DNA from: an uncultured Methylomirabilota bacterium
GTDB taxonomy: Bacteria > Methylomirabilota > Methylomirabilia > Methylomirabilales > 2-02-FULL-66-22
NCBI GenBank assembly: GCA_963705305.1
Contig: OY970067.1
Span: 1,664,001-1,728,000 of the forward strand
Direction of reading: 5' to 3'
Length of the DNA stretch: 64,000 bases
The translations under genes were made by a program, and so were the position numbers. Under the pieces are notes generated by a model. It searched no databases and was not told the origin of the DNA. It saw only the letters and a list, made by a program, of their open reading frames with translations. Shown one piece after another: positions 1 to 64,000 of the stretch (within the stretch, counting starts at the first letter, position 1; each line of letters starts with the position of its first letter).

Positions 1-291
1 CTCTAGGACAGTCATATCATCGAACAGCATACTCCTCTGAAACGTACGCAGGACGCCGAGTCGCGCGCATCCGTACGACCGCAACCGTGTTATGTCCTTG
101 CCATTCAGGAAAATGCGGCCCGCATCCGGCGTATCAACGCCAGAAATGACATTGAACAATGTGGTTTTCCCGGCGCCGTTGGGGCCTATTAAAGCCGTAA
201 TCCTCCCTTTCGGGACGCTCATCGACACATCATGCACCGCGCGCACGCCTCCGAATGCTTTTGACACATTCTGTATGTCTAGAATGTGCAT
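1..291 (-). CDS. livG: Branched-chain amino acid-type ABC transporter ATP-binding subunit (5' part; runs off the window start)
   Basis: Manual translation from ATG at 291: MHILDIQNVSKAFGGVRAVHDVSMSVPKGRITALIGPNGAGKTTLFNVISG (Walker A, LivG-type N-terminus). Follows livM directly. Not in the ORF track. Confidence 0.9.
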   Translation of the reverse strand, partial: MHILDIQNVSKAFGGVRAVHDVSMSVPKGRITALIGPNGAGKTTLFNVISGVDTPDAGRIFLNGKDITRLRSYGCARLGVLRTFQRSMLFDDMTVLE

Positions 292-301
292 GATCTCACA
301 C

Positions 302-1273
302 TCATGAAAACGACGATTGTTTCCGCTCAAGAACTTGCGCGATCTGGCGGGGCAGGCTAATCGCCCCGCGAGGAAGGAATATCACGATCATGATAAGGAT
401 CAGTCCCACAATTATCACTTGTCCCCGGTCGAATGACCGCAGTTGCTCCCCTATGACCGTGTAAATCATCGAGCCCACCAAACCCCCATAGATACTAGTA
501 GGCCCTCCGATAACCGTCATAGTCAAAAACATGACCGATTCGTCAAATGTAAAACTTTCGGGCGCGATGATCCCCTCTAGATGAGCATACAAACTCCCCG
601 CAATTCCTGCCAAGAATGCACAGATCAGAAATGACAGTAGCCGATACATGTAAACATTTATGCCGAGCGCTTCGATGGCGAGCTCATTATTTCCAATGGC
701 ACGAAAGATTAATCCGATGTTGGAGGTCGTCAGCCGGTGCGTGAGATATACGATCCCAGCAACAACTACCCATGTTAAATAGTAATACGAAATGTAACCA
801 CTGAACACAATGGGTCCTATCCTTGCCGGCGGGATGGCCCCTAGGCCCGACACACCGCCCGTTAGAGTCGTGGCATTTTTAAAAAGTACCGTCATGCTTA
901 AGGTAAATCCAAGTGTCGCCATCGCAAGGTACGGTCCACGCGTGCGAAGGCAGGGAAACCCAATTACGAGGGCAAACAGCGTCGCGATCAGTCCGGACGC
1001 TATAAAGGCCAAAGGGAATGGAATCCCAGCGATCGTCATAATTCCGGATGCATAGGCGCCAATTCCAAAAAATGCTGCCTGGCATAGAGAAATCTGTCCG
1101 GTGAACCCCATGAAGAGTGTCAGCCCCATAACAGCGACCGTGTAGATGCCTGTGAGAACAAACACTCGGACCCGAAAGGGATTCGCAACCCAGGGCAACA
1201 CAAGAATCGCAGCGCAAAAAAGCGTTATGATCCAATGATTAAGCCGGGCTTCGAGGTTTCTCGTCATCATCAC
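302..1273 (-). CDS. livM: Branched-chain amino acid ABC permease, LivM-type
   Basis: Motifs GFTGQISLCQAAFFGIGAY, LRTRGPYLAMATLGF and VIFLPRG; hydrophobic; overlaps livH stop. Confidence 0.9.
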   Translation of the reverse strand: MMMTRNLEARLNHWIITLFCAAILVLPWVANPFRVRVFVLTGIYTVAVMGLTLFMGFTGQISLCQAAFFGIGAYASGIMTIAGIPFPLAFIASGLIATLFALVIGFPCLRTRGPYLAMATLGFTLSMTVLFKNATTLTGGVSGLGAIPPARIGPIVFSGYISYYYLTWVVVAGIVYLTHRLTTSNIGLIFRAIGNNELAIEALGINVYMYRLLSFLICAFLAGIAGSLYAHLEGIIAPESFTFDESVMFLTMTVIGGPTSIYGGLVGSMIYTVIGEQLRSFDRGQVIIVGLILIMIVIFLPRGAISLPRQIAQVLERKQSSFS

Positions 1274-2145
1274 ACTTTCTCCCGCCGCGCGCGGAACAGA
1301 AGCCCCTTAGGACGCACTGCGATCACTAAGATCAATAGACAAAAGCTAATAACATCCTTGTAGAGCGAAGACAGATAGATACTCACAAACTGCTCTATGA
1401 CTCCAAGAATGAAACCTCCGAGAATGGCTCCTGGAAGGCTCCCCATTCCTCCAACAATAGCACAAATGAATCCCTTGATCCCCATCCACAGACCCATATC
1501 GAATGTGACAAAGGCGAGAGGCGCGAAAAGCAACCCAGCGCCCCCCCCTAACATCGTGCTGAGAGCGTATACCCATGACTTGAATCGCGGAACATTAATT
1601 CCCATTAGTGCTGCGATGTTAGGATCTTGCGCTACTGCCCGCATGGCTTTTCCGCTTCTCGTTTTCTTTAGGTAAGCATGCAACAACGCTACGACCACCA
1701 GCGCCATTCCCAGCGTCCATAACTGATCGGGGATCAGCGCGATCCCTGCGATGATGACGGGTGCTTCGCTCAGGGTGGGCGGGAATCGGTAGGCGACCGC
1801 TCCTGTTAGAATGTTGGCAGATTGCCGTAAGACCATAGATATGCCAATGGTGGATATAAACAGTGTTAGCATGGGAGCTGAATAAAGCGGGCGGATCGCT
1901 AGATATTCAATTATGACTCCGACCACAGCACAGGCTAACATGGTGATAACCCACGTAATCCAAAGAGGCAAGCCGAGAGTAACATGGCAAAACAGGCCAA
2001 TGAACGCCCCAAGCATAAAGCTCTCGCCATGCGCAAAATTCAGAAGGTTCATGGCTCGATACTGCATAGAAAAGCCAAGAGCCACCAGTCCATAAGTGGC
2101 TCCTAATGTCAAACCGAAAAGGATTTGCTGGAGGACGTTACTCAC
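1270..2145 (-). CDS. livH: Branched-chain amino acid ABC permease, LivH-type
   Basis: Motifs GLTLGATYGLVALGFS, LLNFAHGE, GKAMRAVAQD and GGMGSLPGAILGG. GTG at 2145 chosen because AGGAG lies upstream. Confidence 0.9.
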   Translation of the reverse strand: MSNVLQQILFGLTLGATYGLVALGFSMQYRAMNLLNFAHGESFMLGAFIGLFCHVTLGLPLWITWVITMLACAVVGVIIEYLAIRPLYSAPMLTLFISTIGISMVLRQSANILTGAVAYRFPPTLSEAPVIIAGIALIPDQLWTLGMALVVVALLHAYLKKTRSGKAMRAVAQDPNIAALMGINVPRFKSWVYALSTMLGGGAGLLFAPLAFVTFDMGLWMGIKGFICAIVGGMGSLPGAILGGFILGVIEQFVSIYLSSLYKDVISFCLLILVIAVRPKGLLFRARREKV

Positions 2146-2796
2146 ACCTGATTCTCCTGCAAATGCTTTTTTTCTCGCTACGGTCTCCGGCTCAGCGTCT
2201 CTTCCATGCAGAGTGTAGAAAGCCCCCGAGAGGGTGCTGTTCGAGACCACGTTACAGGGATTTTCACGTTTGCATTAGCTCCTGAAGGCCGCGGAGGAAG
2301 TTCAATAGGTCTGCGTCTAGGCGCAGACCCTGCTGGCAGCCGACCTGCGGAACATCATGAGCACCAGCGGTGCATCGCTGTGCGGCTTGCCTTTGTCGGT
2401 CTGGTGCCTCGCTGTCGGAGGCGCGCGACTGTAAGGAAGCAGTTGCTTCCGCGATTGCCCCAGCCGCCCAAGGCTGGGTTGAGGATAGCAAGCCGCTTAA
2501 AAATATCACTCATAAAGATAATAAACCACAGCTCTGAGAACGCCGATCGGAAAGGGGGTAAATCAAGGAAACACACAACAGCCGATCGTCGCTCATTAAC
2601 CACTACGCGGCTCTACGGGCAATTTCACGGAGACCGGGCGCTAGCCGCCTTAGAAATCCCATGACACGTTCCGGAGCACCGTCGCTCACGCAGAGAAAGG
2701 CCCTCGATATCACGAATCACGTCCCGGCAGACTCCACCACGAGTGCCTTCGAAATCGATCTCGGGCTTCTCACTCAGCACACGAGAGCTTGCGCTA

Positions 2797-3933
2797 CTAT
2801 TTCATATACTCTACAAACAACGTCTTTCCGTCTTGGATCTTATAGATAATCGCGCCTTTCTCGGCTTGGCCGGTCGCGTCAAATTTGATTTCACCCCCAA
2901 CCCCTTGGAAGGTTAGAGTTCTCAGGGCATTTTGGATCTTCTCAGGATCGGTCCCCACCTTTCCGATAACATCAGCCACGACTCTGATGCCGTCATAACT
3001 ATCAATGGCAGTATCGGATGGTACACTGTTCCACCTAGCCACAAAACGCTTCCCGAACTCCTGCATTCTTGGGTCGGGATTGTAGTAAGAACTCGTAGAC
3101 TGCATAAACATTACGCCATTCGACGCCGATCCGGATAGCTGGACATATTCTGGAAATTGTAGGGATGCATTCCCTATCAGTTGCGCCTTCAAGCCCACCT
3201 CTTTCATCTGCCGCGTTATTAATGCTATTTCAGTATAGTATCCCCATACGACAAGAAGATCGGCGTCCCCAGCATATTTGATCTTTTCTAGTTGCCCGTG
3301 GAAATCGGTATCTCCCCTGCTGAACGCCTCCGTAGCGACCAACTGCTTGCCGGGCGATTTCTTGACAATGTCCGCCACAATCTCACTGGGTGGTCGGCCA
3401 TAATCGGAATTCTCATAGAGAGTGGCAATTCTCTTCCACTCCGGTTTTAGATTAATTTTGTGTCCCAGCAAAATCGCGGTCTTTTTATCCGTTAAAGCCA
3501 ATCTTGAGACCCAGTGGTACCCCTTTTCTGTGATGAGTGGCGAGGCCCCGCTAGAACAGAAGAGCGGAACCTTGGCCTTTTCCGTCACTTCCATCATCGC
3601 GAGGGAATCAATGCTATTTGGTGAGCCCATAACCACCGGTACCCTGTCTTCATAGATCAGGCGCTGTGCCAGCGTGGCCGCGACCGGCGGCTTACTCGTC
3701 GTGTCATAAACAATGAGATCGAGTTTCTTCCCGTTAATCCCTCCCTTCGAGTTTACGTCTTCCATCCCCATCGTGAGCGCCTGTTTACCGCCGATCCCAT
3801 ATAGACTTGCCGATCCCGTAAGGGGGTAGGCGGCGCCGAGAGTAATTACTCCTTGGGCGAAGGCCGAGTGCGGAATTCCCCAGCAAGTGACAAGCAATGC
3901 GACGATGGCAAGTGCCCCACCAATCCTTCTCAT
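2797..3933 (-). CDS. ABC transporter substrate-binding protein, Liv/Leu-binding family
   Basis: Sec signal peptide (MRRIGG...AFA); motifs PLTG, GGINGKKL, YENSDYG and FQGVGGEIKFDATG; RBS AGGAGG upstream of ATG 3933. Confidence 0.9.
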   Translation of the reverse strand: MRRIGGALAIVALLVTCWGIPHSAFAQGVITLGAAYPLTGSASLYGIGGKQALTMGMEDVNSKGGINGKKLDLIVYDTTSKPPVAATLAQRLIYEDRVPVVMGSPNSIDSLAMMEVTEKAKVPLFCSSGASPLITEKGYHWVSRLALTDKKTAILLGHKINLKPEWKRIATLYENSDYGRPPSEIVADIVKKSPGKQLVATEAFSRGDTDFHGQLEKIKYAGDADLLVVWGYYTEIALITRQMKEVGLKAQLIGNASLQFPEYVQLSGSASNGVMFMQSTSSYYNPDPRMQEFGKRFVARWNSVPSDTAIDSYDGIRVVADVIGKVGTDPEKIQNALRTLTFQGVGGEIKFDATGQAEKGAIIYKIQDGKTLFVEYMK

Positions 3934-4020
3934 GACCCATCCCTCCTGGCAAGGATTCAATTTTCCAAGGCAAGGAGCTGTCTTCGGGAGCAGTCGGAGA
4001 CGCATTTGAATTTGAAGGGA

Positions 4021-4076
4021 CCTTATATAAGGTTGGATCTAATCTAGGATTCGATATAATAATATGCATATCGAAT
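4021..4076. promoter_or_regulatory. AT-rich promoter region with palindromic operator candidates upstream of the liv operon
   Basis: Perfect palindrome CCTTATATAAGG (4021-4032) and inverted repeat ATTCGATAT-N10-ATATCGAAT (4049-4076). A gntR gene lies divergently beyond the IS insertions. Confidence 0.45.
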
Positions 4077-4244
4077 TAATTGTCAAGGATAATATCTGCC
4101 TCTATCAGGAAGAAAATGTAAAATGCATGAAAACGGGTAGGATATTTAGAGTATAATGGTCGCTCAACTCGTTAATCGGCAGGAGGATCATTCAGAACCT
4201 CCTTGACATATCCCCACGTTAGAGTATATATAACATTGGATCTA

Positions 4245-4629
4245 AAAACACCGCCTCGAAAGGACGGCGTCGGCTGAAAGTCTGTTCGAAGTCGGTTGGC
4301 CGGCCCAGATTGGGTTCCTTCTTCTTCGGCGATGTAATCTATGACCATCTTTTCGGTGAGGGCGGACGAGGTTACCACAAAAGTAGCGACGTGCCCGAAG
4401 GTGGGGCCTCCAGAACTGATTCCGGAGGTGCGGAACTTCTCGAGGAACATGTGGGAGTTGATCCCCTTGAGCCAGTGGACGATTAACGTCACACCTGACA
4501 TCAGTGGTGCGTGATCAGCAAGTGGATATGGCCGGGTGCCACGGTCTCCGAGAGGACGTTGAGTTCGTGTTTCACGATCTCCAAAACTCGCCTGTAGGCG
4601 AGGGCTTTCGAACGTCCCTGGGTAGATAT
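4245..4629 (-). pseudogene. tnpA: IS200/IS605-family TnpA (Y1 HUH transposase) remnant
   Basis: HUH motif GHIHLL, LKGINS and MVIDYI (catalytic Tyr region) spread over broken frames; terminal hairpin ACACCGCCT-CGAA-AGGACGGCGT at 4248-4270; 5' side abuts the IS5. Confidence 0.75.
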
Positions 4630-4632
4630 TAA

Positions 4633-5524
4633 GTGCTTATCCGTAAATAGATATTGTACGCATTTCGCGCTCATGGTAATGTATCTCCATGAGTGCACAC
4701 CGATCCTGGACCGTCTCCGACGACTTGTGGGCCAAGGTTGCCCCCCTGATCCCGCCCCGGAAACGCCTGAAGGGGCAGCGGTACCAGCGTAAGCCCGGGG
4801 GTGGCCGGAAGCCGCTGGACCCCCGGCGGGTCTTCGAGGGGATTGTGTATGCGCTGCGGACGGGGTGCCAGTGGAAGGCGCTCCCCCAGGCGCAGTTCGG
4901 GAGCCCCAGCTCCATCCACAAGTACTTCCTCGCCTGGAAGCGCGCCGGGGTCTTCGTCCGGCTCTGGCGGCACGGCCTGGCGGAATACGATGAATTGGAG
5001 GGCATTGCCTGGGCGTGGCAGCGCGGCGATACGGCGCTCGGGAAAGCCCCCCTGGCGCAGGAAGCCGTCGGGGCCAACCCGACGGATCGGGGGAAAAAAG
5101 GGCACGAAGCGCCGCCTGCTCGTGGACGCCCGTGGAATCCCGCTGTCGAGCGTCGTCAGCGGGGCGAACCGGCATGACGTGCGCCTCCTGACGCCGACGC
5201 TGGATGGCCTGGTCGTGGGTCGGCCGGCGGTCCGGCACCAGTTGTGTGCGGATAAGGGGTACACCAAGCAGCCCGCCTGGACCGCGATGGTCCACCGCGG
5301 GTACCGGCCGCATGTGCCCCAGCGGGGCGAGGCCGCCCCGCGCCGTCACCACCCGCGGGGTCGCGCCCGGCGCTGGGTGGTTGAGCGCACGCTCTCCTGG
5401 CTGAACCGGTTCCGGAAGCTGCTCGTGCGCTTCGAGAAGCTGCGGGCCAGTCACCTGGCACTCTTGGAGCTCGCATGCGCATTGATCGTCTTTCGCCAGG
5501 TAATCGTTATTCAGGGATAAGCTC
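4633..5524 (+). mobile_element. IS5-family insertion sequence (IS427/IS1031-like), apparently intact
   Basis: Imperfect 17-bp terminal inverted repeats (GTGCTTATCCGTAAATA vs GAGCTTATCCCTGAATA, 14/17) and TAA duplicated on both sides (4630-4632, 5525-5527). Confidence 0.9.
4689..5520 (+). CDS. IS5-family transposase, two overlapping ORFs joined by a probable programmed -1 frameshift
   Basis: ORF1 has RTGCQWKALP and GANPTDRGKK. Slippery GGGAAAAAAG at ~5091-5100. ORF2 has GTKRRLLVD, ADKGY and RWVVERTLSWLNRFRKL. Confidence 0.9.
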
Positions 5525-5563
5525 TAAGTCAATTTGCTTTTCCTTTTTCTACGTTGGAAGAAA

Positions 5564-6304
5564 ATGGCATTCAAATCCAGGAAAACCAGACCCCATATTT
5601 CTAAAGAACAATATGCATATGAGCGGATTCGAGAAGCTATCTTTTCGGGAGAATTTGCGGCCGGTGAGACGCTTGTACAAACGAGAATCGCCGTGAAACT
5701 GGGCGTGAGTGTGATTCCAGTACGTGCGGCAATACGCCGATTGATGAGTGAAGGCCACATAGTACAGGAACACCATCACCCTCCCAAGGTGGCCAAAATG
5801 GCCATCACTGATCTAGAGGAAACGAGGCTCGTAAGAGAGCATTTGGAGGCTTGGGCGATAAAGGAGGCTGTACCCCGGATCGAGTCATCACAGTTGAAGG
5901 TAATAGCGGAACATTTAAGTGAGCTCGATACGGCCCTTCATAATAACGATATGCCGCAATTTGCCTCTCTCAATAAGCGCTTTCATCTTACAATCTACCA
6001 GGCGTGCCCGTACCGCTTGGTGTTTCAAATGATTAGAGATTTGTGGGAAAGAACTGACCGATACGGTTTTCGCGCAATGTTCAGCTTGATACCGCATCTT
6101 GCACAACAGTCCCAAGCCGACCACCAACGCCTAGTCAAAGCCATCGAGCAGGGCGCTGCAGAAGAAGCGGCGAGACTGATCGTTGAGCATAATAGTCGCG
6201 CTCGGAGGGTCTACTCTACTTATCTCCGATCGAATCTGAACGGCGGGGCTCCCGATCCTCTCAGCGTGACCCAACCCCCGAAAACTGATCCACTTCGAAG
6301 TTGA
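5564..6304 (+). CDS. GntR-family transcriptional regulator (FCD domain)
   Basis: wHTH motif LGVSVIPVRAAIRRL and FCD motifs NKRFH and DHQRLVKAI; last ~12 codons lie inside the IS3 end. Confidence 0.9.
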   Translation: MAFKSRKTRPHISKEQYAYERIREAIFSGEFAAGETLVQTRIAVKLGVSVIPVRAAIRRLMSEGHIVQEHHHPPKVAKMAITDLEETRLVREHLEAWAIKEAVPRIESSQLKVIAEHLSELDTALHNNDMPQFASLNKRFHLTIYQACPYRLVFQMIRDLWERTDRYGFRAMFSLIPHLAQQSQADHQRLVKAIEQGAAEEAARLIVEHNSRARRVYSTYLRSNLNGGAPDPLSVTQPPKTDPLRS

Positions 6305-7769
6305 GCTTTTGGCCATCGCGTGGTTCTCTTACACCGGAAAGGAGGCCACGAGGATGCCCAAGAAGGGCCGCAGTGAGGAGGATATGCTCCGGGCCTTGCA
6401 CGTGGTCGAGGCCGGGGAAGCGGGGGTGGCGGCCTGCCGGACGGACGGCATCAGCCAGCAGACCCTCTACGTGTGGAAGAAGAGGTGCGCGGGGCTGGGG
6501 CTGAGCGAGCTCTGCGAACTCCGCCAGCTCCGGGAGGAGAACGCCAAGCTGAAACGGCTGGTGGCGGATTTGAGCTTGGACTGCCACACCCTCCAGGCGA
6601 GCGTCGGGCGACGAGGCTCCTCAGGGTCCACCGGTCCACGGCGCGGGACCCGTCCACACCGGGATTCGCAGGAGGCGCTCCGGATCCGCCTCCGGGAACT
6701 GGCCGCGAGCCGAGTGCGCGGGGCCTGCCGGCTCCCGGGGCTGCGGCGGCGGGAGGGCTGGTCGGGGACCGCGAAACGGAGCTCCCGGCTCGACCCGAAG
6801 GATGGTTTGCTCGGGCGCACGAAACCCCGGAAACGCGCCGCGCGGCGGCAGCGCCTCCCCCAGATCCCAGTCCGCGCGCCGAACCGGCGCTGGGCCATGG
6901 ACTTCGTCCACCAGCGGCTGGTGGATGGGCGCTGGTTCCGCGTGCTGACCGTCTTCGACCAGGCTACCCGCGAGTGCCTGCGACTGGTCGCGGATAGCAG
7001 CTTGAGCGGGCAGAAGGTCGCGGTCGTCCTGGAGCCCCTCGTCCACTGCCGCAGGGCCCCGCAGGCCATCACGGTGGACAGCTGCGCGGAGTTCGCCAGT
7101 CGGGCCCTGGACGTTTGGGCCGCCCAGCACGGGGTCCAGCTCGACGTCCTCCGCCCCGGGAAGCCCGTCGAGAACGGCTTCATTGAATTGTGCACCGGCC
7201 GGCTCCGCGACAAGTGCCTGAACGTGGAGGTCTTCTTCTCGCTGGTCGATGCCCGGCGGAAGCTCGAACGCTGGCGGGAGGATTATAATCGCCGCCGCCC
7301 CCACTCCGCGCTGCAGGACCGGACCCCCGCGGAAGTGGCGGCTCGGTGGACGACCGTAGCGTTGCGGGAGCTGGAGACTGTTCCCGTTAAGCCGGACTCA
7401 CGCATGTTGGCTGAGACCCTCAGTTGAGTTACATTAACCTGAATCCGCCGCATCAAGCTGCTGCCGAATCAAAGCTGGCAGCGTGAGGCCTGGGAGAAAT
7501 GGAACAAAGTCCTTTTCGGGCCAACCGCACTTTTGGTGAGGTTCCCCCGTAAAGCACCAAAGCTCATCCTTTGCGCGCGGACACTGGCCTGTTGAATTGT
7601 CCCTCAGTCCGATGGCGCCGGTTTCAGGTTAACGGAGAATCGCTTGAGAAATCAGGCCAGATCGAACAACAGAGGTCAAAAACTCCACCTATTTTTTGAC
7701 CAGATTCCGGGGGTACCTCAGCCGGTTTAAACTAACATTGCGGGTGGACCAATCAGTGGGGGCAGGCCA
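6267..7769 (+). mobile_element. Degenerate IS3-family (IS407-like) element
   Basis: Termini TGACCCAACCCCCG...TGATCCAC and GTGGACCAATCAGTGGGGGCAGGCCA. OrfA (LRQLREENAKLKRLVADLSLD) is fused by deletion to OrfB (WAMDFV, RPGKPVENGFIE, YNRRRPHSAL). Extra sequence at 7430-7720 includes what looks like another IS3-like end (GGGGGTACCTCA). Confidence 0.8.
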
Positions 7770-7817
7770 ACCACGGGCGGACTCAGCCCAGCAGGAACTC
7801 TGAAGGGGAGAGTTCGG

Positions 7818-8771
7818 ATGGCGCGGTACATCCTTCGACGGTTTCTACTGGGGATCCCTTTGCTGGTGGGCCTGTCGTTTGCTGCCTTCGTCCTCATGCG
7901 CCTCGCTCCGGGCGGCCCTATGGCCGTCTATGCCCAGAGTCCTTCCATGAGCGAGGCCGACATGCGGCGGATCGAGCACCTCCTCGGCCTCGACCAGCCG
8001 ATCCCCTTACAATATGTCAAATGGGCGGCGGGGATGGCCACAGGCAACCTGGGCTACTCCTACCGTACCGGGCGGCCGGTCGGCGAAATCATCCTGGAGC
8101 GGCTGCCGGCCACTCTCGAATTGATGGGCGCCGCCTACCTGATCGCGATCACACTCGGCATCAGCACGGGCATCGTGAGCGCCGTCCGTCGCTACAGCCT
8201 CTTCGACTACTGTGCCACCACTGGGGCGATGGTCGGCCTGTCCGTGCCCACCTTCTGGTTCGGCTTGGTGGTGATCATCGTGTTCGCGGGCATGCTGCGC
8301 TGGATCCCGTCCGGTGGCATCGCCACCCTCGGGGTGCCCTTCTCACTCTCCGATCGGTGCATCCACCTCGTTGGACCTGCCACCGTTCTTGGGCTGTGGA
8401 TGACCGCGACCTGGAGCCGATACACCCGCTCGAGTATGCTAGAGGTGATCGGACAGGATTTCGTCCGGACCGCGCGGGCGAAAGGGCTTCGGTCGGGGAG
8501 GATCCTCCTTCGCCACGTGCTCCGGAACGCGCTGATCCCGCTTATCACACTAGCTGGATTGGAGTTCCGGAACCTCATCGGGGGAGCGCTGGTGACCGAG
8601 ACCGTCTTCGCCTGGCCGGGTGTCGGTCGTCTCTATCTCGATTCCCTGGGCTTCCAGGATTATCCCGTCATCCTGGGACTGCTCCTCGCCACGTCGGTCC
8701 TCGTCTTGGCTGGGAACCTCCTGGCGGACATTCTCTACGCCGTTGTGGATCCCCGAATCCGCTTGAGGTGA
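7818..8771 (+). CDS. Peptide/nickel ABC transporter permease (DppB/OppB-type)
   Basis: Motifs LGLDQPIPLQY, RTARAKGL, ETVFAWPGVG and ADILYAVVDPRIR. Confidence 0.92.
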   Translation: MARYILRRFLLGIPLLVGLSFAAFVLMRLAPGGPMAVYAQSPSMSEADMRRIEHLLGLDQPIPLQYVKWAAGMATGNLGYSYRTGRPVGEIILERLPATLELMGAAYLIAITLGISTGIVSAVRRYSLFDYCATTGAMVGLSVPTFWFGLVVIIVFAGMLRWIPSGGIATLGVPFSLSDRCIHLVGPATVLGLWMTATWSRYTRSSMLEVIGQDFVRTARAKGLRSGRILLRHVLRNALIPLITLAGLEFRNLIGGALVTETVFAWPGVGRLYLDSLGFQDYPVILGLLLATSVLVLAGNLLADILYAVVDPRIRLR

Positions 8772-8775
8772 GCGT

Positions 8776-9729
8776 GTGGCGCATGCGTCTTTGAAGGAGC
8801 CCCAGACGAGTCACACAGCAATACGCCCCTCCGAGATACTCGGCAAGGCGGCCGGAGGCCCGTCGGCTCTCGCTGCCGGGTCCCGGCGGAACCGGTCCCT
8901 CGTCTGGGCTAAGTTCCGCCGCAATCGGCTGGCCTCCGCCAGTGCGGTTGTCGTGGTTCTCCTCGTGCTGCTTGCAATCTTCGCCCCCTGGGTCGCCCCC
9001 CACGACCCACTCTACATCGACATGGGCCACAAATTCGCCAAGCCCGGTCAGGCCGGGTTCCTGTTGGGCACCGACGAGCTAGGCCGAGATCTCCTCAGCC
9101 GTCTCCTGTACGCTGGCCGGGTTTCCCTCGCCGTCGGACTGGTAACTGCGCTGGTTTCGGTAGTGATTGGATCAGTGCTCGGTGCCCTGGCCGCGTATTA
9201 TGGGCGGGCCGTCGATGCCCTGATTATGCGGTTTGCGGACGTGCTGCTCTCCATACCGACGATCTTTCTGTTGCTAGCCCTCTCGGCGTTCCTCAAGGCC
9301 GACCTAACTACCATCATTCTGATCATCAGCTCGAACTCCTGGATGCCGGTGGCATGCTTGGTCCGCGGCCAGATCCTCTCGATCAAGCAGCAGGAGTTTA
9401 TCCTGGCGGCTCGCGCACTCGGGGCGAGCGACACCCGACTCATCTTCGCGCAACTCTTGCCAAACGCACTGGCTCCGGTTCTGGTCGCGGCAACATTAAA
9501 CGTGGCGACTGCCATCCTGACGGAATCGTTCTTGAGTTTCCTCGGGTACGGCATCCAACCCCCGACAGCGAGTTGGGGAAACATGCTCAACAACGCTCAG
9601 GCCTACGTCCTCTACGCCCCCTGGGTGGCAGTCTATCCTGGAATCATGATCACCCTGACCGTGCTGGGCTTCAACTTTGCCGGAGACGGACTGCGCGACG
9701 CTCTGGATCCCCGACTAAGCATCTACTGA
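8776..9729 (+). CDS. Peptide/nickel ABC transporter permease (DppC/OppC-type)
   Basis: Motifs LGTDELGRD, AARALGAS, LSFLGYGIQPPTASWG and GDGLRDALDPR. Confidence 0.92.
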   Translation: MAHASLKEPQTSHTAIRPSEILGKAAGGPSALAAGSRRNRSLVWAKFRRNRLASASAVVVVLLVLLAIFAPWVAPHDPLYIDMGHKFAKPGQAGFLLGTDELGRDLLSRLLYAGRVSLAVGLVTALVSVVIGSVLGALAAYYGRAVDALIMRFADVLLSIPTIFLLLALSAFLKADLTTIILIISSNSWMPVACLVRGQILSIKQQEFILAARALGASDTRLIFAQLLPNALAPVLVAATLNVATAILTESFLSFLGYGIQPPTASWGNMLNNAQAYVLYAPWVAVYPGIMITLTVLGFNFAGDGLRDALDPRLSIY

Positions 9730-9822
9730 GCGTTGACCGGAAGGGTTCGCGAGTGTGCGGGGTAGGTCGGGGTTGATGTGAGGACCATGTGCCTCTCGCT
9801 AACACCCAACAAGGAGGATGCC

Positions 9823-11550
9823 ATGGCGACGCGGGGGAAGATCGACAAATGCAGCGCCAGCAAATTGCTCTCTCGGCGGCAGCTACTCAAAAGCGGAACC
9901 GTCGCCAGTGGCCTGGCTGCAGCAGGCATGCTGTGGCCAGGCCATGGCGGCGCTGCCCAGACGGCGCAGCCTGTCCAACCTGTACCGACCACCTCGGCTC
10001 TCCAACCGCAGAAGGGGGGCCAGATCACCGTTGGCACCTCGCAGGAACTGGAGACCTTCAATCCCCTGATGCCTTTTTTCGAGGCCCAGCGAGGCGTCCA
10101 AATGTGCATCTTCGATTCTCTTTGGCGGATGGATCCCAAGGGAAACTATGTCCCCAACTTGGCGGCCGAAATTCCGACGCAGACCAACGGAGGCATCTCC
10201 AAAGACGGGACGCTCTTTACTGTGAAGCTCCGCAAGAATGCCAAATGGCATGACGGTCAACCCTTTACCGCCAAAGACGTCGTGTTCCACTGGCAGACGA
10301 TTCTAAATCCCAAGGTGAGGGTTCACACGACTTCGGGTTTTGATCAGATCGCATCGATGTGGACCACAGATGACTTCACGGTGAAGTTCAAGATGAAGGA
10401 GACCTACGCTCCCATCCTGGTGACCCTCTCCGACATGTACATCGTACCGGAGCACATCCTGTCCAAGAGTCCGGACATCAACAAGGATGAGTTTAACACC
10501 AAGCGACCCATCGGCACCGGACCCTTCAAGTTCGTGGAGTGGGTGATGGGAGACCACGTTACGCTGGAGGCCAACCGGGCGTATCACGGCCCTGGGCCTT
10601 ACCTGGATCGGGTCAACTTCAAGTTCACCCCCGACCTCAACGTACTGTTCACCCAGCTCCAGACGGGTGAGGTCGACATCTTCGGACAGCAGGGTATTCC
10701 GGCAGATCTCTTCTCCGATGTGAAGAAGCTGCCCAACGTCAAGGCGTTCGCGACCCCTTCTTACACCTGGGAGGCCATTTGCCCCAACATGCTCTTGCCA
10801 CTCTTTCATGACAAACGAGTTCGGCAGGCCATTTACTTTGGTATGGACAAGAAGCCGATCATCGACAAGGTCTACCTTGGGGTCGAGCTGGAAGCAGAAA
10901 CTTACATTCCCCCCATGTCCTGGGCCTACAATCCCAAGGTCAAGGGGTATCACAAGTACGATCCCGAGAAGGCCAAGCAGTTACTAGAAGAGGCGGGCTG
11001 GAAGGTCGGTCCGGATGGTATCCGCGTCAAGGACGGGAAACGCCTCACCATCGAGAATGCTTGCACCGCCGGCAATCAGCAACGGGAGCAGACACAGCAG
11101 ATCCTACAGCAGCAGTGGCGAAACATCGGCGTCGAGTTGGCGATCAATAACAAGCCAGCCGCTGTTCTTTTTGGCGAATTCTACCGGATGTCCAAGTTCC
11201 AGACGATATTCAACGGGATGCCGGTCGCTGGTGGCGACCCAGACATTACCTTCCGTCTGGATAGCAAGTACATCCCCGCCAAAGGTGGCATGGGTCGGAA
11301 TAGTGTTGCGTACGAGAATCCAAAAGTGGACCAGCTGTGTGAAGCCGGGGCACGAGAGATGAATCGGGAGAAGCGAAAGAAAATCTATTGGGACCTCCAA
11401 GAGATATTGGTGGACGAACTTCCGTATCTACCGATGTTTCATTATGTAATGCTCCGAGGGGCGCAGACCCGCGTTCAAAACTTCTGGCCGAACCCCTGCA
11501 TGTATGATGACATGTGGAATGCGAATGAGTGGTGGGTCAAGAAAGCGTGA
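9823..11550 (+). CDS. Peptide ABC transporter substrate-binding protein (family 5), Tat-exported
   Basis: Twin-arginine motif SRRQLLK; motifs KWHDGQPFTAKDV, PIGTGPFKFVEW and DKRVRQAI; RBS AAGGAGG upstream. Confidence 0.92.
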   Translation: MATRGKIDKCSASKLLSRRQLLKSGTVASGLAAAGMLWPGHGGAAQTAQPVQPVPTTSALQPQKGGQITVGTSQELETFNPLMPFFEAQRGVQMCIFDSLWRMDPKGNYVPNLAAEIPTQTNGGISKDGTLFTVKLRKNAKWHDGQPFTAKDVVFHWQTILNPKVRVHTTSGFDQIASMWTTDDFTVKFKMKETYAPILVTLSDMYIVPEHILSKSPDINKDEFNTKRPIGTGPFKFVEWVMGDHVTLEANRAYHGPGPYLDRVNFKFTPDLNVLFTQLQTGEVDIFGQQGIPADLFSDVKKLPNVKAFATPSYTWEAICPNMLLPLFHDKRVRQAIYFGMDKKPIIDKVYLGVELEAETYIPPMSWAYNPKVKGYHKYDPEKAKQLLEEAGWKVGPDGIRVKDGKRLTIENACTAGNQQREQTQQILQQQWRNIGVELAINNKPAAVLFGEFYRMSKFQTIFNGMPVAGGDPDITFRLDSKYIPAKGGMGRNSVAYENPKVDQLCEAGAREMNREKRKKIYWDLQEILVDELPYLPMFHYVMLRGAQTRVQNFWPNPCMYDDMWNANEWWVKKA

Positions 11551-11860
11551 GGTGACGCCCAAAGTTAACTGACGTTGTAGTGTCGATTCCGATGCGGAAG
11601 GAGACGCAGTGTGACACTCAATGTTCCATTTGCTGTGACGTATATTCGCTTTGGCCGTTCCCGAGATCGGGGCCTCTTACTCGTCCGATAGGGCATGAAG
11701 TGGAAGGAGATCGGATCGGGTGAGCTACAACTTTGGCGGAGGACCCGAAGTGTCGACAGTCGCGGTTAGCGGGCGGCGGCATTTAACCACACTGGTCTGA
11801 GGTGAATTGAGCGCGAAAGAGTCACACTCTCTCTTTGCACGATTGAGAAGGAGGGACCCT

Positions 11861-12158
11861 TTGACTGAGAAAGGGCTCAGGGGAACAGGCAAATGTACAC
11901 CGTGGGCCAGAGGTACATCTCTCCGTAGGTGAAGAGGCAATCGTCGCATACGAAGGAGAGACGATTGCGGCTGCCCTCCTTGCGACGGGGCACCGCGGGT
12001 TTCGCCACACAGTCAGCGGTGAGCCAAGGGGTATGTTTTGTGGGATCGGCCTGTGTTATGACTGTATGGTAACGATAGAGGGAGTGGGCAATGTCCGTGC
12101 CTGTATCACCCCGGTACGCGAGGGAATGAAGGTCATCACATCACCGGTCACCCCCTAG
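11861..12158 (+). CDS. 2Fe-2S ferredoxin subunit (HcnA/opine oxidase/sarcosine oxidase-like), frameshifted near the 5' end
   Basis: Not in the ORF track. Manual translation gives AYEGETIAAALL...GMFCGIGLCYDCMVTIEG...RACITPVREGMKV. TTG at 11861 follows AGGAGG but is out of frame by one base, near the G-run at 11880-11883. Confidence 0.85.
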
Positions 12159-12236
12159 GGTATTGCAAGCCCTTTACGGGCCAAATAATACTCTCGCGAG
12201 GAGAGCCTAGTGGCGATCTTCGGCGAACTGCACAAT

Positions 12237-13520
12237 AGCGGTGGCCCCAAAGAGCTGGACAGGAATCGGGGCGCGATAAGTGAAACTCTGCCGGGGTCAC
12301 GTTACGCCGCCTCGAGCTGAGGCCGCGAGGCAAAGTAGACCATATCGGGGGTCTGGCCGTCCAGCGCTGTGTGAGGCCGGCCTTGGTTGTAAAAAGTAAA
12401 ATAGGCGACCAGGTGCCGCTGGGCGTCAGGCACCGAGTCATAGGCATGCAGGTACACTTCCTCGTACTTGACGGTCTTCCAGAGGCGCTCAACGAAGCAG
12501 TTGTCGCGCCAGGCCCCCTTGCCGTCCATGCTGAGGGCGATGCCGTGCTGCTGGACCAGGGCGACGAAGGCCATGCTGGTGAACTGGCTCCCCTGGTCGG
12601 TGTTCAGGATCTCCGGGCAGCCGTGGGCCCGGATCGCGGCCTCCAGGGCCTCCAGGCAACCGTCCCCGGTCAGGGTGTTCGAGAGGCGCCAGGCCAGGAC
12701 CCGGCGGGTCGCCCAGTCCAGCACGGCCACCAGGTAGAGGAAGCCCCGGCGCATGGGGAGGTACGTGATGTCCATGGCCCAGACCTGGTTCGGGGCCGTG
12801 ATCGCCAGGGTGCGCAGCAAGTACGGGAACCCCCGGGGCCCCGGGTGCGGCTGGGTGGTGCGGGGGTGCCGGTACAGCGCTGCGATCCCCATCCGCCGCA
12901 TCAACGTGGCCACGTGCTTCCGGCCGACGGCCATGCCCCGGAGGCGCAGCAGGTCCCGGAGCATCCGGCTCCCAGCGAAGGGATGCAGCAGGTGCAGCTC
13001 GTCGAGCTGCCGCATCAGGGCCAGGTCCCCTGCGCGGACGGGGCGCGGGGTGTAGTAGACCGAGGACCGAGTCACGGCCACCAGGCGGCACTGGTGCGTG
13101 ACGGGCAGGGGGTGCTGGCGGTCGATCATCGCTTCGCGCTCGCATCGGGGATGCGACCGAGCGCGCCGGCCAAAAAATCGTTCTCCAGGACCAGCTGGCC
13201 GATCTTCGCGTGCAACGCCTTGACATCCGGCACGCTGGCCTGGCGCTCGGCGGACGTGGCGAAGAGCTCCAGCGCCCGCTCCAGGAGCTGGGCCTTCCAC
13301 TGCGTGATCTGGTTGGGGTGGACGTTCGAACTGCTGCGCGAGCTCGGCGAGGGTTCGATCGCCCTTCAGGGCAGCCAGGGCGACCTTGGCCTTGAAGGCG
13401 GGGGCGTGGTTCCGTCGGGACCGTTTCATGGGCTGCTCTCCTTGTGGGACGGCGATGCGTCCCGTCCAGTAGAGCAGAGTTTTCACTTAAACGCCTGTCC
13501 TATTTTCCGGAACCGGCTCT
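12237..13520 (-). mobile_element. IS3-family insertion sequence, copy 1
   Basis: OrfA from 13429 (MKRSRRNHAPAFKAKVALAA); OrfB has VWAMDITY, NTDQGSQFT, SMDGKGAWRDN and VERLWKTVKYE. Imperfect inverted repeats ending GGACAGG; AAT duplicated at 12234-12236 and 13521-13523. Confidence 0.9.
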
Positions 13521-13621
13521 AATCATGGAATTGTCAAACGCCGGGAGTCGCCCGGCACAGCCGGAGGGTTACCTTAGGGAACTTAGGGCCAGCTATGCCA
13601 GGTTGGAGGTAGAAACCAGCA

Positions 13622-15088
13622 ATGCGAGAAGTGGAGATTGCTATCGTAGGTGCCGGGCCGGCGGGACTGGCCGCTGCTCTCGAGGCGGCCGAGATCGGAG
13701 TGGAGGCTGTTGTCATCGAGGAATACCACACTCTCGGTGGCCAGTTCTACAAGCAGGTTCCGGAAGGATTCTCTCTCAACAATCCCAGGAAGGAAGGCCG
13801 CCAGTATGCCGATGGGGCGGAGATCATTCGGCGACTGCAGAGTACGGGTGTGGAGCTTATGACCGATACACTCGTCTGGGGCATCTTCGGTGAGCGGACT
13901 TTGGCCCTCTACCGAAACGACCGTACGGAATTCCTCCGTCCCAAGAAACTCGTCCTTGCCCCTGGTGCCCAGGAAGTTCCGATCGCGTTTCCGGGATGGA
14001 CCTTGCCCGGCGTAATGATGGGAGGTGCGGCCCAGACTCTCCTGGTAACTCAGCGGATCCTGCCAGGACGAAAGGTGGTACTCGCCGGAGTCGGTCCCCT
14101 CCAACTAAAGGTGGCTAGCCAGCTCGTAGAGGCTGGAGTGGAGGTGGTCGATGTTCTCGAGGCCTCTGCAAGGTCACCAATCTCGATGGAGAACGCCCTT
14201 CGATCATTAGGCCACTGGAGCAAAATGCGAGAAGGGATAGAGTATTGGTTAAAGCTCCAGAGGGCGCGAGCCCCCTATCACGAGCGGCAGGTACCGGTAC
14301 GGGCGTTGGGCAGGGACGATCTAGAAGCCGTGGTTGTGGCCGAGGTAGACGAGGACTGGGAGGTCGTGCCAGGTACCGAACGAACACTGGAGGCGGACTG
14401 CCTCTGTCTATCCTACGGATTCCTACCTTCTATCCAGCTGGCGAGTCTCGTGGGTTGCAGGCTGCTCTTTGAGGAACGCGCTGGTGGATGGATAACCTGG
14501 CATGATGTTAATCAGCAGACCAGCATCGAAGGCGTGTATGTGGCCGGTGAAGTAGGCGGCATCGGGGGCGCGGATGTCGCTGAAGAAGAGGGTCGACTGG
14601 CTGTGATTGCGGCAGCACGCTCCCTGGGGCGCCTTGCTGCCTGCGACCGCCAGCGAGAGGAGCGACGGGCCCGTAAGAGACTAGGATCGGCTCGGCGGTT
14701 TGCTGAGCTGGCAGGCGACATGATGGCTATCAAACCTGGCCTTTTTGGCATCATCACCGATGACACGGTAATCTGTCGCTGTGAGGAAGTTACTGCCGGC
14801 CAAGTGAAAAAGACGCTCTTCGATGGCGACCCCACCCCACGGGGGGTGAAGACCCGCACCCGCGCAGGAATGGGTCGGTGCCAGGGGCGGATGTGTGGTT
14901 TCCTGGTGCGGCAGCTTCTCAGCAGAGAAACCCGAACTCCCCTCAGTGAGATCCCGCTCGATACACTTCGACCGCCAGTGAAGCCCGTTCCGGTCCACGC
15001 CTTGTCCACGACTGCTGACCTGTGGCAGGACGGAGCCCTATCAATCGAGCGAGGGCATGGAGGAGAAGGTGACGCGAATCATAGATGA
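13622..15088 (+). CDS. FAD/NAD(P)-dependent oxidoreductase with C-terminal BFD-like 2Fe-2S domain (HcnB/OoxA-like)
   Basis: Motifs VGAGPAGLAAA, FPGWTLPGV, VICRCEEV, GMGRCQGRMC and RPPVKPV. Confidence 0.88.
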   Translation: MREVEIAIVGAGPAGLAAALEAAEIGVEAVVIEEYHTLGGQFYKQVPEGFSLNNPRKEGRQYADGAEIIRRLQSTGVELMTDTLVWGIFGERTLALYRNDRTEFLRPKKLVLAPGAQEVPIAFPGWTLPGVMMGGAAQTLLVTQRILPGRKVVLAGVGPLQLKVASQLVEAGVEVVDVLEASARSPISMENALRSLGHWSKMREGIEYWLKLQRARAPYHERQVPVRALGRDDLEAVVVAEVDEDWEVVPGTERTLEADCLCLSYGFLPSIQLASLVGCRLLFEERAGGWITWHDVNQQTSIEGVYVAGEVGGIGGADVAEEEGRLAVIAAARSLGRLAACDRQREERRARKRLGSARRFAELAGDMMAIKPGLFGIITDDTVICRCEEVTAGQVKKTLFDGDPTPRGVKTRTRAGMGRCQGRMCGFLVRQLLSRETRTPLSEIPLDTLRPPVKPVPVHALSTTADLWQDGALSIERGHGGEGDANHR

Positions 15089-16247
15089 GGCAGAGGTAGT
15101 CGTCATCGGGGGGGGGATCATCGGATGCTCTATTGGTTACCATCTCGCAAAGGCTGGCCACAAGGTGGTATTGATGGAGAAGGAAGTCATCGGCTTCATG
15201 GAATCAGGTCGTAATGGCGGCGGAGTGCGACAGCAGGGGCGTGATTTGAGGGAATTGCCGATGGCTATGGAATCCATCAAGATGTGGCAAACCCTGGGCG
15301 AAGAGTTGGAGTGTGACAATGAGTACCGGCGCGGCGGCAATCTTCTCGTTGCCACTAACGATGAAGAAGCAGAGCACATTAAGCTCGCGGTGGCTCGGCA
15401 GCAATCGCTCGGGCTTGACTTGTCCTTTCTGAGTGGGAAGGAGGCGAGGCAAGTCTGCCCAGCTCTTTCAGACTCTATCGTGGCGGCAAGCTATTGCCCA
15501 ACCGACGGAAAAGCCAACCCGATGGCCACCACAATTGGCTTCGGACGAGCAGCCGCACGTTCTGGTGTCAGGGTCATGCTCCACACGGAAGCAGTAGGTA
15601 TCGAGGTGGTCGATGGGGAGGTCCGAGGCGTTACGACCCAGGAGGGAATGGTTCGGACGCCAGTGGTGGTCAATGCAGCTGGACCCTGGGCACGCCGAAT
15701 TGGAGAACTGGCTGGGTGTAACGTTCCTGTCATTAACCGGCGGAACCAGATCATGGCAACCGAGAGACTCCCTCCGTTGTTTGATCAATTCGTTTCGGGT
15801 AGTACCGTCTACTTCAACCAGACTCGGGCCGGTAGTGTTGTCATTGGGGGGAGCGGCCCTTGGGAGCGAGTAAGTTACGAGACTGCAACCACAGGTAAGA
15901 CGATCATGCGCTATGCTGGTCGATCCAGCACACTTCTCCCAGCTCTTAAAATGAGTACAGTGGTGAGGGCCTGGGCCGGGATTTCGGGGAGAACGATAGA
16001 TGAGATCCCGATTATGGGATTCGTTGACAGACCGAAAGGGTTCTGTAACGCTTGTGGATTCAGTGGACACGGTTTCGCACTGGGACCGATCAGTGGAAAG
16101 CTCATCGCGGAGATGATCCTATGCGGTAGGCCTTCGCTCTCGTTGGATGCCTTTCAGATCGGACGCTTTCCTCTGGACTTCGACCCAATTGCCGCGTACG
16201 AACGGATCCGGGTGCAAGAACCGCCCATCTTGGGGCCTGGCGGGTAG
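15069..16247 (+). CDS. FAD-dependent oxidoreductase, DAO family (HcnC/OoxB/SoxB-like)
   Basis: Motifs IGGGIIG, SGRNGGGVRQQ, VVNAAGPW, RAWAG and GFSGHGFALGP; overlaps the upstream gene. Confidence 0.88.
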   Translation: MTRIIDEAEVVVIGGGIIGCSIGYHLAKAGHKVVLMEKEVIGFMESGRNGGGVRQQGRDLRELPMAMESIKMWQTLGEELECDNEYRRGGNLLVATNDEEAEHIKLAVARQQSLGLDLSFLSGKEARQVCPALSDSIVAASYCPTDGKANPMATTIGFGRAAARSGVRVMLHTEAVGIEVVDGEVRGVTTQEGMVRTPVVVNAAGPWARRIGELAGCNVPVINRRNQIMATERLPPLFDQFVSGSTVYFNQTRAGSVVIGGSGPWERVSYETATTGKTIMRYAGRSSTLLPALKMSTVVRAWAGISGRTIDEIPIMGFVDRPKGFCNACGFSGHGFALGPISGKLIAEMILCGRPSLSLDAFQIGRFPLDFDPIAAYERIRVQEPPILGPGG

Positions 16248-16328
16248 ACTCTCTTCCACGGTAGTCTGGTTAAGGGAGAAGAAGATCGCGTGGGCTCGTT
16301 CGGTGCGAATCTAAGGCGCAGTCTGTCG

Positions 16329-16526
16329 TTAGCCCAAGTTCCGCAGTTGGGGGTTCACGAGAACATAACCGAGGCTCGGCGTTGGCGTAAGTCTGCGCCT
16401 GCTGGCACCAGGACGCCGATAAACGGCATGTAGTGGCGACCTCCCCACTGACGGGGCCCGAGATCTCGCGTATATCGGGCCCAGTATGTACCTGCGCCAC
16501 AGCACGCGCCGCAAGGACGGGAAGGC
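16329..16526. mobile_element. IS1634-like remnants: transposase 5' stub plus a possible inverted 3' tip
   Basis: ATG 16487 encodes MYLRHSTRRKDGK, a typical IS1634 N-terminus, cut by IS3 copy 2. Minus strand ...LRNLG* at 16329-16346 resembles an IS1634 C-terminus. Confidence 0.55.
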
Positions 16527-17811
16527 AGAGCCGGCCCCGCAAAATAGGACAAGCGCGTAAGTGAGAACTCTGCTCTACTAGACGGGACGATGGCCCGTCC
16601 CGGAAAGGAGAGCAGCGGATGAAACGCCCTCGACGGAATCACGCCCCCGCGTTCAAGGCTAAGGTGGCCCTCGCCGCCCTGAACGGGGACAAGACGCTGG
16701 CCGAACCCGCGCAGCAGTTCGACGTGCACCCGAACCAGATCACCCAGTGGAAGAGCCAGCTCCTGGAACGGGCCATCGAGCTTTTCACCACTCCCGCCGA
16801 GCGCCAGGCAGCCGGCCGCGGCGTCAAAGCGTTGCACGCGAAGATCGGCCAGCTGGTCTTGGCGAACGCTTGTTTGGCCGGCGCGCTCGGTCGGCTCCCC
16901 GATGCGAGCGGCAAGCGATGATTGACCGGCAGCATGCCCTGCCGATGGTGCGTCAGTGCCGACTCCTGGCGCTCCCGCGGTCGTCGGTGGCCTCCACGCC
17001 CCCTCCGGGGCCCCCGGCGGACTTGGCCCTGATGCGCCAGCTCGACGCGCGGCACCTGGAACACCCCTTCGCCGGGAGCCGGATGCTCCGGGACCTGCTC
17101 CGGCTGCGGGGCGTGGTCGTCGGGCGGAAGCACGTAGCCACGTTGATGCGCCGGATGGGCATCGTCGCGCTCTACCGGCCGCCCCGGACCACCCAGCCGC
17201 ACTCGGGGCATCGGGTGTTCCCGGTCCCTGCTCCGGGATCTGGCGATTACGCAGCCCAACCAGGTCTGGGCGATGGATCTCACGTACCTCCCGATGCGCC
17301 ACGGCTTCCTCTACCTCGTCGCCGTCCTGGACTGGGCGACCCGCCGCGGCCTGGCGTGGCGCCTCTCGAACCCGCGGACCACCGACTGCTGTCTCGACGC
17401 CTTGGAGGCGGCTGTCCGCGCCCACGGCTGCCCGGGGATCCTCAACACCGACCAGGGCAGCCAGTTCACGAGTACGGCCTTCGTTCATATGGTGCACCAG
17501 CACGGCATCCAGCTCAGCATGGATGGCAAAGGCGCCTGGCGCGATAACCTCTTCGTCGAGCGCCTCTGGAAGAGCGTGAAGTACGAGGAAGTCTACCTGC
17601 ATGCGTATGCCACAGTGCGCGAGGCTCAGCGGGGCTTGGCCCGGTACTTCACCTTCTACAACTCCGGCCGCCCTCATGCGGCGCTGGACGGCCGGACCCC
17701 GGATATGGTCTACTTTGCCTTGCAGTCTCAGCCCGAGGCCGCGTAACGTGACCCGAGCAGAGCTTCACTTAGTGCGCCCGGATTCCTGTCCAACTCCGTG
17801 GGGCCACCTCC
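16527..17811 (+). mobile_element. IS3-family insertion sequence, copy 2 (degenerate relative of copy 1)
   Basis: Same end sequences and ORFs as 12237-13520, in the opposite orientation. OrfB is frameshifted near 17220-17230; no target duplication is visible. Confidence 0.88.
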
Positions 17812-18483
17812 CTGCGCAATAATTCGCTCCCTCCCTTTCCCTGTAACTGATAGCCTTCCCTCTCTGGGGTCCAAACCGTTTTCTTATCTAGATCAGCCAG
17901 GGGAGCGGTCTGGACGGCCCACCCGGAGCCGTTGCCAGTTGTGTTCCGCAAATTCATTCCTCCGGTGACGCTGCTAGCCTTTCCAGCTGGTATTCGGGAT
18001 GGAGTCCGCCCACAATCGATTGCGCTCCGACCCGGCGCTCGCGCGGGAGCAGATGGCCGACCATCGGCGCGACCGGGGGCTCGGGCGGCGGGGGCGGCAC
18101 GCCCGGCCCAAGGGACGAGAGAGGACGGCCGCGGCGAGACCCGACCCCGGGGCCAGCAGAAGCTCCGCGGCCATCGGTGCCTAGCCCCCGGTGACGGTGT
18201 CCCGGGCTATGGCCGCGCTCAGGCGCTGGGGCTCCGCTGGACGCCGGGGCCGCCCGGGGCGGCACCGTCCACGCCAGCAGCGTCGAAATGCCTCGCGGGG
18301 CCGACGGGAGAGATGTGCGAAGAGACCGAATGTCAGCCGCGAGGGCGGTCCGCGACCGAAGGCTGGCGGGCCGGAACCACACGCGATCCCTCGGGAGCGC
18401 CGCCAAAGCCTAGCCCCGTTCAACACAGGACCGCAACCGTGGCATGCCCAACCCCGGGGGCCCCTCTTCAGAGGGAAGTCCCG

Positions 18484-18813
18484 TCAGGTGTGATTCAAAG
18501 CGGGGAGTCTATCAGGGCCGAGGGCACTCGCGATGACCCGGGCCCCGAGGCACACCCCGAGGACGGCGACGCCCCGCTGGATCGCCTCGCGGAGAAATTC
18601 CTTCTCGGGCCGGAGCCACGGCAGGGTGGTCTCGTCGTTCACGCTCATCGGCCCACCCGGCGCGATGATGAGATCAAGTCCGTTCACGGGGGGGAGGCTG
18701 GGATCGGCAGAGAACCACGTCGTCGTGATCTTGGCGTGCCGCGCCTCGAGCCAGGGGGCGATGCTGCCGAGCCCCTCGAAGGGCACGTGCTGGAGGACGT
18801 GGACGTTCATCAT
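18484..18813 (-). pseudogene. Type 1 glutamine amidotransferase, C-terminally truncated
   Basis: LQHVPFEGLG, GGPMSVND and nucleophile elbow LGVCLG are present, but the ORF ends before the HxE motif. ATGA overlap with the MFS stop. Confidence 0.8.
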
Positions 18814-20036
18814 GTCCTCGCCCTCATCTCGAGCAGTGCAGGAATCGAGGCGAGCAAGAATGAGCCGACCATGGCTGCGGCCATGAGCGCAAACGCTAGC
18901 GTGTACGTTCCCAGCCGATCGAACACTAATCCCGCAACGTACGGGCCGATCATGCTTCCAAGGCTGAACCCAACGTTCTGGAGCCCGAGCAGATGCCCGA
19001 GACGGGGCCCTTGGAGCCGGTCGGTGAGAAGAGCTGCAAACACGGGCGGGGCACTGCCGCTGGCCAGGCCTGCGGTGACCACGCACACCCCAAGCATCCA
19101 GCCGTGCCCCGGGCGGGTCGCCAGGAGCGCACTATATCCCAACGCGTACAGGACCGCGATGCCGGCGTAGGTTGGCAGCCGCCCGATGCGGTCGGAGAGG
19201 GCCCCCGACACTAAGCCCCCGATCGTTGCCAGTGCGAATGTCCCTGAGAACGCCGCCGCCGCAGCCATCTTGGAAAACCCGACATCGACGAGATACGGCG
19301 CCACGTGCACAACGAGCGCGTACATGCTCGTGCCGCGCAGGATATTCGCGGCGAAGATGCACCAGTAGCCGGAAGGGAATCCCTGCGCCGTCTCGTCCAG
19401 AGATGCTTTCGCCGGAACAGGGTCCACGGCCGGGCGCCCATCCGGGGAGAGGCCGATCTCCTGAGGGTCATCGCGTACCAGGCCCAGAAGCAGCGGCAGG
19501 GAGGTCGTAAGGATTAGGATGCCGAAGAGCGCATAGGTGGACCGCCATCCGACCTCCGCAATTCCCCATTGCGCCAGGGGCGCAAACAGCGCCGCGCCTA
19601 GCGGAAGGGCGGCAAGGACCCAGCCGGTGGCGAGCCCCCGGTAGCGGACAAACCACCGGGCGATCAAGGCGTTGTTTGGCACATAGGAAATCCCGCCGTC
19701 GGCAAGCCCTCCGAGGACGCCGAACGCGAGAGAGAGCTGCCAAAACTGCCGGACTTGACTGCACGCGAGGAGGACCAAGGCCCAGATGACTGTGCTCCCG
19801 ACGAGTACCCTGCGGGGGCCGACACGATCGATCAAAGCGCCGAGGCCCCAGCCGCTCAGGCCATACACGATAATGTGCACGGAGAATATCCCGGCCATTC
19901 GGCTTCGACTCCCCCCAAATTCCTCAAGTAACGCGATGAGAAACACTGAAAAGACCTGGCGGGGCCCGACCGAAATCATGAAGGCAAGGAACACCACTCC
20001 GGCGATAATCCATCCATGGAAAATTCTAGAACGCAT
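18810..20036 (-). CDS. MFS transporter
   Basis: MFS motif A twice (GALIDRVGPR, GALSDRIGR); ARWFVRYRGLATG; GLVFDRLGTY; about 12 hydrophobic segments. Confidence 0.9.
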   Translation of the reverse strand: MRSRIFHGWIIAGVVFLAFMISVGPRQVFSVFLIALLEEFGGSRSRMAGIFSVHIIVYGLSGWGLGALIDRVGPRRVLVGSTVIWALVLLACSQVRQFWQLSLAFGVLGGLADGGISYVPNNALIARWFVRYRGLATGWVLAALPLGAALFAPLAQWGIAEVGWRSTYALFGILILTTSLPLLLGLVRDDPQEIGLSPDGRPAVDPVPAKASLDETAQGFPSGYWCIFAANILRGTSMYALVVHVAPYLVDVGFSKMAAAAAFSGTFALATIGGLVSGALSDRIGRLPTYAGIAVLYALGYSALLATRPGHGWMLGVCVVTAGLASGSAPPVFAALLTDRLQGPRLGHLLGLQNVGFSLGSMIGPYVAGLVFDRLGTYTLAFALMAAAMVGSFLLASIPALLEMRART

Positions 20037-20292
20037 CGCTGGCCTCGACCGCAGACTGTGAGGGCGGTCGTACAGGTCCATTCGACCGCTTGAGCACCCG
20101 GCTTCGCAGATTGCACGAGCCGGGACTAATAATTGCCGCCACAGTGAGATGCCATAGCGAAACCGAAACACGGCGTGCATAGCGGGTAGAATTATTTTCG
20201 GCCAACAGGGAAGCAGCGTGGAACACGTTCGCAGAAGGGATTTTTTCTGACGACCGGTGCATGGCCAGACGGTTCAACAACGCGCCGCGAGC

Positions 20293-21200
20293 TTGGGCAC
20301 AGCGCAAGTGCTCCCGGCCCCGCAGAGGCCCTAGCAGAATCCCTACACGGAGCCCCGCATCGGGAGCATTCGGCGGGAATGCCTGGATCACATGATCGTC
20401 TTCAGCGAGGATCACTGTCACCTCGACCTGGGGCGGTGCGTTGCGCATTATCGGCGCTGGCGGACGCACCTATCGTTGACCATGGATGCGCCAGACGAAC
20501 ACCCGGTGCAGCCACTCGAGCACGGTGCCGTCGTCGCGGTCCCGGAAGTGGGGTGGGTTCCATCACCACTATGAACGACGGACACTTTGAGGCCGAGGGT
20601 AAGATGGGTTTTCCGGAAGGGCAGGTTCGGGCATGGCGCAAGTACTTACGGTCCCACGGAGTCCGTGGCAGAATCCGTATACGGAGCGGGTGATCGGGAG
20701 GATTCGGCGAAAATGCCTGGACCACGTAATCGTGTTTAGCGAAGGGCATCTCCGCCGCCTTGTCGCGAGATACGCCGATTTTTATCACCCCTGGCGGACG
20801 CACCTGGCCTTGGATATGGATGCTCCAAATGGCGGCCGGTACAGCCACCGGATCAGGACGCCATCGTCGCGGTCCCAGAGGTAAATGGGTTACATCACCA
20901 CTATGAACGGCGAGCCGCATAAGGGCCGACGTGCGATGGGCATTCGGGAAGGACAGTTTGCGCTGGAGGCCGATTCTGGTAATCAGCTGAATCTCTTCGA
21001 GTAACGTTGGGGCAGCAGTGCGGCTCACTGTCTGGAAATGGCAGGAGCAGTACAAGGCCCAGCGGTCCAAACATTTTAGGTTCAGTAAAAAGTTGAATAG
21101 ACCACTCTGCCGGCAAAGAGCATCGCTGCCAGCGCATGTGTATCAATTTCGGCAGGAATTCAACCATTGGACCATACTATGAGCGCCGAACCTGCCGGGG
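20293..21200 (+). mobile_element. Tandem 3' remnants of an integrase-core-domain transposase
   Basis: Two degenerate copies (20293-20624, 20626-20956) of QVLT..PWQNPYTERVIG..CLDHVIV..RTHL.L.MDAP..HHHYERRAA, each ending GATGGG..GGAAGG.CAG, plus a short third trace at ~21150-21200. Confidence 0.75.
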
Positions 21201-21366
21201 TATACCGATGGATGACAATCTCTCCAGCATTCAGGGAAATCCACCACGACGGAGACGCCACCATCCGTTCTTGAGTCAGCAGGGATTCTTGTCGATGCCC
21301 TTCATGCTCAGCATTGCGAGCTAAGGTTTAGGTCACGATCGTTGCGCTACAGAGTTCCCCTATGAA

Positions 21367-22131
21367 TCACATAGCGGTGAATCCCCCATCAACCACAAAG
21401 ACTCCCCCTGTGCAATAGCTCGCTTCTTCTGAGGCAAGGAAGGCCACAACAGGAGCGATTTCATCAAACCGGCCGAGTCGCCCCATAGGGATTTTCGCCC
21501 TTAGCCGGCTTTCTCGAGCGAACAAGTCTAGTTCTTCGCTATCCGGCGGCCGCTCCAATGCTCCAGGAGCGACGATGTTACATCGGATCCCTTGAGGTGC
21601 ATATTGCACCGCGAGCGCACGCACGAACGCATGGAGCGCCCCCTTGCTCGCCGTGTATGCGGGATTTTGCGGCGTGGAGGCACTGAGGGCCGCGATCGAG
21701 CCCGTGACTACAACCGCCCCCCCTTGGCCTTGGGCGAGCATTTGCCGAATCCCTGCACGGCAAGCAAGAAAGACGCCGCGTACATTTACTGCCTGCGTAT
21801 CCTCCCACGCGCCTAGGGTCTGCTCGTGGATCGGCCGGTCACGGGTGTGAAGTTGTATGCCAGCGTTGGCAATGAGGATGTCCAGACGTCCAAATTTCTG
21901 AACCGCGGCGGTTACCGCGCCCTGCACATCATTTTCGTTCGAAACATCACCTACGATTTTGAGAGCTTGCCCACCCGTCTTTTGCACATCTTGGGCGGTG
22001 GCTTCGACTGTGCTGCCCGTGCGGCCCATAGCCACAATTGCCGCTCCCTCCTGCGTCAAACACAATGCTGTTGCCCGACCAATACCGCTGCCAGCGCCTG
22101 TAATCAATGCTACTTTGTTTTCAAATCGCAT
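21367..22131 (-). CDS. SDR-family oxidoreductase
   Basis: Motifs TGAGSGIG, ANAG, YTASK and VDGG. Confidence 0.92.
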   Translation of the reverse strand: MRFENKVALITGAGSGIGRATALCLTQEGAAIVAMGRTGSTVEATAQDVQKTGGQALKIVGDVSNENDVQGAVTAAVQKFGRLDILIANAGIQLHTRDRPIHEQTLGAWEDTQAVNVRGVFLACRAGIRQMLAQGQGGAVVVTGSIAALSASTPQNPAYTASKGALHAFVRALAVQYAPQGIRCNIVAPGALERPPDSEELDLFARESRLRAKIPMGRLGRFDEIAPVVAFLASEEASYCTGGVFVVDGGFTAM

Positions 22132-22589
22132 CGCATTATTCACATGTGTCCTCATCGAAGACCCGACCTTTTCAGGCCCCAGGATGATGGGCTCGACTGT
22201 CCGCCTTGGAGTGCACCGCACCCGGGAAGTCGAGCTGCCCGCCCACGCTTTTTAGCTTCCACCTCGTCTGCCGACGAAGTGACGCCTAACACAAAAGCAT
22301 GAACTCCTTTTACCTGGTCCCAGGCCGCCATCTATTGAGGGCCCTCCCAGTTTCGCGCGAAAAGCCGAAGATGTAAACACTGAGGTGCGGCATGTATCGC
22401 TTACAAGCTCGTTGTTGTTAGTACGGGCAGTAGAAAGTGAACTTAAGTGGCATCTCCACGTGTGCGTACGCACCGGTGATCATTCAGTGCTTTCACCCTC
22501 TCGCACTCGGCGTACACGCGACACGCTCTAAGGCGAAAACGCGACAAAATGATATTGCCGATTGCGACCGAGCTCGATGAGGTTGGCAC

Positions 22590-23504
22590 CTAACTGGTCT
22601 TGGTAAGGCGCTTCTTCACCTCCACCCCGGCTAGTTGTTCGAGGACCTTGGCCACGGCCGAGTCATCCTCACGCGCCAGTCCTGCCACCATACCCGCCTG
22701 GTAGGCCATGTAGGCCATAGGGGCCAGTAGTAGCGGTGTCTTTGTGTCACGCGCTGCCTCCAGCACGATCCCCATGTCTTTGTGCAGGATTTCGAGTGCG
22801 CCGCGATTGGTGAAATCTCGCGCCATCAGGCGATCCACCCGGTTGCGAAAGGCCCATGAGTCACCGGTGCCGTGGCTGATCACCTCATATACGAGCTCGG
22901 GGTCTAATCCCAACTTCGCTGCTAGCACCATCGCCTCGGAGGCGGCGACCTCGTGGATACTCATCAGCATCTGGTTGATCATTTTCAGCGCTTGGCCAGA
23001 GCCCACCTCCTCGCCAGCGTAGTAGAGGTGCTTGCCCATCGTCTCCAGGACCGGACGCGCCGCCTCGATTGCCTCCGGTGGACCGCTCAGCATCAAAGTC
23101 AGTGTTCCGTCCTTAGCGCGGAGCCAGCCCCCGCTCACGGGCGAGTCAACATAACGCGCCCCTGTCGGCACTACCAGGGAGGCCAGATGCCTAGCCTGGG
23201 CGGGCGAGATAGTACTCATCCCGATCACGGTCTTGCCAGGACCCAGCCCCCCCAGGGCGCCCTCCTCACCCGCCAATACCGTCTCCGCCTGTAAGTGATT
23301 TAGAACCATCATCACCAACACGTCGCTCTTGGCTGCTGCCTCCCGCGAGGACGACGCCACATCAGCTCCGGCCGTCGCTAGCTCTGCCATGGGTTCTGGG
23401 CGGAGGTCGTAGACCAATAGCGGTAACCCCGCCCTGCGCACGCTCAAAGCCATCCACTTGCCGATAGCTCCCAGTCCAATGAAACCGACCTTTGGTTGAC
23501 CCAT
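22590..23504 (-). CDS. NAD(P)-dependent beta-hydroxyacid dehydrogenase (3-hydroxyisobutyrate/L-threonate dehydrogenase family)
   Basis: Motifs GFIGLGAIG, DSPVSGG, GSGQALKMINQ and KDM. Confidence 0.9.
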   Translation of the reverse strand: MGQPKVGFIGLGAIGKWMALSVRRAGLPLLVYDLRPEPMAELATAGADVASSSREAAAKSDVLVMMVLNHLQAETVLAGEEGALGGLGPGKTVIGMSTISPAQARHLASLVVPTGARYVDSPVSGGWLRAKDGTLTLMLSGPPEAIEAARPVLETMGKHLYYAGEEVGSGQALKMINQMLMSIHEVAASEAMVLAAKLGLDPELVYEVISHGTGDSWAFRNRVDRLMARDFTNRGALEILHKDMGIVLEAARDTKTPLLLAPMAYMAYQAGMVAGLAREDDSAVAKVLEQLAGVEVKKRLTKTS

Positions 23505-23972
23505 AGAATGCCCCTTCTCATATAGTCGTACCAGTCCGGTAGTCGAACTTTTCCGATCTCGAGTCAAACCGTGCCTTGATTACCGCTCCGATGAAAAGTG
23601 AGCTCCATCAATGGCTACGCCTCGCCACTGACCGTGCCGATGCCCTCACCGGACACCAGTGCCCGCAAAAATACTACTTCTTGAAGCGGACGATTGTATA
23701 TCCATCGTCCGGTATTACTAGTCCTAACTTTGGTAATGAATTCAGTATCCTACCGGCCCACGTCTACACGCACTGGACCTCGTCGAAAACCAGCCAGCTT
23801 TGCTCCAAAACCTCCGCTCCACACAGGACAGGGTGCAGCGTGGAGTCGGTAATCATCCATGCTTCCGGACCTCGGGGGCTGCGACAACTGAACTCGGCTG
23901 GCTCACACGTCCAAGGCGCTTGACGTACTCGAGCTGTCCCGGGATTTGCGCGTCGATTTCCAGCTCAAGGCG

Positions 23973-24837
23973 CTACCCTGGAAAATGACATGCCGCCAGG
24001 ACCTCACGAACCTCGCCGTCGGTTAAGCGAACGTAATCATGGGCCATGACTTCAGCCAGCATGGCCGAAGTCCAGAACGTCGTAACCTGGGGTGGCGTCG
24101 AATATCCATTTCTCCAACGCCGGCTCTATAATCACATTTGGGATAAAACGCCAACCGATGTCCCAAACCACTTCTGGCGACTCACACATAAAGACCAATT
24201 TGCCCTGATATTTCCCTTGTACGAGATAGACGTTCGGACAGGTATAGTATACTTTCCAGCCCAGGTTAGCTAGTGCTAACTCGGCGTGACGCTGGATCAC
24301 GTCGGGATGGACGGATGTATGGACGTTGATATGCGTGTGTCCCGTTGTAGGCTTGACTGGAAAGTCTAGACCCTTGCGAAAGTGATCGGACCTGAAGTAT
24401 GCTTCGACTGCTTTCTCCTCAGCTGGCCCTGGGGCCCGGAAAGGAAATTGTCGACAGAACTGATTGATGTACCAGCGATTCCAGATGAGCAGATTGCAAC
24501 CCGACTCGCCCCCCTCACAGGCACGAAGGCCAACGTCGGCCTTGAAAAACCACTGATAGTCGAAGTGCGGCTTCCCCTTCGGCTCCACGCCATGGAGGCT
24601 GCCCATTCCGGCTTTAGGAGACATATGGTCTATCTTCCGTGAAGACGGCCAACCCATCCGATCAAAGTAGCCACACATGATCCGCTCGAGTGAATCAGGA
24701 TGGATTGACGTATCGACATAGGTGTGGATATGCGTCCCCGTTGGATCGGGATCCTGTAGCGCGGCACAAATCCTGCGCCAGTGATCCGACGATGCAAAAT
24801 ATTCCTTTGCCTCATTGAGGATAGCCTGCCTGTTCAT
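23973..24837 (-). CDS. Uncharacterised tandem-HxH protein, paralogue X1 (one-base frameshift near the 3' end)
   Basis: Clear homology to three other ORFs in this window. Removing one base at 24075-24081 restores the family C-terminus WTSAMLAEVMAHDYVRLTDGEV. GAAAGGGG upstream. Confidence 0.85.
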
Positions 24838-24953
24838 GTGTGCCCCCTTTCAATAACCATAGACATTGCGGAACTGACAAGAGATGCTGTCACGTAAGTC
24901 ACGTCTCACCACCAAGAGTTACTTAACCCTCGAAAACGCCAAACGCAGACCCT

Positions 24954-26294
24954 TTATCCTCCGTAGATACGCTGCAGTTGTTCGGCTCCCCACCTAATGG
25001 CCGACAGAGCGTCGCCGGATTGGACAGCCCGCGCAAAAGTGTCAACCACGATATACTTCGAAAAGGCCAGCGAAGCCTTTTCGTTGGCGGGGCCAGCATA
25101 ACCAATGTCGCGGCCGAACTTCGGCACGTCCCGGAAAACTGACATCTTCGGGTCCTTATCCCACATCGGGTCATCCGCATATTTTTTCGTGGTGGCAAGT
25201 TGATAACCGTCCTGAAGGCGTAACCATTCGCCGTACTGCTCATCCTGGAACCACCACTTCAGGAATTCCCTGGCCGCTGGGATATTCCTCGAGCTCTTCA
25301 AAATGCCAAAGGTCCGACTACCGAGCCAGTAAAAACGACCTGCAGGCCCTTTCGGAAAGAGCATATGATTCATATCCTGTGCGATCTCGGGCCTGTCCTT
25401 TTTGGCGGCAAAGTAAATGCTGGAGGCGTTTATGGTAGCCGACAGTTGCCCCGCCAGGAATGCGCGGTTATTGTTGCTGTCGTCCCAAGAGGTGCCGGTC
25501 TTGTCATAGCCGTCATTCCAAGCCTGGATGAAGCTTTTCATCCCGTCAACAAACTCCGGCTTGTTGAATAGGACCGTTTTGCCATCCCTATCCACTTCCA
25601 TGGCACCGTAAGACCACAGGTATGGATAGCAAAAACACGGCGGGTCCCCCATGCTGTGACCCAAGGCTTGGCCAGCCGGATGCCCATTTGCCCTACATTT
25701 TTTGACGATGGCATGATACTCATCCCACGTGAAATCTAATTTCCTGCCATCCTCTGCATACGGGACCCCGGCATCCTTGAACCAACTAATCCGGTAATTT
25801 ACAGAGTTGTTGTTCTGACCATGGGGAATGCCCAGATACCTTCCATTCACTCTGGCAGAATTTAATACATAAGGTTCGAAGCCTCCCCCTCGGCGACCGA
25901 CTTCCTCAGCTTCCTCTGTCATATCGACTAAATTGTCCCTGTAGAGGAAGTTCCAGCCGGGCCAGAGTTCCGCGATGTCAATGCCTCCGCCATAAATAGC
26001 TGCAGCAACTTTGGACTGCACATCTGGCCAGTTTATGAAATCGGCCATCACCGAAACACCACTATCCCGGCCCCATTTTTGTGCCTGGCTCTTATAAAGC
26101 TCTTGAGCGGGTGCAATGAAGTATGACGCTTGCAAGATGGTAAGCCGGGTCCCTTTAATCAGTGCAGGCGCCTGTGCAAACGTCTTGCCCGGGATTCCGC
26201 TCGCCGTTAGATAGCCCAGGCCAGCCAATCCAGTCTTGATGAACTCTCGTCGCCCCACTTTCCAATTCGGTCTCGAGTTCGATAGGGCTTTCAT
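24954..26294 (-). CDS. Carbohydrate (CUT1) ABC substrate-binding protein, Tat-exported
   Basis: GRREFIK twin-arginine motif; LWSYGA, WDDSNNNRAFLAG and PKGPAG; paralogous to the SBPs at 34616 and 51491. Confidence 0.88.
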   Translation of the reverse strand: MKALSNSRPNWKVGRREFIKTGLAGLGYLTASGIPGKTFAQAPALIKGTRLTILQASYFIAPAQELYKSQAQKWGRDSGVSVMADFINWPDVQSKVAAAIYGGGIDIAELWPGWNFLYRDNLVDMTEEAEEVGRRGGGFEPYVLNSARVNGRYLGIPHGQNNNSVNYRISWFKDAGVPYAEDGRKLDFTWDEYHAIVKKCRANGHPAGQALGHSMGDPPCFCYPYLWSYGAMEVDRDGKTVLFNKPEFVDGMKSFIQAWNDGYDKTGTSWDDSNNNRAFLAGQLSATINASSIYFAAKKDRPEIAQDMNHMLFPKGPAGRFYWLGSRTFGILKSSRNIPAAREFLKWWFQDEQYGEWLRLQDGYQLATTKKYADDPMWDKDPKMSVFRDVPKFGRDIGYAGPANEKASLAFSKYIVVDTFARAVQSGDALSAIRWGAEQLQRIYGG

Positions 26295-26492
26295 GGAGGC
26301 CCTCCCTGTTAACCCATTTCAAAAAGGTTAATGGGAACCAATGGGGACGCATATCACATAGAACGCCTCTCACCCCCTTTCGGATAATCGGAATCCGTAG
26401 CTTCGTCCTCTCCGTACCCAAATATCAATAAATAGAAAAATTTCGATAGCATTTACTCGCCCCCTGCCGTGGTCTCCATTTCATCTCCTGAA

Positions 26493-27530
26493 TTACCCGA
26501 TGTCGAAGAGGATCTTGCCGCACTTGCCCGAGCGGGCCGTTTCAAAGGCCTTTTCGAACTCCTCCATGGGGAAATGATGGGTGAGCACGGGCGAGATGTC
26601 GATGTTGCCCGAGTCGAGGATGTCCGCCGCCTCGGTCCAGGTCGAGAACATGGTCCGGCCGGTGATCCCGTATACCGTCGCCTCCTTGTAAATCACGTCA
26701 TTCACGAGATCGAGTTCCACGGTATTGTTGAAGAGCCCGACCAGGGACACGGAGCCGCCTCGGCGCAGGGCTTTGAGGCCCGTCTGGCAGGCTTCGCCGT
26801 TGCCCGAAAGCTCCACGAAGATGTCCACCCCGAACTCTCCAGTGGCCTTCATGATTTCCTTGACCACGTCAACCTTTTGGGGGTTCAGGACGACGTCCGC
26901 GCCCATCCGGCGGGCCAGCGCCAGCCGTTCCTCGCTGACGTCCGACGAGAAGATCTTCATGGCGCCGCTCATCCTGGCCACCGCGAGGGCGAACAGGCCA
27001 ATGGGGCCGGCCCCGGTGATCAGGACCCGCTTTCCCGCGACCTTGTGCCGGGTCAAGGAGTGGACGCCGATTCCAAAGGGTTCATAGACCGCGCCAATAT
27101 CGGGGGACGTGGCGGGCGAGAGCTTCCAGGCGCATATCTCCGGGATGGCGGCATACTCGCTGAAGGTGCCGGTCGTGTGCACGCCGATGATCTTCATGTC
27201 CCGGCAGACGTGCATCAGTCCGGTGTTGCACTGAAAGCAGACCTCGCAGGGGATGTGGGTTTCCACAGCCACGAGGTCGCCCTTCTTCAGGCGCTTGGTG
27301 TTCTTCCCCACCTCGACGACCTCGCCACAGAACTCATGCCCAAAGATCATGGGGAGCTTCAGGCGCTGCTGAGCGTAGGCGGTCCAGAAATAAATGTGGA
27401 TATCCGTCCCGCAAATGGCCGCTCGCTTCACCTTCACCAGGACCTCGGTGTCCCGGATGCCGGGGACCTCGACTTCCCTGAGGACGGCGCCCGTCTGCGG
27501 TGTTTCCTTGATCAAGGCCTTCATTTTCAT
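26493..27530 (-). CDS. tdh: L-threonine 3-dehydrogenase-like Zn-dependent dehydrogenase
   Basis: Motifs ICGTDIHIY, GHEF, ETHIPC..C..C...C, GAGPIG and YGITGR.MF.TW. Confidence 0.82.
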   Translation of the reverse strand: MKMKALIKETPQTGAVLREVEVPGIRDTEVLVKVKRAAICGTDIHIYFWTAYAQQRLKLPMIFGHEFCGEVVEVGKNTKRLKKGDLVAVETHIPCEVCFQCNTGLMHVCRDMKIIGVHTTGTFSEYAAIPEICAWKLSPATSPDIGAVYEPFGIGVHSLTRHKVAGKRVLITGAGPIGLFALAVARMSGAMKIFSSDVSEERLALARRMGADVVLNPQKVDVVKEIMKATGEFGVDIFVELSGNGEACQTGLKALRRGGSVSLVGLFNNTVELDLVNDVIYKEATVYGITGRTMFSTWTEAADILDSGNIDISPVLTHHFPMEEFEKAFETARSGKCGKILFDIG

Positions 27531-27596
27531 CGGAGACTCCTTTCAGCCCAGGATCGATTGGCGGCGTTTCAGACCCACGGGAAAAAGGACTTCCCC

Positions 27597-27875
27597 CTAC
27601 TCCACGGACTCAAGTCCAAGGTAATCATAGAGGCCTACCGGAAAATCTGGAGTTAGCTGTGTTCCGCTCGCGGATGTCTTCTTACGTCTTACTTGCTTGC
27701 CAACAGCCCCCTTCTCAGCCCTGCGTATCCCGCACTCTTCCTCTTGCTCTGAAGAATCCATCCCAAGGTAATCAAAGGGGCCCACTGGAGTCTCCACGGG
27801 TTGGTGGGCTGTTTTTTGGGATGCTTTTTTGCTCCTCGCCGGCCTGCCAGAGCGTGAGTCACGCTGCCGTTTCAT
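27597..27875 (-). CDS. Small hypothetical protein with a duplicated PVGxxDYLG motif
   Basis: GGAGG RBS upstream; PVGPFDYLGMDS and PVGLYDYLGLES within 92 aa. Confidence 0.5.
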   Translation of the reverse strand: MKRQRDSRSGRPARSKKASQKTAHQPVETPVGPFDYLGMDSSEQEEECGIRRAEKGAVGKQVRRKKTSASGTQLTPDFPVGLYDYLGLESVE

Positions 27876-28308
27876 TCAAGCCCTCCATGGGCGTTGTACA
27901 GCCCCTTTCTTCGCCCAGCTGTCTCTGTAAGAAATAAACAATAATACTATGATCCGATCGCGTCGACGCGTCAACACGAAAGCTTGCGTCACGGTTTTGG
28001 CTAATCAACACGGGCAAGAAGGAGACATTAAAATTCTGTGGAGACACCCTGAAAATAGAAGATCCCAGGTCCAATCCAAGTGGACGGCAGATTCGAGCTC
28101 TAACCATTCCTAGAGAAAAAAGGGCGAGAGAAAATAACTCAGCCCAATAGGGGGAGCGGCTCCTTTCCTGTTCTCTCTTCCTTAAACTGTTCGGTTACAG
28201 CCTCAACCGCTCGTGCACTTTCTGCCCTCCATCCGGACTTACGCCCATGTCAAATTCGGACTCCTCTATCTCCTTGGCTCAGCCTCCCCATAAGTTGAGA
28301 TCTCTTCA

Positions 28309-28923
28309 TCACAGTTGCCTTCGGTGGCCGCCATGACCTCTTCGGATGTCGGGAGTCCTGCCTTTCTTGGCGGGGACGCCTTCTGCCTTCGCTTTCACAG
28401 CCTCCTGGACAGCGTTCTGGATGGCGGCAGGCGTCAGGCCGCAGCGCGCTTTGATCTCCTCGGCCGTCCCGGACTCGCCGAACACAGCCCTTACTCCGAT
28501 TCTCTTTGTCTGGACAGGACATTTCTCGGAGATCAATTCCGCGACGGCACCGCCCAGTCCACCCAGAATGTTGCCATCTTCGACCGTCACAAGAGCCCCC
28601 GTTTCTTGGGCGGCCGACACCACAGCCTTTTCATCCAGGGGCTTGATCGTGTGTAGGTCCAGCACCCGTGCACCGATCCCACGGGCCTCGAGCATCCCTG
28701 CTGCCAGGATGGCGTTATGGACGAAGATGCCTGTTGCCAAAATCGCCACGTCCGCTCCCTCACGGTTGCGACTAATCACTCCAAGCCTCGCCCCGGGACT
28801 CATCGTCAGCTCGCCGCGCAGGACGCGCGGTTCGCCGTTTGCCGCAACAGAGCTAACCTCGATAGTGTGCCCCACATTGATCGCAATCAGCAACCGGTCG
28901 ATTCCACTTCGGTCTGAACTCAT
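28309..28923 (-). pseudogene. Transketolase C-terminal domain fragment with an unrelated (possibly PfkB-like) N-terminus
   Basis: REGADVAILATG, LHTIKPLD, GGLGGAVAE and FGESG are present; the pyrimidine-binding domain is missing. Confidence 0.75.
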
Positions 28924-29013
28924 TGCACATTCCGCCGTCCGATCTCCGTCCCCTAGGCGCGGCCGAGCCCAACGAACTAACTATTCTGCTCGATCCATAA
29001 ACCCTTCCGCGCC

Positions 29014-29913
29014 TCATTGTTTACGTGTCAAAGTCTTTTGCGTCTCCCTTACCCTCCTGAAGTCGCGATATAGCAGTGTAAAGTCACTGTCCTTCATTCC
29101 ACAGTCGACCGCTGCCTTAAGAAAAGCGAGCGTCTCCCTTCCATATGTGGCATCTGCGCTCACGCGATCGGCCAATGATACAGCCATAGAAAGATCTTTG
29201 TAGAGATTATATACACGCGATCTGCCATCCCACTGTTTCGAAAGAATGTGGCGCGGGAAGCGAACTTGGCTGATATAGCTCCTTGCATTCCCGTGGTTGA
29301 AGACGGTAATGACATCCTTAACATCGATTCGACACCTTTTGGCTATATTGCACCCTTCACACGTGACTAGGAAAATTGTATGGCATACCAGGTTATGAAT
29401 GAGTTTCATAGTGTGACCAGCTCCGCTGTTACCTAGGAAGAAAATGTTGCTAGCAAAGGGAGCTAGGAATTTGCGCGTACGACGAAACGCACTCAATTTT
29501 CCTCCGACCATCAACGTGAGGGTTCCTTCTTTAGCAGCCTGAGCCCCTCCGCTCATTCCGACATCGAAATATTCGACACCCCGCCTAGCCGTCATTCGAG
29601 CCAGTCGACGGGAATTCAACGGATCCGATGTCGTCATATCGTACAGGACGAGCTGGTGATGAGCATTGGCGAGAATCCCGTCTTCTCCAATTAACATTCG
29701 TTCAATCTCAGCGCCCCCCGGGACCACAAGAAACACCGCTCCACAACGATACGCCATCTGAGACGGCGTTGATATCGTAACCCCTGGTTTCTGCCGCCAT
29801 ACCTTCAGGGCTCGTTGGGCAATGTCCCACACCTCAATCTCATAGCCAGCTCTCCGGAGGTTCTGAGCGATGCCTCGACCCATATTCCCCACTCCAACAA
29901 CCCCTAGCCTCAT
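29014..29913 (-). CDS. NAD(P)-dependent beta-hydroxyacid dehydrogenase
   Basis: Motifs GVVGVGNMG, DVGMSGG, GAGHTMKLIHN and KDL. Confidence 0.88.
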   Translation of the reverse strand: MRLGVVGVGNMGRGIAQNLRRAGYEIEVWDIAQRALKVWRQKPGVTISTPSQMAYRCGAVFLVVPGGAEIERMLIGEDGILANAHHQLVLYDMTTSDPLNSRRLARMTARRGVEYFDVGMSGGAQAAKEGTLTLMVGGKLSAFRRTRKFLAPFASNIFFLGNSGAGHTMKLIHNLVCHTIFLVTCEGCNIAKRCRIDVKDVITVFNHGNARSYISQVRFPRHILSKQWDGRSRVYNLYKDLSMAVSLADRVSADATYGRETLAFLKAAVDCGMKDSDFTLLYRDFRRVRETQKTLTRKQ

Positions 29914-30258
29914 GGACCCCACGAGTCACCCCCCGAGCGAATCACGGCATGGCAGCAAGTCTGCTGCTCATCTTCGGAGATGTTAGCCTCGCCCATGCCA
30001 AGATCGAGCCCCGCGTAGGTGCAAACACGAATAGGAGGCAATCCCTCAAGGCGTAACCACGATTTCCCAATGATGGGCAATACCACACACTCACGAAATA
30101 TTGGACGAAGAGAGGGTGCCCATCTGATTTGCTCTGGCTGGAAATGGGATGTCGTCGGTACCGCTGACCGGACAAACCATGCAGGTTCGCCACTGGCGAA
30201 GGGAGGAATCTGGGCCGGGCGAAGTATTTCGGAAACAAAGGACTTCTGCTGGTGAAGC

Positions 30259-32160
30259 CTAAATGTCTTGCCTATGATAAAGTTGCTGAACATGTTCACA
30301 CCAGTTCCCAACGTTCCACACACCGTAAGCGCCTAACCCTCCAAGGGGGTGCGGTCCATAATATACCGGCACATGAACCAGCGACAAGCCTTCATACTTG
30401 GAGGCGTCGATGAGAGCCTTTCGAAGGGAGTCGGGAGTGTTCCCGCCGTCCAAGCACCGCAGTCCCGGAATAACCGAACCCAACCGGAGATAGTTCACAC
30501 GCACCGAGCTGCTAGTGCGAAACGCATGGCCGTACTGAGCCTCCTGCAATCCTGAAATGGCTGCCATTCGGCAGTTATCCAAGAGCAGGATTGTCCCGCG
30601 CACACCGTGCTCCACACCGTCCAGCAGGACCTGAGGATTCATGATAAATGAGCCCTCGCCACTGAAAGCAATCCCGTATTGCGGTGCATCAGCAATCGCC
30701 GACGCAAGCAGGGCACTCACTGCAAACCCCATATAGGAGGCACCCGTCTCAGTAATGGTCTGCATTGGCTCATCGTCTTCTACCACTTGAAATCCTACCG
30801 CCTGTACATCTCCCGCATCAAAATACTTGACCGCGCCAATCTCCTTGGCAAAATCCGCGGCGATTTTGATCGCCGCGGGCTGGGTCAGGACGTGACCTCC
30901 CCACAAATCATCCCAGAGAGCAGGATTGGCGTACCGCTCTGCCTTAAACCCCTCCCACTCTCGCTTTTTCTCGGCAGCCAGTTGCAACCAACTGGCCCCT
31001 TGCTCTCGATCAGTCCCACCGTGTTGTTCCAGAGCAGCAAGAAGCTGACGGATCACAACACCAATGTCGCCTGCCAAAGCGACTGTGCGGTTGTAATGCG
31101 TTGCATCTGTCAGATCCGCATTGATATTTATCACACCGTCAACCGAGGCATAGGCGGTGCCTGAACAGTCCGCTTGGCACACACCACGTGACCCGATTAC
31201 GATAAGTAGGTCCGCTTGGCTCGTCATGAAATTCCCCGACAGCGAGCCCTTGCTCCCACCTACTCCCATGTTCCGCGGGTCGCCACGTGCCAGGATTCCT
31301 AACGCCCCGGGTGACAGAACGGCGACCCCATTCACCGCCTGAACCAGGGCCCGGATCTCAGACGGAAACAAGCGGCCACCCCCACCGACCTTCATGATGA
31401 TCCGGTGATGAGTCTGAATTAATTCGACGGCTTTCTCTAGGACATGGGCATCGCCCACAGCCGCCGGCGGCGCTGTGATGGCATCCGGCAAAGCGCGCAA
31501 GTTAAGCACCACCTGCATTGGCTGGGTATTCAAGGGCAGGAGCAAAAAGAAGGGAACGGCTCGGAAAGAGCGGTGCACTGCAATACTCCCCCGACGCAAA
31601 GCCGCCCGCAATGCCTCCGGCGTATGCAAGGTGTAAGACTCCCCCATCAGCGCCGTCAGTTGCCCGAAAAGGCCCTGGACATGCTTGGGGATGGCCTGCA
31701 TGTTCGGACCTTCCCCGTGGGTTGTCTCATCCCCATAGATATGGTAGAGACCGATCCCGTTGGAGACGGCAGCGAGCGAGCCAGCAAATGCCTGCAGGGC
31801 ACCAGGGCCAATAGAGGTCACCACCGCCGGCGTCTCACCATACTGCCATTTGAGCGTGGTTGCCGCATGCGCCATGGCCGTTTCGTGTCGAAAATTGAAC
31901 GTCCGCGTTAGCCCAGCCTCTTCATAGACGCGAAGCACCTCACCCAAATCGGTGGACCCATGTCCAAACACAACGAGGTACTTTCGCACCCCTTGTTTGA
32001 GAAGGCCCAGCACCACACCCTCCGACAAGGTCGTAGTGATCGCTTGCGGGACTGCACCGCTCGAGATTGCCCTTTCGAGCCCTCCTGCTTGCGCGATTGC
32101 TCTCGCTCTCGCTTGCATTACCTCAAGACGCCCCATGTGCTGTGCCGGTACGTTCCCCAT
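30259..32160 (-). CDS. ThDP-dependent enzyme, IolD-like (trihydroxycyclohexanedione acylhydrolase family)
   Basis: Motifs FGHG, RHETAMAHAA, TSIGPG and ThDP motif GEGSFIMN...LLDN followed by ISGLQ; this arrangement is typical of IolD-like proteins. Confidence 0.75.
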   Translation of the reverse strand: MGNVPAQHMGRLEVMQARARAIAQAGGLERAISSGAVPQAITTTLSEGVVLGLLKQGVRKYLVVFGHGSTDLGEVLRVYEEAGLTRTFNFRHETAMAHAATTLKWQYGETPAVVTSIGPGALQAFAGSLAAVSNGIGLYHIYGDETTHGEGPNMQAIPKHVQGLFGQLTALMGESYTLHTPEALRAALRRGSIAVHRSFRAVPFFLLLPLNTQPMQVVLNLRALPDAITAPPAAVGDAHVLEKAVELIQTHHRIIMKVGGGGRLFPSEIRALVQAVNGVAVLSPGALGILARGDPRNMGVGGSKGSLSGNFMTSQADLLIVIGSRGVCQADCSGTAYASVDGVININADLTDATHYNRTVALAGDIGVVIRQLLAALEQHGGTDREQGASWLQLAAEKKREWEGFKAERYANPALWDDLWGGHVLTQPAAIKIAADFAKEIGAVKYFDAGDVQAVGFQVVEDDEPMQTITETGASYMGFAVSALLASAIADAPQYGIAFSGEGSFIMNPQVLLDGVEHGVRGTILLLDNCRMAAISGLQEAQYGHAFRTSSSVRVNYLRLGSVIPGLRCLDGGNTPDSLRKALIDASKYEGLSLVHVPVYYGPHPLGGLGAYGVWNVGNWCEHVQQLYHRQDI

Positions 32161-32413
32161 GATCTTCCACCTGCCTGCTTCTGCTCCGTGATGAACCCAC
32201 AATGTACTGGGCATCTAATCGGGCTCTGCCCTCGTTCCCACGGGAAGACTCGCACGGTCCTGGAGGTCGCACCCTCCTGTCGGATCTAAAGTCTCGCGTA
32301 TCAGCGCGACGTACCCACACCTATTGCACCCACCCGTAATAAGGTCGTCCGTAATCCACCCCGAAAACGCTTCTCGCCCTTTCCTACCCTCTTTCCTCCA
32401 TCCCCCACTCACT

Positions 32414-33274
32414 TCAACCCTTCACTGCTCCAGCAGTCATTCCAGCAACGAAATAACGTTGGAAAAACATATACACGATGACGACTGGAAGTGAGCCCAA
32501 GAGAGCTGCTGCCATAAGCGGACCCCAAAAAAACACATCACCGAGGACAAGTTGACTCACCACTCCTACAGGCACAGTTTTACTGGCGTCGCTTTGGATG
32601 AAAACCAGGGCGTACAAGAATTCATTCCAGGACAGAGTAAATGCAAAAATCCCTGCCGACACAAGGCCGGGCAAGCTAACTGGTAGGACAATGCGAACCA
32701 ACGTGCGAATTCTTCCACACCCATCCATCATCGCGCATTCTTCAATTTCTTTCGGGATGGTCCTAAAATACCCCATAAGCATCCAGGAGCAGAATGGAAC
32801 CAAAAACGTGGGATACGTCACGATAAGCGCGAAGTCAGAGTTTCCAAGTCCGAGCGCTTGAACGACGTGTGCTAGAGGGATGAACATCATCGCTGGCGGG
32901 ACCAAGTAGGTAACGAAGAGCCCTGTCGCCATCCACGTGGATCCGCGAAAACGTAGTCGAGCTAGGCTGTAGCCCGTCAAGATTCCAACGATTAGAGAGA
33001 TAACCGTTGCTCCAAGGGCGACAACTACGCTGTTTCGCAGCCACACAAGAAAGGGAAGTTTTGTGAACAGATACACATAGTGCTCCCAGGTAACCCGCGG
33101 GAGTGCGAACGGAGAAAGGGAGATGTTATACAAGTCCCCGTTTGGTTTGAGTGAGGTGATAGTAATCCAGACAAACGGAAACAAATTAAAAATCAGGAAA
33201 GGCACAAGGACGGCGTAGGCCATTATGCTGTAAACGCGAGAATTCCAACCGGCCGTCGCACCGAGGGAACGCAT
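32414..33274 (-). CDS. Carbohydrate ABC permease (MalG-type)
   Basis: EAA loop IPKEIEECAMMDG; WNEFLYAL; GMTAGAVKG. Confidence 0.92.
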   Translation of the reverse strand: MRSLGATAGWNSRVYSIMAYAVLVPFLIFNLFPFVWITITSLKPNGDLYNISLSPFALPRVTWEHYVYLFTKLPFLVWLRNSVVVALGATVISLIVGILTGYSLARLRFRGSTWMATGLFVTYLVPPAMMFIPLAHVVQALGLGNSDFALIVTYPTFLVPFCSWMLMGYFRTIPKEIEECAMMDGCGRIRTLVRIVLPVSLPGLVSAGIFAFTLSWNEFLYALVFIQSDASKTVPVGVVSQLVLGDVFFWGPLMAAALLGSLPVVIVYMFFQRYFVAGMTAGAVKG

Positions 33275-33275
33275 C

Positions 33276-34250
33276 CTAGACCTCCGTCCTGCGCAGATAC
33301 AGGAGTTGCAGGTAGATCATTACTACCAATACAGGAAAGAGGTAGAGGGAGATCGCGACCGCCTCTCCGATTCTACCTGCGACGAGTCCGGTCTGGTACG
33401 CCAACGTGGCAAAGATGTGAGTGCTGTTCATCGGGCCGCCGCGAGTAATAATGTAGACAATCTCAAAATCGAAAAACGTCCAAATCGTGGAGAATAGCGT
33501 GACGACTGCAAGTACGCTCTGCAGATGGGGTAGGGTCACATGCAGAAACCGATGCCAGGCACTTGCACCGTCGATAGCAGCTGCTTCGTAGAGTTCTTCC
33601 GGAATGGTCTGAAGCCCTCCAAGTAGTGCAATGCCAAAGAAGGGCGTGCCTCGCCACACATTCACGATGATCACGGAAACCAGGGCCAAATGTGGCGAAG
33701 CGAGCCAGAGAAATCCCTGCTTGCTAATTCCAAGCGTCCGGAGAAGATAGTTGATGACCCCAAACATGTCGTTATACATCCAAAGCCACACAAGGGCACT
33801 CAGCGCGGTGGGGATGACCCAGGGGAGGAGGAGAATTCCACGAAAGAAACTGCGGAGCCAATCAATCTGGTTGAGCGCCAACGCCATCACTGTTCCGAGC
33901 GCTACTTTTAGGATCACTGAAACGATGCAGTAAATTGCAGCATTATGGAGCATCTGACGGAAAATGTCGCTGCGTGCCAGCGCGATAAAATTCTGCAAGC
34001 CTGTGAATTTCCCAGCTTGCCCGATTACTTTATCTGTGAAGCTCCACGTTACGGCCAGCACAAACGGATACGCCATTAGGCCGAGGACTAAAATAAGGAT
34101 CGGAAGCATCATAAGATAGGCAGTTGTTTCCTCATGGTTAGAGAATACGCGAAGGTATCTCGTTCGGGTTGCGGCCACTCCTGCAAGGGGAACATCCATT
34201 CTTCCCCCTATATCTTTCTGAGAAACACCGCCCCGTTCCGATGAGATCAT
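33276..34250 (-). CDS. Carbohydrate ABC permease (MalF-type)
   Basis: LLPWVIP, GLQTIPEELYEAAAIDGA and TRGGP; AGGAG upstream of ATG 34250. Confidence 0.92.
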   Translation of the reverse strand: MISSERGGVSQKDIGGRMDVPLAGVAATRTRYLRVFSNHEETTAYLMMLPILILVLGLMAYPFVLAVTWSFTDKVIGQAGKFTGLQNFIALARSDIFRQMLHNAAIYCIVSVILKVALGTVMALALNQIDWLRSFFRGILLLPWVIPTALSALVWLWMYNDMFGVINYLLRTLGISKQGFLWLASPHLALVSVIIVNVWRGTPFFGIALLGGLQTIPEELYEAAAIDGASAWHRFLHVTLPHLQSVLAVVTLFSTIWTFFDFEIVYIITRGGPMNSTHIFATLAYQTGLVAGRIGEAVAISLYLFPVLVVMIYLQLLYLRRTEV

Positions 34251-34570
34251 CGAATCTCCTGTTGTGCCCACCTGTTTGCCGGGATCTTTGCCCACCTCAC
34301 AAATGCGAGCCGATTGCTGGCTTCATGGCACGTTGAATTGTGGATTCTGAGGCAACACCGAAAGCAATTGGCCTAGTGCTATTCCGTACAACCTTCACAC
34401 CCCAAACCCCCAAGTTCTCAGGAAGTGCAGGCCCCCGCTTAGTTCAAATAGGCCTGCTCGTAAGGGCTCCCCGGGTGTCTCAATTTTTCGGTACCTTGGG
34501 TCCTGGTCGCCAATCTCGCCTTTGGTGCCTTGGTAGCGGGACAATTACCGGATCAAGGGTTAAGGGCTTT

Positions 34571-34602
34571 TCCCCTGTCAGGACCTGCGCCCTGACAGGG
34601 GA
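34571..34602. terminator. Strong stem-loop between the SBP and permease genes (terminator or mRNA stabiliser)
   Basis: TCCCCTGTCAGG-N8-CCTGACAGGGGA, a perfect 12-bp stem 13 nt after the SBP stop; no U-tract in the sense direction. Confidence 0.55.
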
Positions 34603-34615
34603 GTCGGCCACCAGC

Positions 34616-35878
34616 CTACTGTCTGGAATAGATCTCTTTCATTTCTGCCACCGCTTTGTTTATCGATTCCTGGACCGGCATTCCTTGGGCAACCCTCGCT
34701 GCCATATCTACCAGGATGAACTTCGCATTCACCTCCGCTGCCGCCCGGGTAACCGGCCCCGGCCAGCCGATGGCCCGAACGTATTGCGAAACTTCAGCAT
34801 ACGCTTTCAGGTTCGGATCTTTCGTCCACATGGGAAGGCCGACATATGCGCCCAGGATCGGGCTCATGTTTCCCTCGCCCGACTCGAGCCATTTCCCATA
34901 CTGCTCCGGCGCCATCAGATACCGGATCAAATCCTTCGCCAGGCCTTGATTCTTGCTGTACTTGAACACGCCGAACTCATACATTTCGGCGTATTGAGCC
35001 CGGGCGACTGGCCCTCGCGGGTAAACGACATGACCGGTAACTGGACGGAGAGCCGGCGCGTCCTTCGTTGTAGCCCAGTAGATGCTTCCCGTATTCCCGG
35101 TCATTGAGATAGCTCCGGCGAGATACATGCGATTATTCGAGGAGTCATCCCAGCCTAACACGGCCGGAGGCATTTCTTTGTAAAGCTTCGCGATGAATTC
35201 GAGAGCCTCGCGAGTTTCGGGAGAGTTGAGCGCGATCGTTTTGCCGTTCTTTTCCACTTCCTTGGCCCCATATGACCAGAGGACGGAATAGACAAAATTG
35301 TTAGCATCACCGGTGGCATGGCCAAGCGGGAATCCCACCGGATGGCCTTCTGCCTGCAGCTTCTTCCCAATTCGGAGGACGTCCTCCCAGGTATCCGGAG
35401 GCGTTTCTCCCACTTTTTTGATCAGGTCTTTGCGATAAACAAGGGCGTGGAAAGAGCCATAGTGGGGGACGGCTTTCCAGTGGCCCCCGACGATGCAGAC
35501 CTGCTTGGCAACGTCCACCCAACCACCGAGCTTGGCTCCGAGGTCGTTCGCAACATCGTCCATGTTGATAAGCTTATCGGCGAACAGATTGGGGCCCGTG
35601 ACCGGGAAGTAGATGATATCCGGCCCAACACCGGTCTCTGCGGCCGCCGCGGCTTTCGCGGTTAGATCATCCAGCGATACAAACTCGACCTCTGCCGAGA
35701 CACCTTTCGACTTCGCCCAATCCTGGACTTGCTGCTTAAACACATCATTGGTAGTGGGTGTAAATTGCCCGCGAACCGTAACGGTGAGTCTCGTTTGCGC
35801 TGAAGCCTTTGGAGCGCCTGCTCCCAAAGTAAGTACCAGTGTCGCAACCACACAGAACATCCATCCCAAGCGTTTCAT
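34616..35878 (-). CDS. Carbohydrate (CUT1) ABC substrate-binding protein, Sec signal
   Basis: Signal peptide ending ASA; PPDTWED, LWSYGA and WDDSSNNRMYLAG. Confidence 0.9.
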   Translation of the reverse strand: MKRLGWMFCVVATLVLTLGAGAPKASAQTRLTVTVRGQFTPTTNDVFKQQVQDWAKSKGVSAEVEFVSLDDLTAKAAAAAETGVGPDIIYFPVTGPNLFADKLINMDDVANDLGAKLGGWVDVAKQVCIVGGHWKAVPHYGSFHALVYRKDLIKKVGETPPDTWEDVLRIGKKLQAEGHPVGFPLGHATGDANNFVYSVLWSYGAKEVEKNGKTIALNSPETREALEFIAKLYKEMPPAVLGWDDSSNNRMYLAGAISMTGNTGSIYWATTKDAPALRPVTGHVVYPRGPVARAQYAEMYEFGVFKYSKNQGLAKDLIRYLMAPEQYGKWLESGEGNMSPILGAYVGLPMWTKDPNLKAYAEVSQYVRAIGWPGPVTRAAAEVNAKFILVDMAARVAQGMPVQESINKAVAEMKEIYSRQ

Positions 35879-36000
35879 CTGACTCTCCTCCATTCCGCCG
35901 ATTGTAACGGAAGATCGTCTTGCTCCTTCAAACCATTCCCACGCTACACGGCATCACCTCCTTCGAGGGGTTTGGCTATCGCGCGGTCGAGAGGACCAGC

Positions 36001-36891
36001 TTAGCGTGAAAAACTTGCCCATTCTTCGACGAGCTTGACGACCGCTGAGGCATCCTCACGCCCCAAGCCTTTGGATTGCGCAATGAGGTTGATCTGCTGC
36101 GCTGCTGCCCCGAGGATGAGGGGAACCCCCAACCGCTGGCTCGTCTCGAGCACAACGTTCATGTCTTTTATCTGAATGTCGAGCGCCCCTCGGGTCGTGA
36201 AGTCGCGATTGATGATCAAGGGGAGCTTGTCGCGCCACACCCATGAATCTCCCGCACTGTTTTTGATCGCCTCATGAACCAAGGACAGGTCCAAGCCAGA
36301 CTTCTCGGCGAGGACTACGGCCTCGGCCATCACAATGAAGCCGACTGTGACGAGGAGCTGATTGATCATTTTGACGGTCTGCCCATCACCGAGGTTCTTC
36401 CCGCAGAAGTACACGTTCCTCGCCACGGCCCGTAAGATGGGACGCGCAGCCTCGAAGACTTGCGGGTCGCCTCCTAACATCAGAGTGAGGTTCCCGCTTT
36501 GGGCACCCCGAACGCCACCGCTCATCGGGGAATCCAGCACCCGCACATCTCGAGGTACTGCGGCTTGTCCAACACCCTGAACCTCTCCGGGGGAAATCGT
36601 GGAACAGATGGACAAGGTTGTGCCTGCTTGCATGCCTGCCAAGACGCCATTTGCGCCCAATATCGCCTCTTGGATCTGGGGAAAATTAAGGAGGACCGAG
36701 AAGATAAAACTGCTCTTAGAGCCAAGGTCGCGAGGCGAGGCGGCCGCGTGCGCCCCCTCGGCAACAAGCGCTTGAACGGGCTCCGGCCTGACGTCGTAAA
36801 CCCAAACCTCATGACCTCCCTTGATCGAGTTACGCGCAATACCGGAACCCATAGATCCCAATCCAATTACCCCCACACTTGCTTTCATCAT
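36001..36891 (-). CDS. NAD(P)-dependent beta-hydroxyacid dehydrogenase
   Basis: Motifs GVIGLGSMG, DSPMSGG, KMINQ and KDM; paralogous to 22590-23504. Confidence 0.9.
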   Translation of the reverse strand: MMKASVGVIGLGSMGSGIARNSIKGGHEVWVYDVRPEPVQALVAEGAHAAASPRDLGSKSSFIFSVLLNFPQIQEAILGANGVLAGMQAGTTLSICSTISPGEVQGVGQAAVPRDVRVLDSPMSGGVRGAQSGNLTLMLGGDPQVFEAARPILRAVARNVYFCGKNLGDGQTVKMINQLLVTVGFIVMAEAVVLAEKSGLDLSLVHEAIKNSAGDSWVWRDKLPLIINRDFTTRGALDIQIKDMNVVLETSQRLGVPLILGAAAQQINLIAQSKGLGREDASAVVKLVEEWASFSR

Positions 36892-36904
36892 GGCTCCTCT
36901 CAGG

Positions 36905-37835
36905 CTACTTACGGCCCATACTTTCGGACTGGACTGATGCTCGCCAAGGCTGCAGCTGTTTGAGAATGCGTCGTGCCTTCCTCCGGAATCCCTGCGAGAC
37001 CGGCATCGCCGGACGTTCTGGGTGGTCCGGCAGGAAGACCTGTCAGTTCAAGGCAGGCCTTTATTGTCCCGGGGAAGGGACCTGTTCGGAACAGGATGTC
37101 GAACGGCTCTAATACCTTGTGGAGGCGCTCGATTTCTGCACGCTTCCCCTGGCGGGCCGCTTCGTACAAGGCAATGAATTCCCGTGGGGCCACATTCGCG
37201 GTCGCGAGAACAGCCCCGCGTGCACCGAGTTGTACTGCCGCGGCAAAATCCAGTTGACCAGCGGGTAGGTAACGGAAGGCCCCTCCCTGAAGCGGTACAC
37301 ATGCTTTCGCGAGCCGAAGGTTTCCGGTCCCATCGAAGATCCCGGCAAAGCGATTCGACATGCGCGCAAGCCGCTTGACCGTCTTCACGTCCAGCGCCAC
37401 ACCGCCCGCACGGGCGGGATTGTTGTACGCGTACACCGGGCAGCGCACGCCGCGGATGATCGCCCGATAGTGCTGATACAGTTCCTCTGTCGAGGGCTTC
37501 AGGTAGTAGGGCGTGATCAGACCTAATCCATCCACGCCCTCTGTTTCCGCCTCTTGGGAGATGTGAAGTGTCTCTTTGGTGGAGACAGTCCCGGAATTGA
37601 CAATGACTGGCACGCGACCTGACACTGCCCTCACGCCAGCGCGGGCGATGCGCCGCCGCTCCTCCCGCGTCAGCGAGAAGAACTCCCCCTGGCTAGCAAG
37701 CAGGTATACCCCGTGCACCCCAGCCCTCAGGAGAAACTCGATGAGTTCCCGGAGTGCACCGAGATCAGGCTCCTGGGTCGGATTCATGGGAGTGACGGTC
37801 GCGACCACGATGCCGTGTAGATCTTTCACGTACAT
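36905..37835 (-). CDS. DapA/DHDPS-family aldolase (KDG-aldolase-like); one-base frameshift near the 3' end
   Basis: VTP, GEFFSLTREER, ITPYY and YNNP motifs. The usual Schiff-base 'GIKD' reads 'GIFD'. Removing one base at 37012-37018 gives the family-like tail GPPRRPAMPVS. Confidence 0.8.
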
Positions 37836-37854
37836 ACCCCTGGCCTACATCTAT

Positions 37855-38697
37855 CTATCCGTCTGATTGTCTGCGGAACAACTTTCTAAAGGCCAATCCT
37901 TGCTCCATACAATACTTGTATATGACTTCTACATCCCAGCCTATGCAGAAGTGCTTTACCCCCATTCGCAAGTAGCAATCCGCTCCCTTGCATTCACCGA
38001 GTTCGACTCGGGGAGTAACCCCCATGGCAAGCGCTGTCTCGATGGTGTAGCGCTCAGCTTCCCTAACCCTTGGGTGATTCCATTGCCCGGGAATTCCAAT
38101 GCTCATAGAATAGTCAGCAGGGCCAAACTGGACCATATCTATCCCAGGAACCGCAAGGATGTCTTTAAGCCGCTCTATGGCAGACTCTTTCTCGATCATA
38201 ATACCAATGACACTATCTTGAAGCTGATCCACATACACCTCTGAGCCTGGGGACATTACATACCCGACATCTCTCCTCATTCCTGCCCCATTCCTGCCAC
38301 CACCGACTGGTGATTCGGACCGTACGGCAGCAACACACTGCATTGCATCCTCAACCGTCCGGACATCAGGAAATAGAATATTCTGAATTCCAGAACCAAG
38401 CGCCCGGCTCGCAATGTATGCTCTCGGCTCTTCTTCAACTTTCATCATTGACGACATGTGAGCAAATAAATCTACGGCACGCCCAAAATTCTCCAATGAG
38501 GAGAGATCGTAAGGGGCGTATTCACCCACAAATTCGATATAATCGATGACCCCAGTTTGGCCAATAACCTCCACTAGGCCCGGCCATATCGCATGGACGT
38601 GTGTCCCCAAGCTCGGTTTCCCATCCTTCAAGAGTTCCCTGAGAATGTTTTTTCGCTTGGGCCTCTTTCGATCGTTCATCGGCTGCATTTCTTTCAT
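37855..38697 (-). CDS. HpcH/HpaI-family class II aldolase
   Basis: Motifs GIMIEK, VPGIDMVQFGPADYSMSIG and IGWD. Confidence 0.85.
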   Translation of the reverse strand: MKEMQPMNDRKRPKRKNILRELLKDGKPSLGTHVHAIWPGLVEVIGQTGVIDYIEFVGEYAPYDLSSLENFGRAVDLFAHMSSMMKVEEEPRAYIASRALGSGIQNILFPDVRTVEDAMQCVAAVRSESPVGGGRNGAGMRRDVGYVMSPGSEVYVDQLQDSVIGIMIEKESAIERLKDILAVPGIDMVQFGPADYSMSIGIPGQWNHPRVREAERYTIETALAMGVTPRVELGECKGADCYLRMGVKHFCIGWDVEVIYKYCMEQGLAFRKLFRRQSDG

Positions 38698-39044
38698 ATG
38701 ATTTGCTTCCTTAATCACTTAACCCGGCGATAGCGGACACCCCCATCTTCAAGTCAAGCAGGGCGGGCGACAAGGGCGCCAAAACATAGGGGACGCTTAG
38801 GTGGCATCCGGCCAGCGGAGTGGCGCCTTCGAGCCGGTTCTTCGGCTCGGCGAGCCAGTCCCGTCGACCTCGAGTCGACGTAACCGTGGGATCCGTGCTG
38901 TATGTCCACCGGAGGACTCGACAGCGATCACAGGGCTAACCCCTCAGCTTGCGGCGGAGGGTCGTTGGGATTCCGCCCGCCGCAGTGTAAGTACATTCGA
39001 TGCATTAGTATTTGAAAGGGTCGCCGCCCTAATTCTATCTCATT

Positions 39045-39914
39045 TTAGAAAGAACTGAGAATCTGGGTTGTCTCCTTCTCGGTCAGCGTGACGAATTCAT
39101 GCTTGGACAGCGTATTTTGCAGCATGGCCTGCGTCCATATGTCGAAATCTGGTCGGGCGGGCAGGTCGAACCAGTCTTCGGCAGGCTGTAGTACAACATT
39201 AGGATTGTACTGCCAGGCGATGTCCCAAACCTCCTCTGGGTGTGCCATGAGGAAGATGATTTTCCCTTGATAGCCTTTCTTCATGTGATAGACGCATGGG
39301 ACATAGTGGCCCACCTGCCATCCTATCTTCTTCATCTCTTCGATCGTAAACAAAGCAAAGACTTCGGGGTCGATGCTCAGTTCGTAATTGCCATGCACAT
39401 GGGTGACCCCGCTCACGCGTGGATCTTCAACTAGGTACAGCAGTTCCTTCCAATGTTTGCTAACAAAATACTGTTGAATGATCCGGCGCTCCTTCGGGCC
39501 GACGCACTTGAACTCGAACTGCTTTAGGTAAGTATCCATATAGCCTTTCCCCCACCAGATCAGATTCTTCCCCTCCTCGCCTTCGGCCGGGGGCATTGGC
39601 TTGAGTGCGATCCCCTCCTTGAAGGTGCCGAACATGTCAAAACCAGGCTGAGGGCCGAAGGGGTGCACGCTGTGCAGGCCGGACAAGCCGGGGCGAGGGG
39701 ATGTTAGGTCGATTTTCCGATCGATGGGCAGGCCCTGTTTTTTGAGGTTCGCCGCCACAATCGGGCTAAGGCTGTTCAGGTCAATCGCATTGTTGACAAA
39801 GATGTGGATGTGATAGACCTCCTCCGATGGATGGCGGTATAAATCCAACAACGCATTCCACTGATCGGATTTAAAATAGTCCATCACCTCGCCGACGATC
39901 TGTGCCCGATTCAT
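39045..39914 (-). CDS. Uncharacterised tandem-HxH protein, paralogue X2 (most divergent)
   Basis: YFKSDQW..HIH..RKID..LH..FD and YFVSKHW..HVH..YQGKII..VWD; AAAGGAG RBS. Confidence 0.88.
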   Translation of the reverse strand: MNRAQIVGEVMDYFKSDQWNALLDLYRHPSEEVYHIHIFVNNAIDLNSLSPIVAANLKKQGLPIDRKIDLTSPRPGLSGLHSVHPFGPQPGFDMFGTFKEGIALKPMPPAEGEEGKNLIWWGKGYMDTYLKQFEFKCVGPKERRIIQQYFVSKHWKELLYLVEDPRVSGVTHVHGNYELSIDPEVFALFTIEEMKKIGWQVGHYVPCVYHMKKGYQGKIIFLMAHPEEVWDIAWQYNPNVVLQPAEDWFDLPARPDFDIWTQAMLQNTLSKHEFVTLTEKETTQILSSF

Positions 39915-39939
39915 TGTAGTCTCCTTTTTCATTGCCAAG

Positions 39940-40968
39940 TCACGACAACCTCACCGCCTCGCCTGTCTTGGATCCGTCGTAGATTGCCAACGCAATCCGG
40001 AGAGCCTCGATGCCATCCCGAACGTCGGGGCTGAGCGGCTCCCCTGCAGCCACGGAGCTGATGAAGTGCGAGAGCGCGCCATGGTACCCGTTCAGGACGT
40101 ACGTCTGCCATTCCCGAAAGCTCACATGCGTGGATTGCGGCTCCAGATACTCGGCCGGGGTGGGCTCCTCAAGCATATCTTGCGTCTGACCAATCCGGCG
40201 GGAAGATTTCGGGGGTTTCCACCAGTGGAATATCCGACTGTTGTCCACCACGATAACGTTGTTGTTCCCCACAAGCTCCACCCGCTCTCCGCCAGTGTAC
40301 CAGACACTTAGGCTATTGATATTGTAGGCGCCAACCGCCCCGCTCGCGAACGAGAGCGTGACCGCGAAGGCCACTTGGCCAGCTCGGATTTCGTAGGCCC
40401 GCGTGATGACTTCTCGGACCTCCCCCATGAAGAAGCGGCCTAAATCGAACAAGTGCACGGCGCCGACGGTCAACTGGTCGAGCGTTGACGGCCGGTGACC
40501 ACCGACAAATTTGGCGTCCAGCATCGAGGTGCCGCCGAACTCCGGGAGCATCGAGATGGTCTTGGCTCGCTGATACAACGGGTTGAACCGCTTGTTGAAT
40601 CCGACCATGACCTGCTTCCCTGTCCGCGCCACGGTCTCCGCAATCCGCTCGGCTTCCGCAAGGGTCGTGGCGAGCGGTTTTTCGCTGTAGACATCCAAAC
40701 CAGCCTCGAGGCAGGCCATGGTGAGTTTCGGCTGCACGGTGGGAACGGATAACACGACGGCAGCATCTGCCCGCTCCTTCTTGAGCATCTGCTCCACATC
40801 CGTGTAATGCGGAACATTTCCGAAGCCCCGGGCAGCGCGCTGCGCACGCTCCGAATCGAGATCACAGCATGCAACCACTTCCGCGTCCTCAATCTCCCGG
40901 ATAGAAGGATGGAGTATGATGCTTGCGTGCTTTCCACACCCGACGAGCACCACACGGACTGGTTTCAT
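39940..40968 (-). CDS. Gfo/Idh/MocA-family oxidoreductase
   Basis: Motifs VGCG, SEKPLA, MVGFNKRF and HLFD. Confidence 0.92.
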   Translation of the reverse strand: MKPVRVVLVGCGKHASIILHPSIREIEDAEVVACCDLDSERAQRAARGFGNVPHYTDVEQMLKKERADAAVVLSVPTVQPKLTMACLEAGLDVYSEKPLATTLAEAERIAETVARTGKQVMVGFNKRFNPLYQRAKTISMLPEFGGTSMLDAKFVGGHRPSTLDQLTVGAVHLFDLGRFFMGEVREVITRAYEIRAGQVAFAVTLSFASGAVGAYNINSLSVWYTGGERVELVGNNNVIVVDNSRIFHWWKPPKSSRRIGQTQDMLEEPTPAEYLEPQSTHVSFREWQTYVLNGYHGALSHFISSVAAGEPLSPDVRDGIEALRIALAIYDGSKTGEAVRLS

Positions 40969-40969
40969 A

Positions 40970-41821
40970 TCAGAACCCCTCCTGGGCTTTCCCAAAAGCG
41001 TGACGCGAAATCTCTTCAAAGAAGTGTCGGCTCTCCCTTGCCACATCTTCAGGCTCACCCGCATACCCGAATGCATTCGCCTCATATTCGATCGAAAGAA
41101 AGTCGTCGAATCCAACCTCCCTCAGCGCACGCAAGACGTCGATGAAATCAATAGACCCTTGCCCAAGCGGGGGGAAGGCATATTTGTCAGGGGTCCCGAC
41201 GGCGTCCTTCAGGTGGACATGCACAATAGATGTGCCCAGATCCCGGATTGCGCGGCCAGGATCGTCGCCATGAACTTGGAGGTGGCTCGGGTCGAGATTC
41301 ACCTTGAGCCGGCAATCCCCGAGCTCCGCCTGGAGCCGTCGCATCGATTTAGAGTCGCAGACCATCATATTGACCACTGGTTCGAGTGCAAAGGTGACAC
41401 CTCGGATTGCTGCGTGCTCAAGACAGTCATGGATCCCAGCTAGCAGCCAATCCCAGGCAGTTTCAGCAGGCAGACCTTGGGGAGGGGAGCCCGTAAGGCC
41501 ATGGACCACGGGTACCTCGAGGTCACAGGCGAGGTCGATACACCCTTTGACAAACGCCCTCGCGTCCTGGCGCGCGGGTGCCTCTATCGAGAGAAAACTA
41601 ATGTGAGCCGCAATCGAGGAAACAGGAAGAGCGTGACGGTGGAGCAACTGCCGAAGGTGGTCTCTTTCTTGCCGTGTTAGCCCAGGTGTGACGTGGGGTG
41701 CGGCCCACGGAAGGGTCTCGGCATTCAACTCGATTCCATCGTAGCCTAGTTCGGAAAGTCGGGGAATAACCCTGTCAAGCGCACTTTGATGGAACGCTAC
41801 GCTATTGAACGCGAGCCGCAT
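40970..41821 (-). CDS. Sugar phosphate isomerase/epimerase-family TIM-barrel protein
   Basis: Metal-ligand motifs GYDGIE, ALEP, NLDPSH, HVHLKD and SIEYE. Confidence 0.9.
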   Translation of the reverse strand: MRLAFNSVAFHQSALDRVIPRLSELGYDGIELNAETLPWAAPHVTPGLTRQERDHLRQLLHRHALPVSSIAAHISFLSIEAPARQDARAFVKGCIDLACDLEVPVVHGLTGSPPQGLPAETAWDWLLAGIHDCLEHAAIRGVTFALEPVVNMMVCDSKSMRRLQAELGDCRLKVNLDPSHLQVHGDDPGRAIRDLGTSIVHVHLKDAVGTPDKYAFPPLGQGSIDFIDVLRALREVGFDDFLSIEYEANAFGYAGEPEDVARESRHFFEEISRHAFGKAQEGF

Positions 41822-41921
41822 TCCGATTTCTCCTGTAAATACCTTAGGGAGAAATACCGCCGCCCCGCGAAACCAACCTCCAGCCCGGCACATCAGTGCC
41901 GGGCTGGAGAGTTCGAGTGGT

Positions 41922-42797
41922 TTACCGAGGTTTGTGCTTGGCCACGCATCCATCCAAGACAGATTTGACGTCGGCTTCATCCAATTTGACGTAGGGATGT
42001 GCCTTTAATTCCTCCTCCACCATCTCCCAGGTCAGCCAATCATATCCGATGGGTGTCGGGAAGTTCCAGGGCTCTTCAGCCGGCTTGATGGTTACATTCG
42101 GGTTGAACAGCCACCCGATGTCGTACACGGCTTCCGGCTTCTTGCCTAGGAACACCAGCTTCCCTGTGTACTCCCCCTTCGCTTTGAAAACGTTTGGGCA
42201 GACATAGAAGACCTCCCAGCCCCTGCTGTTGAGGGCTGGAACTGCATGGCGTCGGATGTCTTCAGGATGTATGGAGGTCTCAATGTTGAAATGAAAGTGC
42301 CGGGTATTGGGCCGCTTGACATACTCAAGACCCTTCTCCCAGTGTTCCGATTTGAAGTACTGCTCAAGTGCTTTCTCGTCTGCCGCCGTGGCCCGTCGGA
42401 ACGGATAGTTCTTATAAAACGTCTCAATGTACCACCGGTTCCATCCTAGGAGATTGTTGCCGCCTTCGCCTCCCTCCATCGGCTTGATGGCAACATCTTT
42501 ATTGTAGACCCAGAATATGTCGAAATGCGGCTTCCCTTTCGGCTCGATTCCGTGCAGCGAGCCCATGCCTTTTTTGGGCGTCAACCAATCAATCAATCGA
42601 TCGCTGGGCCACCCGACAATCTCAAAGAATCCCTCGACAATTTTCTGCAGCGAGGTCGGGTGAATCGATGTTTCCATGTACAGGTGCACATGGGAATTTC
42701 GGGGATCTGGATCTTGCAGCATCATCAGCAAGCGCATCCACTGGTCCGAGGACCGAAAATAATCAGTCAACTCTTGCACCATCGCCTCTTGTTTCAT
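41922..42797 (-). CDS. Uncharacterised tandem-HxH protein, paralogue X3 (first gene of the left-arm operon)
   Basis: YFRSSDQW..HVH..TSIHP..MGSLHGIEPKGKPHFD and YFKSEHW..HFH..TSIHP..GKLVF..VYDIGW. Confidence 0.88.
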   Translation of the reverse strand: MKQEAMVQELTDYFRSSDQWMRLLMMLQDPDPRNSHVHLYMETSIHPTSLQKIVEGFFEIVGWPSDRLIDWLTPKKGMGSLHGIEPKGKPHFDIFWVYNKDVAIKPMEGGEGGNNLLGWNRWYIETFYKNYPFRRATAADEKALEQYFKSEHWEKGLEYVKRPNTRHFHFNIETSIHPEDIRRHAVPALNSRGWEVFYVCPNVFKAKGEYTGKLVFLGKKPEAVYDIGWLFNPNVTIKPAEEPWNFPTPIGYDWLTWEMVEEELKAHPYVKLDEADVKSVLDGCVAKHKPR

Positions 42798-43412
42798 GGA
42801 GTATCCCTTTCTTTGCGTTAGGTCGACCACCAGCCCGCTGATTTTTCCCTCATTGAACTACCGTCTCGTCCCCCTGGGTGGGGATCGTCCGTCCTTCTCC
42901 AGCGTCACATCTTGCATCATGGCGCGCCTCCGTCTAGTGTTACTTCTTCATAGAGGAGCCCCTTCTCCCACTTCCTGCTCAGATTGTCCGGCGGATACCT
43001 ACACACATTGCATGGCGTTCCGGGAACCGCCATGGAATCGATCGGCATTGCGCAGCAACCACAAGGACTTGCGGTGAACGGGCGCGACCCAAGACCAAAG
43101 CGATAGGGAAGTCAAGGGGCGCCGGAAAGCGCCTCGTCAGTCTGAATTACCTCCTCGCTATTGTTCGGATTGTAGGCGGAGCCGGCGGCCGCTTTCGGAT
43201 ATCTGCCCATTTGGAGGAACTGCCGGCGTTTCTCGATCTCAAGGGGCCGTTCATCGCATGTTGAGTCCGCATCATTGCGCAAGATTTCACACCGCTTCAT
43301 GGAAGGGAAGATCGCATTGAACGCCGAAACAAGATCCCTCCTTCGTGTCCATCCCTGGCACGGCGCCGAATTCGGGACCTCAAAGGCGACACAAAACTCA
43401 GGCATTCCGCAA

Positions 43413-44132
43413 TCATTCTTGCTTATTCAGGAATTCAGTGAAATAGATGGCGATCCCTGTGTCGCCACGTTCGACTGCGCCCCTCAGGAGCTCAACAAGT
43501 CTATGGTGCCTCTCCATCATCAAACGTCGAGCGGCTTCTTTGTCTCTGCATTCAATCGCCCGTATCAATTCCTCGTGTCCTTTCTGATCGTCACTCCAGA
43601 AGTCGAGGGATCGTGCATCACCAATGAAACGGTAGCGATTCAAACTATTAAAGATACCCATCACGGCCCGTGTGAGGATAGGCCAATGAACCGATTGCAC
43701 AAGCCGCTCATGGAGACAATAATGGTGTTTCGCGTAGGACTCCCAGTCACGCTCCTCGAGGGATTGCCTCATTTGCGTGACAAGTCCTTTTAGTGTACAT
43801 ATATCGTCGTTCGTAATATGATCCAGAAGCCTATCCAAACACGCCTGTTCCAAAGTTGAGCGGATGAAGACGTACTGTTCTAACTCTTGCAGGGAGAGCA
43901 TAGCCACCTGCGAGGGTTGACGAGTCTTGGAGACGATAAGCCCTGCTGCCTCGAGCCTGAGGAAGGCTTCGCGCACTGGAGTGATACTTACGCCGATTTG
44001 GGCGGCCACTGCGGCCTCGGTGATTCGCTCTCCAGGTTTGATCTCTCCTTTGAGAATGAGATCCCGCAGGATCTGGAACACTTCATCGGATATTGAGTTG
44101 CGATTCTGGATCTTAGGTAATGTTAAGCCCAT
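43413..44132 (-). CDS. GntR-family regulator (FCD domain)
   Basis: wHTH GVSITPVREAF; paralogous to 46218-46937. Confidence 0.92.
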   Translation of the reverse strand: MGLTLPKIQNRNSISDEVFQILRDLILKGEIKPGERITEAAVAAQIGVSITPVREAFLRLEAAGLIVSKTRQPSQVAMLSLQELEQYVFIRSTLEQACLDRLLDHITNDDICTLKGLVTQMRQSLEERDWESYAKHHYCLHERLVQSVHWPILTRAVMGIFNSLNRYRFIGDARSLDFWSDDQKGHEELIRAIECRDKEAARRLMMERHHRLVELLRGAVERGDTGIAIYFTEFLNKQE

Positions 44133-45122
44133 TCTTTTCCTTCCGTAATTAGGACTCTGCATCAGATGGTCGATCACTTTGCCGAGAACCCTCTACCTTC
44201 TTTCTCAGGGACCGGATCGGTTGCTAGACGCCCCAGCTCAACCCTTTATTCTGGCCGCGGTCACTTGTTCATTCAAATGTCCCTTAAACAGAGGGTCCTG
44301 CCTTTTTAGTCGACCAACTCGTCTGTGCCGTATCTATCAAAAATAGCGCCGAAAGCCCTTGGCCAAATAGGTCCACATTGAAGGAGAAGCGAGACGGTGA
44401 ATCCAGAGTCAGCCGTGGCGAGCCTGCACAAGTAGGCATTTGGCTTGGATCGAAACGGAAAACCAGCCGGGAAGCCTTGGCTCTCGAATAGCCGCTCCAA
44501 CCCCCAGTTTTTAATGCGTTGTTCCCGTGGAACCTCTTCTCGGCTCCCTAGGGTCTGTCTGGGGCCATCGGATTCCAGGCACAGAAAGCTAAGATGCAAG
44601 ACATTTCTAATCATTTTAATGGCAATGTTTGGTCGCATACAGATAGTCACGCCACTGTCGATTTGCATATATCACTAATAACATCCGTTTTAGTTAATAG
44701 ACAAACTACCTTATACTTTAAACCTTTTATATCAAATGTATCACGATGAGTCCATTTGTCAATAGCAGTTTGTCAAAATCCAAGAGAGTTCCATCATTCT
44801 CCTCAGTTGATCTTTCGGCTGCTCTGCAAGTACTGGCAAATGTTGGACATCTCGGTTACGCCTTTTCTAAGATTCGAACATGTCAAGTTAACATGGAAAA
44901 ACGAGGGACCGCTCTGCTACCGGCAAATGGAAAATGGGACTGTCTGTTCGCGTAGTTCCATGTCGCGAGCACAGCTCTATGCTAGATTCGGCGGATCATC
45001 GCAGTCTCTGACGGTCCCGCTGAGGTAAGCTCCCCCCCTCTCGTGCGTCTAAGGCCACCTTCGGCCATCGTTTTTACCTTCACGGTGCCACTTCTCCCCT
45101 TCCGTGAAGTTAAGTGGCCGCA

Positions 45123-45200
45123 CCACCGTCGATGTCGTCACCTTTCACCACTCATGCCGATCTCGGCATGACCGCCGAAAGGTGACGGTGTCGAACGTGG
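45123..45200. repeat. Long imperfect palindrome
   Basis: CGTCACCTTTC/GAAAGGTGACG (11 bp) encloses TCATGCCGA/TCGGCATGA (9 bp), with outer TCGA and CCAC/GTGG pairs. Confidence 0.8.
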
Positions 45201-45419
45201 CGCCTCCAGTTAAGCCGCCTGGATTGCATAACAGTTCGGTACCGGATCGCCTTGAGGTGCTATTGGCGCTGGTATGGCCTTTCCGTGTTGTCCCAGGCTA
45301 CCCGCTGTTGGATGATCCGGCGGGCCCCACGGTATCTCAAGCAAACCATCCACTAAGGGCCCGTTCCTGCAGGCTTGGCAAGGTCTGGTCGTGCCACGAA
45401 AGATACTGTCAACTTTCAA

Positions 45420-45680
45420 GGTGCGAGACCCTGGCGGCCCCGCCACGATGGGAGGCCGGCACGTTTGGGTGGGAGGCAGACGGAGGCGCGGGGACCTCGG
45501 GCGCCATCAGTCCCCGCAGCTCACCACGCGCCGCCGCTGCCGACGGGCTGGGGCCCCGCAGGTCCACTGGCGGGGCCCCAGCCAGGGATCCGGACGGAAC
45601 AGGGCCTGGAAGACGGACACCGCTGACATCCCTGCGGAGCTCGGAGCATCGATGCAAGTTCCGGTTGGAAGGGGCCACAG
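45420..45680 (+). mobile_element. Possible orphan IS110-family non-coding end
   Basis: GC-rich structured block in AT-richer surroundings, with a perfect 14-bp stem at 45546-45583. From memory it resembles IS110 left ends. It ends in an RBS-like GGAAGGGG with no transposase ORF. Confidence 0.4.
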
Positions 45681-46217
45681 TACCAGATGCGCCAGGCTCC
45701 CGTTCATGATAGCATTCAAGAGGAAAGCAAGGCCGAGCCTATACGGGCCGGTCCTGAGCGAGCACATTGCCTTGTTCGCTACCACAAACCATGGAACAGC
45801 TGTTGACTTATTTCGCATCGTGACTATATTTTAGGTAGAAGGTAGAATATGTAAGATTAAAGGTATATATCTCTAGCATGTTTAAAATAGTCTTCTCTGC
45901 CTACTCCATTCACCCAATGGGTTACGTCAATCAGACGCTAAATGCTTGATAATGCAGGAGCTGGCTCCTCAATGAGGAGTTCTCTTAGACAAATTCGTCA
46001 CGGTGGAATACACCGTTGGCACATCCTGCGGGGTGGTCCAGGCGATCTGTGTCTCGGGCAAGGGTGGTGGGCGCATTTCCCTTCGGCCATCCTGCGGAGG
46101 GCCCGGCGAGATCGTGGGGTTGCTTCCCGGGACAGACCAGCATGCGGACCAATTGAGTCATGAGCCAGCGTACGGGCACGCCAGCAGATCCAGGCGATTA
46201 TGAGGGGGAGACCAAGT

Positions 46218-46937
46218 ATGCAGTTCCAGCTACCGAAGATGCAAGCTCGAGCCTCCATGACGGAGGAGGCTTTCAACACTCTTCGAAAGATGATCCTCCA
46301 TGGAAAGCTCCTACCTGGGGAAAGGATCACCGAATCGGGAGTCGCCGCCGAAATGGGCATCAGCATCACGCCAGTCCGTGAGGCCTTCCTCAAGCTTGAA
46401 GCGGTAGGGTTCATTGTCTCGAAACCTCATCAATCCTCTCAGGTACCCCTGCTTTCACTAGAAGAACTGGATCAGTATGTCTTCATCCGTTCGACACTAG
46501 AAGATGCCTACTTGGAAATGATATTGGATCATATAACTAAGAATGACAACGATATCAATGCACTCAAGGTGCTCGTCATTCGCATGAGGGAATCCTTAGA
46601 GCAACATGATTGGGAGGCCTACTCGAAATATCACTATCGATTGCATGAAATGCTTTTAGAATCTCTTGAGTGGCCCCTCGTTACGAGATTTGTGATGGGC
46701 ATCTTTGATTGTCTAGATCGCTACCGCTATATTGGCGAAGCGCACTCGCTTACCCGCTGGGCCGAAGATCAGAGCGGTCATGAGGAATTAGTTCAAGCGA
46801 TTGAAAGGAGAGACAGGGAGGGATTTCGCAGCGCGTTGATTGAGACACAAATTCGATTTGCTAAGGTGCTGAGAAATGCGATTGACCGTAACGAGGAGGG
46901 AATCGCTGAGTACTTCACGAATTCAGTAAGTGCCTGA
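46218..46937 (+). CDS. GntR-family regulator (FCD domain)
   Basis: GISITPVREAF; shares QYVFIRSTLE and HEEL..AIE.RD with 43413-44132. Confidence 0.92.
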   Translation: MQFQLPKMQARASMTEEAFNTLRKMILHGKLLPGERITESGVAAEMGISITPVREAFLKLEAVGFIVSKPHQSSQVPLLSLEELDQYVFIRSTLEDAYLEMILDHITKNDNDINALKVLVIRMRESLEQHDWEAYSKYHYRLHEMLLESLEWPLVTRFVMGIFDCLDRYRYIGEAHSLTRWAEDQSGHEELVQAIERRDREGFRSALIETQIRFAKVLRNAIDRNEEGIAEYFTNSVSA

Positions 46938-47289
46938 ACAGTGGCGAGTGCCGAACATTCACTAGCCTTTGGCCATTAGCGTGACACTCGGATGGGGAAG
47001 GCATCCTTGCCAAATCCTGCAAAAGCGCGGTTCCGCATGATTCAGCACTGCGAACAGTTCACCCACAACGTCCGCCAGAATTGGCGGTTCCTCGCAATCT
47101 TGCGGACCCAGTTCCATGCGCTGTTGCAACGCCATGCGGCGGAGGGCGTCACAGGCTTTCGGGCTCGCCCATGTGTGCGTCGGATCAGTCCTTGGCGCAC
47201 CTCCCAAGCCGTCCAAGCTCTGATTCTTAGAATCCGACAGGAACGCCAGCACAGGACTCTCCGTTTAAGCCACTCCCTAGCTCGATGCG

Positions 47290-48202
47290 ACCAGCTGGAG
47301 ATGAGCCGGACCCAGGTCTTGGACCGGCCCCTGTGCGGGCGGGAGTTCTTCGAGGAGGTCCTCCGGGACCAGTTGGAATTGGGTCGGCCCAGCCGGCTGC
47401 AACTCCACTTCGACTGGAAGATCACCCGGGCCACCCCCGGCCGCTTCCGCACCCGGATCATCACCGACGGTGTCGTGCGCAGCCTACACGTCGAGCGCAC
47501 GCGCTGCCACATCACGCAGTCCTGCAAGGAGGGGCCCGCCCTGCGCACCGAGACCCCCGTCAACGACGCCTACGACTTCGGGGTCAAGAGGGGTCCGAGC
47601 AACTTTTCCTACCTCCGGACGCTCGGGCAGCGCATCAACGGCCGCCTGCGCACCGCGGAGCGGTTGGCCCACGACTGCGGCCTCGCGGAGCTGCAACTCG
47701 CGGCGCTCATCCTGCCTAGCCGGACGCCCGACGGGCAGCCGATCCCCGGTCTGAAGTTCGGCCAGCCGCGGGTCATGGCCCCCCCCGCCGCCTGCTGCCT
47801 CTGCGGCCTCACCCCGGCGGGCATCACCAATAACCGGGTGCTCCATCCACAAATCGCCCAGCTACTCGGCGTGCCGGACGCCGACTACACCGCCCGCCAG
47901 ATGGGCTACGATCTCCGGCGCCTGTTCCGCAAAGGCCTCATTGTCCGGGTAGACGGCAAGCTTTGCTATACGCTCATGCCGCACGGTCGGCGTCTAGCCT
48001 TGTTCCCGACCAAGCTCTACGCGCGAGTCCCGCGGCTCGGGTTCCAGGCGCTCGACCGCCGGATTGCGTCCCAGGCACCGCCCCCGCTCCGAACGGCTCT
48101 CGCTGCGGTCGATGTGGCCACGGAGCAACTGCTCCAGGAGGCCCGACTGCAGCGTAGATACTCTGACATGTTTGTGCAGAATATGGCCCTACAAGACAGC
48201 TA
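47290..48202 (+). pseudogene. Degenerate C-terminal part of an unclassified putative transposase
   Basis: High-GC block with GREFFEEVLRDQL.LGRP, KEG.ALRTET..ND..DFG and a C-terminal wHTH (QMGYDLRRL.RKGLI.R). The N-terminal part of the tracked ORF looks unrelated. Confidence 0.6.
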
Positions 48203-48294
48203 ATTCATCAGTTGCGGACAACGTAGGCGTGGCAATAGAAATGGGAAGACGAGGCCAAACCAACACCCGGCAGACGGCGGAAAGGACTGAGGGA

Positions 48295-49047
48295 ATGCAG
48301 CTAACAGGAAAGGTCGCCTTGGTGACGGGGGCTAGCAGAGGGATTGGTCGGGCGATTGCGGTGGCCCTGGCCAAAGAAGGTGCTGACGTGGCGGTGAACT
48401 ACGTGAGAAACGCTGTTGCCGCCGAGGAGACCGCTGCATTAGTGGAAGCCGTGGGACGGCGCTCCTTGCTCGTTCAGACCGATGTGACCCGACGCCAAGA
48501 GATTGAGGCGATGGTGAAGCAAGTGCTCCAGCACTTCGGCCGCATTGACATTCTCGTGTGCAACGCGGGCGTGCTCACGCGTACGCCTTTCCTTGAACTG
48601 ACCGACCAAGAATGGGAGAAGGTCCTTACCACCAATCTGACCGGCCCTTTCTTTGTGGGGCAAACTGTCGCCAAGCAGATGGTAAAGCAGGGCGGAGGGA
48701 AGATCATAAATGTGACATCAGAAGTCGCCGAACGCGCACAGCCGAACCGCAGTCACTACTGCGCCTCCAAAGGTGGGCTGCGCCAACTCACCAGGGCAAT
48801 GGCCATCGAACTGGCGCCTTATGGCATCAACGTCAACGCGGTGGCGCCTGGCACAACTGAGACAGATATTAATCGAGACAGCCTGAGGCTCCCTGAAGAG
48901 CGAAAACAACGCCTGACACGAGTGCCGATCGGAAGGTTCAGCCTGCCGGAAGACGTCGCGACGGCGGTAGTGTTCTTGGCGTCCTCCGGATCCGACACAA
49001 TGGTGGGGGCAACCGTGGCCGTGGATGGTGGCTCGACCGTGACCTAG
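48295..49047 (+). CDS. SDR-family oxidoreductase
   Basis: Motifs TGASRGIG, CNAG, YCASK, VAPG and VDGG. Confidence 0.92.
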   Translation: MQLTGKVALVTGASRGIGRAIAVALAKEGADVAVNYVRNAVAAEETAALVEAVGRRSLLVQTDVTRRQEIEAMVKQVLQHFGRIDILVCNAGVLTRTPFLELTDQEWEKVLTTNLTGPFFVGQTVAKQMVKQGGGKIINVTSEVAERAQPNRSHYCASKGGLRQLTRAMAIELAPYGINVNAVAPGTTETDINRDSLRLPEERKQRLTRVPIGRFSLPEDVATAVVFLASSGSDTMVGATVAVDGGSTVT

Positions 49048-49086
49048 GAAGCTTCGATTCCACCCGGCTTAACGAAGAGGGGGGCT

Positions 49087-50088
49087 ATGAGGCAACCGAA
49101 GGCCGGCTTCATCGGACTGGGTGTCTTCGGAGAGTGAATGGCCTTGAGCGTGCAGCGGGCGGGCTGGCCGCTGGCGGTCTACGACCTTCGCCCGGAGCCC
49201 CTGACGGAAACTGGCGGCGGCCGGGGCGCGAGTGGCGTCCTCCTCACGGGAGGCAGCGGCTAAAAGTGACATGCCGGTGATCATGGTCTTGAACCACCCG
49301 CAGGCGGAGGCTGTGCTAGCGGGCGAGAAAGGCGCTCGTGGGAAGCTTGGCCCTGGCAAGACGGGGGTCGGGATGAGTCCTATCTCCCCCGCCCAGGCTA
49401 GGGGCAGTTGGCCTCTTTCGTATCGCGCACCGGGGCGCGCTATGCGTACTCGCCCGTGAGGGACGACTGGCTCCGCGCCAAGGACGGCACGCTGACGCTG
49501 ATGCTGGGCGGCCCACCGGAGGCAGTCGAGGCGGCGCGCCCGGTCTTGGAGTCGCTGGGCAAGCACCTCTACTACGCGGGCGGAGAGGTGGGGTCCGGGC
49601 AAGCGCTAAAGATGATCAACCAGATGCTGATGAGCGTCCACGATGTCGCCGCCTCCCAGGCGGTGGTGCTGGCCACGAAGCTGCGCTTGGACCCCGAACT
49701 TGTCTACGAGGTGATCAGCCACGGCACGGGCGACTCGTGGGCCTTCCGCAACCGGGTGGACCACCTGATGGCGCGCGACTTCACCAACCGCGGGATGCTC
49801 GAAATCTTGCACAAAGACCTAGGAATCTTGCTGGAGACAGCGCGCGATACCAAGACGCCCCTACTGCTCACCCCTACGGCCTACCTGGCCTACCAGGCGG
49901 GCATGGTGACTGAACTGGCGCGCGAGGACGACTCGGCGGTGGCCAAGGTCCTCGAGCACCTGGCCGGGGTGGAGGTGAAGAAGCGTCCCGCCAACCACGC
50001 ATTGGTGCGGGCCTCCCCGACCCCTGCCGCTCTCGGGGGAAGGGCGCAGTCGGCGGCCTCGCGGAAGAGGAAAGCCGGGAGGCGCTGA
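49087..50088 (+). pseudogene. Beta-hydroxyacid dehydrogenase pseudogene, close copy of 22590-23504
   Basis: In-frame TGA at 49135 replaces Trp; frameshifts near 49210 and 49400; DSPVSGG decayed to YSPVRDD; the remainder is nearly identical in protein sequence. Confidence 0.9.
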
Positions 50089-50353
50089 GGGGGCTAGGAG
50101 AGGAACGCAGAAGTGGCCATTGATGGCGGTTTCTACCGAGGCGCCATGACTTTGTTAGAAGCTCGTTGACGATATCGCATGGCCGTACATATTCGAATTC
50201 TTGTGCACAAAGGCCGCCACGTCTTACGTTAGCTGACACGCTAGTGGGCGTTTCCCCTTGCTAGAGGCGTCCAGAAAGGAGGGACAATCAAGACTCGCAA
50301 GAAGTAGGTTGCTGCGACCCTTTACTTTTCGCTGGAAGAAGGAGGACGGGTGA

Positions 50354-51225
50354 ATGGAAACAAAGGCCGTTGTCGATGGACTGATCTACTACTTTAAGGG
50401 CGACCATTGGCGCCGGCTTATGGCCCCCTGATGCAAGACCCAGACCCCCACGGCACGCATATTCATGCTTACACGGAAACTTGCGTGCATCCGGAAGACA
50501 TAAAGCAGATCCTCTGCGCATACCTAGAGGCTAAGGGGGTACCTAGTTCTCGCAAGATTAACTACACTGCGCCACGGCCAGGCGAGATGGGCTCGTTGCA
50601 TGGCATCGAACCCAAGGGGAAGGCTCACCTTGACTACAACTGGTACTTCAACCCCAAGGTAGCCTTGGCAGCGACGGAGGACGGCGCGAAACGCGAAAGT
50701 GACTGCAACCTCTGCGTGTGGAACCGCTCCTACATTCGCGAATTTTACAGTGATTTCCACTTCCGCCCGTCCATTGGGCCGGCCGAGGAGGACGCCCTTT
50801 GTGAGTACTTCCGTTCGGACCACTGGCACAAGGGGCTGGAGCTCTCAATAGCTCCGAACACTACCCACGGGCATATCAACGTTTACACCAGCGTGCATCC
50901 CGACGTGATCCAAAAGTTCGCCGAGGAATCGATCAGGCAGAAGGGCTGGGAGATCTTCTACACCTGTCCCAACGTCTACCTAGTCGAGGGGAAATACACC
51001 GGCAAACTGGTCTTCATGGGTAAGAAACCTGAGGCCGTCTACGACCTGGGCTGGATGCTGCGGCCCGAGACGGTCATCGAGCCGGCGTGGGACCAATGGG
51101 CGCTGCCCAGCAACCCTGGCTACGATCTCTGGGTTTGGCCCATGATGCAGCCCATCATGGAGTTCCCCTACGTCAAGCTGACCGATTCAGAAATCAAGAC
51201 AGTCGTCTCAGGTATAACCGACTAA
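50354..51225 (+). CDS. Uncharacterised tandem-HxH protein, paralogue X4 (frameshift in the C-run near the 5' end)
   Basis: AAGGAGG then ATG 50354 gives METKAVVDGLIYYFKGDHWRRLMA. The frame shifts at 50424-50428 into MQDPDPHGTHIH. Closest to X1. Confidence 0.85.
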
Positions 51226-51490
51226 GGCACAGGTGCCAGTATGACCAAGACGTATGGACATTTGGCGGAATGGAGAGGGTGAGAAGAGGCGCGCATGGGG
51301 TAAACTGAGGGGCCACCTGCATGCTCTTCCAGGATGATTTCGCCACGCCCTCATTAGCGGCACGGCGGCGATGTTTTAAGGCCAAGCTGCACGCAGGTAG
51401 AGGAGCAGAAAGGAGGGAAAGAGATCATATCGAACGGGGTTCAGCTTTCACAGAGATCGGAGACTTTCTCAATTACCAACGGAGGCGCCC

Positions 51491-52808
51491 ATGAAGAGCA
51501 AGAGGCGAATGACAAGACAAGTATCGAGGCGGGCGTTCCTCAAGGGATCTGTGGGAACAGCGGCCTTGGGGTTGGCGCTTAGCGCCAGTTCTGCGCCGAT
51601 CGCCCGGGTTGCATCCGCCCAAGCTAAGCCCAAACTCACCATGGTCGTGCGCGGCTTTTTCGGTCCCAACACCAACGACATATTCAAGGCGCAAGCAGAG
51701 GGCTGGGGCAAGGCAAATAACGTCGATGTCACCTGCGACATCATTTCGATGAATGACATCCCAGCCAAGCTGGCCGCCGCTGCCGAGGCGGGTGCCGGGC
51801 CGGACGTGATCCATCTGTTCGATGGCACACCTCACATGTATGCCGAGAAGTTGGCAGATGTTAGCGACGTGGCCGCGACCATCGAGAAAGAGGAGGGCGG
51901 CTTCTACGGTCTCGCCAAGGACGTTCTGCATGGTCGACGGCGTCTGGCGGGCGGTGCCCCACACAGGGACAACTGAAGTCCTCTGCACCCGAAGTGATGT
52001 CTTCAACCAGCTTGGGCTGCAAGTTCCCGATTCCTGGGATGAATTGCTCGAGGTGGGCAAGAAGCTGCGCCAGAACAAGTGGGTTGTGGGCTGGCCAATC
52101 GCCCACGCCGCGGGCGACGGCGGTAGCTTCATGTACAGCATTTTCTGGTCCTATGGAGCTAGGGAGTTCGAGAAGGACAACAAGACGCTCGCTGTGGATA
52201 GCCCAGAAACAATTAAGTGTCTTCGGATGATCAAGCGGTTGTATGACGAAGCATTTGATCCTGCGTGTACCTCCTGGGATGATTCCTCGAATAATCGGCT
52301 CTGGCTTGCCGGCCAGATGGCCCTTACCGGCAACAGCCCCAGCATCTGGGCTGCGGCCTTCCAGGATGCGCCGCAGCTGGTGCCGGTCACCAAACACAGC
52401 ATCTTACCCAAGGGGCCCGGCGGTAGGCACTTAAAAACGGAGACTCAGGAGTTTGGCCTCCTCAAATATTCCAAAGTGCAGGCTGAGGCCAAAGCGCTCA
52501 TGAAGTACCTTATGTCGGGGCCACAGTATAGCAAGTGGATCAGCGCAACCCTTGGCGATCGGATGGGCATGACCAAGAACATGGCCGGTTTGGAGCTGTG
52601 GAAAAAGCCGAACCTCAAACCAAGCTTGGATTCGATGGCTTTCGGACACGTGAATGGTTGGCCCAGTCCAGTCAATCGGACGTCCGCGGAGGCGTACAAC
52701 AATTTTACCTTGATTGATATGGCCACGATGGTCGTTAAGGGCAGCACACCCGAAGAAGCTGTGAAATGGGCCGTCGGCCAGTACAAGAAAATAATTATGA
52801 CGTCATAG
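51491..52808 (+). CDS. Carbohydrate ABC substrate-binding protein, Tat-exported (single frameshift)
   Basis: SRRAFLK motif. Two tracked ORFs join if one base is removed at 51920-51926 (AKDVCMVDG, matching AKQVCIVGG in the 34616 paralogue). Confidence 0.88.
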
Positions 52809-53703
52809 TGTGCTATCACTAATCCGTGTGCTTCCGTCCAGCTATGAATAGATACTCGCGTCTGGAAGCAAGCGGAGGTGGGCACACTTGTAGTGTAGTG
52901 CTACTGAATCGGCTTCAGCCCTTCCGGCTTGATGGTAATTTACGGTCTCACAAGTGTTCTGTGCTTGAGGACGAAGGAAATACATGAACGGATGGTCGGA
53001 AGCGGAAAATCAGTTCAGTAGCACTACACTGGCAACCCAGGGATTATTCTGTTTACCAACTCGACAGTCCCAGGCCTTGGATCGATTTGAGGTCTGGCCG
53101 AGAGGCCAAAGGATGAGAGGGAACTTCGACCGGACATCAGGGGCCCGACCATACAGCAGTCCGTCCTATCCGATTTCCTGCAGGAGTCACATCTCCCAAC
53201 CTTTCCCTGTCACGTAGAACGAGGTTATGCGTGCTGTCGTTACGCAGATACGGGCGAGCTCGAGTTCCAACCTGTCACATTAGGCGCGAATTATATTCGA
53301 ATATGAGGCGTATCCCGCAGGTGGTTCTGGCAGAAGCCGGTTGTCGTGGTCGTCCCGTGCTTGTGGGTCAAGCAGCAGGTACTCGGTAGATAGCTCTAAT
53401 TGAAATCGGTGACCTTTTTTCGATAGATGTATCATATGGCGATTCTTCCCGGAAGAAGGTACCAGGCAGCGTGCTATTTGGACGCTCGCATGAATTCCTG
53501 TAGGCTCGCGTTGGCCCACATTCCCCAAGAGATTTCCCTCCTTCGCAAGGATGACCGAAGATGCGGGCACTTAGCTAAGTCAAGCATCGCTAATATATGC
53601 ATTTCGTGTCGGCGGCTTCTCCCAGGTATGAATGAGAATCCCTGCTTCCTCGAAGCATCGCACCCAGTCGAGATCTGTCGACCACCAGCAGGAGAAAACA
53701 AGA

Positions 53704-54642
53704 ATGCAGATGCGGGATGTGTCTCTTATCGTGCAGAACCTACATTTTCGCGCGCGACTAGGCACGCTTCTCGAGCGTGAGAGCCTCCTAGGGTATCTGC
53801 TGCTAGCTCCAGGGTTGGCGGTGCTCGTGGTGTTTGTCGCTTACCCGTTTGTCCTTGGCATGTACCTGAGCCTGACCAACAAAATCATTGCTGTGGAGTC
53901 CTCAGGACGGTTCATTGGCATCCGAAATTACGTCAAGCTCTTGCAGGACCCTGTTTTTCGCCAAACGGTAGTAAACACTTTTAATTACACCTTTGTCTCC
54001 GTTGTTTTCAAGCTGGCTCTAGGAATGGCGATGGCACTGGCGCTGAATGAGGCATTGCCGCTTAGGAATTTAATCCGCGGCACGATGCTCCTTCCGTGGA
54101 TCATTCCGACGACGCTCAGCTCCCTGGCCTGGCTCTGGATGTTCGACGCGAACTTTGGCGTCATCAACTGGTTTTTAGTTAATACCGGCCTGCTCCAAAG
54201 GGGACCTATCTGGCTGGGAAGCGGGTTTTGGGCAATGCTGTCCATTCAAATCGTAAACGTCTGGCGTGGTGTCCCCTTTTTCGGTATTACCCTCCTGGCG
54301 GGCATGCAGACAATACCGGGGGAACTATACGAGGCAGCCGAAGTCGACGGCGCTGGGGTCTGGCACAAGTTCTGGAGAATCACCGTACCCCTACTGAAGC
54401 CGGTGACAGCGGTAGTGACGCTCTTCTCTATTATCCAGACGTTTGCTGACTTTGAGATTGTTTATGTATTAACCCGCGGAGGGCCTGGGAACTCGACTCA
54501 CCTGTTTGCCACCCTCACGCAGCAGGTAGCGATCCAGAACGGGCGTTTAGGCGAAGGGGCGGCGATCTCACTTTTCATGTTTCCGATCTTGGTGATAGTG
54601 GTGTTGTTGCAGCTGAGGTATCTGAGAAGCGAGGGGAACTGA
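53704..54642 (+). CDS. Carbohydrate ABC permease (MalF-type)
   Basis: LLPWIIP, GMQTIPGELYEAAEVDGA and TRGGP; paralogous to 33276-34250. Confidence 0.92.
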   Translation: MQMRDVSLIVQNLHFRARLGTLLERESLLGYLLLAPGLAVLVVFVAYPFVLGMYLSLTNKIIAVESSGRFIGIRNYVKLLQDPVFRQTVVNTFNYTFVSVVFKLALGMAMALALNEALPLRNLIRGTMLLPWIIPTTLSSLAWLWMFDANFGVINWFLVNTGLLQRGPIWLGSGFWAMLSIQIVNVWRGVPFFGITLLAGMQTIPGELYEAAEVDGAGVWHKFWRITVPLLKPVTAVVTLFSIIQTFADFEIVYVLTRGGPGNSTHLFATLTQQVAIQNGRLGEGAAISLFMFPILVIVVLLQLRYLRSEGN

Positions 54643-54645
54643 GAC

Positions 54646-55512
54646 ATGGCCACCATTCTTGCTCGGCAGGCCAAGCGCCGGCGCCATTTAGGTAAGGCGA
54701 TCGTTGTCTACGGCACCGTGCTCTTCTTCCTGATAACCACACTTGTGCCATTTATCTGGATGGCGGTGTCCTCTGTCAAGCCGAACACGGAACTATACAA
54801 CACCAAGGAAGCGCCATTTCTCGTTTATCATCCCACGCTCAATCACTATAAATACATGTTTACCAAATATCCGTTCGCCAGATGGATGGTGAATACGTTT
54901 GTGATTTCCGTGCTCTCGACAGGTCTGTCTCTTTTCCTTGGAATCCTCGGCGGATATAGTTTAGCTCGTCTTCGCTTTCGGGGCGCGCAGGTCCTGGGGT
55001 TGTGCATTTTCGTGACCTACTTGGTGCCGCGGACTCTCCTGTTCGTTCCATTGGCCTACGTTGTTCGCTCGTTTGGATTATTTGACTCCATCTGGTCGCT
55101 CGTACTCGTCTACCCGACGTTCCTAATACCCTTCTGCACTTGGTTACTAATGGGCTACTTTAAGGGGATTCCCAAGGAGGTAGAGGAATGCGCGATGATC
55201 GATGGCTGCAGCCGAATGGGCGCGCTGTTCAAGATCGCACTTCCGCTGTCATTGCCTGGAATTGTCTCGGCGGGCCTCTTCGCTTTTACGCTGTCATGGA
55301 ATGAGTTCATCTACGCACTCACTTTTATTCAATCCACTGTCAACGAGACGGTTGCTGTAGGAGCCGTGGGGTCACTCACGGTTGGCGATACCTTCTTTTG
55401 GGGCTCGCTGATGGGAGCCGCCTTGCTTGGCTCGGTTCCGGTAGCGTTGATCTACTCCTTCTTCTTGGAGTACCTTGTCGAGGGTTTGACGGCGGGGGCG
55501 GTCAAAGGCTGA
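54646..55512 (+). CDS. Carbohydrate ABC permease (MalG-type)
   Basis: IPKEVEECAMIDG and GLTAGAVKG; paralogous to 32414-33274. Confidence 0.92.
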   Translation: MATILARQAKRRRHLGKAIVVYGTVLFFLITTLVPFIWMAVSSVKPNTELYNTKEAPFLVYHPTLNHYKYMFTKYPFARWMVNTFVISVLSTGLSLFLGILGGYSLARLRFRGAQVLGLCIFVTYLVPRTLLFVPLAYVVRSFGLFDSIWSLVLVYPTFLIPFCTWLLMGYFKGIPKEVEECAMIDGCSRMGALFKIALPLSLPGIVSAGLFAFTLSWNEFIYALTFIQSTVNETVAVGAVGSLTVGDTFFWGSLMGAALLGSVPVALIYSFFLEYLVEGLTAGAVKG

Positions 55513-56062
55513 GCGAAAAGGTCGAAGCGTGGCGTCGAGCGGCAGCCTCACAGTGCTGGTTTCGATCCGACCCGCTGGGTTGCTACCGTCTCGTATCGAG
55601 CAACTCGACTCTGGAGTATGCGCCGGTTCTGGGCTACAATGCAATCCGCTTCGCTTTCTAAGTAAACCCGCAACTCGGGAGTGGCCTGTGCCGGTTTTGG
55701 GCCTTTGGTGTGAAGATAAACCTGATATCTTTTTCTTATTGACGCCCTCTTTTCAGCGTCATCCCTAGATTCCAACCTCAGCGAGGCATTGGATGCCGGG
55801 GAACTCACGCTGCAACCCGAAGTCCCCGCCGATCATCCGTCATTCGCCGCAACTCCGATGCATCTCCACCTTCTGTGTCGGTTGGAAACGATATGCGCAC
55901 TGGTAAGCCATTCTATTTTCCGGAGACGCCAAATCATCGACCTTTTTGGTCGGAATCTCTCAGAAGTGCTTTACTCCTCTAACGTCGCATCTTCATATTC
56001 CGCACCGCATCTCGAACGTACGCTGTCGCCAACGCTGTCAGCCGCGTCTCGACGTGGGGTAG

Positions 56063-57391
56063 GATCGGCAGTTTTCGATCACATCCCAGTGGGAGAAGGG
56101 ATGGCAGGAACTCACCGATTGGCTCGACGCGTTCGTAAGGCATAACAACGAGACAACAGAAAAACGCGTCCTCGGGAGGTCTGCTGGACATCGGGATATT
56201 CCGGCGATTATGATTACCAACCGGACCATACCTTCCAACGAAAAACAGGTGGCATTGATCATACTCAACCGACACGGCCAAGAGAAAGGCTGTCGTGTCG
56301 TCGCACCGGAAATTATCCAGTATCTGGCCAGTGAGGACGCGCGGCAATTAGAGACAGTCAGTTGGTCATTGTTGTCCCAGTTCTGAATCCCGATGGAATG
56401 GTGACGGACAAATTCAATTCGTCGCGCACACGCATGACGAATCACGAGCGAGCTATCCTAGCACCTCTACTCAACGCGTTTCCTCCCGATATGATGGTCG
56501 ATTACCACAGCCTCGGTCAGGCCAACGGTGCCAGACATGATCGCGGCGACATGGAGGTGGTGATCCCCGCCAACACAACCAGGTGGGGGATGGACGACCA
56601 AATTCACCAGTTTCTCGCGCACAAATTGATCGCGGCTGCGGAGGAATCTGGCTGGCCATACGAGCTTCATACACTGGAAGACCTCTGGCAATATTACTTC
56701 GGGGACCGACTGATCGGGAACTTCCCGTGGGCCTACATGCAGGAGAAAGTCTATTTGCTGAACACCCAATCCCCGTACGACGGCTACGACTCCCCCTCCG
56801 ATGATTCTGAAGTTGAAGCTCTCGAATCACCCGCCATCGAGAGAGGGGTATACGAACTACGTCTGCGGCCCAGCGTATCGGAAGTGGCATTGCGTGGTGT
56901 TCGGCGACGAGGTGAATCATTGGTCCGTGACGAATCCTGACGACATTGCCAAGAGTGGATTGGCTATTGCAGAGACGCTGCTGAAGATGGGGTGCGGCCG
57001 CTTTCCGTGGGAAAGAGAGAAGGGCTACCCCACGAATCTGATCCAGGGAGATTTCCGCAACTCGATACGCGCAATTGGCAACGATGCCGCCGAACGCCGC
57101 AAATCACGAATCCGGCTCTGGCGCGAACGCGGGAACTTCGACATCCCGCACCGGGAGATGCCAACTCCCACGACAACCGTTGCTCGAGTTCGGTACTTTG
57201 GGAACGACCTTCCAATACAATTCGCCCTCTGTCTTCACATGCGGCATAGTACGATCAGCGGGGTCACTCTTCTCGGGAAGGACATCCCTTTCGAGACGTT
57301 CAATGACGGATGTTCAACGTTTGCCTACATACCGTTGGTGGCATCAAAACCCGGGACAATCACCCTTACCCTCAATCACCCGAAGTACTGA
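56063..57391 (+). pseudogene. M14-type zinc carboxypeptidase-like gene with two frameshifts
   Basis: An untracked frame gives LGRS...RHGQE (HxxE). After a shift near 56345 it reads VPVLNPDG and VDYHS, with a second shift near 56830. No clear start codon. Confidence 0.7.
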
Positions 57392-57737
57392 GGCACGGCA
57401 CGTGCCCTATCGACGCGACTACTCGGCGCTATCACGACTTTGCAAAGGCAGGGCCGGGCACTCCGAGAAGCCACTCGGCCGACGCCGCTGTCTCTTGGCC
57501 AACATCGGTTTGGGATCGAAGGTTGCCCCTAGTAGGGCGCATGTATTGACGAACTGATAATCTGAGATTAGTGCGAGAGACCGTAGCAACTCAACGTCGG
57601 TCGGCTCGGTCAGATTATTGGCGCCACGACAGAGCTTGATGCCTGCGCTTTTTGTTTGAGTGGTCGTCCGATGTTGTGTCGGCGCGTGTCTTTAGGTATG
57701 TTATCGATCTCGGTGCGTGGACGGAAAGGAGTTAGCA

Positions 57738-58715
57738 ATGAGGCTGGGCATAGTCGCAGGCGTATTCGCACCTGACACACTCGACTCGATACTGGACAAG
57801 ATCGCGGCTCACGGATTCGATACAGTTGAGATTCCAACAGGCAATTACGGAGGCACTCCCTGTTTCGATCTCGATAGGGTTTTGACTTCAAGAGACCTAC
57901 TTCGTTCCTTGCGCTTCGCAATTGAAACGCGAGGGCTTAGTATTTGCGCTTTGAGCTGTCAAGGCAATCCCTTGCACCCTCAAAAGGAAGTTGCTGTGGC
58001 CCATCATCGTGTTATGGTTCGCACCCTTCAGTTAGCAGCGGAGCTTGGGGTCGGAGTTGTGAACGTTTTCTCTGGATGCCCAGGCGCCCACGATGGCGCT
58101 CTCTTCCCGCATTGGGCTCCGTGTGCTTGGCCTCCGGATTTTCGCCAGGTCCTGGATTGGCAGTGGCAAAAGAAGCTCATTCCATATTGGCAGGGATTTA
58201 CCTCCGAGGCGAGAAAGTTGGGTGTTCGCAAGCTGGCTATCGAGCTGCACCCAGGATTCATGGTATACAACTCACTCACCCTTCTAACTCTGCGGCACGC
58301 GATTGGCCCGGAAATCGGAGCGAATCTGGATCCGAGTCATCTCTTCTGGCAAGGGATTGATCCGTGCGTGGCTATTCGCGAATTAGGTGAAGAGGAGGCT
58401 GTCTTCCACTTCCATGCAAAAGATACGTTCATAGATCCGATTGAGACAGCCAGGAATGGCGTATTTGACACTCGCCCTTATGACCAGATCGCAGATCGAA
58501 GCTGGTTTTTCCGAATGCCTGGATATGGTCATTCTCCGGATACATGGAATAGGATCTTTTTCGAACTAAGAAGAATCGGATACGAGGGGGCCATTAGTGT
58601 CGAGCATGAGGATGCCTTGTTTTCAAGAGAGGAGGGGATCACGCGTGCAGTCGCTTTTCTGAAGGATAAACTATTCCGCGATCCCAGACCAGAATCCATC
58701 TGGTGGGGAAAATAG
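57738..58715 (+). CDS. Sugar phosphate isomerase/epimerase-family TIM-barrel protein
   Basis: Motifs GNPLHP, FSGCPG, WPP..LDWQW, IELHPG, NLDPSH, HFHAKD and SVEHED. Confidence 0.9.
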   Translation: MRLGIVAGVFAPDTLDSILDKIAAHGFDTVEIPTGNYGGTPCFDLDRVLTSRDLLRSLRFAIETRGLSICALSCQGNPLHPQKEVAVAHHRVMVRTLQLAAELGVGVVNVFSGCPGAHDGALFPHWAPCAWPPDFRQVLDWQWQKKLIPYWQGFTSEARKLGVRKLAIELHPGFMVYNSLTLLTLRHAIGPEIGANLDPSHLFWQGIDPCVAIRELGEEEAVFHFHAKDTFIDPIETARNGVFDTRPYDQIADRSWFFRMPGYGHSPDTWNRIFFELRRIGYEGAISVEHEDALFSREEGITRAVAFLKDKLFRDPRPESIWWGK

Positions 58716-59353
58716 ATGGGCTCTTCTTCGGGCGCATTCACACGAATCAGGTTTAGTACGGGGAGGCCGCGGTGGTGTTCGAGGAGACCTTCGTGCCGAG
58801 CGTCGAGGCGGGTCCCCCCTGCACCACAGCAACCGTGAGCGCCTCAGCAACCACCAGCACCAACTCGGGCCCTACCACAAGATGCTTGCTGTGCCGGCTG
58901 GTACCGCGGACGTCTTCCAGTGCTCCCGGCCCCCCTGTTCGGCGAGTGAGTACCGACGCGACCGCTCTCGCTACCGTAGCGGTGTTCTTCCGCTAGGGCA
59001 GTATTGAAGCGCGTTTCTTTCGGGTAGCTAGAAGGGTCAAATTTAGGAGCGGCGGTTCGTTCTGAGCCAAGTGGGGCGCTTGCGTAGCTATGCTGAGGAC
59101 CCGGCAAGCCTCCGAGGCTCCCAATCCGCAAGGGTAGCCATGCCCTCCAGGTGGCCGCCCGAGGTCTCCCCCAGCCTCCCGGACCAGGGCACATGCCCTG
59201 TGTAAGGCACCGCCGTCAGGAAGTAATAGAATCAGTCCGAGCTTTCTGCTAGTCTAGGTCGTCAATCCGGCACCCCAGTCCACCCCTGTAATGTGGCGTG
59301 CCCTGTTTCGACCAGCGGTCGTCGCTCTCTTACGAGCGAGAGGAGACAAGCCC

Positions 59354-59608
59354 ATGCCAACGAATCTCACCGCCACCCTCCGGAAGGCCTTAGCCGACCT
59401 GGAGATCGAACGCACCCGCCTGGACCGGCAGATCGCTGGGATCCGGGCGCTCCTCGCCGGCGAGACGCGCGGGCAGGTCCACCGTGCCCCCGTCAAGCGG
59501 CGGGCCACGGGGCGCAAGCCGATGAGTGCGGCGGCCCGGAAGGCCCTGAGCCAGCGGATGAAAGCGTTCTGGGCGAAGCGGCGGGCAGTGAAGGCCAAAG
59601 CGTCCTGA
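59354..59608 (+). CDS. Small basic hypothetical protein, putatively DNA-binding
   Basis: AGGAG RBS; N-terminal coiled coil; basic tail MSAAARKALSQRMKAFWAKRR; followed by a terminator. Confidence 0.75.
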   Translation: MPTNLTATLRKALADLEIERTRLDRQIAGIRALLAGETRGQVHRAPVKRRATGRKPMSAAARKALSQRMKAFWAKRRAVKAKAS

Positions 59609-59653
59609 ACGTAGTCGTGATGAGCAAGATTTCCCGCTCTCTTGAAATAGGAG

Positions 59654-59689
59654 CCCCTCGGGAGGAGTCCTTCTCCCGAGGGGTTTTGT
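59654..59689 (+). terminator. Rho-independent terminator
   Basis: CCCCTCGGGAG-N8-CTCCCGAGGGG followed by TTTTG. Confidence 0.75.
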
Positions 59690-60269
59690 GTCCGGCCCGA
59701 GGAGAGTTGTGACACCCGTTACGCTAGCTCCACTGACTCTCACGCTTGTCGGCCGCGCCGACGCTGGATCAGTTCCACGATAGACGTCGTCCCAGCCGCG
59801 TGCCGGGCAGCGATGAGATTTTTCGCGGCCGGGCGAGTTCCTCTTCGAAAGGCATGGCTTCCGTCAGGGCCGAGTCGTAATCGTAGCCTGCGAATGAACT
59901 CGTAGTAAGCGGTGAAGCTCTCGTCCTACACGCCCGCGCTCCGCTGCCTGTCGAGGTCGATGAGGATCGAGCTGAGACCGCTGTACAACTCGAGCCATTC
60001 GTCCTCATCCAGGTGTATCGGTCCCATGCTTTTTGTCATCTTTTCCTCTCCTTGAGTTAGTGAGCAGCAAGCGGTGGATCCCATCCTTTGACCTCGTATG
60101 GGAGCGTTCTCCCTGGTCCAGCCTTCTTCCTCTGCTCGTCGCGGACGCAACGCGCTCACTACGCCGACGAGGTCACGAAACGGGAGGGGCATATTGCGCC
60201 CCGGCCGAACGGCCTCCTATGAGTTTAGATCCAATTGTTCCACGTTCATCCCGTCCATGACTGTTCTCC

Positions 60270-60480
60270 TTAATCCTCGCTGCGTTCCCCTTCTGCAGGC
60301 TGCTCGGGCATATCGGCCGTGAACGCCGGGAGGGCCTTGCTGGTGAATCTGTTGAGGCGGTCGTGCTCCTCTTCCCCGAGCGGCATGTTGGCCGTCAACT
60401 TTGCGTAGATGTCCATGGTCGTGCTGAACCTGTGCTTCCCGAAAACGGATCGCACGCTGGCCCTCCCGCAGCTTTTCGTT
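60270..60480 (-). pseudogene. Possible tyrosine recombinase C-terminal remnant
   Basis: FGKHRFSTTMDIYAK resembles the integrase box II motif LGH..I.TTMDIY; upstream sequence is scrambled. Confidence 0.4.
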
Positions 60481-61210
60481 GATGCTGGTGGGGTACCCCC
60501 CTTCCCTCTGGCCCGGCGAGGACAGCATTCTGCTCGGGTGATGGGGTCGGCCACCCGCTAGGCGAATCCACCGCCACAGGCACGTGGCACCGCCAGCCGG
60601 GAGAAGACACACCCGCAGCCCGCCCGCACGCGGCGGGGATGGGCCGCGCAGCCGACGATCACGGGGTCCCGGCACGCCCGCCGAAGGCGCCCGATGCGGC
60701 GCGCCGCAGACGGCTTCGGCCCGGGACGTCGCCGGGCCGGGAGCTCCTCCGCCTTGCCCACGCCCGCGCCGCGCGCGGGTGCCGCAGCGTCCCGACGTTG
60801 CGGTGGAGACCCATCCACGCGCGGAACAGACCGCCCGCAACGGCGCGCAGGGCAAGCCCGCTGGATCTCCGGCGACCGGGGCCTGTGGACAACCACGGCA
60901 TGCTTCGCGGCAGGCCGCTGGCTCCAGAGTGAGAGAAAGCGCACCCGGGCAGCGGATTCTGTATTTCCAGGAGCCACAGGAGGTAGGGCATAAGAGATCC
61001 TACTTGCAACTCGCTGTACAGGGAGGGAATATTGAGACCCCCAGCGCCCATAACCGAGGCTATGGTGTCTTCCAACAGGGGTTCAACAGGCGAGGGAGAA
61101 AATCCCGCTGTCGGGCAAATTCAGGACGGATCTATTTGGCAGATTGGGGAATCTGACAGGGCGAAGTGAGGAACCTCTCGAACCCCCACTCTTCCGGAGA
61201 GCAGGAAACC

Positions 61211-61801
61211 ATGACGGAACACACGATCGTCTATTTTGACAGGCCCGGCAAAGAAAATACGGAGGCGGTGCTCCGCCTTGCCAACAAGCGGGCGCGGGAA
61301 CTCGGGATCACAAAGATCCTTGTTGCCTCCACCAGCGGGGACACAGCGGTCAAGGCGATGGACGTTTTCACGGGGCTGCGGGTAATCATTGTCACCCTCG
61401 CCACGGGAGCCAGGACCCCGAACACGCAGGAATTCACGGAGGCGAATCGGAAACTCGTCGAGGCCAAGGGCGGCACCCTCCTGACGACGACCCATGCGCT
61501 GGGCGGGCTCGTGCGCGCGATGAATCAGGTGACGCTTCCCCAAGCAGGCCAACCTGGGGCGGGGATCGACATCGTCGCGCAGACCTTGCGGGTGTTTGGA
61601 CAGGGGATGAAGGTGGTGTGCGAGATCGCCGCGATGGCGGCGGACGCCGGCCTCGTGCGGACGGATGAGGACGTGATTGCGATCGCCGGGACGGGAGCCG
61701 AAGGGCGCGGGGCCGATACCGCCGTCGTCTTGCAACCCGCCAATGCCCACAGATTCTTCGACACCCGGGTCAAGGAGATTCTCTGCAAACCCCGCCTCTA
61801 G
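61211..61801 (+). CDS. Stand-alone pyruvate kinase C-terminal (alpha/beta) domain protein
   Basis: Motifs YFDRPGKENT, VASTSG.TA, FGQGMKVVCEIAAMAADAG, GADTA and EILCKP. Confidence 0.85.
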   Translation: MTEHTIVYFDRPGKENTEAVLRLANKRARELGITKILVASTSGDTAVKAMDVFTGLRVIIVTLATGARTPNTQEFTEANRKLVEAKGGTLLTTTHALGGLVRAMNQVTLPQAGQPGAGIDIVAQTLRVFGQGMKVVCEIAAMAADAGLVRTDEDVIAIAGTGAEGRGADTAVVLQPANAHRFFDTRVKEILCKPRL

Positions 61802-61925
61802 GGGAATGGCTACAGACCGCAGAGCGGCCGTATTCGGGCGGGGCGGGACCCTCGCGACTGGTCGATGAGACGCGTGCCGGCGGCGAATGCACCCGGGATG
61901 CCATCGACGCCCCGGAGGGAAAGGC

Positions 61926-62705
61926 ATGGAACTCGGCTTACAAGGGAAGGTGGCGGTTATCACCGGGGGCACCAGTGGCATTGGCTTGGCCGCGGCACTG
62001 GAATTTGCCCGCGAGGGCAGCCAGGTCGCGATCTGCGGCAAGAATGAATCGAAGGTGGCCGCGGCGGCTGCCACGTTCCAGCGGCAGGCTCTCCCCGTGG
62101 TTGCCGAGCGCGTGGATGTGAGCCTCCCCCAGGAGATCAGCCAGTTTGCCGCCGCGGTCGTTGGGCGGTTCGGGCGGATCGATGTGTGGGTCAACAATGC
62201 CGGGATGGCCAGCCGGACACCGCTCCTGGACCTACCGCTCGAGGACTGGGAGCTGGTGCTCCGGACCAATCTGACGGCCGTGTTTTGGGGCATTCGGACG
62301 GCGGCCGGGTACATGCGGACGAGTGGCGGTGGGGCGATCATCAACACCTCGTCCTTCGCCGCAGTCATCCCCTCCGCCGGGGGGGCCGCGTACGCCGCCA
62401 GCAAATCCGGGCTCAGCGGGCTGACGAAGGTTGCCGCCGGGGAACTTGCGCCGTATCGCATCCGGGTCAATTCCGTGCTCCCGGGGCCTGTCGACACCCC
62501 GATGATGAAGACCCGATTAGCGACGGACTCCGACCGCATCGTGGCGAAGGTGGCCCTGCAGCGGGTGGGACACCCCGTCGAGCTGGCCAAGGTCTACACG
62601 TTCTTGGCGTCGGATGCGGCCAGCCTCATCACCGGGGCGGCGTTTGAGGTGAGTGGGGGAAAGCTGTGCATCCAGGAACCCCAGGCGCCCTGGACGGTCA
62701 AGTAG
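61926..62705 (+). CDS. SDR-family oxidoreductase
   Basis: Motifs TGGTSGIG, NNAG, YAASK and VLPG. Confidence 0.92.
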   Translation: MELGLQGKVAVITGGTSGIGLAAALEFAREGSQVAICGKNESKVAAAAATFQRQALPVVAERVDVSLPQEISQFAAAVVGRFGRIDVWVNNAGMASRTPLLDLPLEDWELVLRTNLTAVFWGIRTAAGYMRTSGGGAIINTSSFAAVIPSAGGAAYAASKSGLSGLTKVAAGELAPYRIRVNSVLPGPVDTPMMKTRLATDSDRIVAKVALQRVGHPVELAKVYTFLASDAASLITGAAFEVSGGKLCIQEPQAPWTVK

Positions 62706-63214
62706 CCATCGACAGGAAGCCCCCTTTTCCCAAAAGCCCAGGCCGCACTCGGCCCAGACTGTTCACAGGGACTTTGTTCACGATGGGAAAAGAGCCTGGG
62801 CATCCACTCTCTGAAGGCGCGAGAGGTTGGATAGAGAGAGAATCGGCAATCGGAGCATCTGCAGAATTGGCTCTTGTTGCAAGGCAGAACCCTGACGTGT
62901 GGACAGTACCAGCCTGCCGCCTGTGCCTCCAGGAATACGCGGATGCGAAAGACCTGGCAGGATCCTGTCGTCCGCAGAAATCACGCCGCCGGCTTTTCAA
63001 GCCCGTACCCATGATGAGGTCCGCCCAGAATCGATCGCGTCACGACCCCGGTGTCCTGCGGGAGCTCATGGCCTATGGTCGGGGCGGCTGGCACTCCGGG
63101 CGACGGCGCCGGCAGGCCCGGACCGAGACTGGCTGGCCTGCCTCCACGGATTGGTCCACTCTGAGGTTAGTATCCCGCAGGATCCCGCCTGACTGCCGGT
63201 TCACCCGCGCCGGT

Positions 63215-64000
63215 TCAATACGCCAACGCCCAGCCGTCGCGCCGCGGGTCCGATCCGGCCATCAGGAGACCGGTGGCCGGATGGCGCCGGATGATCTCGA
63301 TCGAGCAGGGGCCCTCCAACTCGCCGAGCACCACCACCCGGTGGCCCCGGGCGGCCAGCTCGCGGCGCACCTCCGGCGCAAAGCGGGCCTCCAGGCTGAG
63401 GGCGTCCGGGCACGCGTGAGGGTAATTGGCCTCCTGGCCGGGCTGGCTACTCGACCAGCGGGGCGCCTCGGCCGCCTGCTGGGGATCGAAGCCGAAGTCG
63501 ATCAGGGCCGTCAGGACCTGCAGGTTGATCTGGACCTGGTTATCGCCCCCCGGGGTGCCGAAGACGCCCCAGAGATCCCCGTCCTTGAAGATCATGGGCG
63601 GGTTCATCGTATGCCGGACCCGCTTCCCGGGCTGGAGACGATTGGGATGGCCCGGCTCGAAATGCCAGGGGGCCATGCGGTTGTTGAGGAGGATGCCGGT
63701 CCCCCCGGCGATGACGCCGGAGCCGAAGGCGCTGTTCAGGCTCTGGATGCCGGAGACGGCGTTCCCCTCGCCGTCCACGACGCCGAAGTAGGTCGTGTCG
63801 GTCCCGGCCAAGGGGCCGAGGGTCGGCAGGGGAGGTGCGGCCCGCCGCAGGTCGATTGCGGCCGCAAGCTGCGCCGCATGCGCCTTGGAGAGCACCTCGT
63901 CCAGGGGTGCCGTGAACCGGCGCGGGTCGGACGCGTACCGCTCCCGATCGGCGAAGGCGAGCTTCTTCGCTTCGACCAAGACATGGATGGTATCGGCCGT
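63215..64000 (-). CDS. ggt: Gamma-glutamyltransferase family protein (3' part; runs off the window end)
   Basis: LAFADR, autoproteolysis site DTT, GILLNNR, PGKRVRHT, GTPGG and GSDPRRDG. Confidence 0.9.
   Translation of the reverse strand, partial: TADTIHVLVEAKKLAFADRERYASDPRRFTAPLDEVLSKAHAAQLAAAIDLRRAAPPLPTLGPLAGTDTTYFGVVDGEGNAVSGIQSLNSAFGSGVIAGGTGILLNNRMAPWHFEPGHPNRLQPGKRVRHTMNPPMIFKDGDLWGVFGTPGGDNQVQINLQVLTALIDFGFDPQQAAEAPRWSSSQPGQEANYPHACPDALSLEARFAPEVRRELAARGHRVVVLGELEGPCSIEIIRRHPATGLLMAGSDPRRDGWALAY

Follow-up and report, generated by a model that had tools for sequence, protein, structure and literature searches.

A rare, unnamed protein family with an internal tandem duplication and a plausible His/Asp metal site, encoded four times in the DNA of an uncultured Methylomirabilota bacterium

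The vicinal-oxygen-chelate (VOC, glyoxalase-like) superfamily includes glyoxalase I, methylmalonyl-CoA epimerase, FosA/FosX, the C-As lyase ArsI, bleomycin-resistance proteins, extradiol dioxygenases, and HPPD/HMS. In its enzymes the four ligands of the metal come from the first and fourth strands of the modules, the usual set being a single His/Glu with Glu. The DUF1338/HglS/YdcJ proteins (2-oxoadipate dioxygenase/decarboxylase) have a decorated VOC-like fold, are of similar or larger size than the protein described here, and convert 2-oxo acids to 2-hydroxy acids. HglS and hydroxymandelate synthase (HMS) both have 2-hydroxy acids as products. In the cupins, HxH is part of motif 1, G(x)5HxH(x)3-4E(x)6G. 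X3 is encoded in a stretch of 64,000 nucleotides from an uncultured Methylomirabilota bacterium, hereafter the window. Judged from its sequence, it belongs to a small, previously unnamed protein family that is without a name in Pfam, NCBIfam and the PDB. The family is rare, with 121 representatives among 1.84 billion proteins, and its hosts, which include sulfate reducers, sponge symbionts, and one rhizobium, fall into eight or more named taxonomic groups. The reading that we favour, at a probability of roughly 55%, is that X3 is a VOC-like divalent-metal enzyme that works without O2 on a hydroxy- or oxo-carboxylate, in the catabolism of sugars or hydroxy acids.

The X3 gene (41922..42797, minus strand) is an ATG-to-TAA ORF of 291 aa plus stop and encodes a two-repeat member of this family. 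The longest ORF (302 aa) opens at a GTG at 42830; the ATG was taken as the start because it is the consensus start of the homologues. Residues H47/H49, L92-H93, D104, H178/H180, G223-K224, and D237 in the numbering of the 302-aa ORF correspond to H36/H38, H82, D93, H167/H169, K213, and D226 of the 291-aa protein. Immediately past the stop codon lies a G+C-rich hairpin of 15 bp (41877..41910, minus strand), which has no repeated copies as an element within the window.

A tblastn search of the window with X3 returned exactly three further copies, the next match having an E-value of 1.3. X1 (24052..24837, minus strand; tblastn match 24073-24849) is 54% identical to X3 and 82% identical to a copy in a Methylomirabilales MAG, and its C-terminal helix runs on in another frame. 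X2 (39045..39914, minus strand; tblastn match 39051-39941) is intact, shares the strand and gene row of X3 at 35% identity, and sits at the end of a very long branch when the family is drawn as a tree. X4 (50354..51225, plus strand; tblastn match 50428-51213) is 47.5% identical to X3, with its first ~25 residues in another frame and the break within a C run. Both X1 and X4 are frameshifted in the present assembly, away from the motif regions.

A preliminary description of this DNA had read X3 as an internal tandem duplication, and its halves are indeed homologous by both a shuffle test and profile–profile alignment. Smith-Waterman alignment of the N-terminal half with the C-terminal half scored 120, where shuffled sequences averaged 29.5 (sd 4.8), so that the self-alignment proposed as a check is significant (z=19). 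The other three window paralogues gave z=11.4, 8.0, and 6.5, and in each of the four the observed score was attained by 0/1000 shuffles. HHalign comparison of the two halves of a 47-sequence family alignment returned a probability of 99.0% and an E-value of 4e-18 over 93 aligned columns at 32% identity. Once 60 half-units had been aligned, the only invariant columns were the two His of HxH. No DNA-level repeat is left, which makes the duplication an ancient one. Short representatives (100–190 aa), considered as stand-alone single-repeat ancestors, resemble fragments or internal-deletion variants instead, and no fused longer forms of the family occur among 511–2000 aa proteins, which is weak evidence.

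AlphaFold2 models X3 with a pLDDT of 95.6 and a pTM of 0.90 and predicts an alpha-alpha-beta-alpha-beta-beta-beta unit that is present twice. On the basis of this secondary structure and the homology of the halves, repeat unit 1 spans residues 8–112 (42462..42776, minus strand) and repeat unit 2 residues 142–243 (42069..42374, minus strand), each comprising two helices followed by beta-alpha-beta-beta-beta. The strands (E) and helix (H) of the core are E36-43, H47-60, E70-75, E78-84, and E91-98 in unit 1 and E165-174, H178-190, E195-206, E209-220, and E224-231 in unit 2. The pseudo-two-fold architecture suggested earlier is thus recovered, as the identical unit recurs in the model and the halves are homologous. 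Repeat unit 2 folded alone still reaches a pLDDT of 92.7.

Every motif string that had been quoted for X3 is present in its translation. A four-way alignment likewise bears out the reported invariance of both HxH motifs, the His of L-H, the Lys of G-K, and the Asp of each repeat across the window paralogues. Conservation across the family was counted over 98 full-length members, and all coordinates that follow are on the minus strand. HxH motif 1 (H36, H38; 42684..42692) opens strand 1 of unit 1, with each His kept in 91/98 and Glu at position 38 in five. R67 (42597..42599), a candidate carboxylate-binding residue, is conserved in 91/98. H82 (42552..42554), the L-H His on strand 3 of unit 1, is H in 70/98 and Y in 15/98. 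Strand 4 of this unit starts with H91-F-D93 (42519..42527), in which H91 is kept in 78/98 and D93, the 'distal Asp' of repeat 1, is acidic in 88/98 (D 68, E 20). In unit 2, HxH motif 2 on strand 1 (42291..42299) is conserved in 98/98 at H167 and 97/98 at H169, K213 (42159..42161), the G-K Lys on strand 3, in 89/98, and position 226 (42120..42122), occupied by the 'distal Asp' of repeat 2 on strand 4, is acidic in 98/98 (D 77, E 21). The repeat symmetry is therefore imperfect, the HxH and acidic position 226 of the second half being universal or nearly so while the HxH and H82 of the first half are less well kept. The pseudo-symmetric acids at 93 and 226 co-vary (D/D 68, E/E 15, E/D 5, D/E 0), and one 5-member subgroup alters H36, H38, R67, D93, and K213 together. 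Residues lining a single site would be expected to show both patterns, although this co-variation stems from few evolutionary events.

An HxH with a Glu three residues on, as in X3, resembles cupin motif 1, and a duplicated unit of ~130 aa matches the size of a bicupin whose halves would each contribute one HxH...E. It is hardly credible that X3 is such a protein, however, as the Glu following HxH is not conserved among the four paralogues (E/D/E/N after the first motif and E/H/Y/E after the second). Furthermore, the model places a helix between strands 1 and 2 and two helices ahead of each unit, and so does not describe a jelly roll. Cupin Pfam models match 0/59 diverse family members at E <= 10, and no cupin structure is among the Foldseek matches listed.

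The Foldseek matches listed are mostly VOC proteins. VOC rows were recognised by name, and we took the glyoxalase family, methylmalonyl-CoA epimerase, FosA, C-As lyase, HPPD/HMS, and extradiol dioxygenases to be such. They make up 27/41 PDB rows among the matches listed for the whole model, with 3 clearly other, and 25/43 of the rows listed for the single repeat unit folded alone, with 12/43 non-VOC. No match falls below E 1e-3, the best being 2.2e-3 for the whole model and 8.3e-3 for the single unit. Whole-model TM-scores are low, at <=0.21 query-normalised and <=0.34 target-normalised, with probabilities up to 0.75. Among VOC rows, the single unit does best against hydroxymandelate synthase 7yvv, with a probability of 0.97 and an rmsd of 3.6 A across 64 columns, whereas its top match is the non-VOC OpcA 9emm_E. 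As in VOC modules, the predicted secondary structure has a beta-alpha-beta-beta-beta core in each half of X3, and in both units the model carries HxH on strand 1 and the Asp close to where strand 4 begins. Since these positions match those of VOC ligands and the neighbours are mostly VOC proteins, a putative metal site formed by His and Asp where the repeats meet, as first suggested from the motifs, is plausible in the predicted structure.

The top whole-model match is UcmS2 (6cky_B), and TnmS2 is also among the matches listed. These matches would favour a reading of X3 as a non-catalytic VOC-type protein, either a binder or sequesterer of small molecules (bleomycin-resistance-like, or enediyne-binding like TnmS/UcmS) or a sensor domain. 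This role is very improbable, as a universal His/His/acid set with Lys and Arg is not expected for the sequestration of hydrophobic ligands. The genes also lie in catabolic rows with transporters and dehydrogenases instead of biosynthetic or resistance clusters, and four diverged paralogues in one window go with separate transporter and dehydrogenase sets.

X3 matches 0 Pfam families at E <= 1 and no NCBIfam model, and glyoxalase/VOC Pfam models match 0/59 diverse family members even at E <= 10. Searches of PDB sequences with whole-family, repeat-unit, and diverse-family profiles returned chance matches only (RNA polymerase beta, 1rfz, nsp10), and a look-alike search of the language-model-based ESM Atlas gave no usable match. 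The VOC Pfam domain was found in 0/83 small ORFs scanned, a subset of 115 ORFs of 105–185 aa from the loci and the window. A collection of open-access papers, consulted for a described family by means other than sequence search, yielded nothing relevant.

Some of the structural neighbours, namely HPPD, hydroxymandelate synthase, catechol 2,3-dioxygenase, YdcJ (2rjb), and 3lho, would fit an O2-dependent non-haem iron oxygenase like HPPD, hydroxymandelate synthase, HglS/DUF1338, and the extradiol dioxygenases. Such an enzyme might turn a 2-oxo into a 2-hydroxy acid at a 2-His-1-carboxylate triad such as D226 together with H38 or H167/H169. The universal H167/H169 and acidic 226 resemble a facial triad, and 2-hydroxyacid dehydrogenases and racemase-like genes lie downstream. 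This is nevertheless quite unlikely, given that Pfam detects no oxygenase family in X3 or the 59 members and that the most common gene clusters of the family, those with a cupin gene (21/35 loci), occur in hosts and beside enzymes that are anaerobic by established knowledge. Many hosts are labelled Desulfobacterales, Syntrophobacter, Syntrophaceae, or Dehalococcoidia, all known as strict anaerobes, and it is for this reason that the favoured reading takes X3 to be O2-independent.

In the window, two genes lie between X3 and X2, encoding a xylose-isomerase-like TIM barrel (ORF 40970-41980, likely start 41821 by eye) and a GFO/IDH/MocA oxidoreductase (ORF 39940-41115, likely start 40968 by eye). 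Both are on the minus strand and assigned by Pfam, and their NCBIfam matches to IolO and IolG are sub-threshold only. Downstream of X2 are an HpcH/HpaI-type aldolase (37855-38718, minus strand) and a DHDPS-family aldolase (36909-37835, minus strand), each assigned by Pfam and NCBIfam, and upstream of X3 is a GntR/FCD regulator (43413..44177, minus strand; Pfam). Along with the two aldolases, the context of the X genes in the window includes HIBADH-type dehydrogenases and SDRs, the latter found by Pfam near X1 and X4. One neighbouring SDR is encoded at 48064-49047.

The HIBADH, TIM-barrel, and GFO neighbours of the window are not kept elsewhere. Across 35 genome loci, a cupin of ~120 aa lies immediately upstream of X in 21/35 and an SDR in 7/35, while a LarA-like nickel-pincer isomerase (NCBIfam group 22, 482 bits vs a cutoff of 400) lies immediately downstream in 8/35. 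By our own count from gene maps, enzymes of 2-hydroxy- or 2-oxo-acids are near X in 16/35 loci, comprising the LarA-like isomerase, D-2-hydroxyacid dehydrogenase, GlcD/GlcF-like proteins, Ldh_2, and 2-oxoacid:ferredoxin oxidoreductase. The cupin-type clusters belong to Thermodesulfobacteriota/'delta-proteobacterial' MAGs, and their gene row combines X with a 2-oxoacid:ferredoxin oxidoreductase gene and one for a BaiCD-like Fe-S flavoenzyme. In Sinorhizobium meliloti MABNR56 the homologue (NZ_CP146207.1, 988534-989358) is flanked by an ABC transporter and a D-2-hydroxyacid dehydrogenase. Neighbour sets vary by lineage, so that members need not share one substrate. Isomerase, mutarotase, hydratase, and hydrolase activities, as first proposed, are all candidates. 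The gene context points to hydroxy-/oxo-acid chemistry. The portion of PMC11770544 consulted contains neither the 'group 22' LarA nor its context, and that of PMC12994016, on L-threonate and C4-C6 sugar acids, does not describe an X-like protein.

The SDRs raise the alternative of a metal-dependent hydrolase, such as a sugar-lactone lactonase filling the missing step after a neighbouring sugar or alcohol dehydrogenase, with the VOC likeness a superficial, convergent beta-alpha-beta-beta-beta arrangement. An SDR is indeed directly upstream in the seven loci mentioned and near X1 and X4, and no lactonase or sugar-acid dehydratase family is present among 52 window ORFs scanned. Foldseek scores are sub-significant, OpcA and biliverdin-reductase-like sheets also appear, and His-rich sites with Lys and Asp are common in metallohydrolases. 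Even so, a hydrolase is unlikely, as VOC proteins predominate in both Foldseek searches and the substrate in the majority, cupin-type context would enter by a TRAP transporter, with no sugar dehydrogenase preceding X there. TRAP transporters take carboxylates.

Two narrower ideas on pathway were also considered. Dihydrophloroglucinol cyclohydrolase was considered as the SDR-linked X and ruled out, as it belongs to the 'cyclase'/isatin-hydrolase family according to the consulted part of PMC10470551. Sulfonate catabolism (sulfoquinovose, sulfolactate) as a shared theme is kept as a lead only, all hints being sub-threshold: an SsuA-family binding protein in S. meliloti scores 95 bits vs a cutoff of 163.5, Ldh_2 180 bits vs the 500-bit L-sulfolactate dehydrogenase model, and the HIBADH paralogues 116-164 bits vs the 348-bit sulfolactaldehyde reductase model. 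The section consulted of a 2026 review, PMC12890257, mentions no glyoxalase-like or unknown-function protein.

Under the favoured reading of a VOC-like, O2-independent metal enzyme, we infer VOC relatedness, metal binding, the ligand identities, and the reaction class. X3 would be cytoplasmic, with its paired beta-alpha-beta-beta-beta cores packed in pseudo-two-fold fashion like VOC modules (glyoxalase I / methylmalonyl-CoA epimerase / FosA). A single divalent metal (Fe, Mn, Ni, Co or Zn) would sit in the cleft between the units, held by a strand-1 His and strand-4 Asp from each, with H167/H169 and D226 as the core and H38 and D93 alongside. The hydroxy- or oxo-carboxylate substrate may chelate the metal via two adjacent oxygens, with H36, H82, H91, K213, and R67 serving carboxylate binding and proton transfer. 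A metal-stabilised enolate or enediolate could then lead to isomerisation or epimerisation, beta-elimination (dehydration), or decarboxylation of a beta-keto acid, none of which would require O2.

A more specific and doubtful proposal sees in the X family a new class of carbon-acid enzymes that depend on a metal and use a VOC-like two-repeat scaffold, supplying an unassigned step in hydroxy-acid catabolism. The favoured candidate here is beta-elimination, with X acting as a dehydratase of 2,3-dihydroxy acids or as a lyase that expels some other beta-leaving group. In aerobes the 2-oxo-acid product would pass to pyruvate-type aldolases (HpcH, DHDPS, RraA-like), and sulfate reducers would pass it to 2-oxoacid:ferredoxin oxidoreductase. 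The four diverged window paralogues would handle different substrates, and X2 and X3 might stand in for the lactonase and dehydratase absent from the sugar operon of the window.

Although its predicted structure is very confident, its candidate active site obvious, and its catabolic context clear, the X family is nameless. If X is a VOC-type enzyme, the superfamily gains a new architecture, a tandem within one chain, with HxH and Asp as the ligand set. Should X provide a missing step, be it that of a dehydratase, lactonase, isomerase or decarboxylase, the annotation of sugar- and hydroxy-acid pathways would change in many uncultured lineages. The S. meliloti copy offers a way into genetics in a culturable organism.

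Among known systems, X resembles the VOC superfamily, whose proteins outnumber other structural neighbours for the whole X3 model and the single unit alike. Paired, duplicated beta-alpha-beta-beta-beta modules are a VOC feature that is also predicted for X, with the candidate ligands of X on strands 1 and 4. However, X lacks a sequence or profile match to VOC Pfam models or PDB chains, and its structural scores are sub-significant. Each X module also carries two extra leading helices, X3 ends in extra helices, and the candidate site combines HxH, two His on one strand, and Asp with a conserved Lys and Arg. Likeness to DUF1338/HglS/YdcJ appears in 2rjb and 3lho, which score highest in the whole-model search when TM is normalised by the query (0.20 and 0.21). 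These rows are weak (E 0.012-0.013, probability 0.16-0.21), X has no Pfam match to the family, and HglS requires O2 whereas many X hosts are anaerobes. X shares a duplicated HxH unit with the bicupins but is predicted to be alpha+beta, with neither a jelly roll nor a cupin profile match. The enolase-superfamily and IlvD/Edd dehydratases are a functional analogy only, unrelated to X in fold and sequence. By this analogy the metal would chelate the carboxylate and alpha-oxygen, Lys/His bases would take the alpha-proton, and the enolate would give a 2-oxo acid that could feed the aldolases or 2-oxoacid oxidoreductases adjoining X.

X3, a two-repeat protein, is encoded on the reverse strand at 41922-42797 by an ORF running from ATG to TAA (291 residues). 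The longest ORF extends 33 bases further upstream, to a GTG, but the ATG is taken as the start since homologues begin there. A hairpin (41877-41910, reverse strand) with a 15-bp stem (11 G-C pairs) and a 4-nt loop lies 12 nt past the X3 stop and precedes the neighbouring TIM-barrel gene. It has no repeated copies elsewhere in the window and may act as a terminator or intercistronic stabiliser. A tblastn search of the window identified X1 (24052-24837, reverse strand, 54% identity to X3), X4 (50407-51225, forward strand, 47.5%) and X2 (39045-39938, reverse strand, 35%), with no further copy at E < 1. These genes have no common clade in the family tree: X1 shares 82% identity with a copy from Methylomirabilales, X3 clusters with copies from Nitrospinota and Dehalococcoidia, and the branch of X2 is very long. 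The four are old paralogues, and their specificities presumably differ. Two are frameshifted in the assembly. In X4 the first ~25 residues, starting from an ATG at 50354, lie in a different frame from the rest, the break (region 50354-50430) sitting in a run of five C, while the C-terminal helix of X1 is in another frame past one extra base (region 24040-24090). These are either recent pseudogenes or assembly indel errors.

The internal duplication proposed for X3 is real. Local alignment of its N- and C-terminal halves gave z = 19.0 against 1000 shuffles, with values of 11.4, 8.0 and 6.5 for X1, X4 and X2 (1000 shuffles each), and no shuffle reached the observed score in any of the four. HHalign of the halves of a 47-sequence family alignment returned a probability of 99.0% (E = 4e-18, 93 columns, 32% identity). 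The preliminary description also gave both HxH (His-x-His) motifs, the L-H His, the G-K Lys and each repeat's Asp as invariant among the paralogues, which the four-way alignment bears out. An alignment of 60 half-units, drawn from the window and 27 related loci, has the two HxH His as its sole invariant columns. Identity to the reference half-unit in this set is 39–63% for second halves and 18–32% for first halves, and every second half is nearer other second halves than any first half. Hence the duplication is older than the radiation of the family. No DNA-level repeat is left.

Sequence searches with X3 and its paralogues found no Pfam family at E ≤ 1 beyond one chance match, and a chance match only in NCBIfam. 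A word-index search gave 46 clusters, all unnamed or 'hypothetical' and all without a precomputed Pfam domain. An exhaustive profile search of 1.84 billion representative proteins yielded only 121 representatives at E ≤ 1e-3, 63 of them at E ≤ 1e-30. Comparing 59 diverse members with Pfam at E ≤ 10 revealed no glyoxalase, cupin or other recurrent family; the commonest match was DUF4298 (8 of 59, best E 0.009). Profile searches against all PDB sequences gave chance matches only, and a protein-language atlas gave nothing. Text searches of an open-access collection, which cannot match by sequence, turned up no paper describing the family.

The AlphaFold2 model of X3, built with the family alignment, has a mean pLDDT of 95.6 and a pTM of 0.90. 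Each half is modelled as two helices leading into a β-α-β-β-β module and one or two short strands. In unit 1, the N-terminal repeat, strand 1 (36-43) starts with H36 and H38 and is followed by a helix (47-60), strand 2 (70-75), strand 3 (78-84, with H82) and strand 4 (91-98, with H91 and D93). The corresponding elements of unit 2 are strand 1 (165-174, with H167 and H169), the helix (178-190), strand 2 (195-206), strand 3 (209-220, with K213) and strand 4 (224-231, with D226). Strand residues two apart share one face, so each HxH pair would point one way, as would H91 and D93, an orientation drawn from strand geometry rather than coordinates. The model contradicts the idea that X3 is a bicupin, which is barely credible.

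Searching the PDB with the whole model gave nothing at E ≤ 1e-3 (best E 2.2e-3). By name, 27 of the 41 matches listed belong to the vicinal oxygen chelate (VOC) superfamily; they comprise glyoxalase-family proteins, methylmalonyl-CoA epimerase, FosA, C-As lyase, HPPD/hydroxymandelate synthase and extradiol dioxygenases. Three of the 41 are clearly unrelated and the remainder are structural-genomics entries or antibiotic-binding proteins. TM-scores were low (≤ 0.21 query-normalised, ≤ 0.34 target-normalised). A single repeat unit folded alone reached a pLDDT of 92.7, and 25 of its 43 matches listed are VOC (62–74 columns aligned, probability up to 0.97). The best match is the non-VOC protein OpcA, one of 12 non-VOC entries among the 43 together with nine polymerase mu entries, a hydrogenlyase subunit and biliverdin reductase. 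The closest known fold to the modelled X3 would be VOC; the module type fits, short of demonstrating membership.

Among 98 full-length family members, H167 and P178 are present in all, H169 in 97 and an acid at position 226 in all (D 77, E 21). H36, R67 and W119 are each retained in 91, as is H38, with Glu in a further 5. K213 follows (89), then an acid at position 93 (88; D 68, E 20), H91 (78) and H82 (70, plus 15 Tyr). The pseudo-symmetric acids 93/226 co-vary, as D/D in 68, E/E in 15, E/D in 5 and D/E never, through few evolutionary events. In a five-sequence subgroup, H36, H38 (to Glu), R67, H82, D93 and K213 have all changed at once, with H167, H169 and the acid at 226 retained. This co-variation is suggestive of one predicted site lined by these residues, with H167/H169 and D/E226 as its core. 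That X3 is a non-catalytic binding protein is very improbable. At least 9 of the 98 form a subtype with H82Y, D93E, E111R and D226E jointly, which may reflect the use of another metal or substrate.

In the window, one strand carries a GntR regulator, X3, a xylose-isomerase-like TIM barrel, a GFO/IDH/MocA oxidoreductase, X2 and further catabolic genes. Directly downstream of X2 are HpcH and DHDPS-type aldolases, followed by a HIBADH-type dehydrogenase, a sugar ABC transporter and an IolD-like ThDP enzyme. X1 and X4 each lie beside an SDR, a HIBADH-type gene and a sugar-binding protein. The HIBADH, TIM and GFO neighbours are not conserved beside X, the family of X3 homologues, elsewhere. Neither a lactonase nor a sugar-acid dehydratase family was present among 52 window ORFs scanned. 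Four HIBADH-type paralogues occur (21367-23567, 29014-29922, 36001-36891 and 49408-50088), best matched in NCBIfam by L-threonate dehydrogenase below its cutoff (up to 286 vs. 350 bits). Three are close to an X paralogue and the fourth (29014-29922) is at the far end of the X2/X3 row. The island has the look of a transporter-dehydrogenase-X module repeated several times. Genes near X paralogues at 28309-28923, 49042-50088 and 51822-52808 look broken or truncated. The HIBADH-type gene at 49042-50088 has its N-terminus in another frame and an in-frame stop, one broken-looking ORF is a transketolase C-terminal domain only, and one sugar-binding protein is short (328 aa vs. 425–446 aa in its paralogues). 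Together with two IS3-type transposase genes (HTH and rve integrase core) in the first 14 kb (6309-7427, forward; 12302-13486, reverse), the broken genes point to a catabolic island in decay or rearrangement.

Context elsewhere comes from 35 loci in a scan of species-representative genomes, labelled Thermodesulfobacteriota ('delta-proteobacteria'), Dehalococcoidia, Poribacteria, Latescibacterota, Gemmatimonadaceae, Methylomirabilales and Nitrospinota. Neighbours were counted by tblastn of neighbour representatives and named from Pfam and NCBIfam. Directly upstream of X, 21 of the 35 loci have a Cupin_2 protein of ~120 aa encoded on the strand of X (gap 0–341 nt), and seven have an SDR (gap 3–84 nt). 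Downstream, at 67–169 nt, eight loci have a LarA-like nickel-pincer isomerase (NCBIfam group 22, 482 bits vs. a cutoff of 400); 14 have a TRAP transporter no more than 4 kb upstream, and six have none of these four. Counted from gene maps, 16 of the 35 have 2-hydroxy- or 2-oxo-acid enzymes near X. The sulfate-reducer row runs, in order, a D-2-hydroxyacid dehydrogenase, a three-subunit 2-oxoacid:ferredoxin oxidoreductase, an HpaB-like protein, a BaiCD-like Fe-S flavoenzyme, TRAP DctPQM, cupin, X and the LarA-like protein. This row is conserved among sulfate-reducer and syntroph MAGs (loci L006, L013, L014, L017, L024 and L025, ~1-10000 each), where it is often followed by a metallo-beta-lactamase-fold protein and two Asp/Glu-racemase/arylmalonate-decarboxylase-like genes. 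The Poribacteria order is HpcH aldolase, SDR, X, formamidase-like protein, two PhyH and two Ldh_2.

The one cultured carrier is Sinorhizobium meliloti MABNR56, whose plasmid (NZ_CP146207.1) encodes a copy with 37% identity, 95% coverage and all key residues retained. Its operon-like row (L036, 8767-14325) runs, in order, an NMT1/SsuA-family binding protein, an ABC ATPase, a permease, X, a PCC/DUF296 protein and a D-2-hydroxyacid dehydrogenase, with an RraA-like aldolase nearby. A Mutator-family transposase is also near. As this was the only match among 72,556 records of a plasmid collection, the copy is apparently strain-specific. The metagenomic representative P0077 (299 aa) is a chimera in which an N-terminally truncated X runs into the C-terminus of an RraA-like aldolase/decarboxylase. 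It probably arose by frameshift read-through from one gene into its neighbour, and adds another pyruvate-aldolase-type neighbour. No longer, fused forms of X were found, which weighs little.

With a probability of about 0.55, X3 is a cytoplasmic divalent-metal enzyme of VOC-like architecture that acts on a hydroxy- or oxo-carboxylate independently of O2. The carboxylate would be held through two neighbouring oxygens, with His and Lys residues shuttling protons via an enolate or enediolate. O2 would not be required, since most loci are from anaerobes and lie among oxygen-sensitive enzymes; an O2-dependent facial-triad oxygenase is distinctly unlikely. A metallohydrolase, for example a lactonase, whose scaffold would only resemble VOC is also unlikely. 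The proposed divalent-metal enzyme could be an isomerase/epimerase, a dehydratase or other beta-eliminating enzyme, or a beta-keto-acid decarboxylase. Beta-elimination yielding a 2-oxo acid would suit both main contexts, as aldolases or 2-oxoacid oxidoreductases are near X in both.

X probably works like the VOC superfamily and descends from it. Sequence profiles did not place X in VOC, and structural comparison pointed there only weakly. Each VOC module gives one ligand from its first strand and one from its last, and the pattern of candidate residues in X agrees with this rule. X differs in having two extra helices ahead of each module, an HxH pair on strand 1 in place of a single ligand, Asp on strand 4 in place of the usual Glu, and a conserved Lys and Arg.
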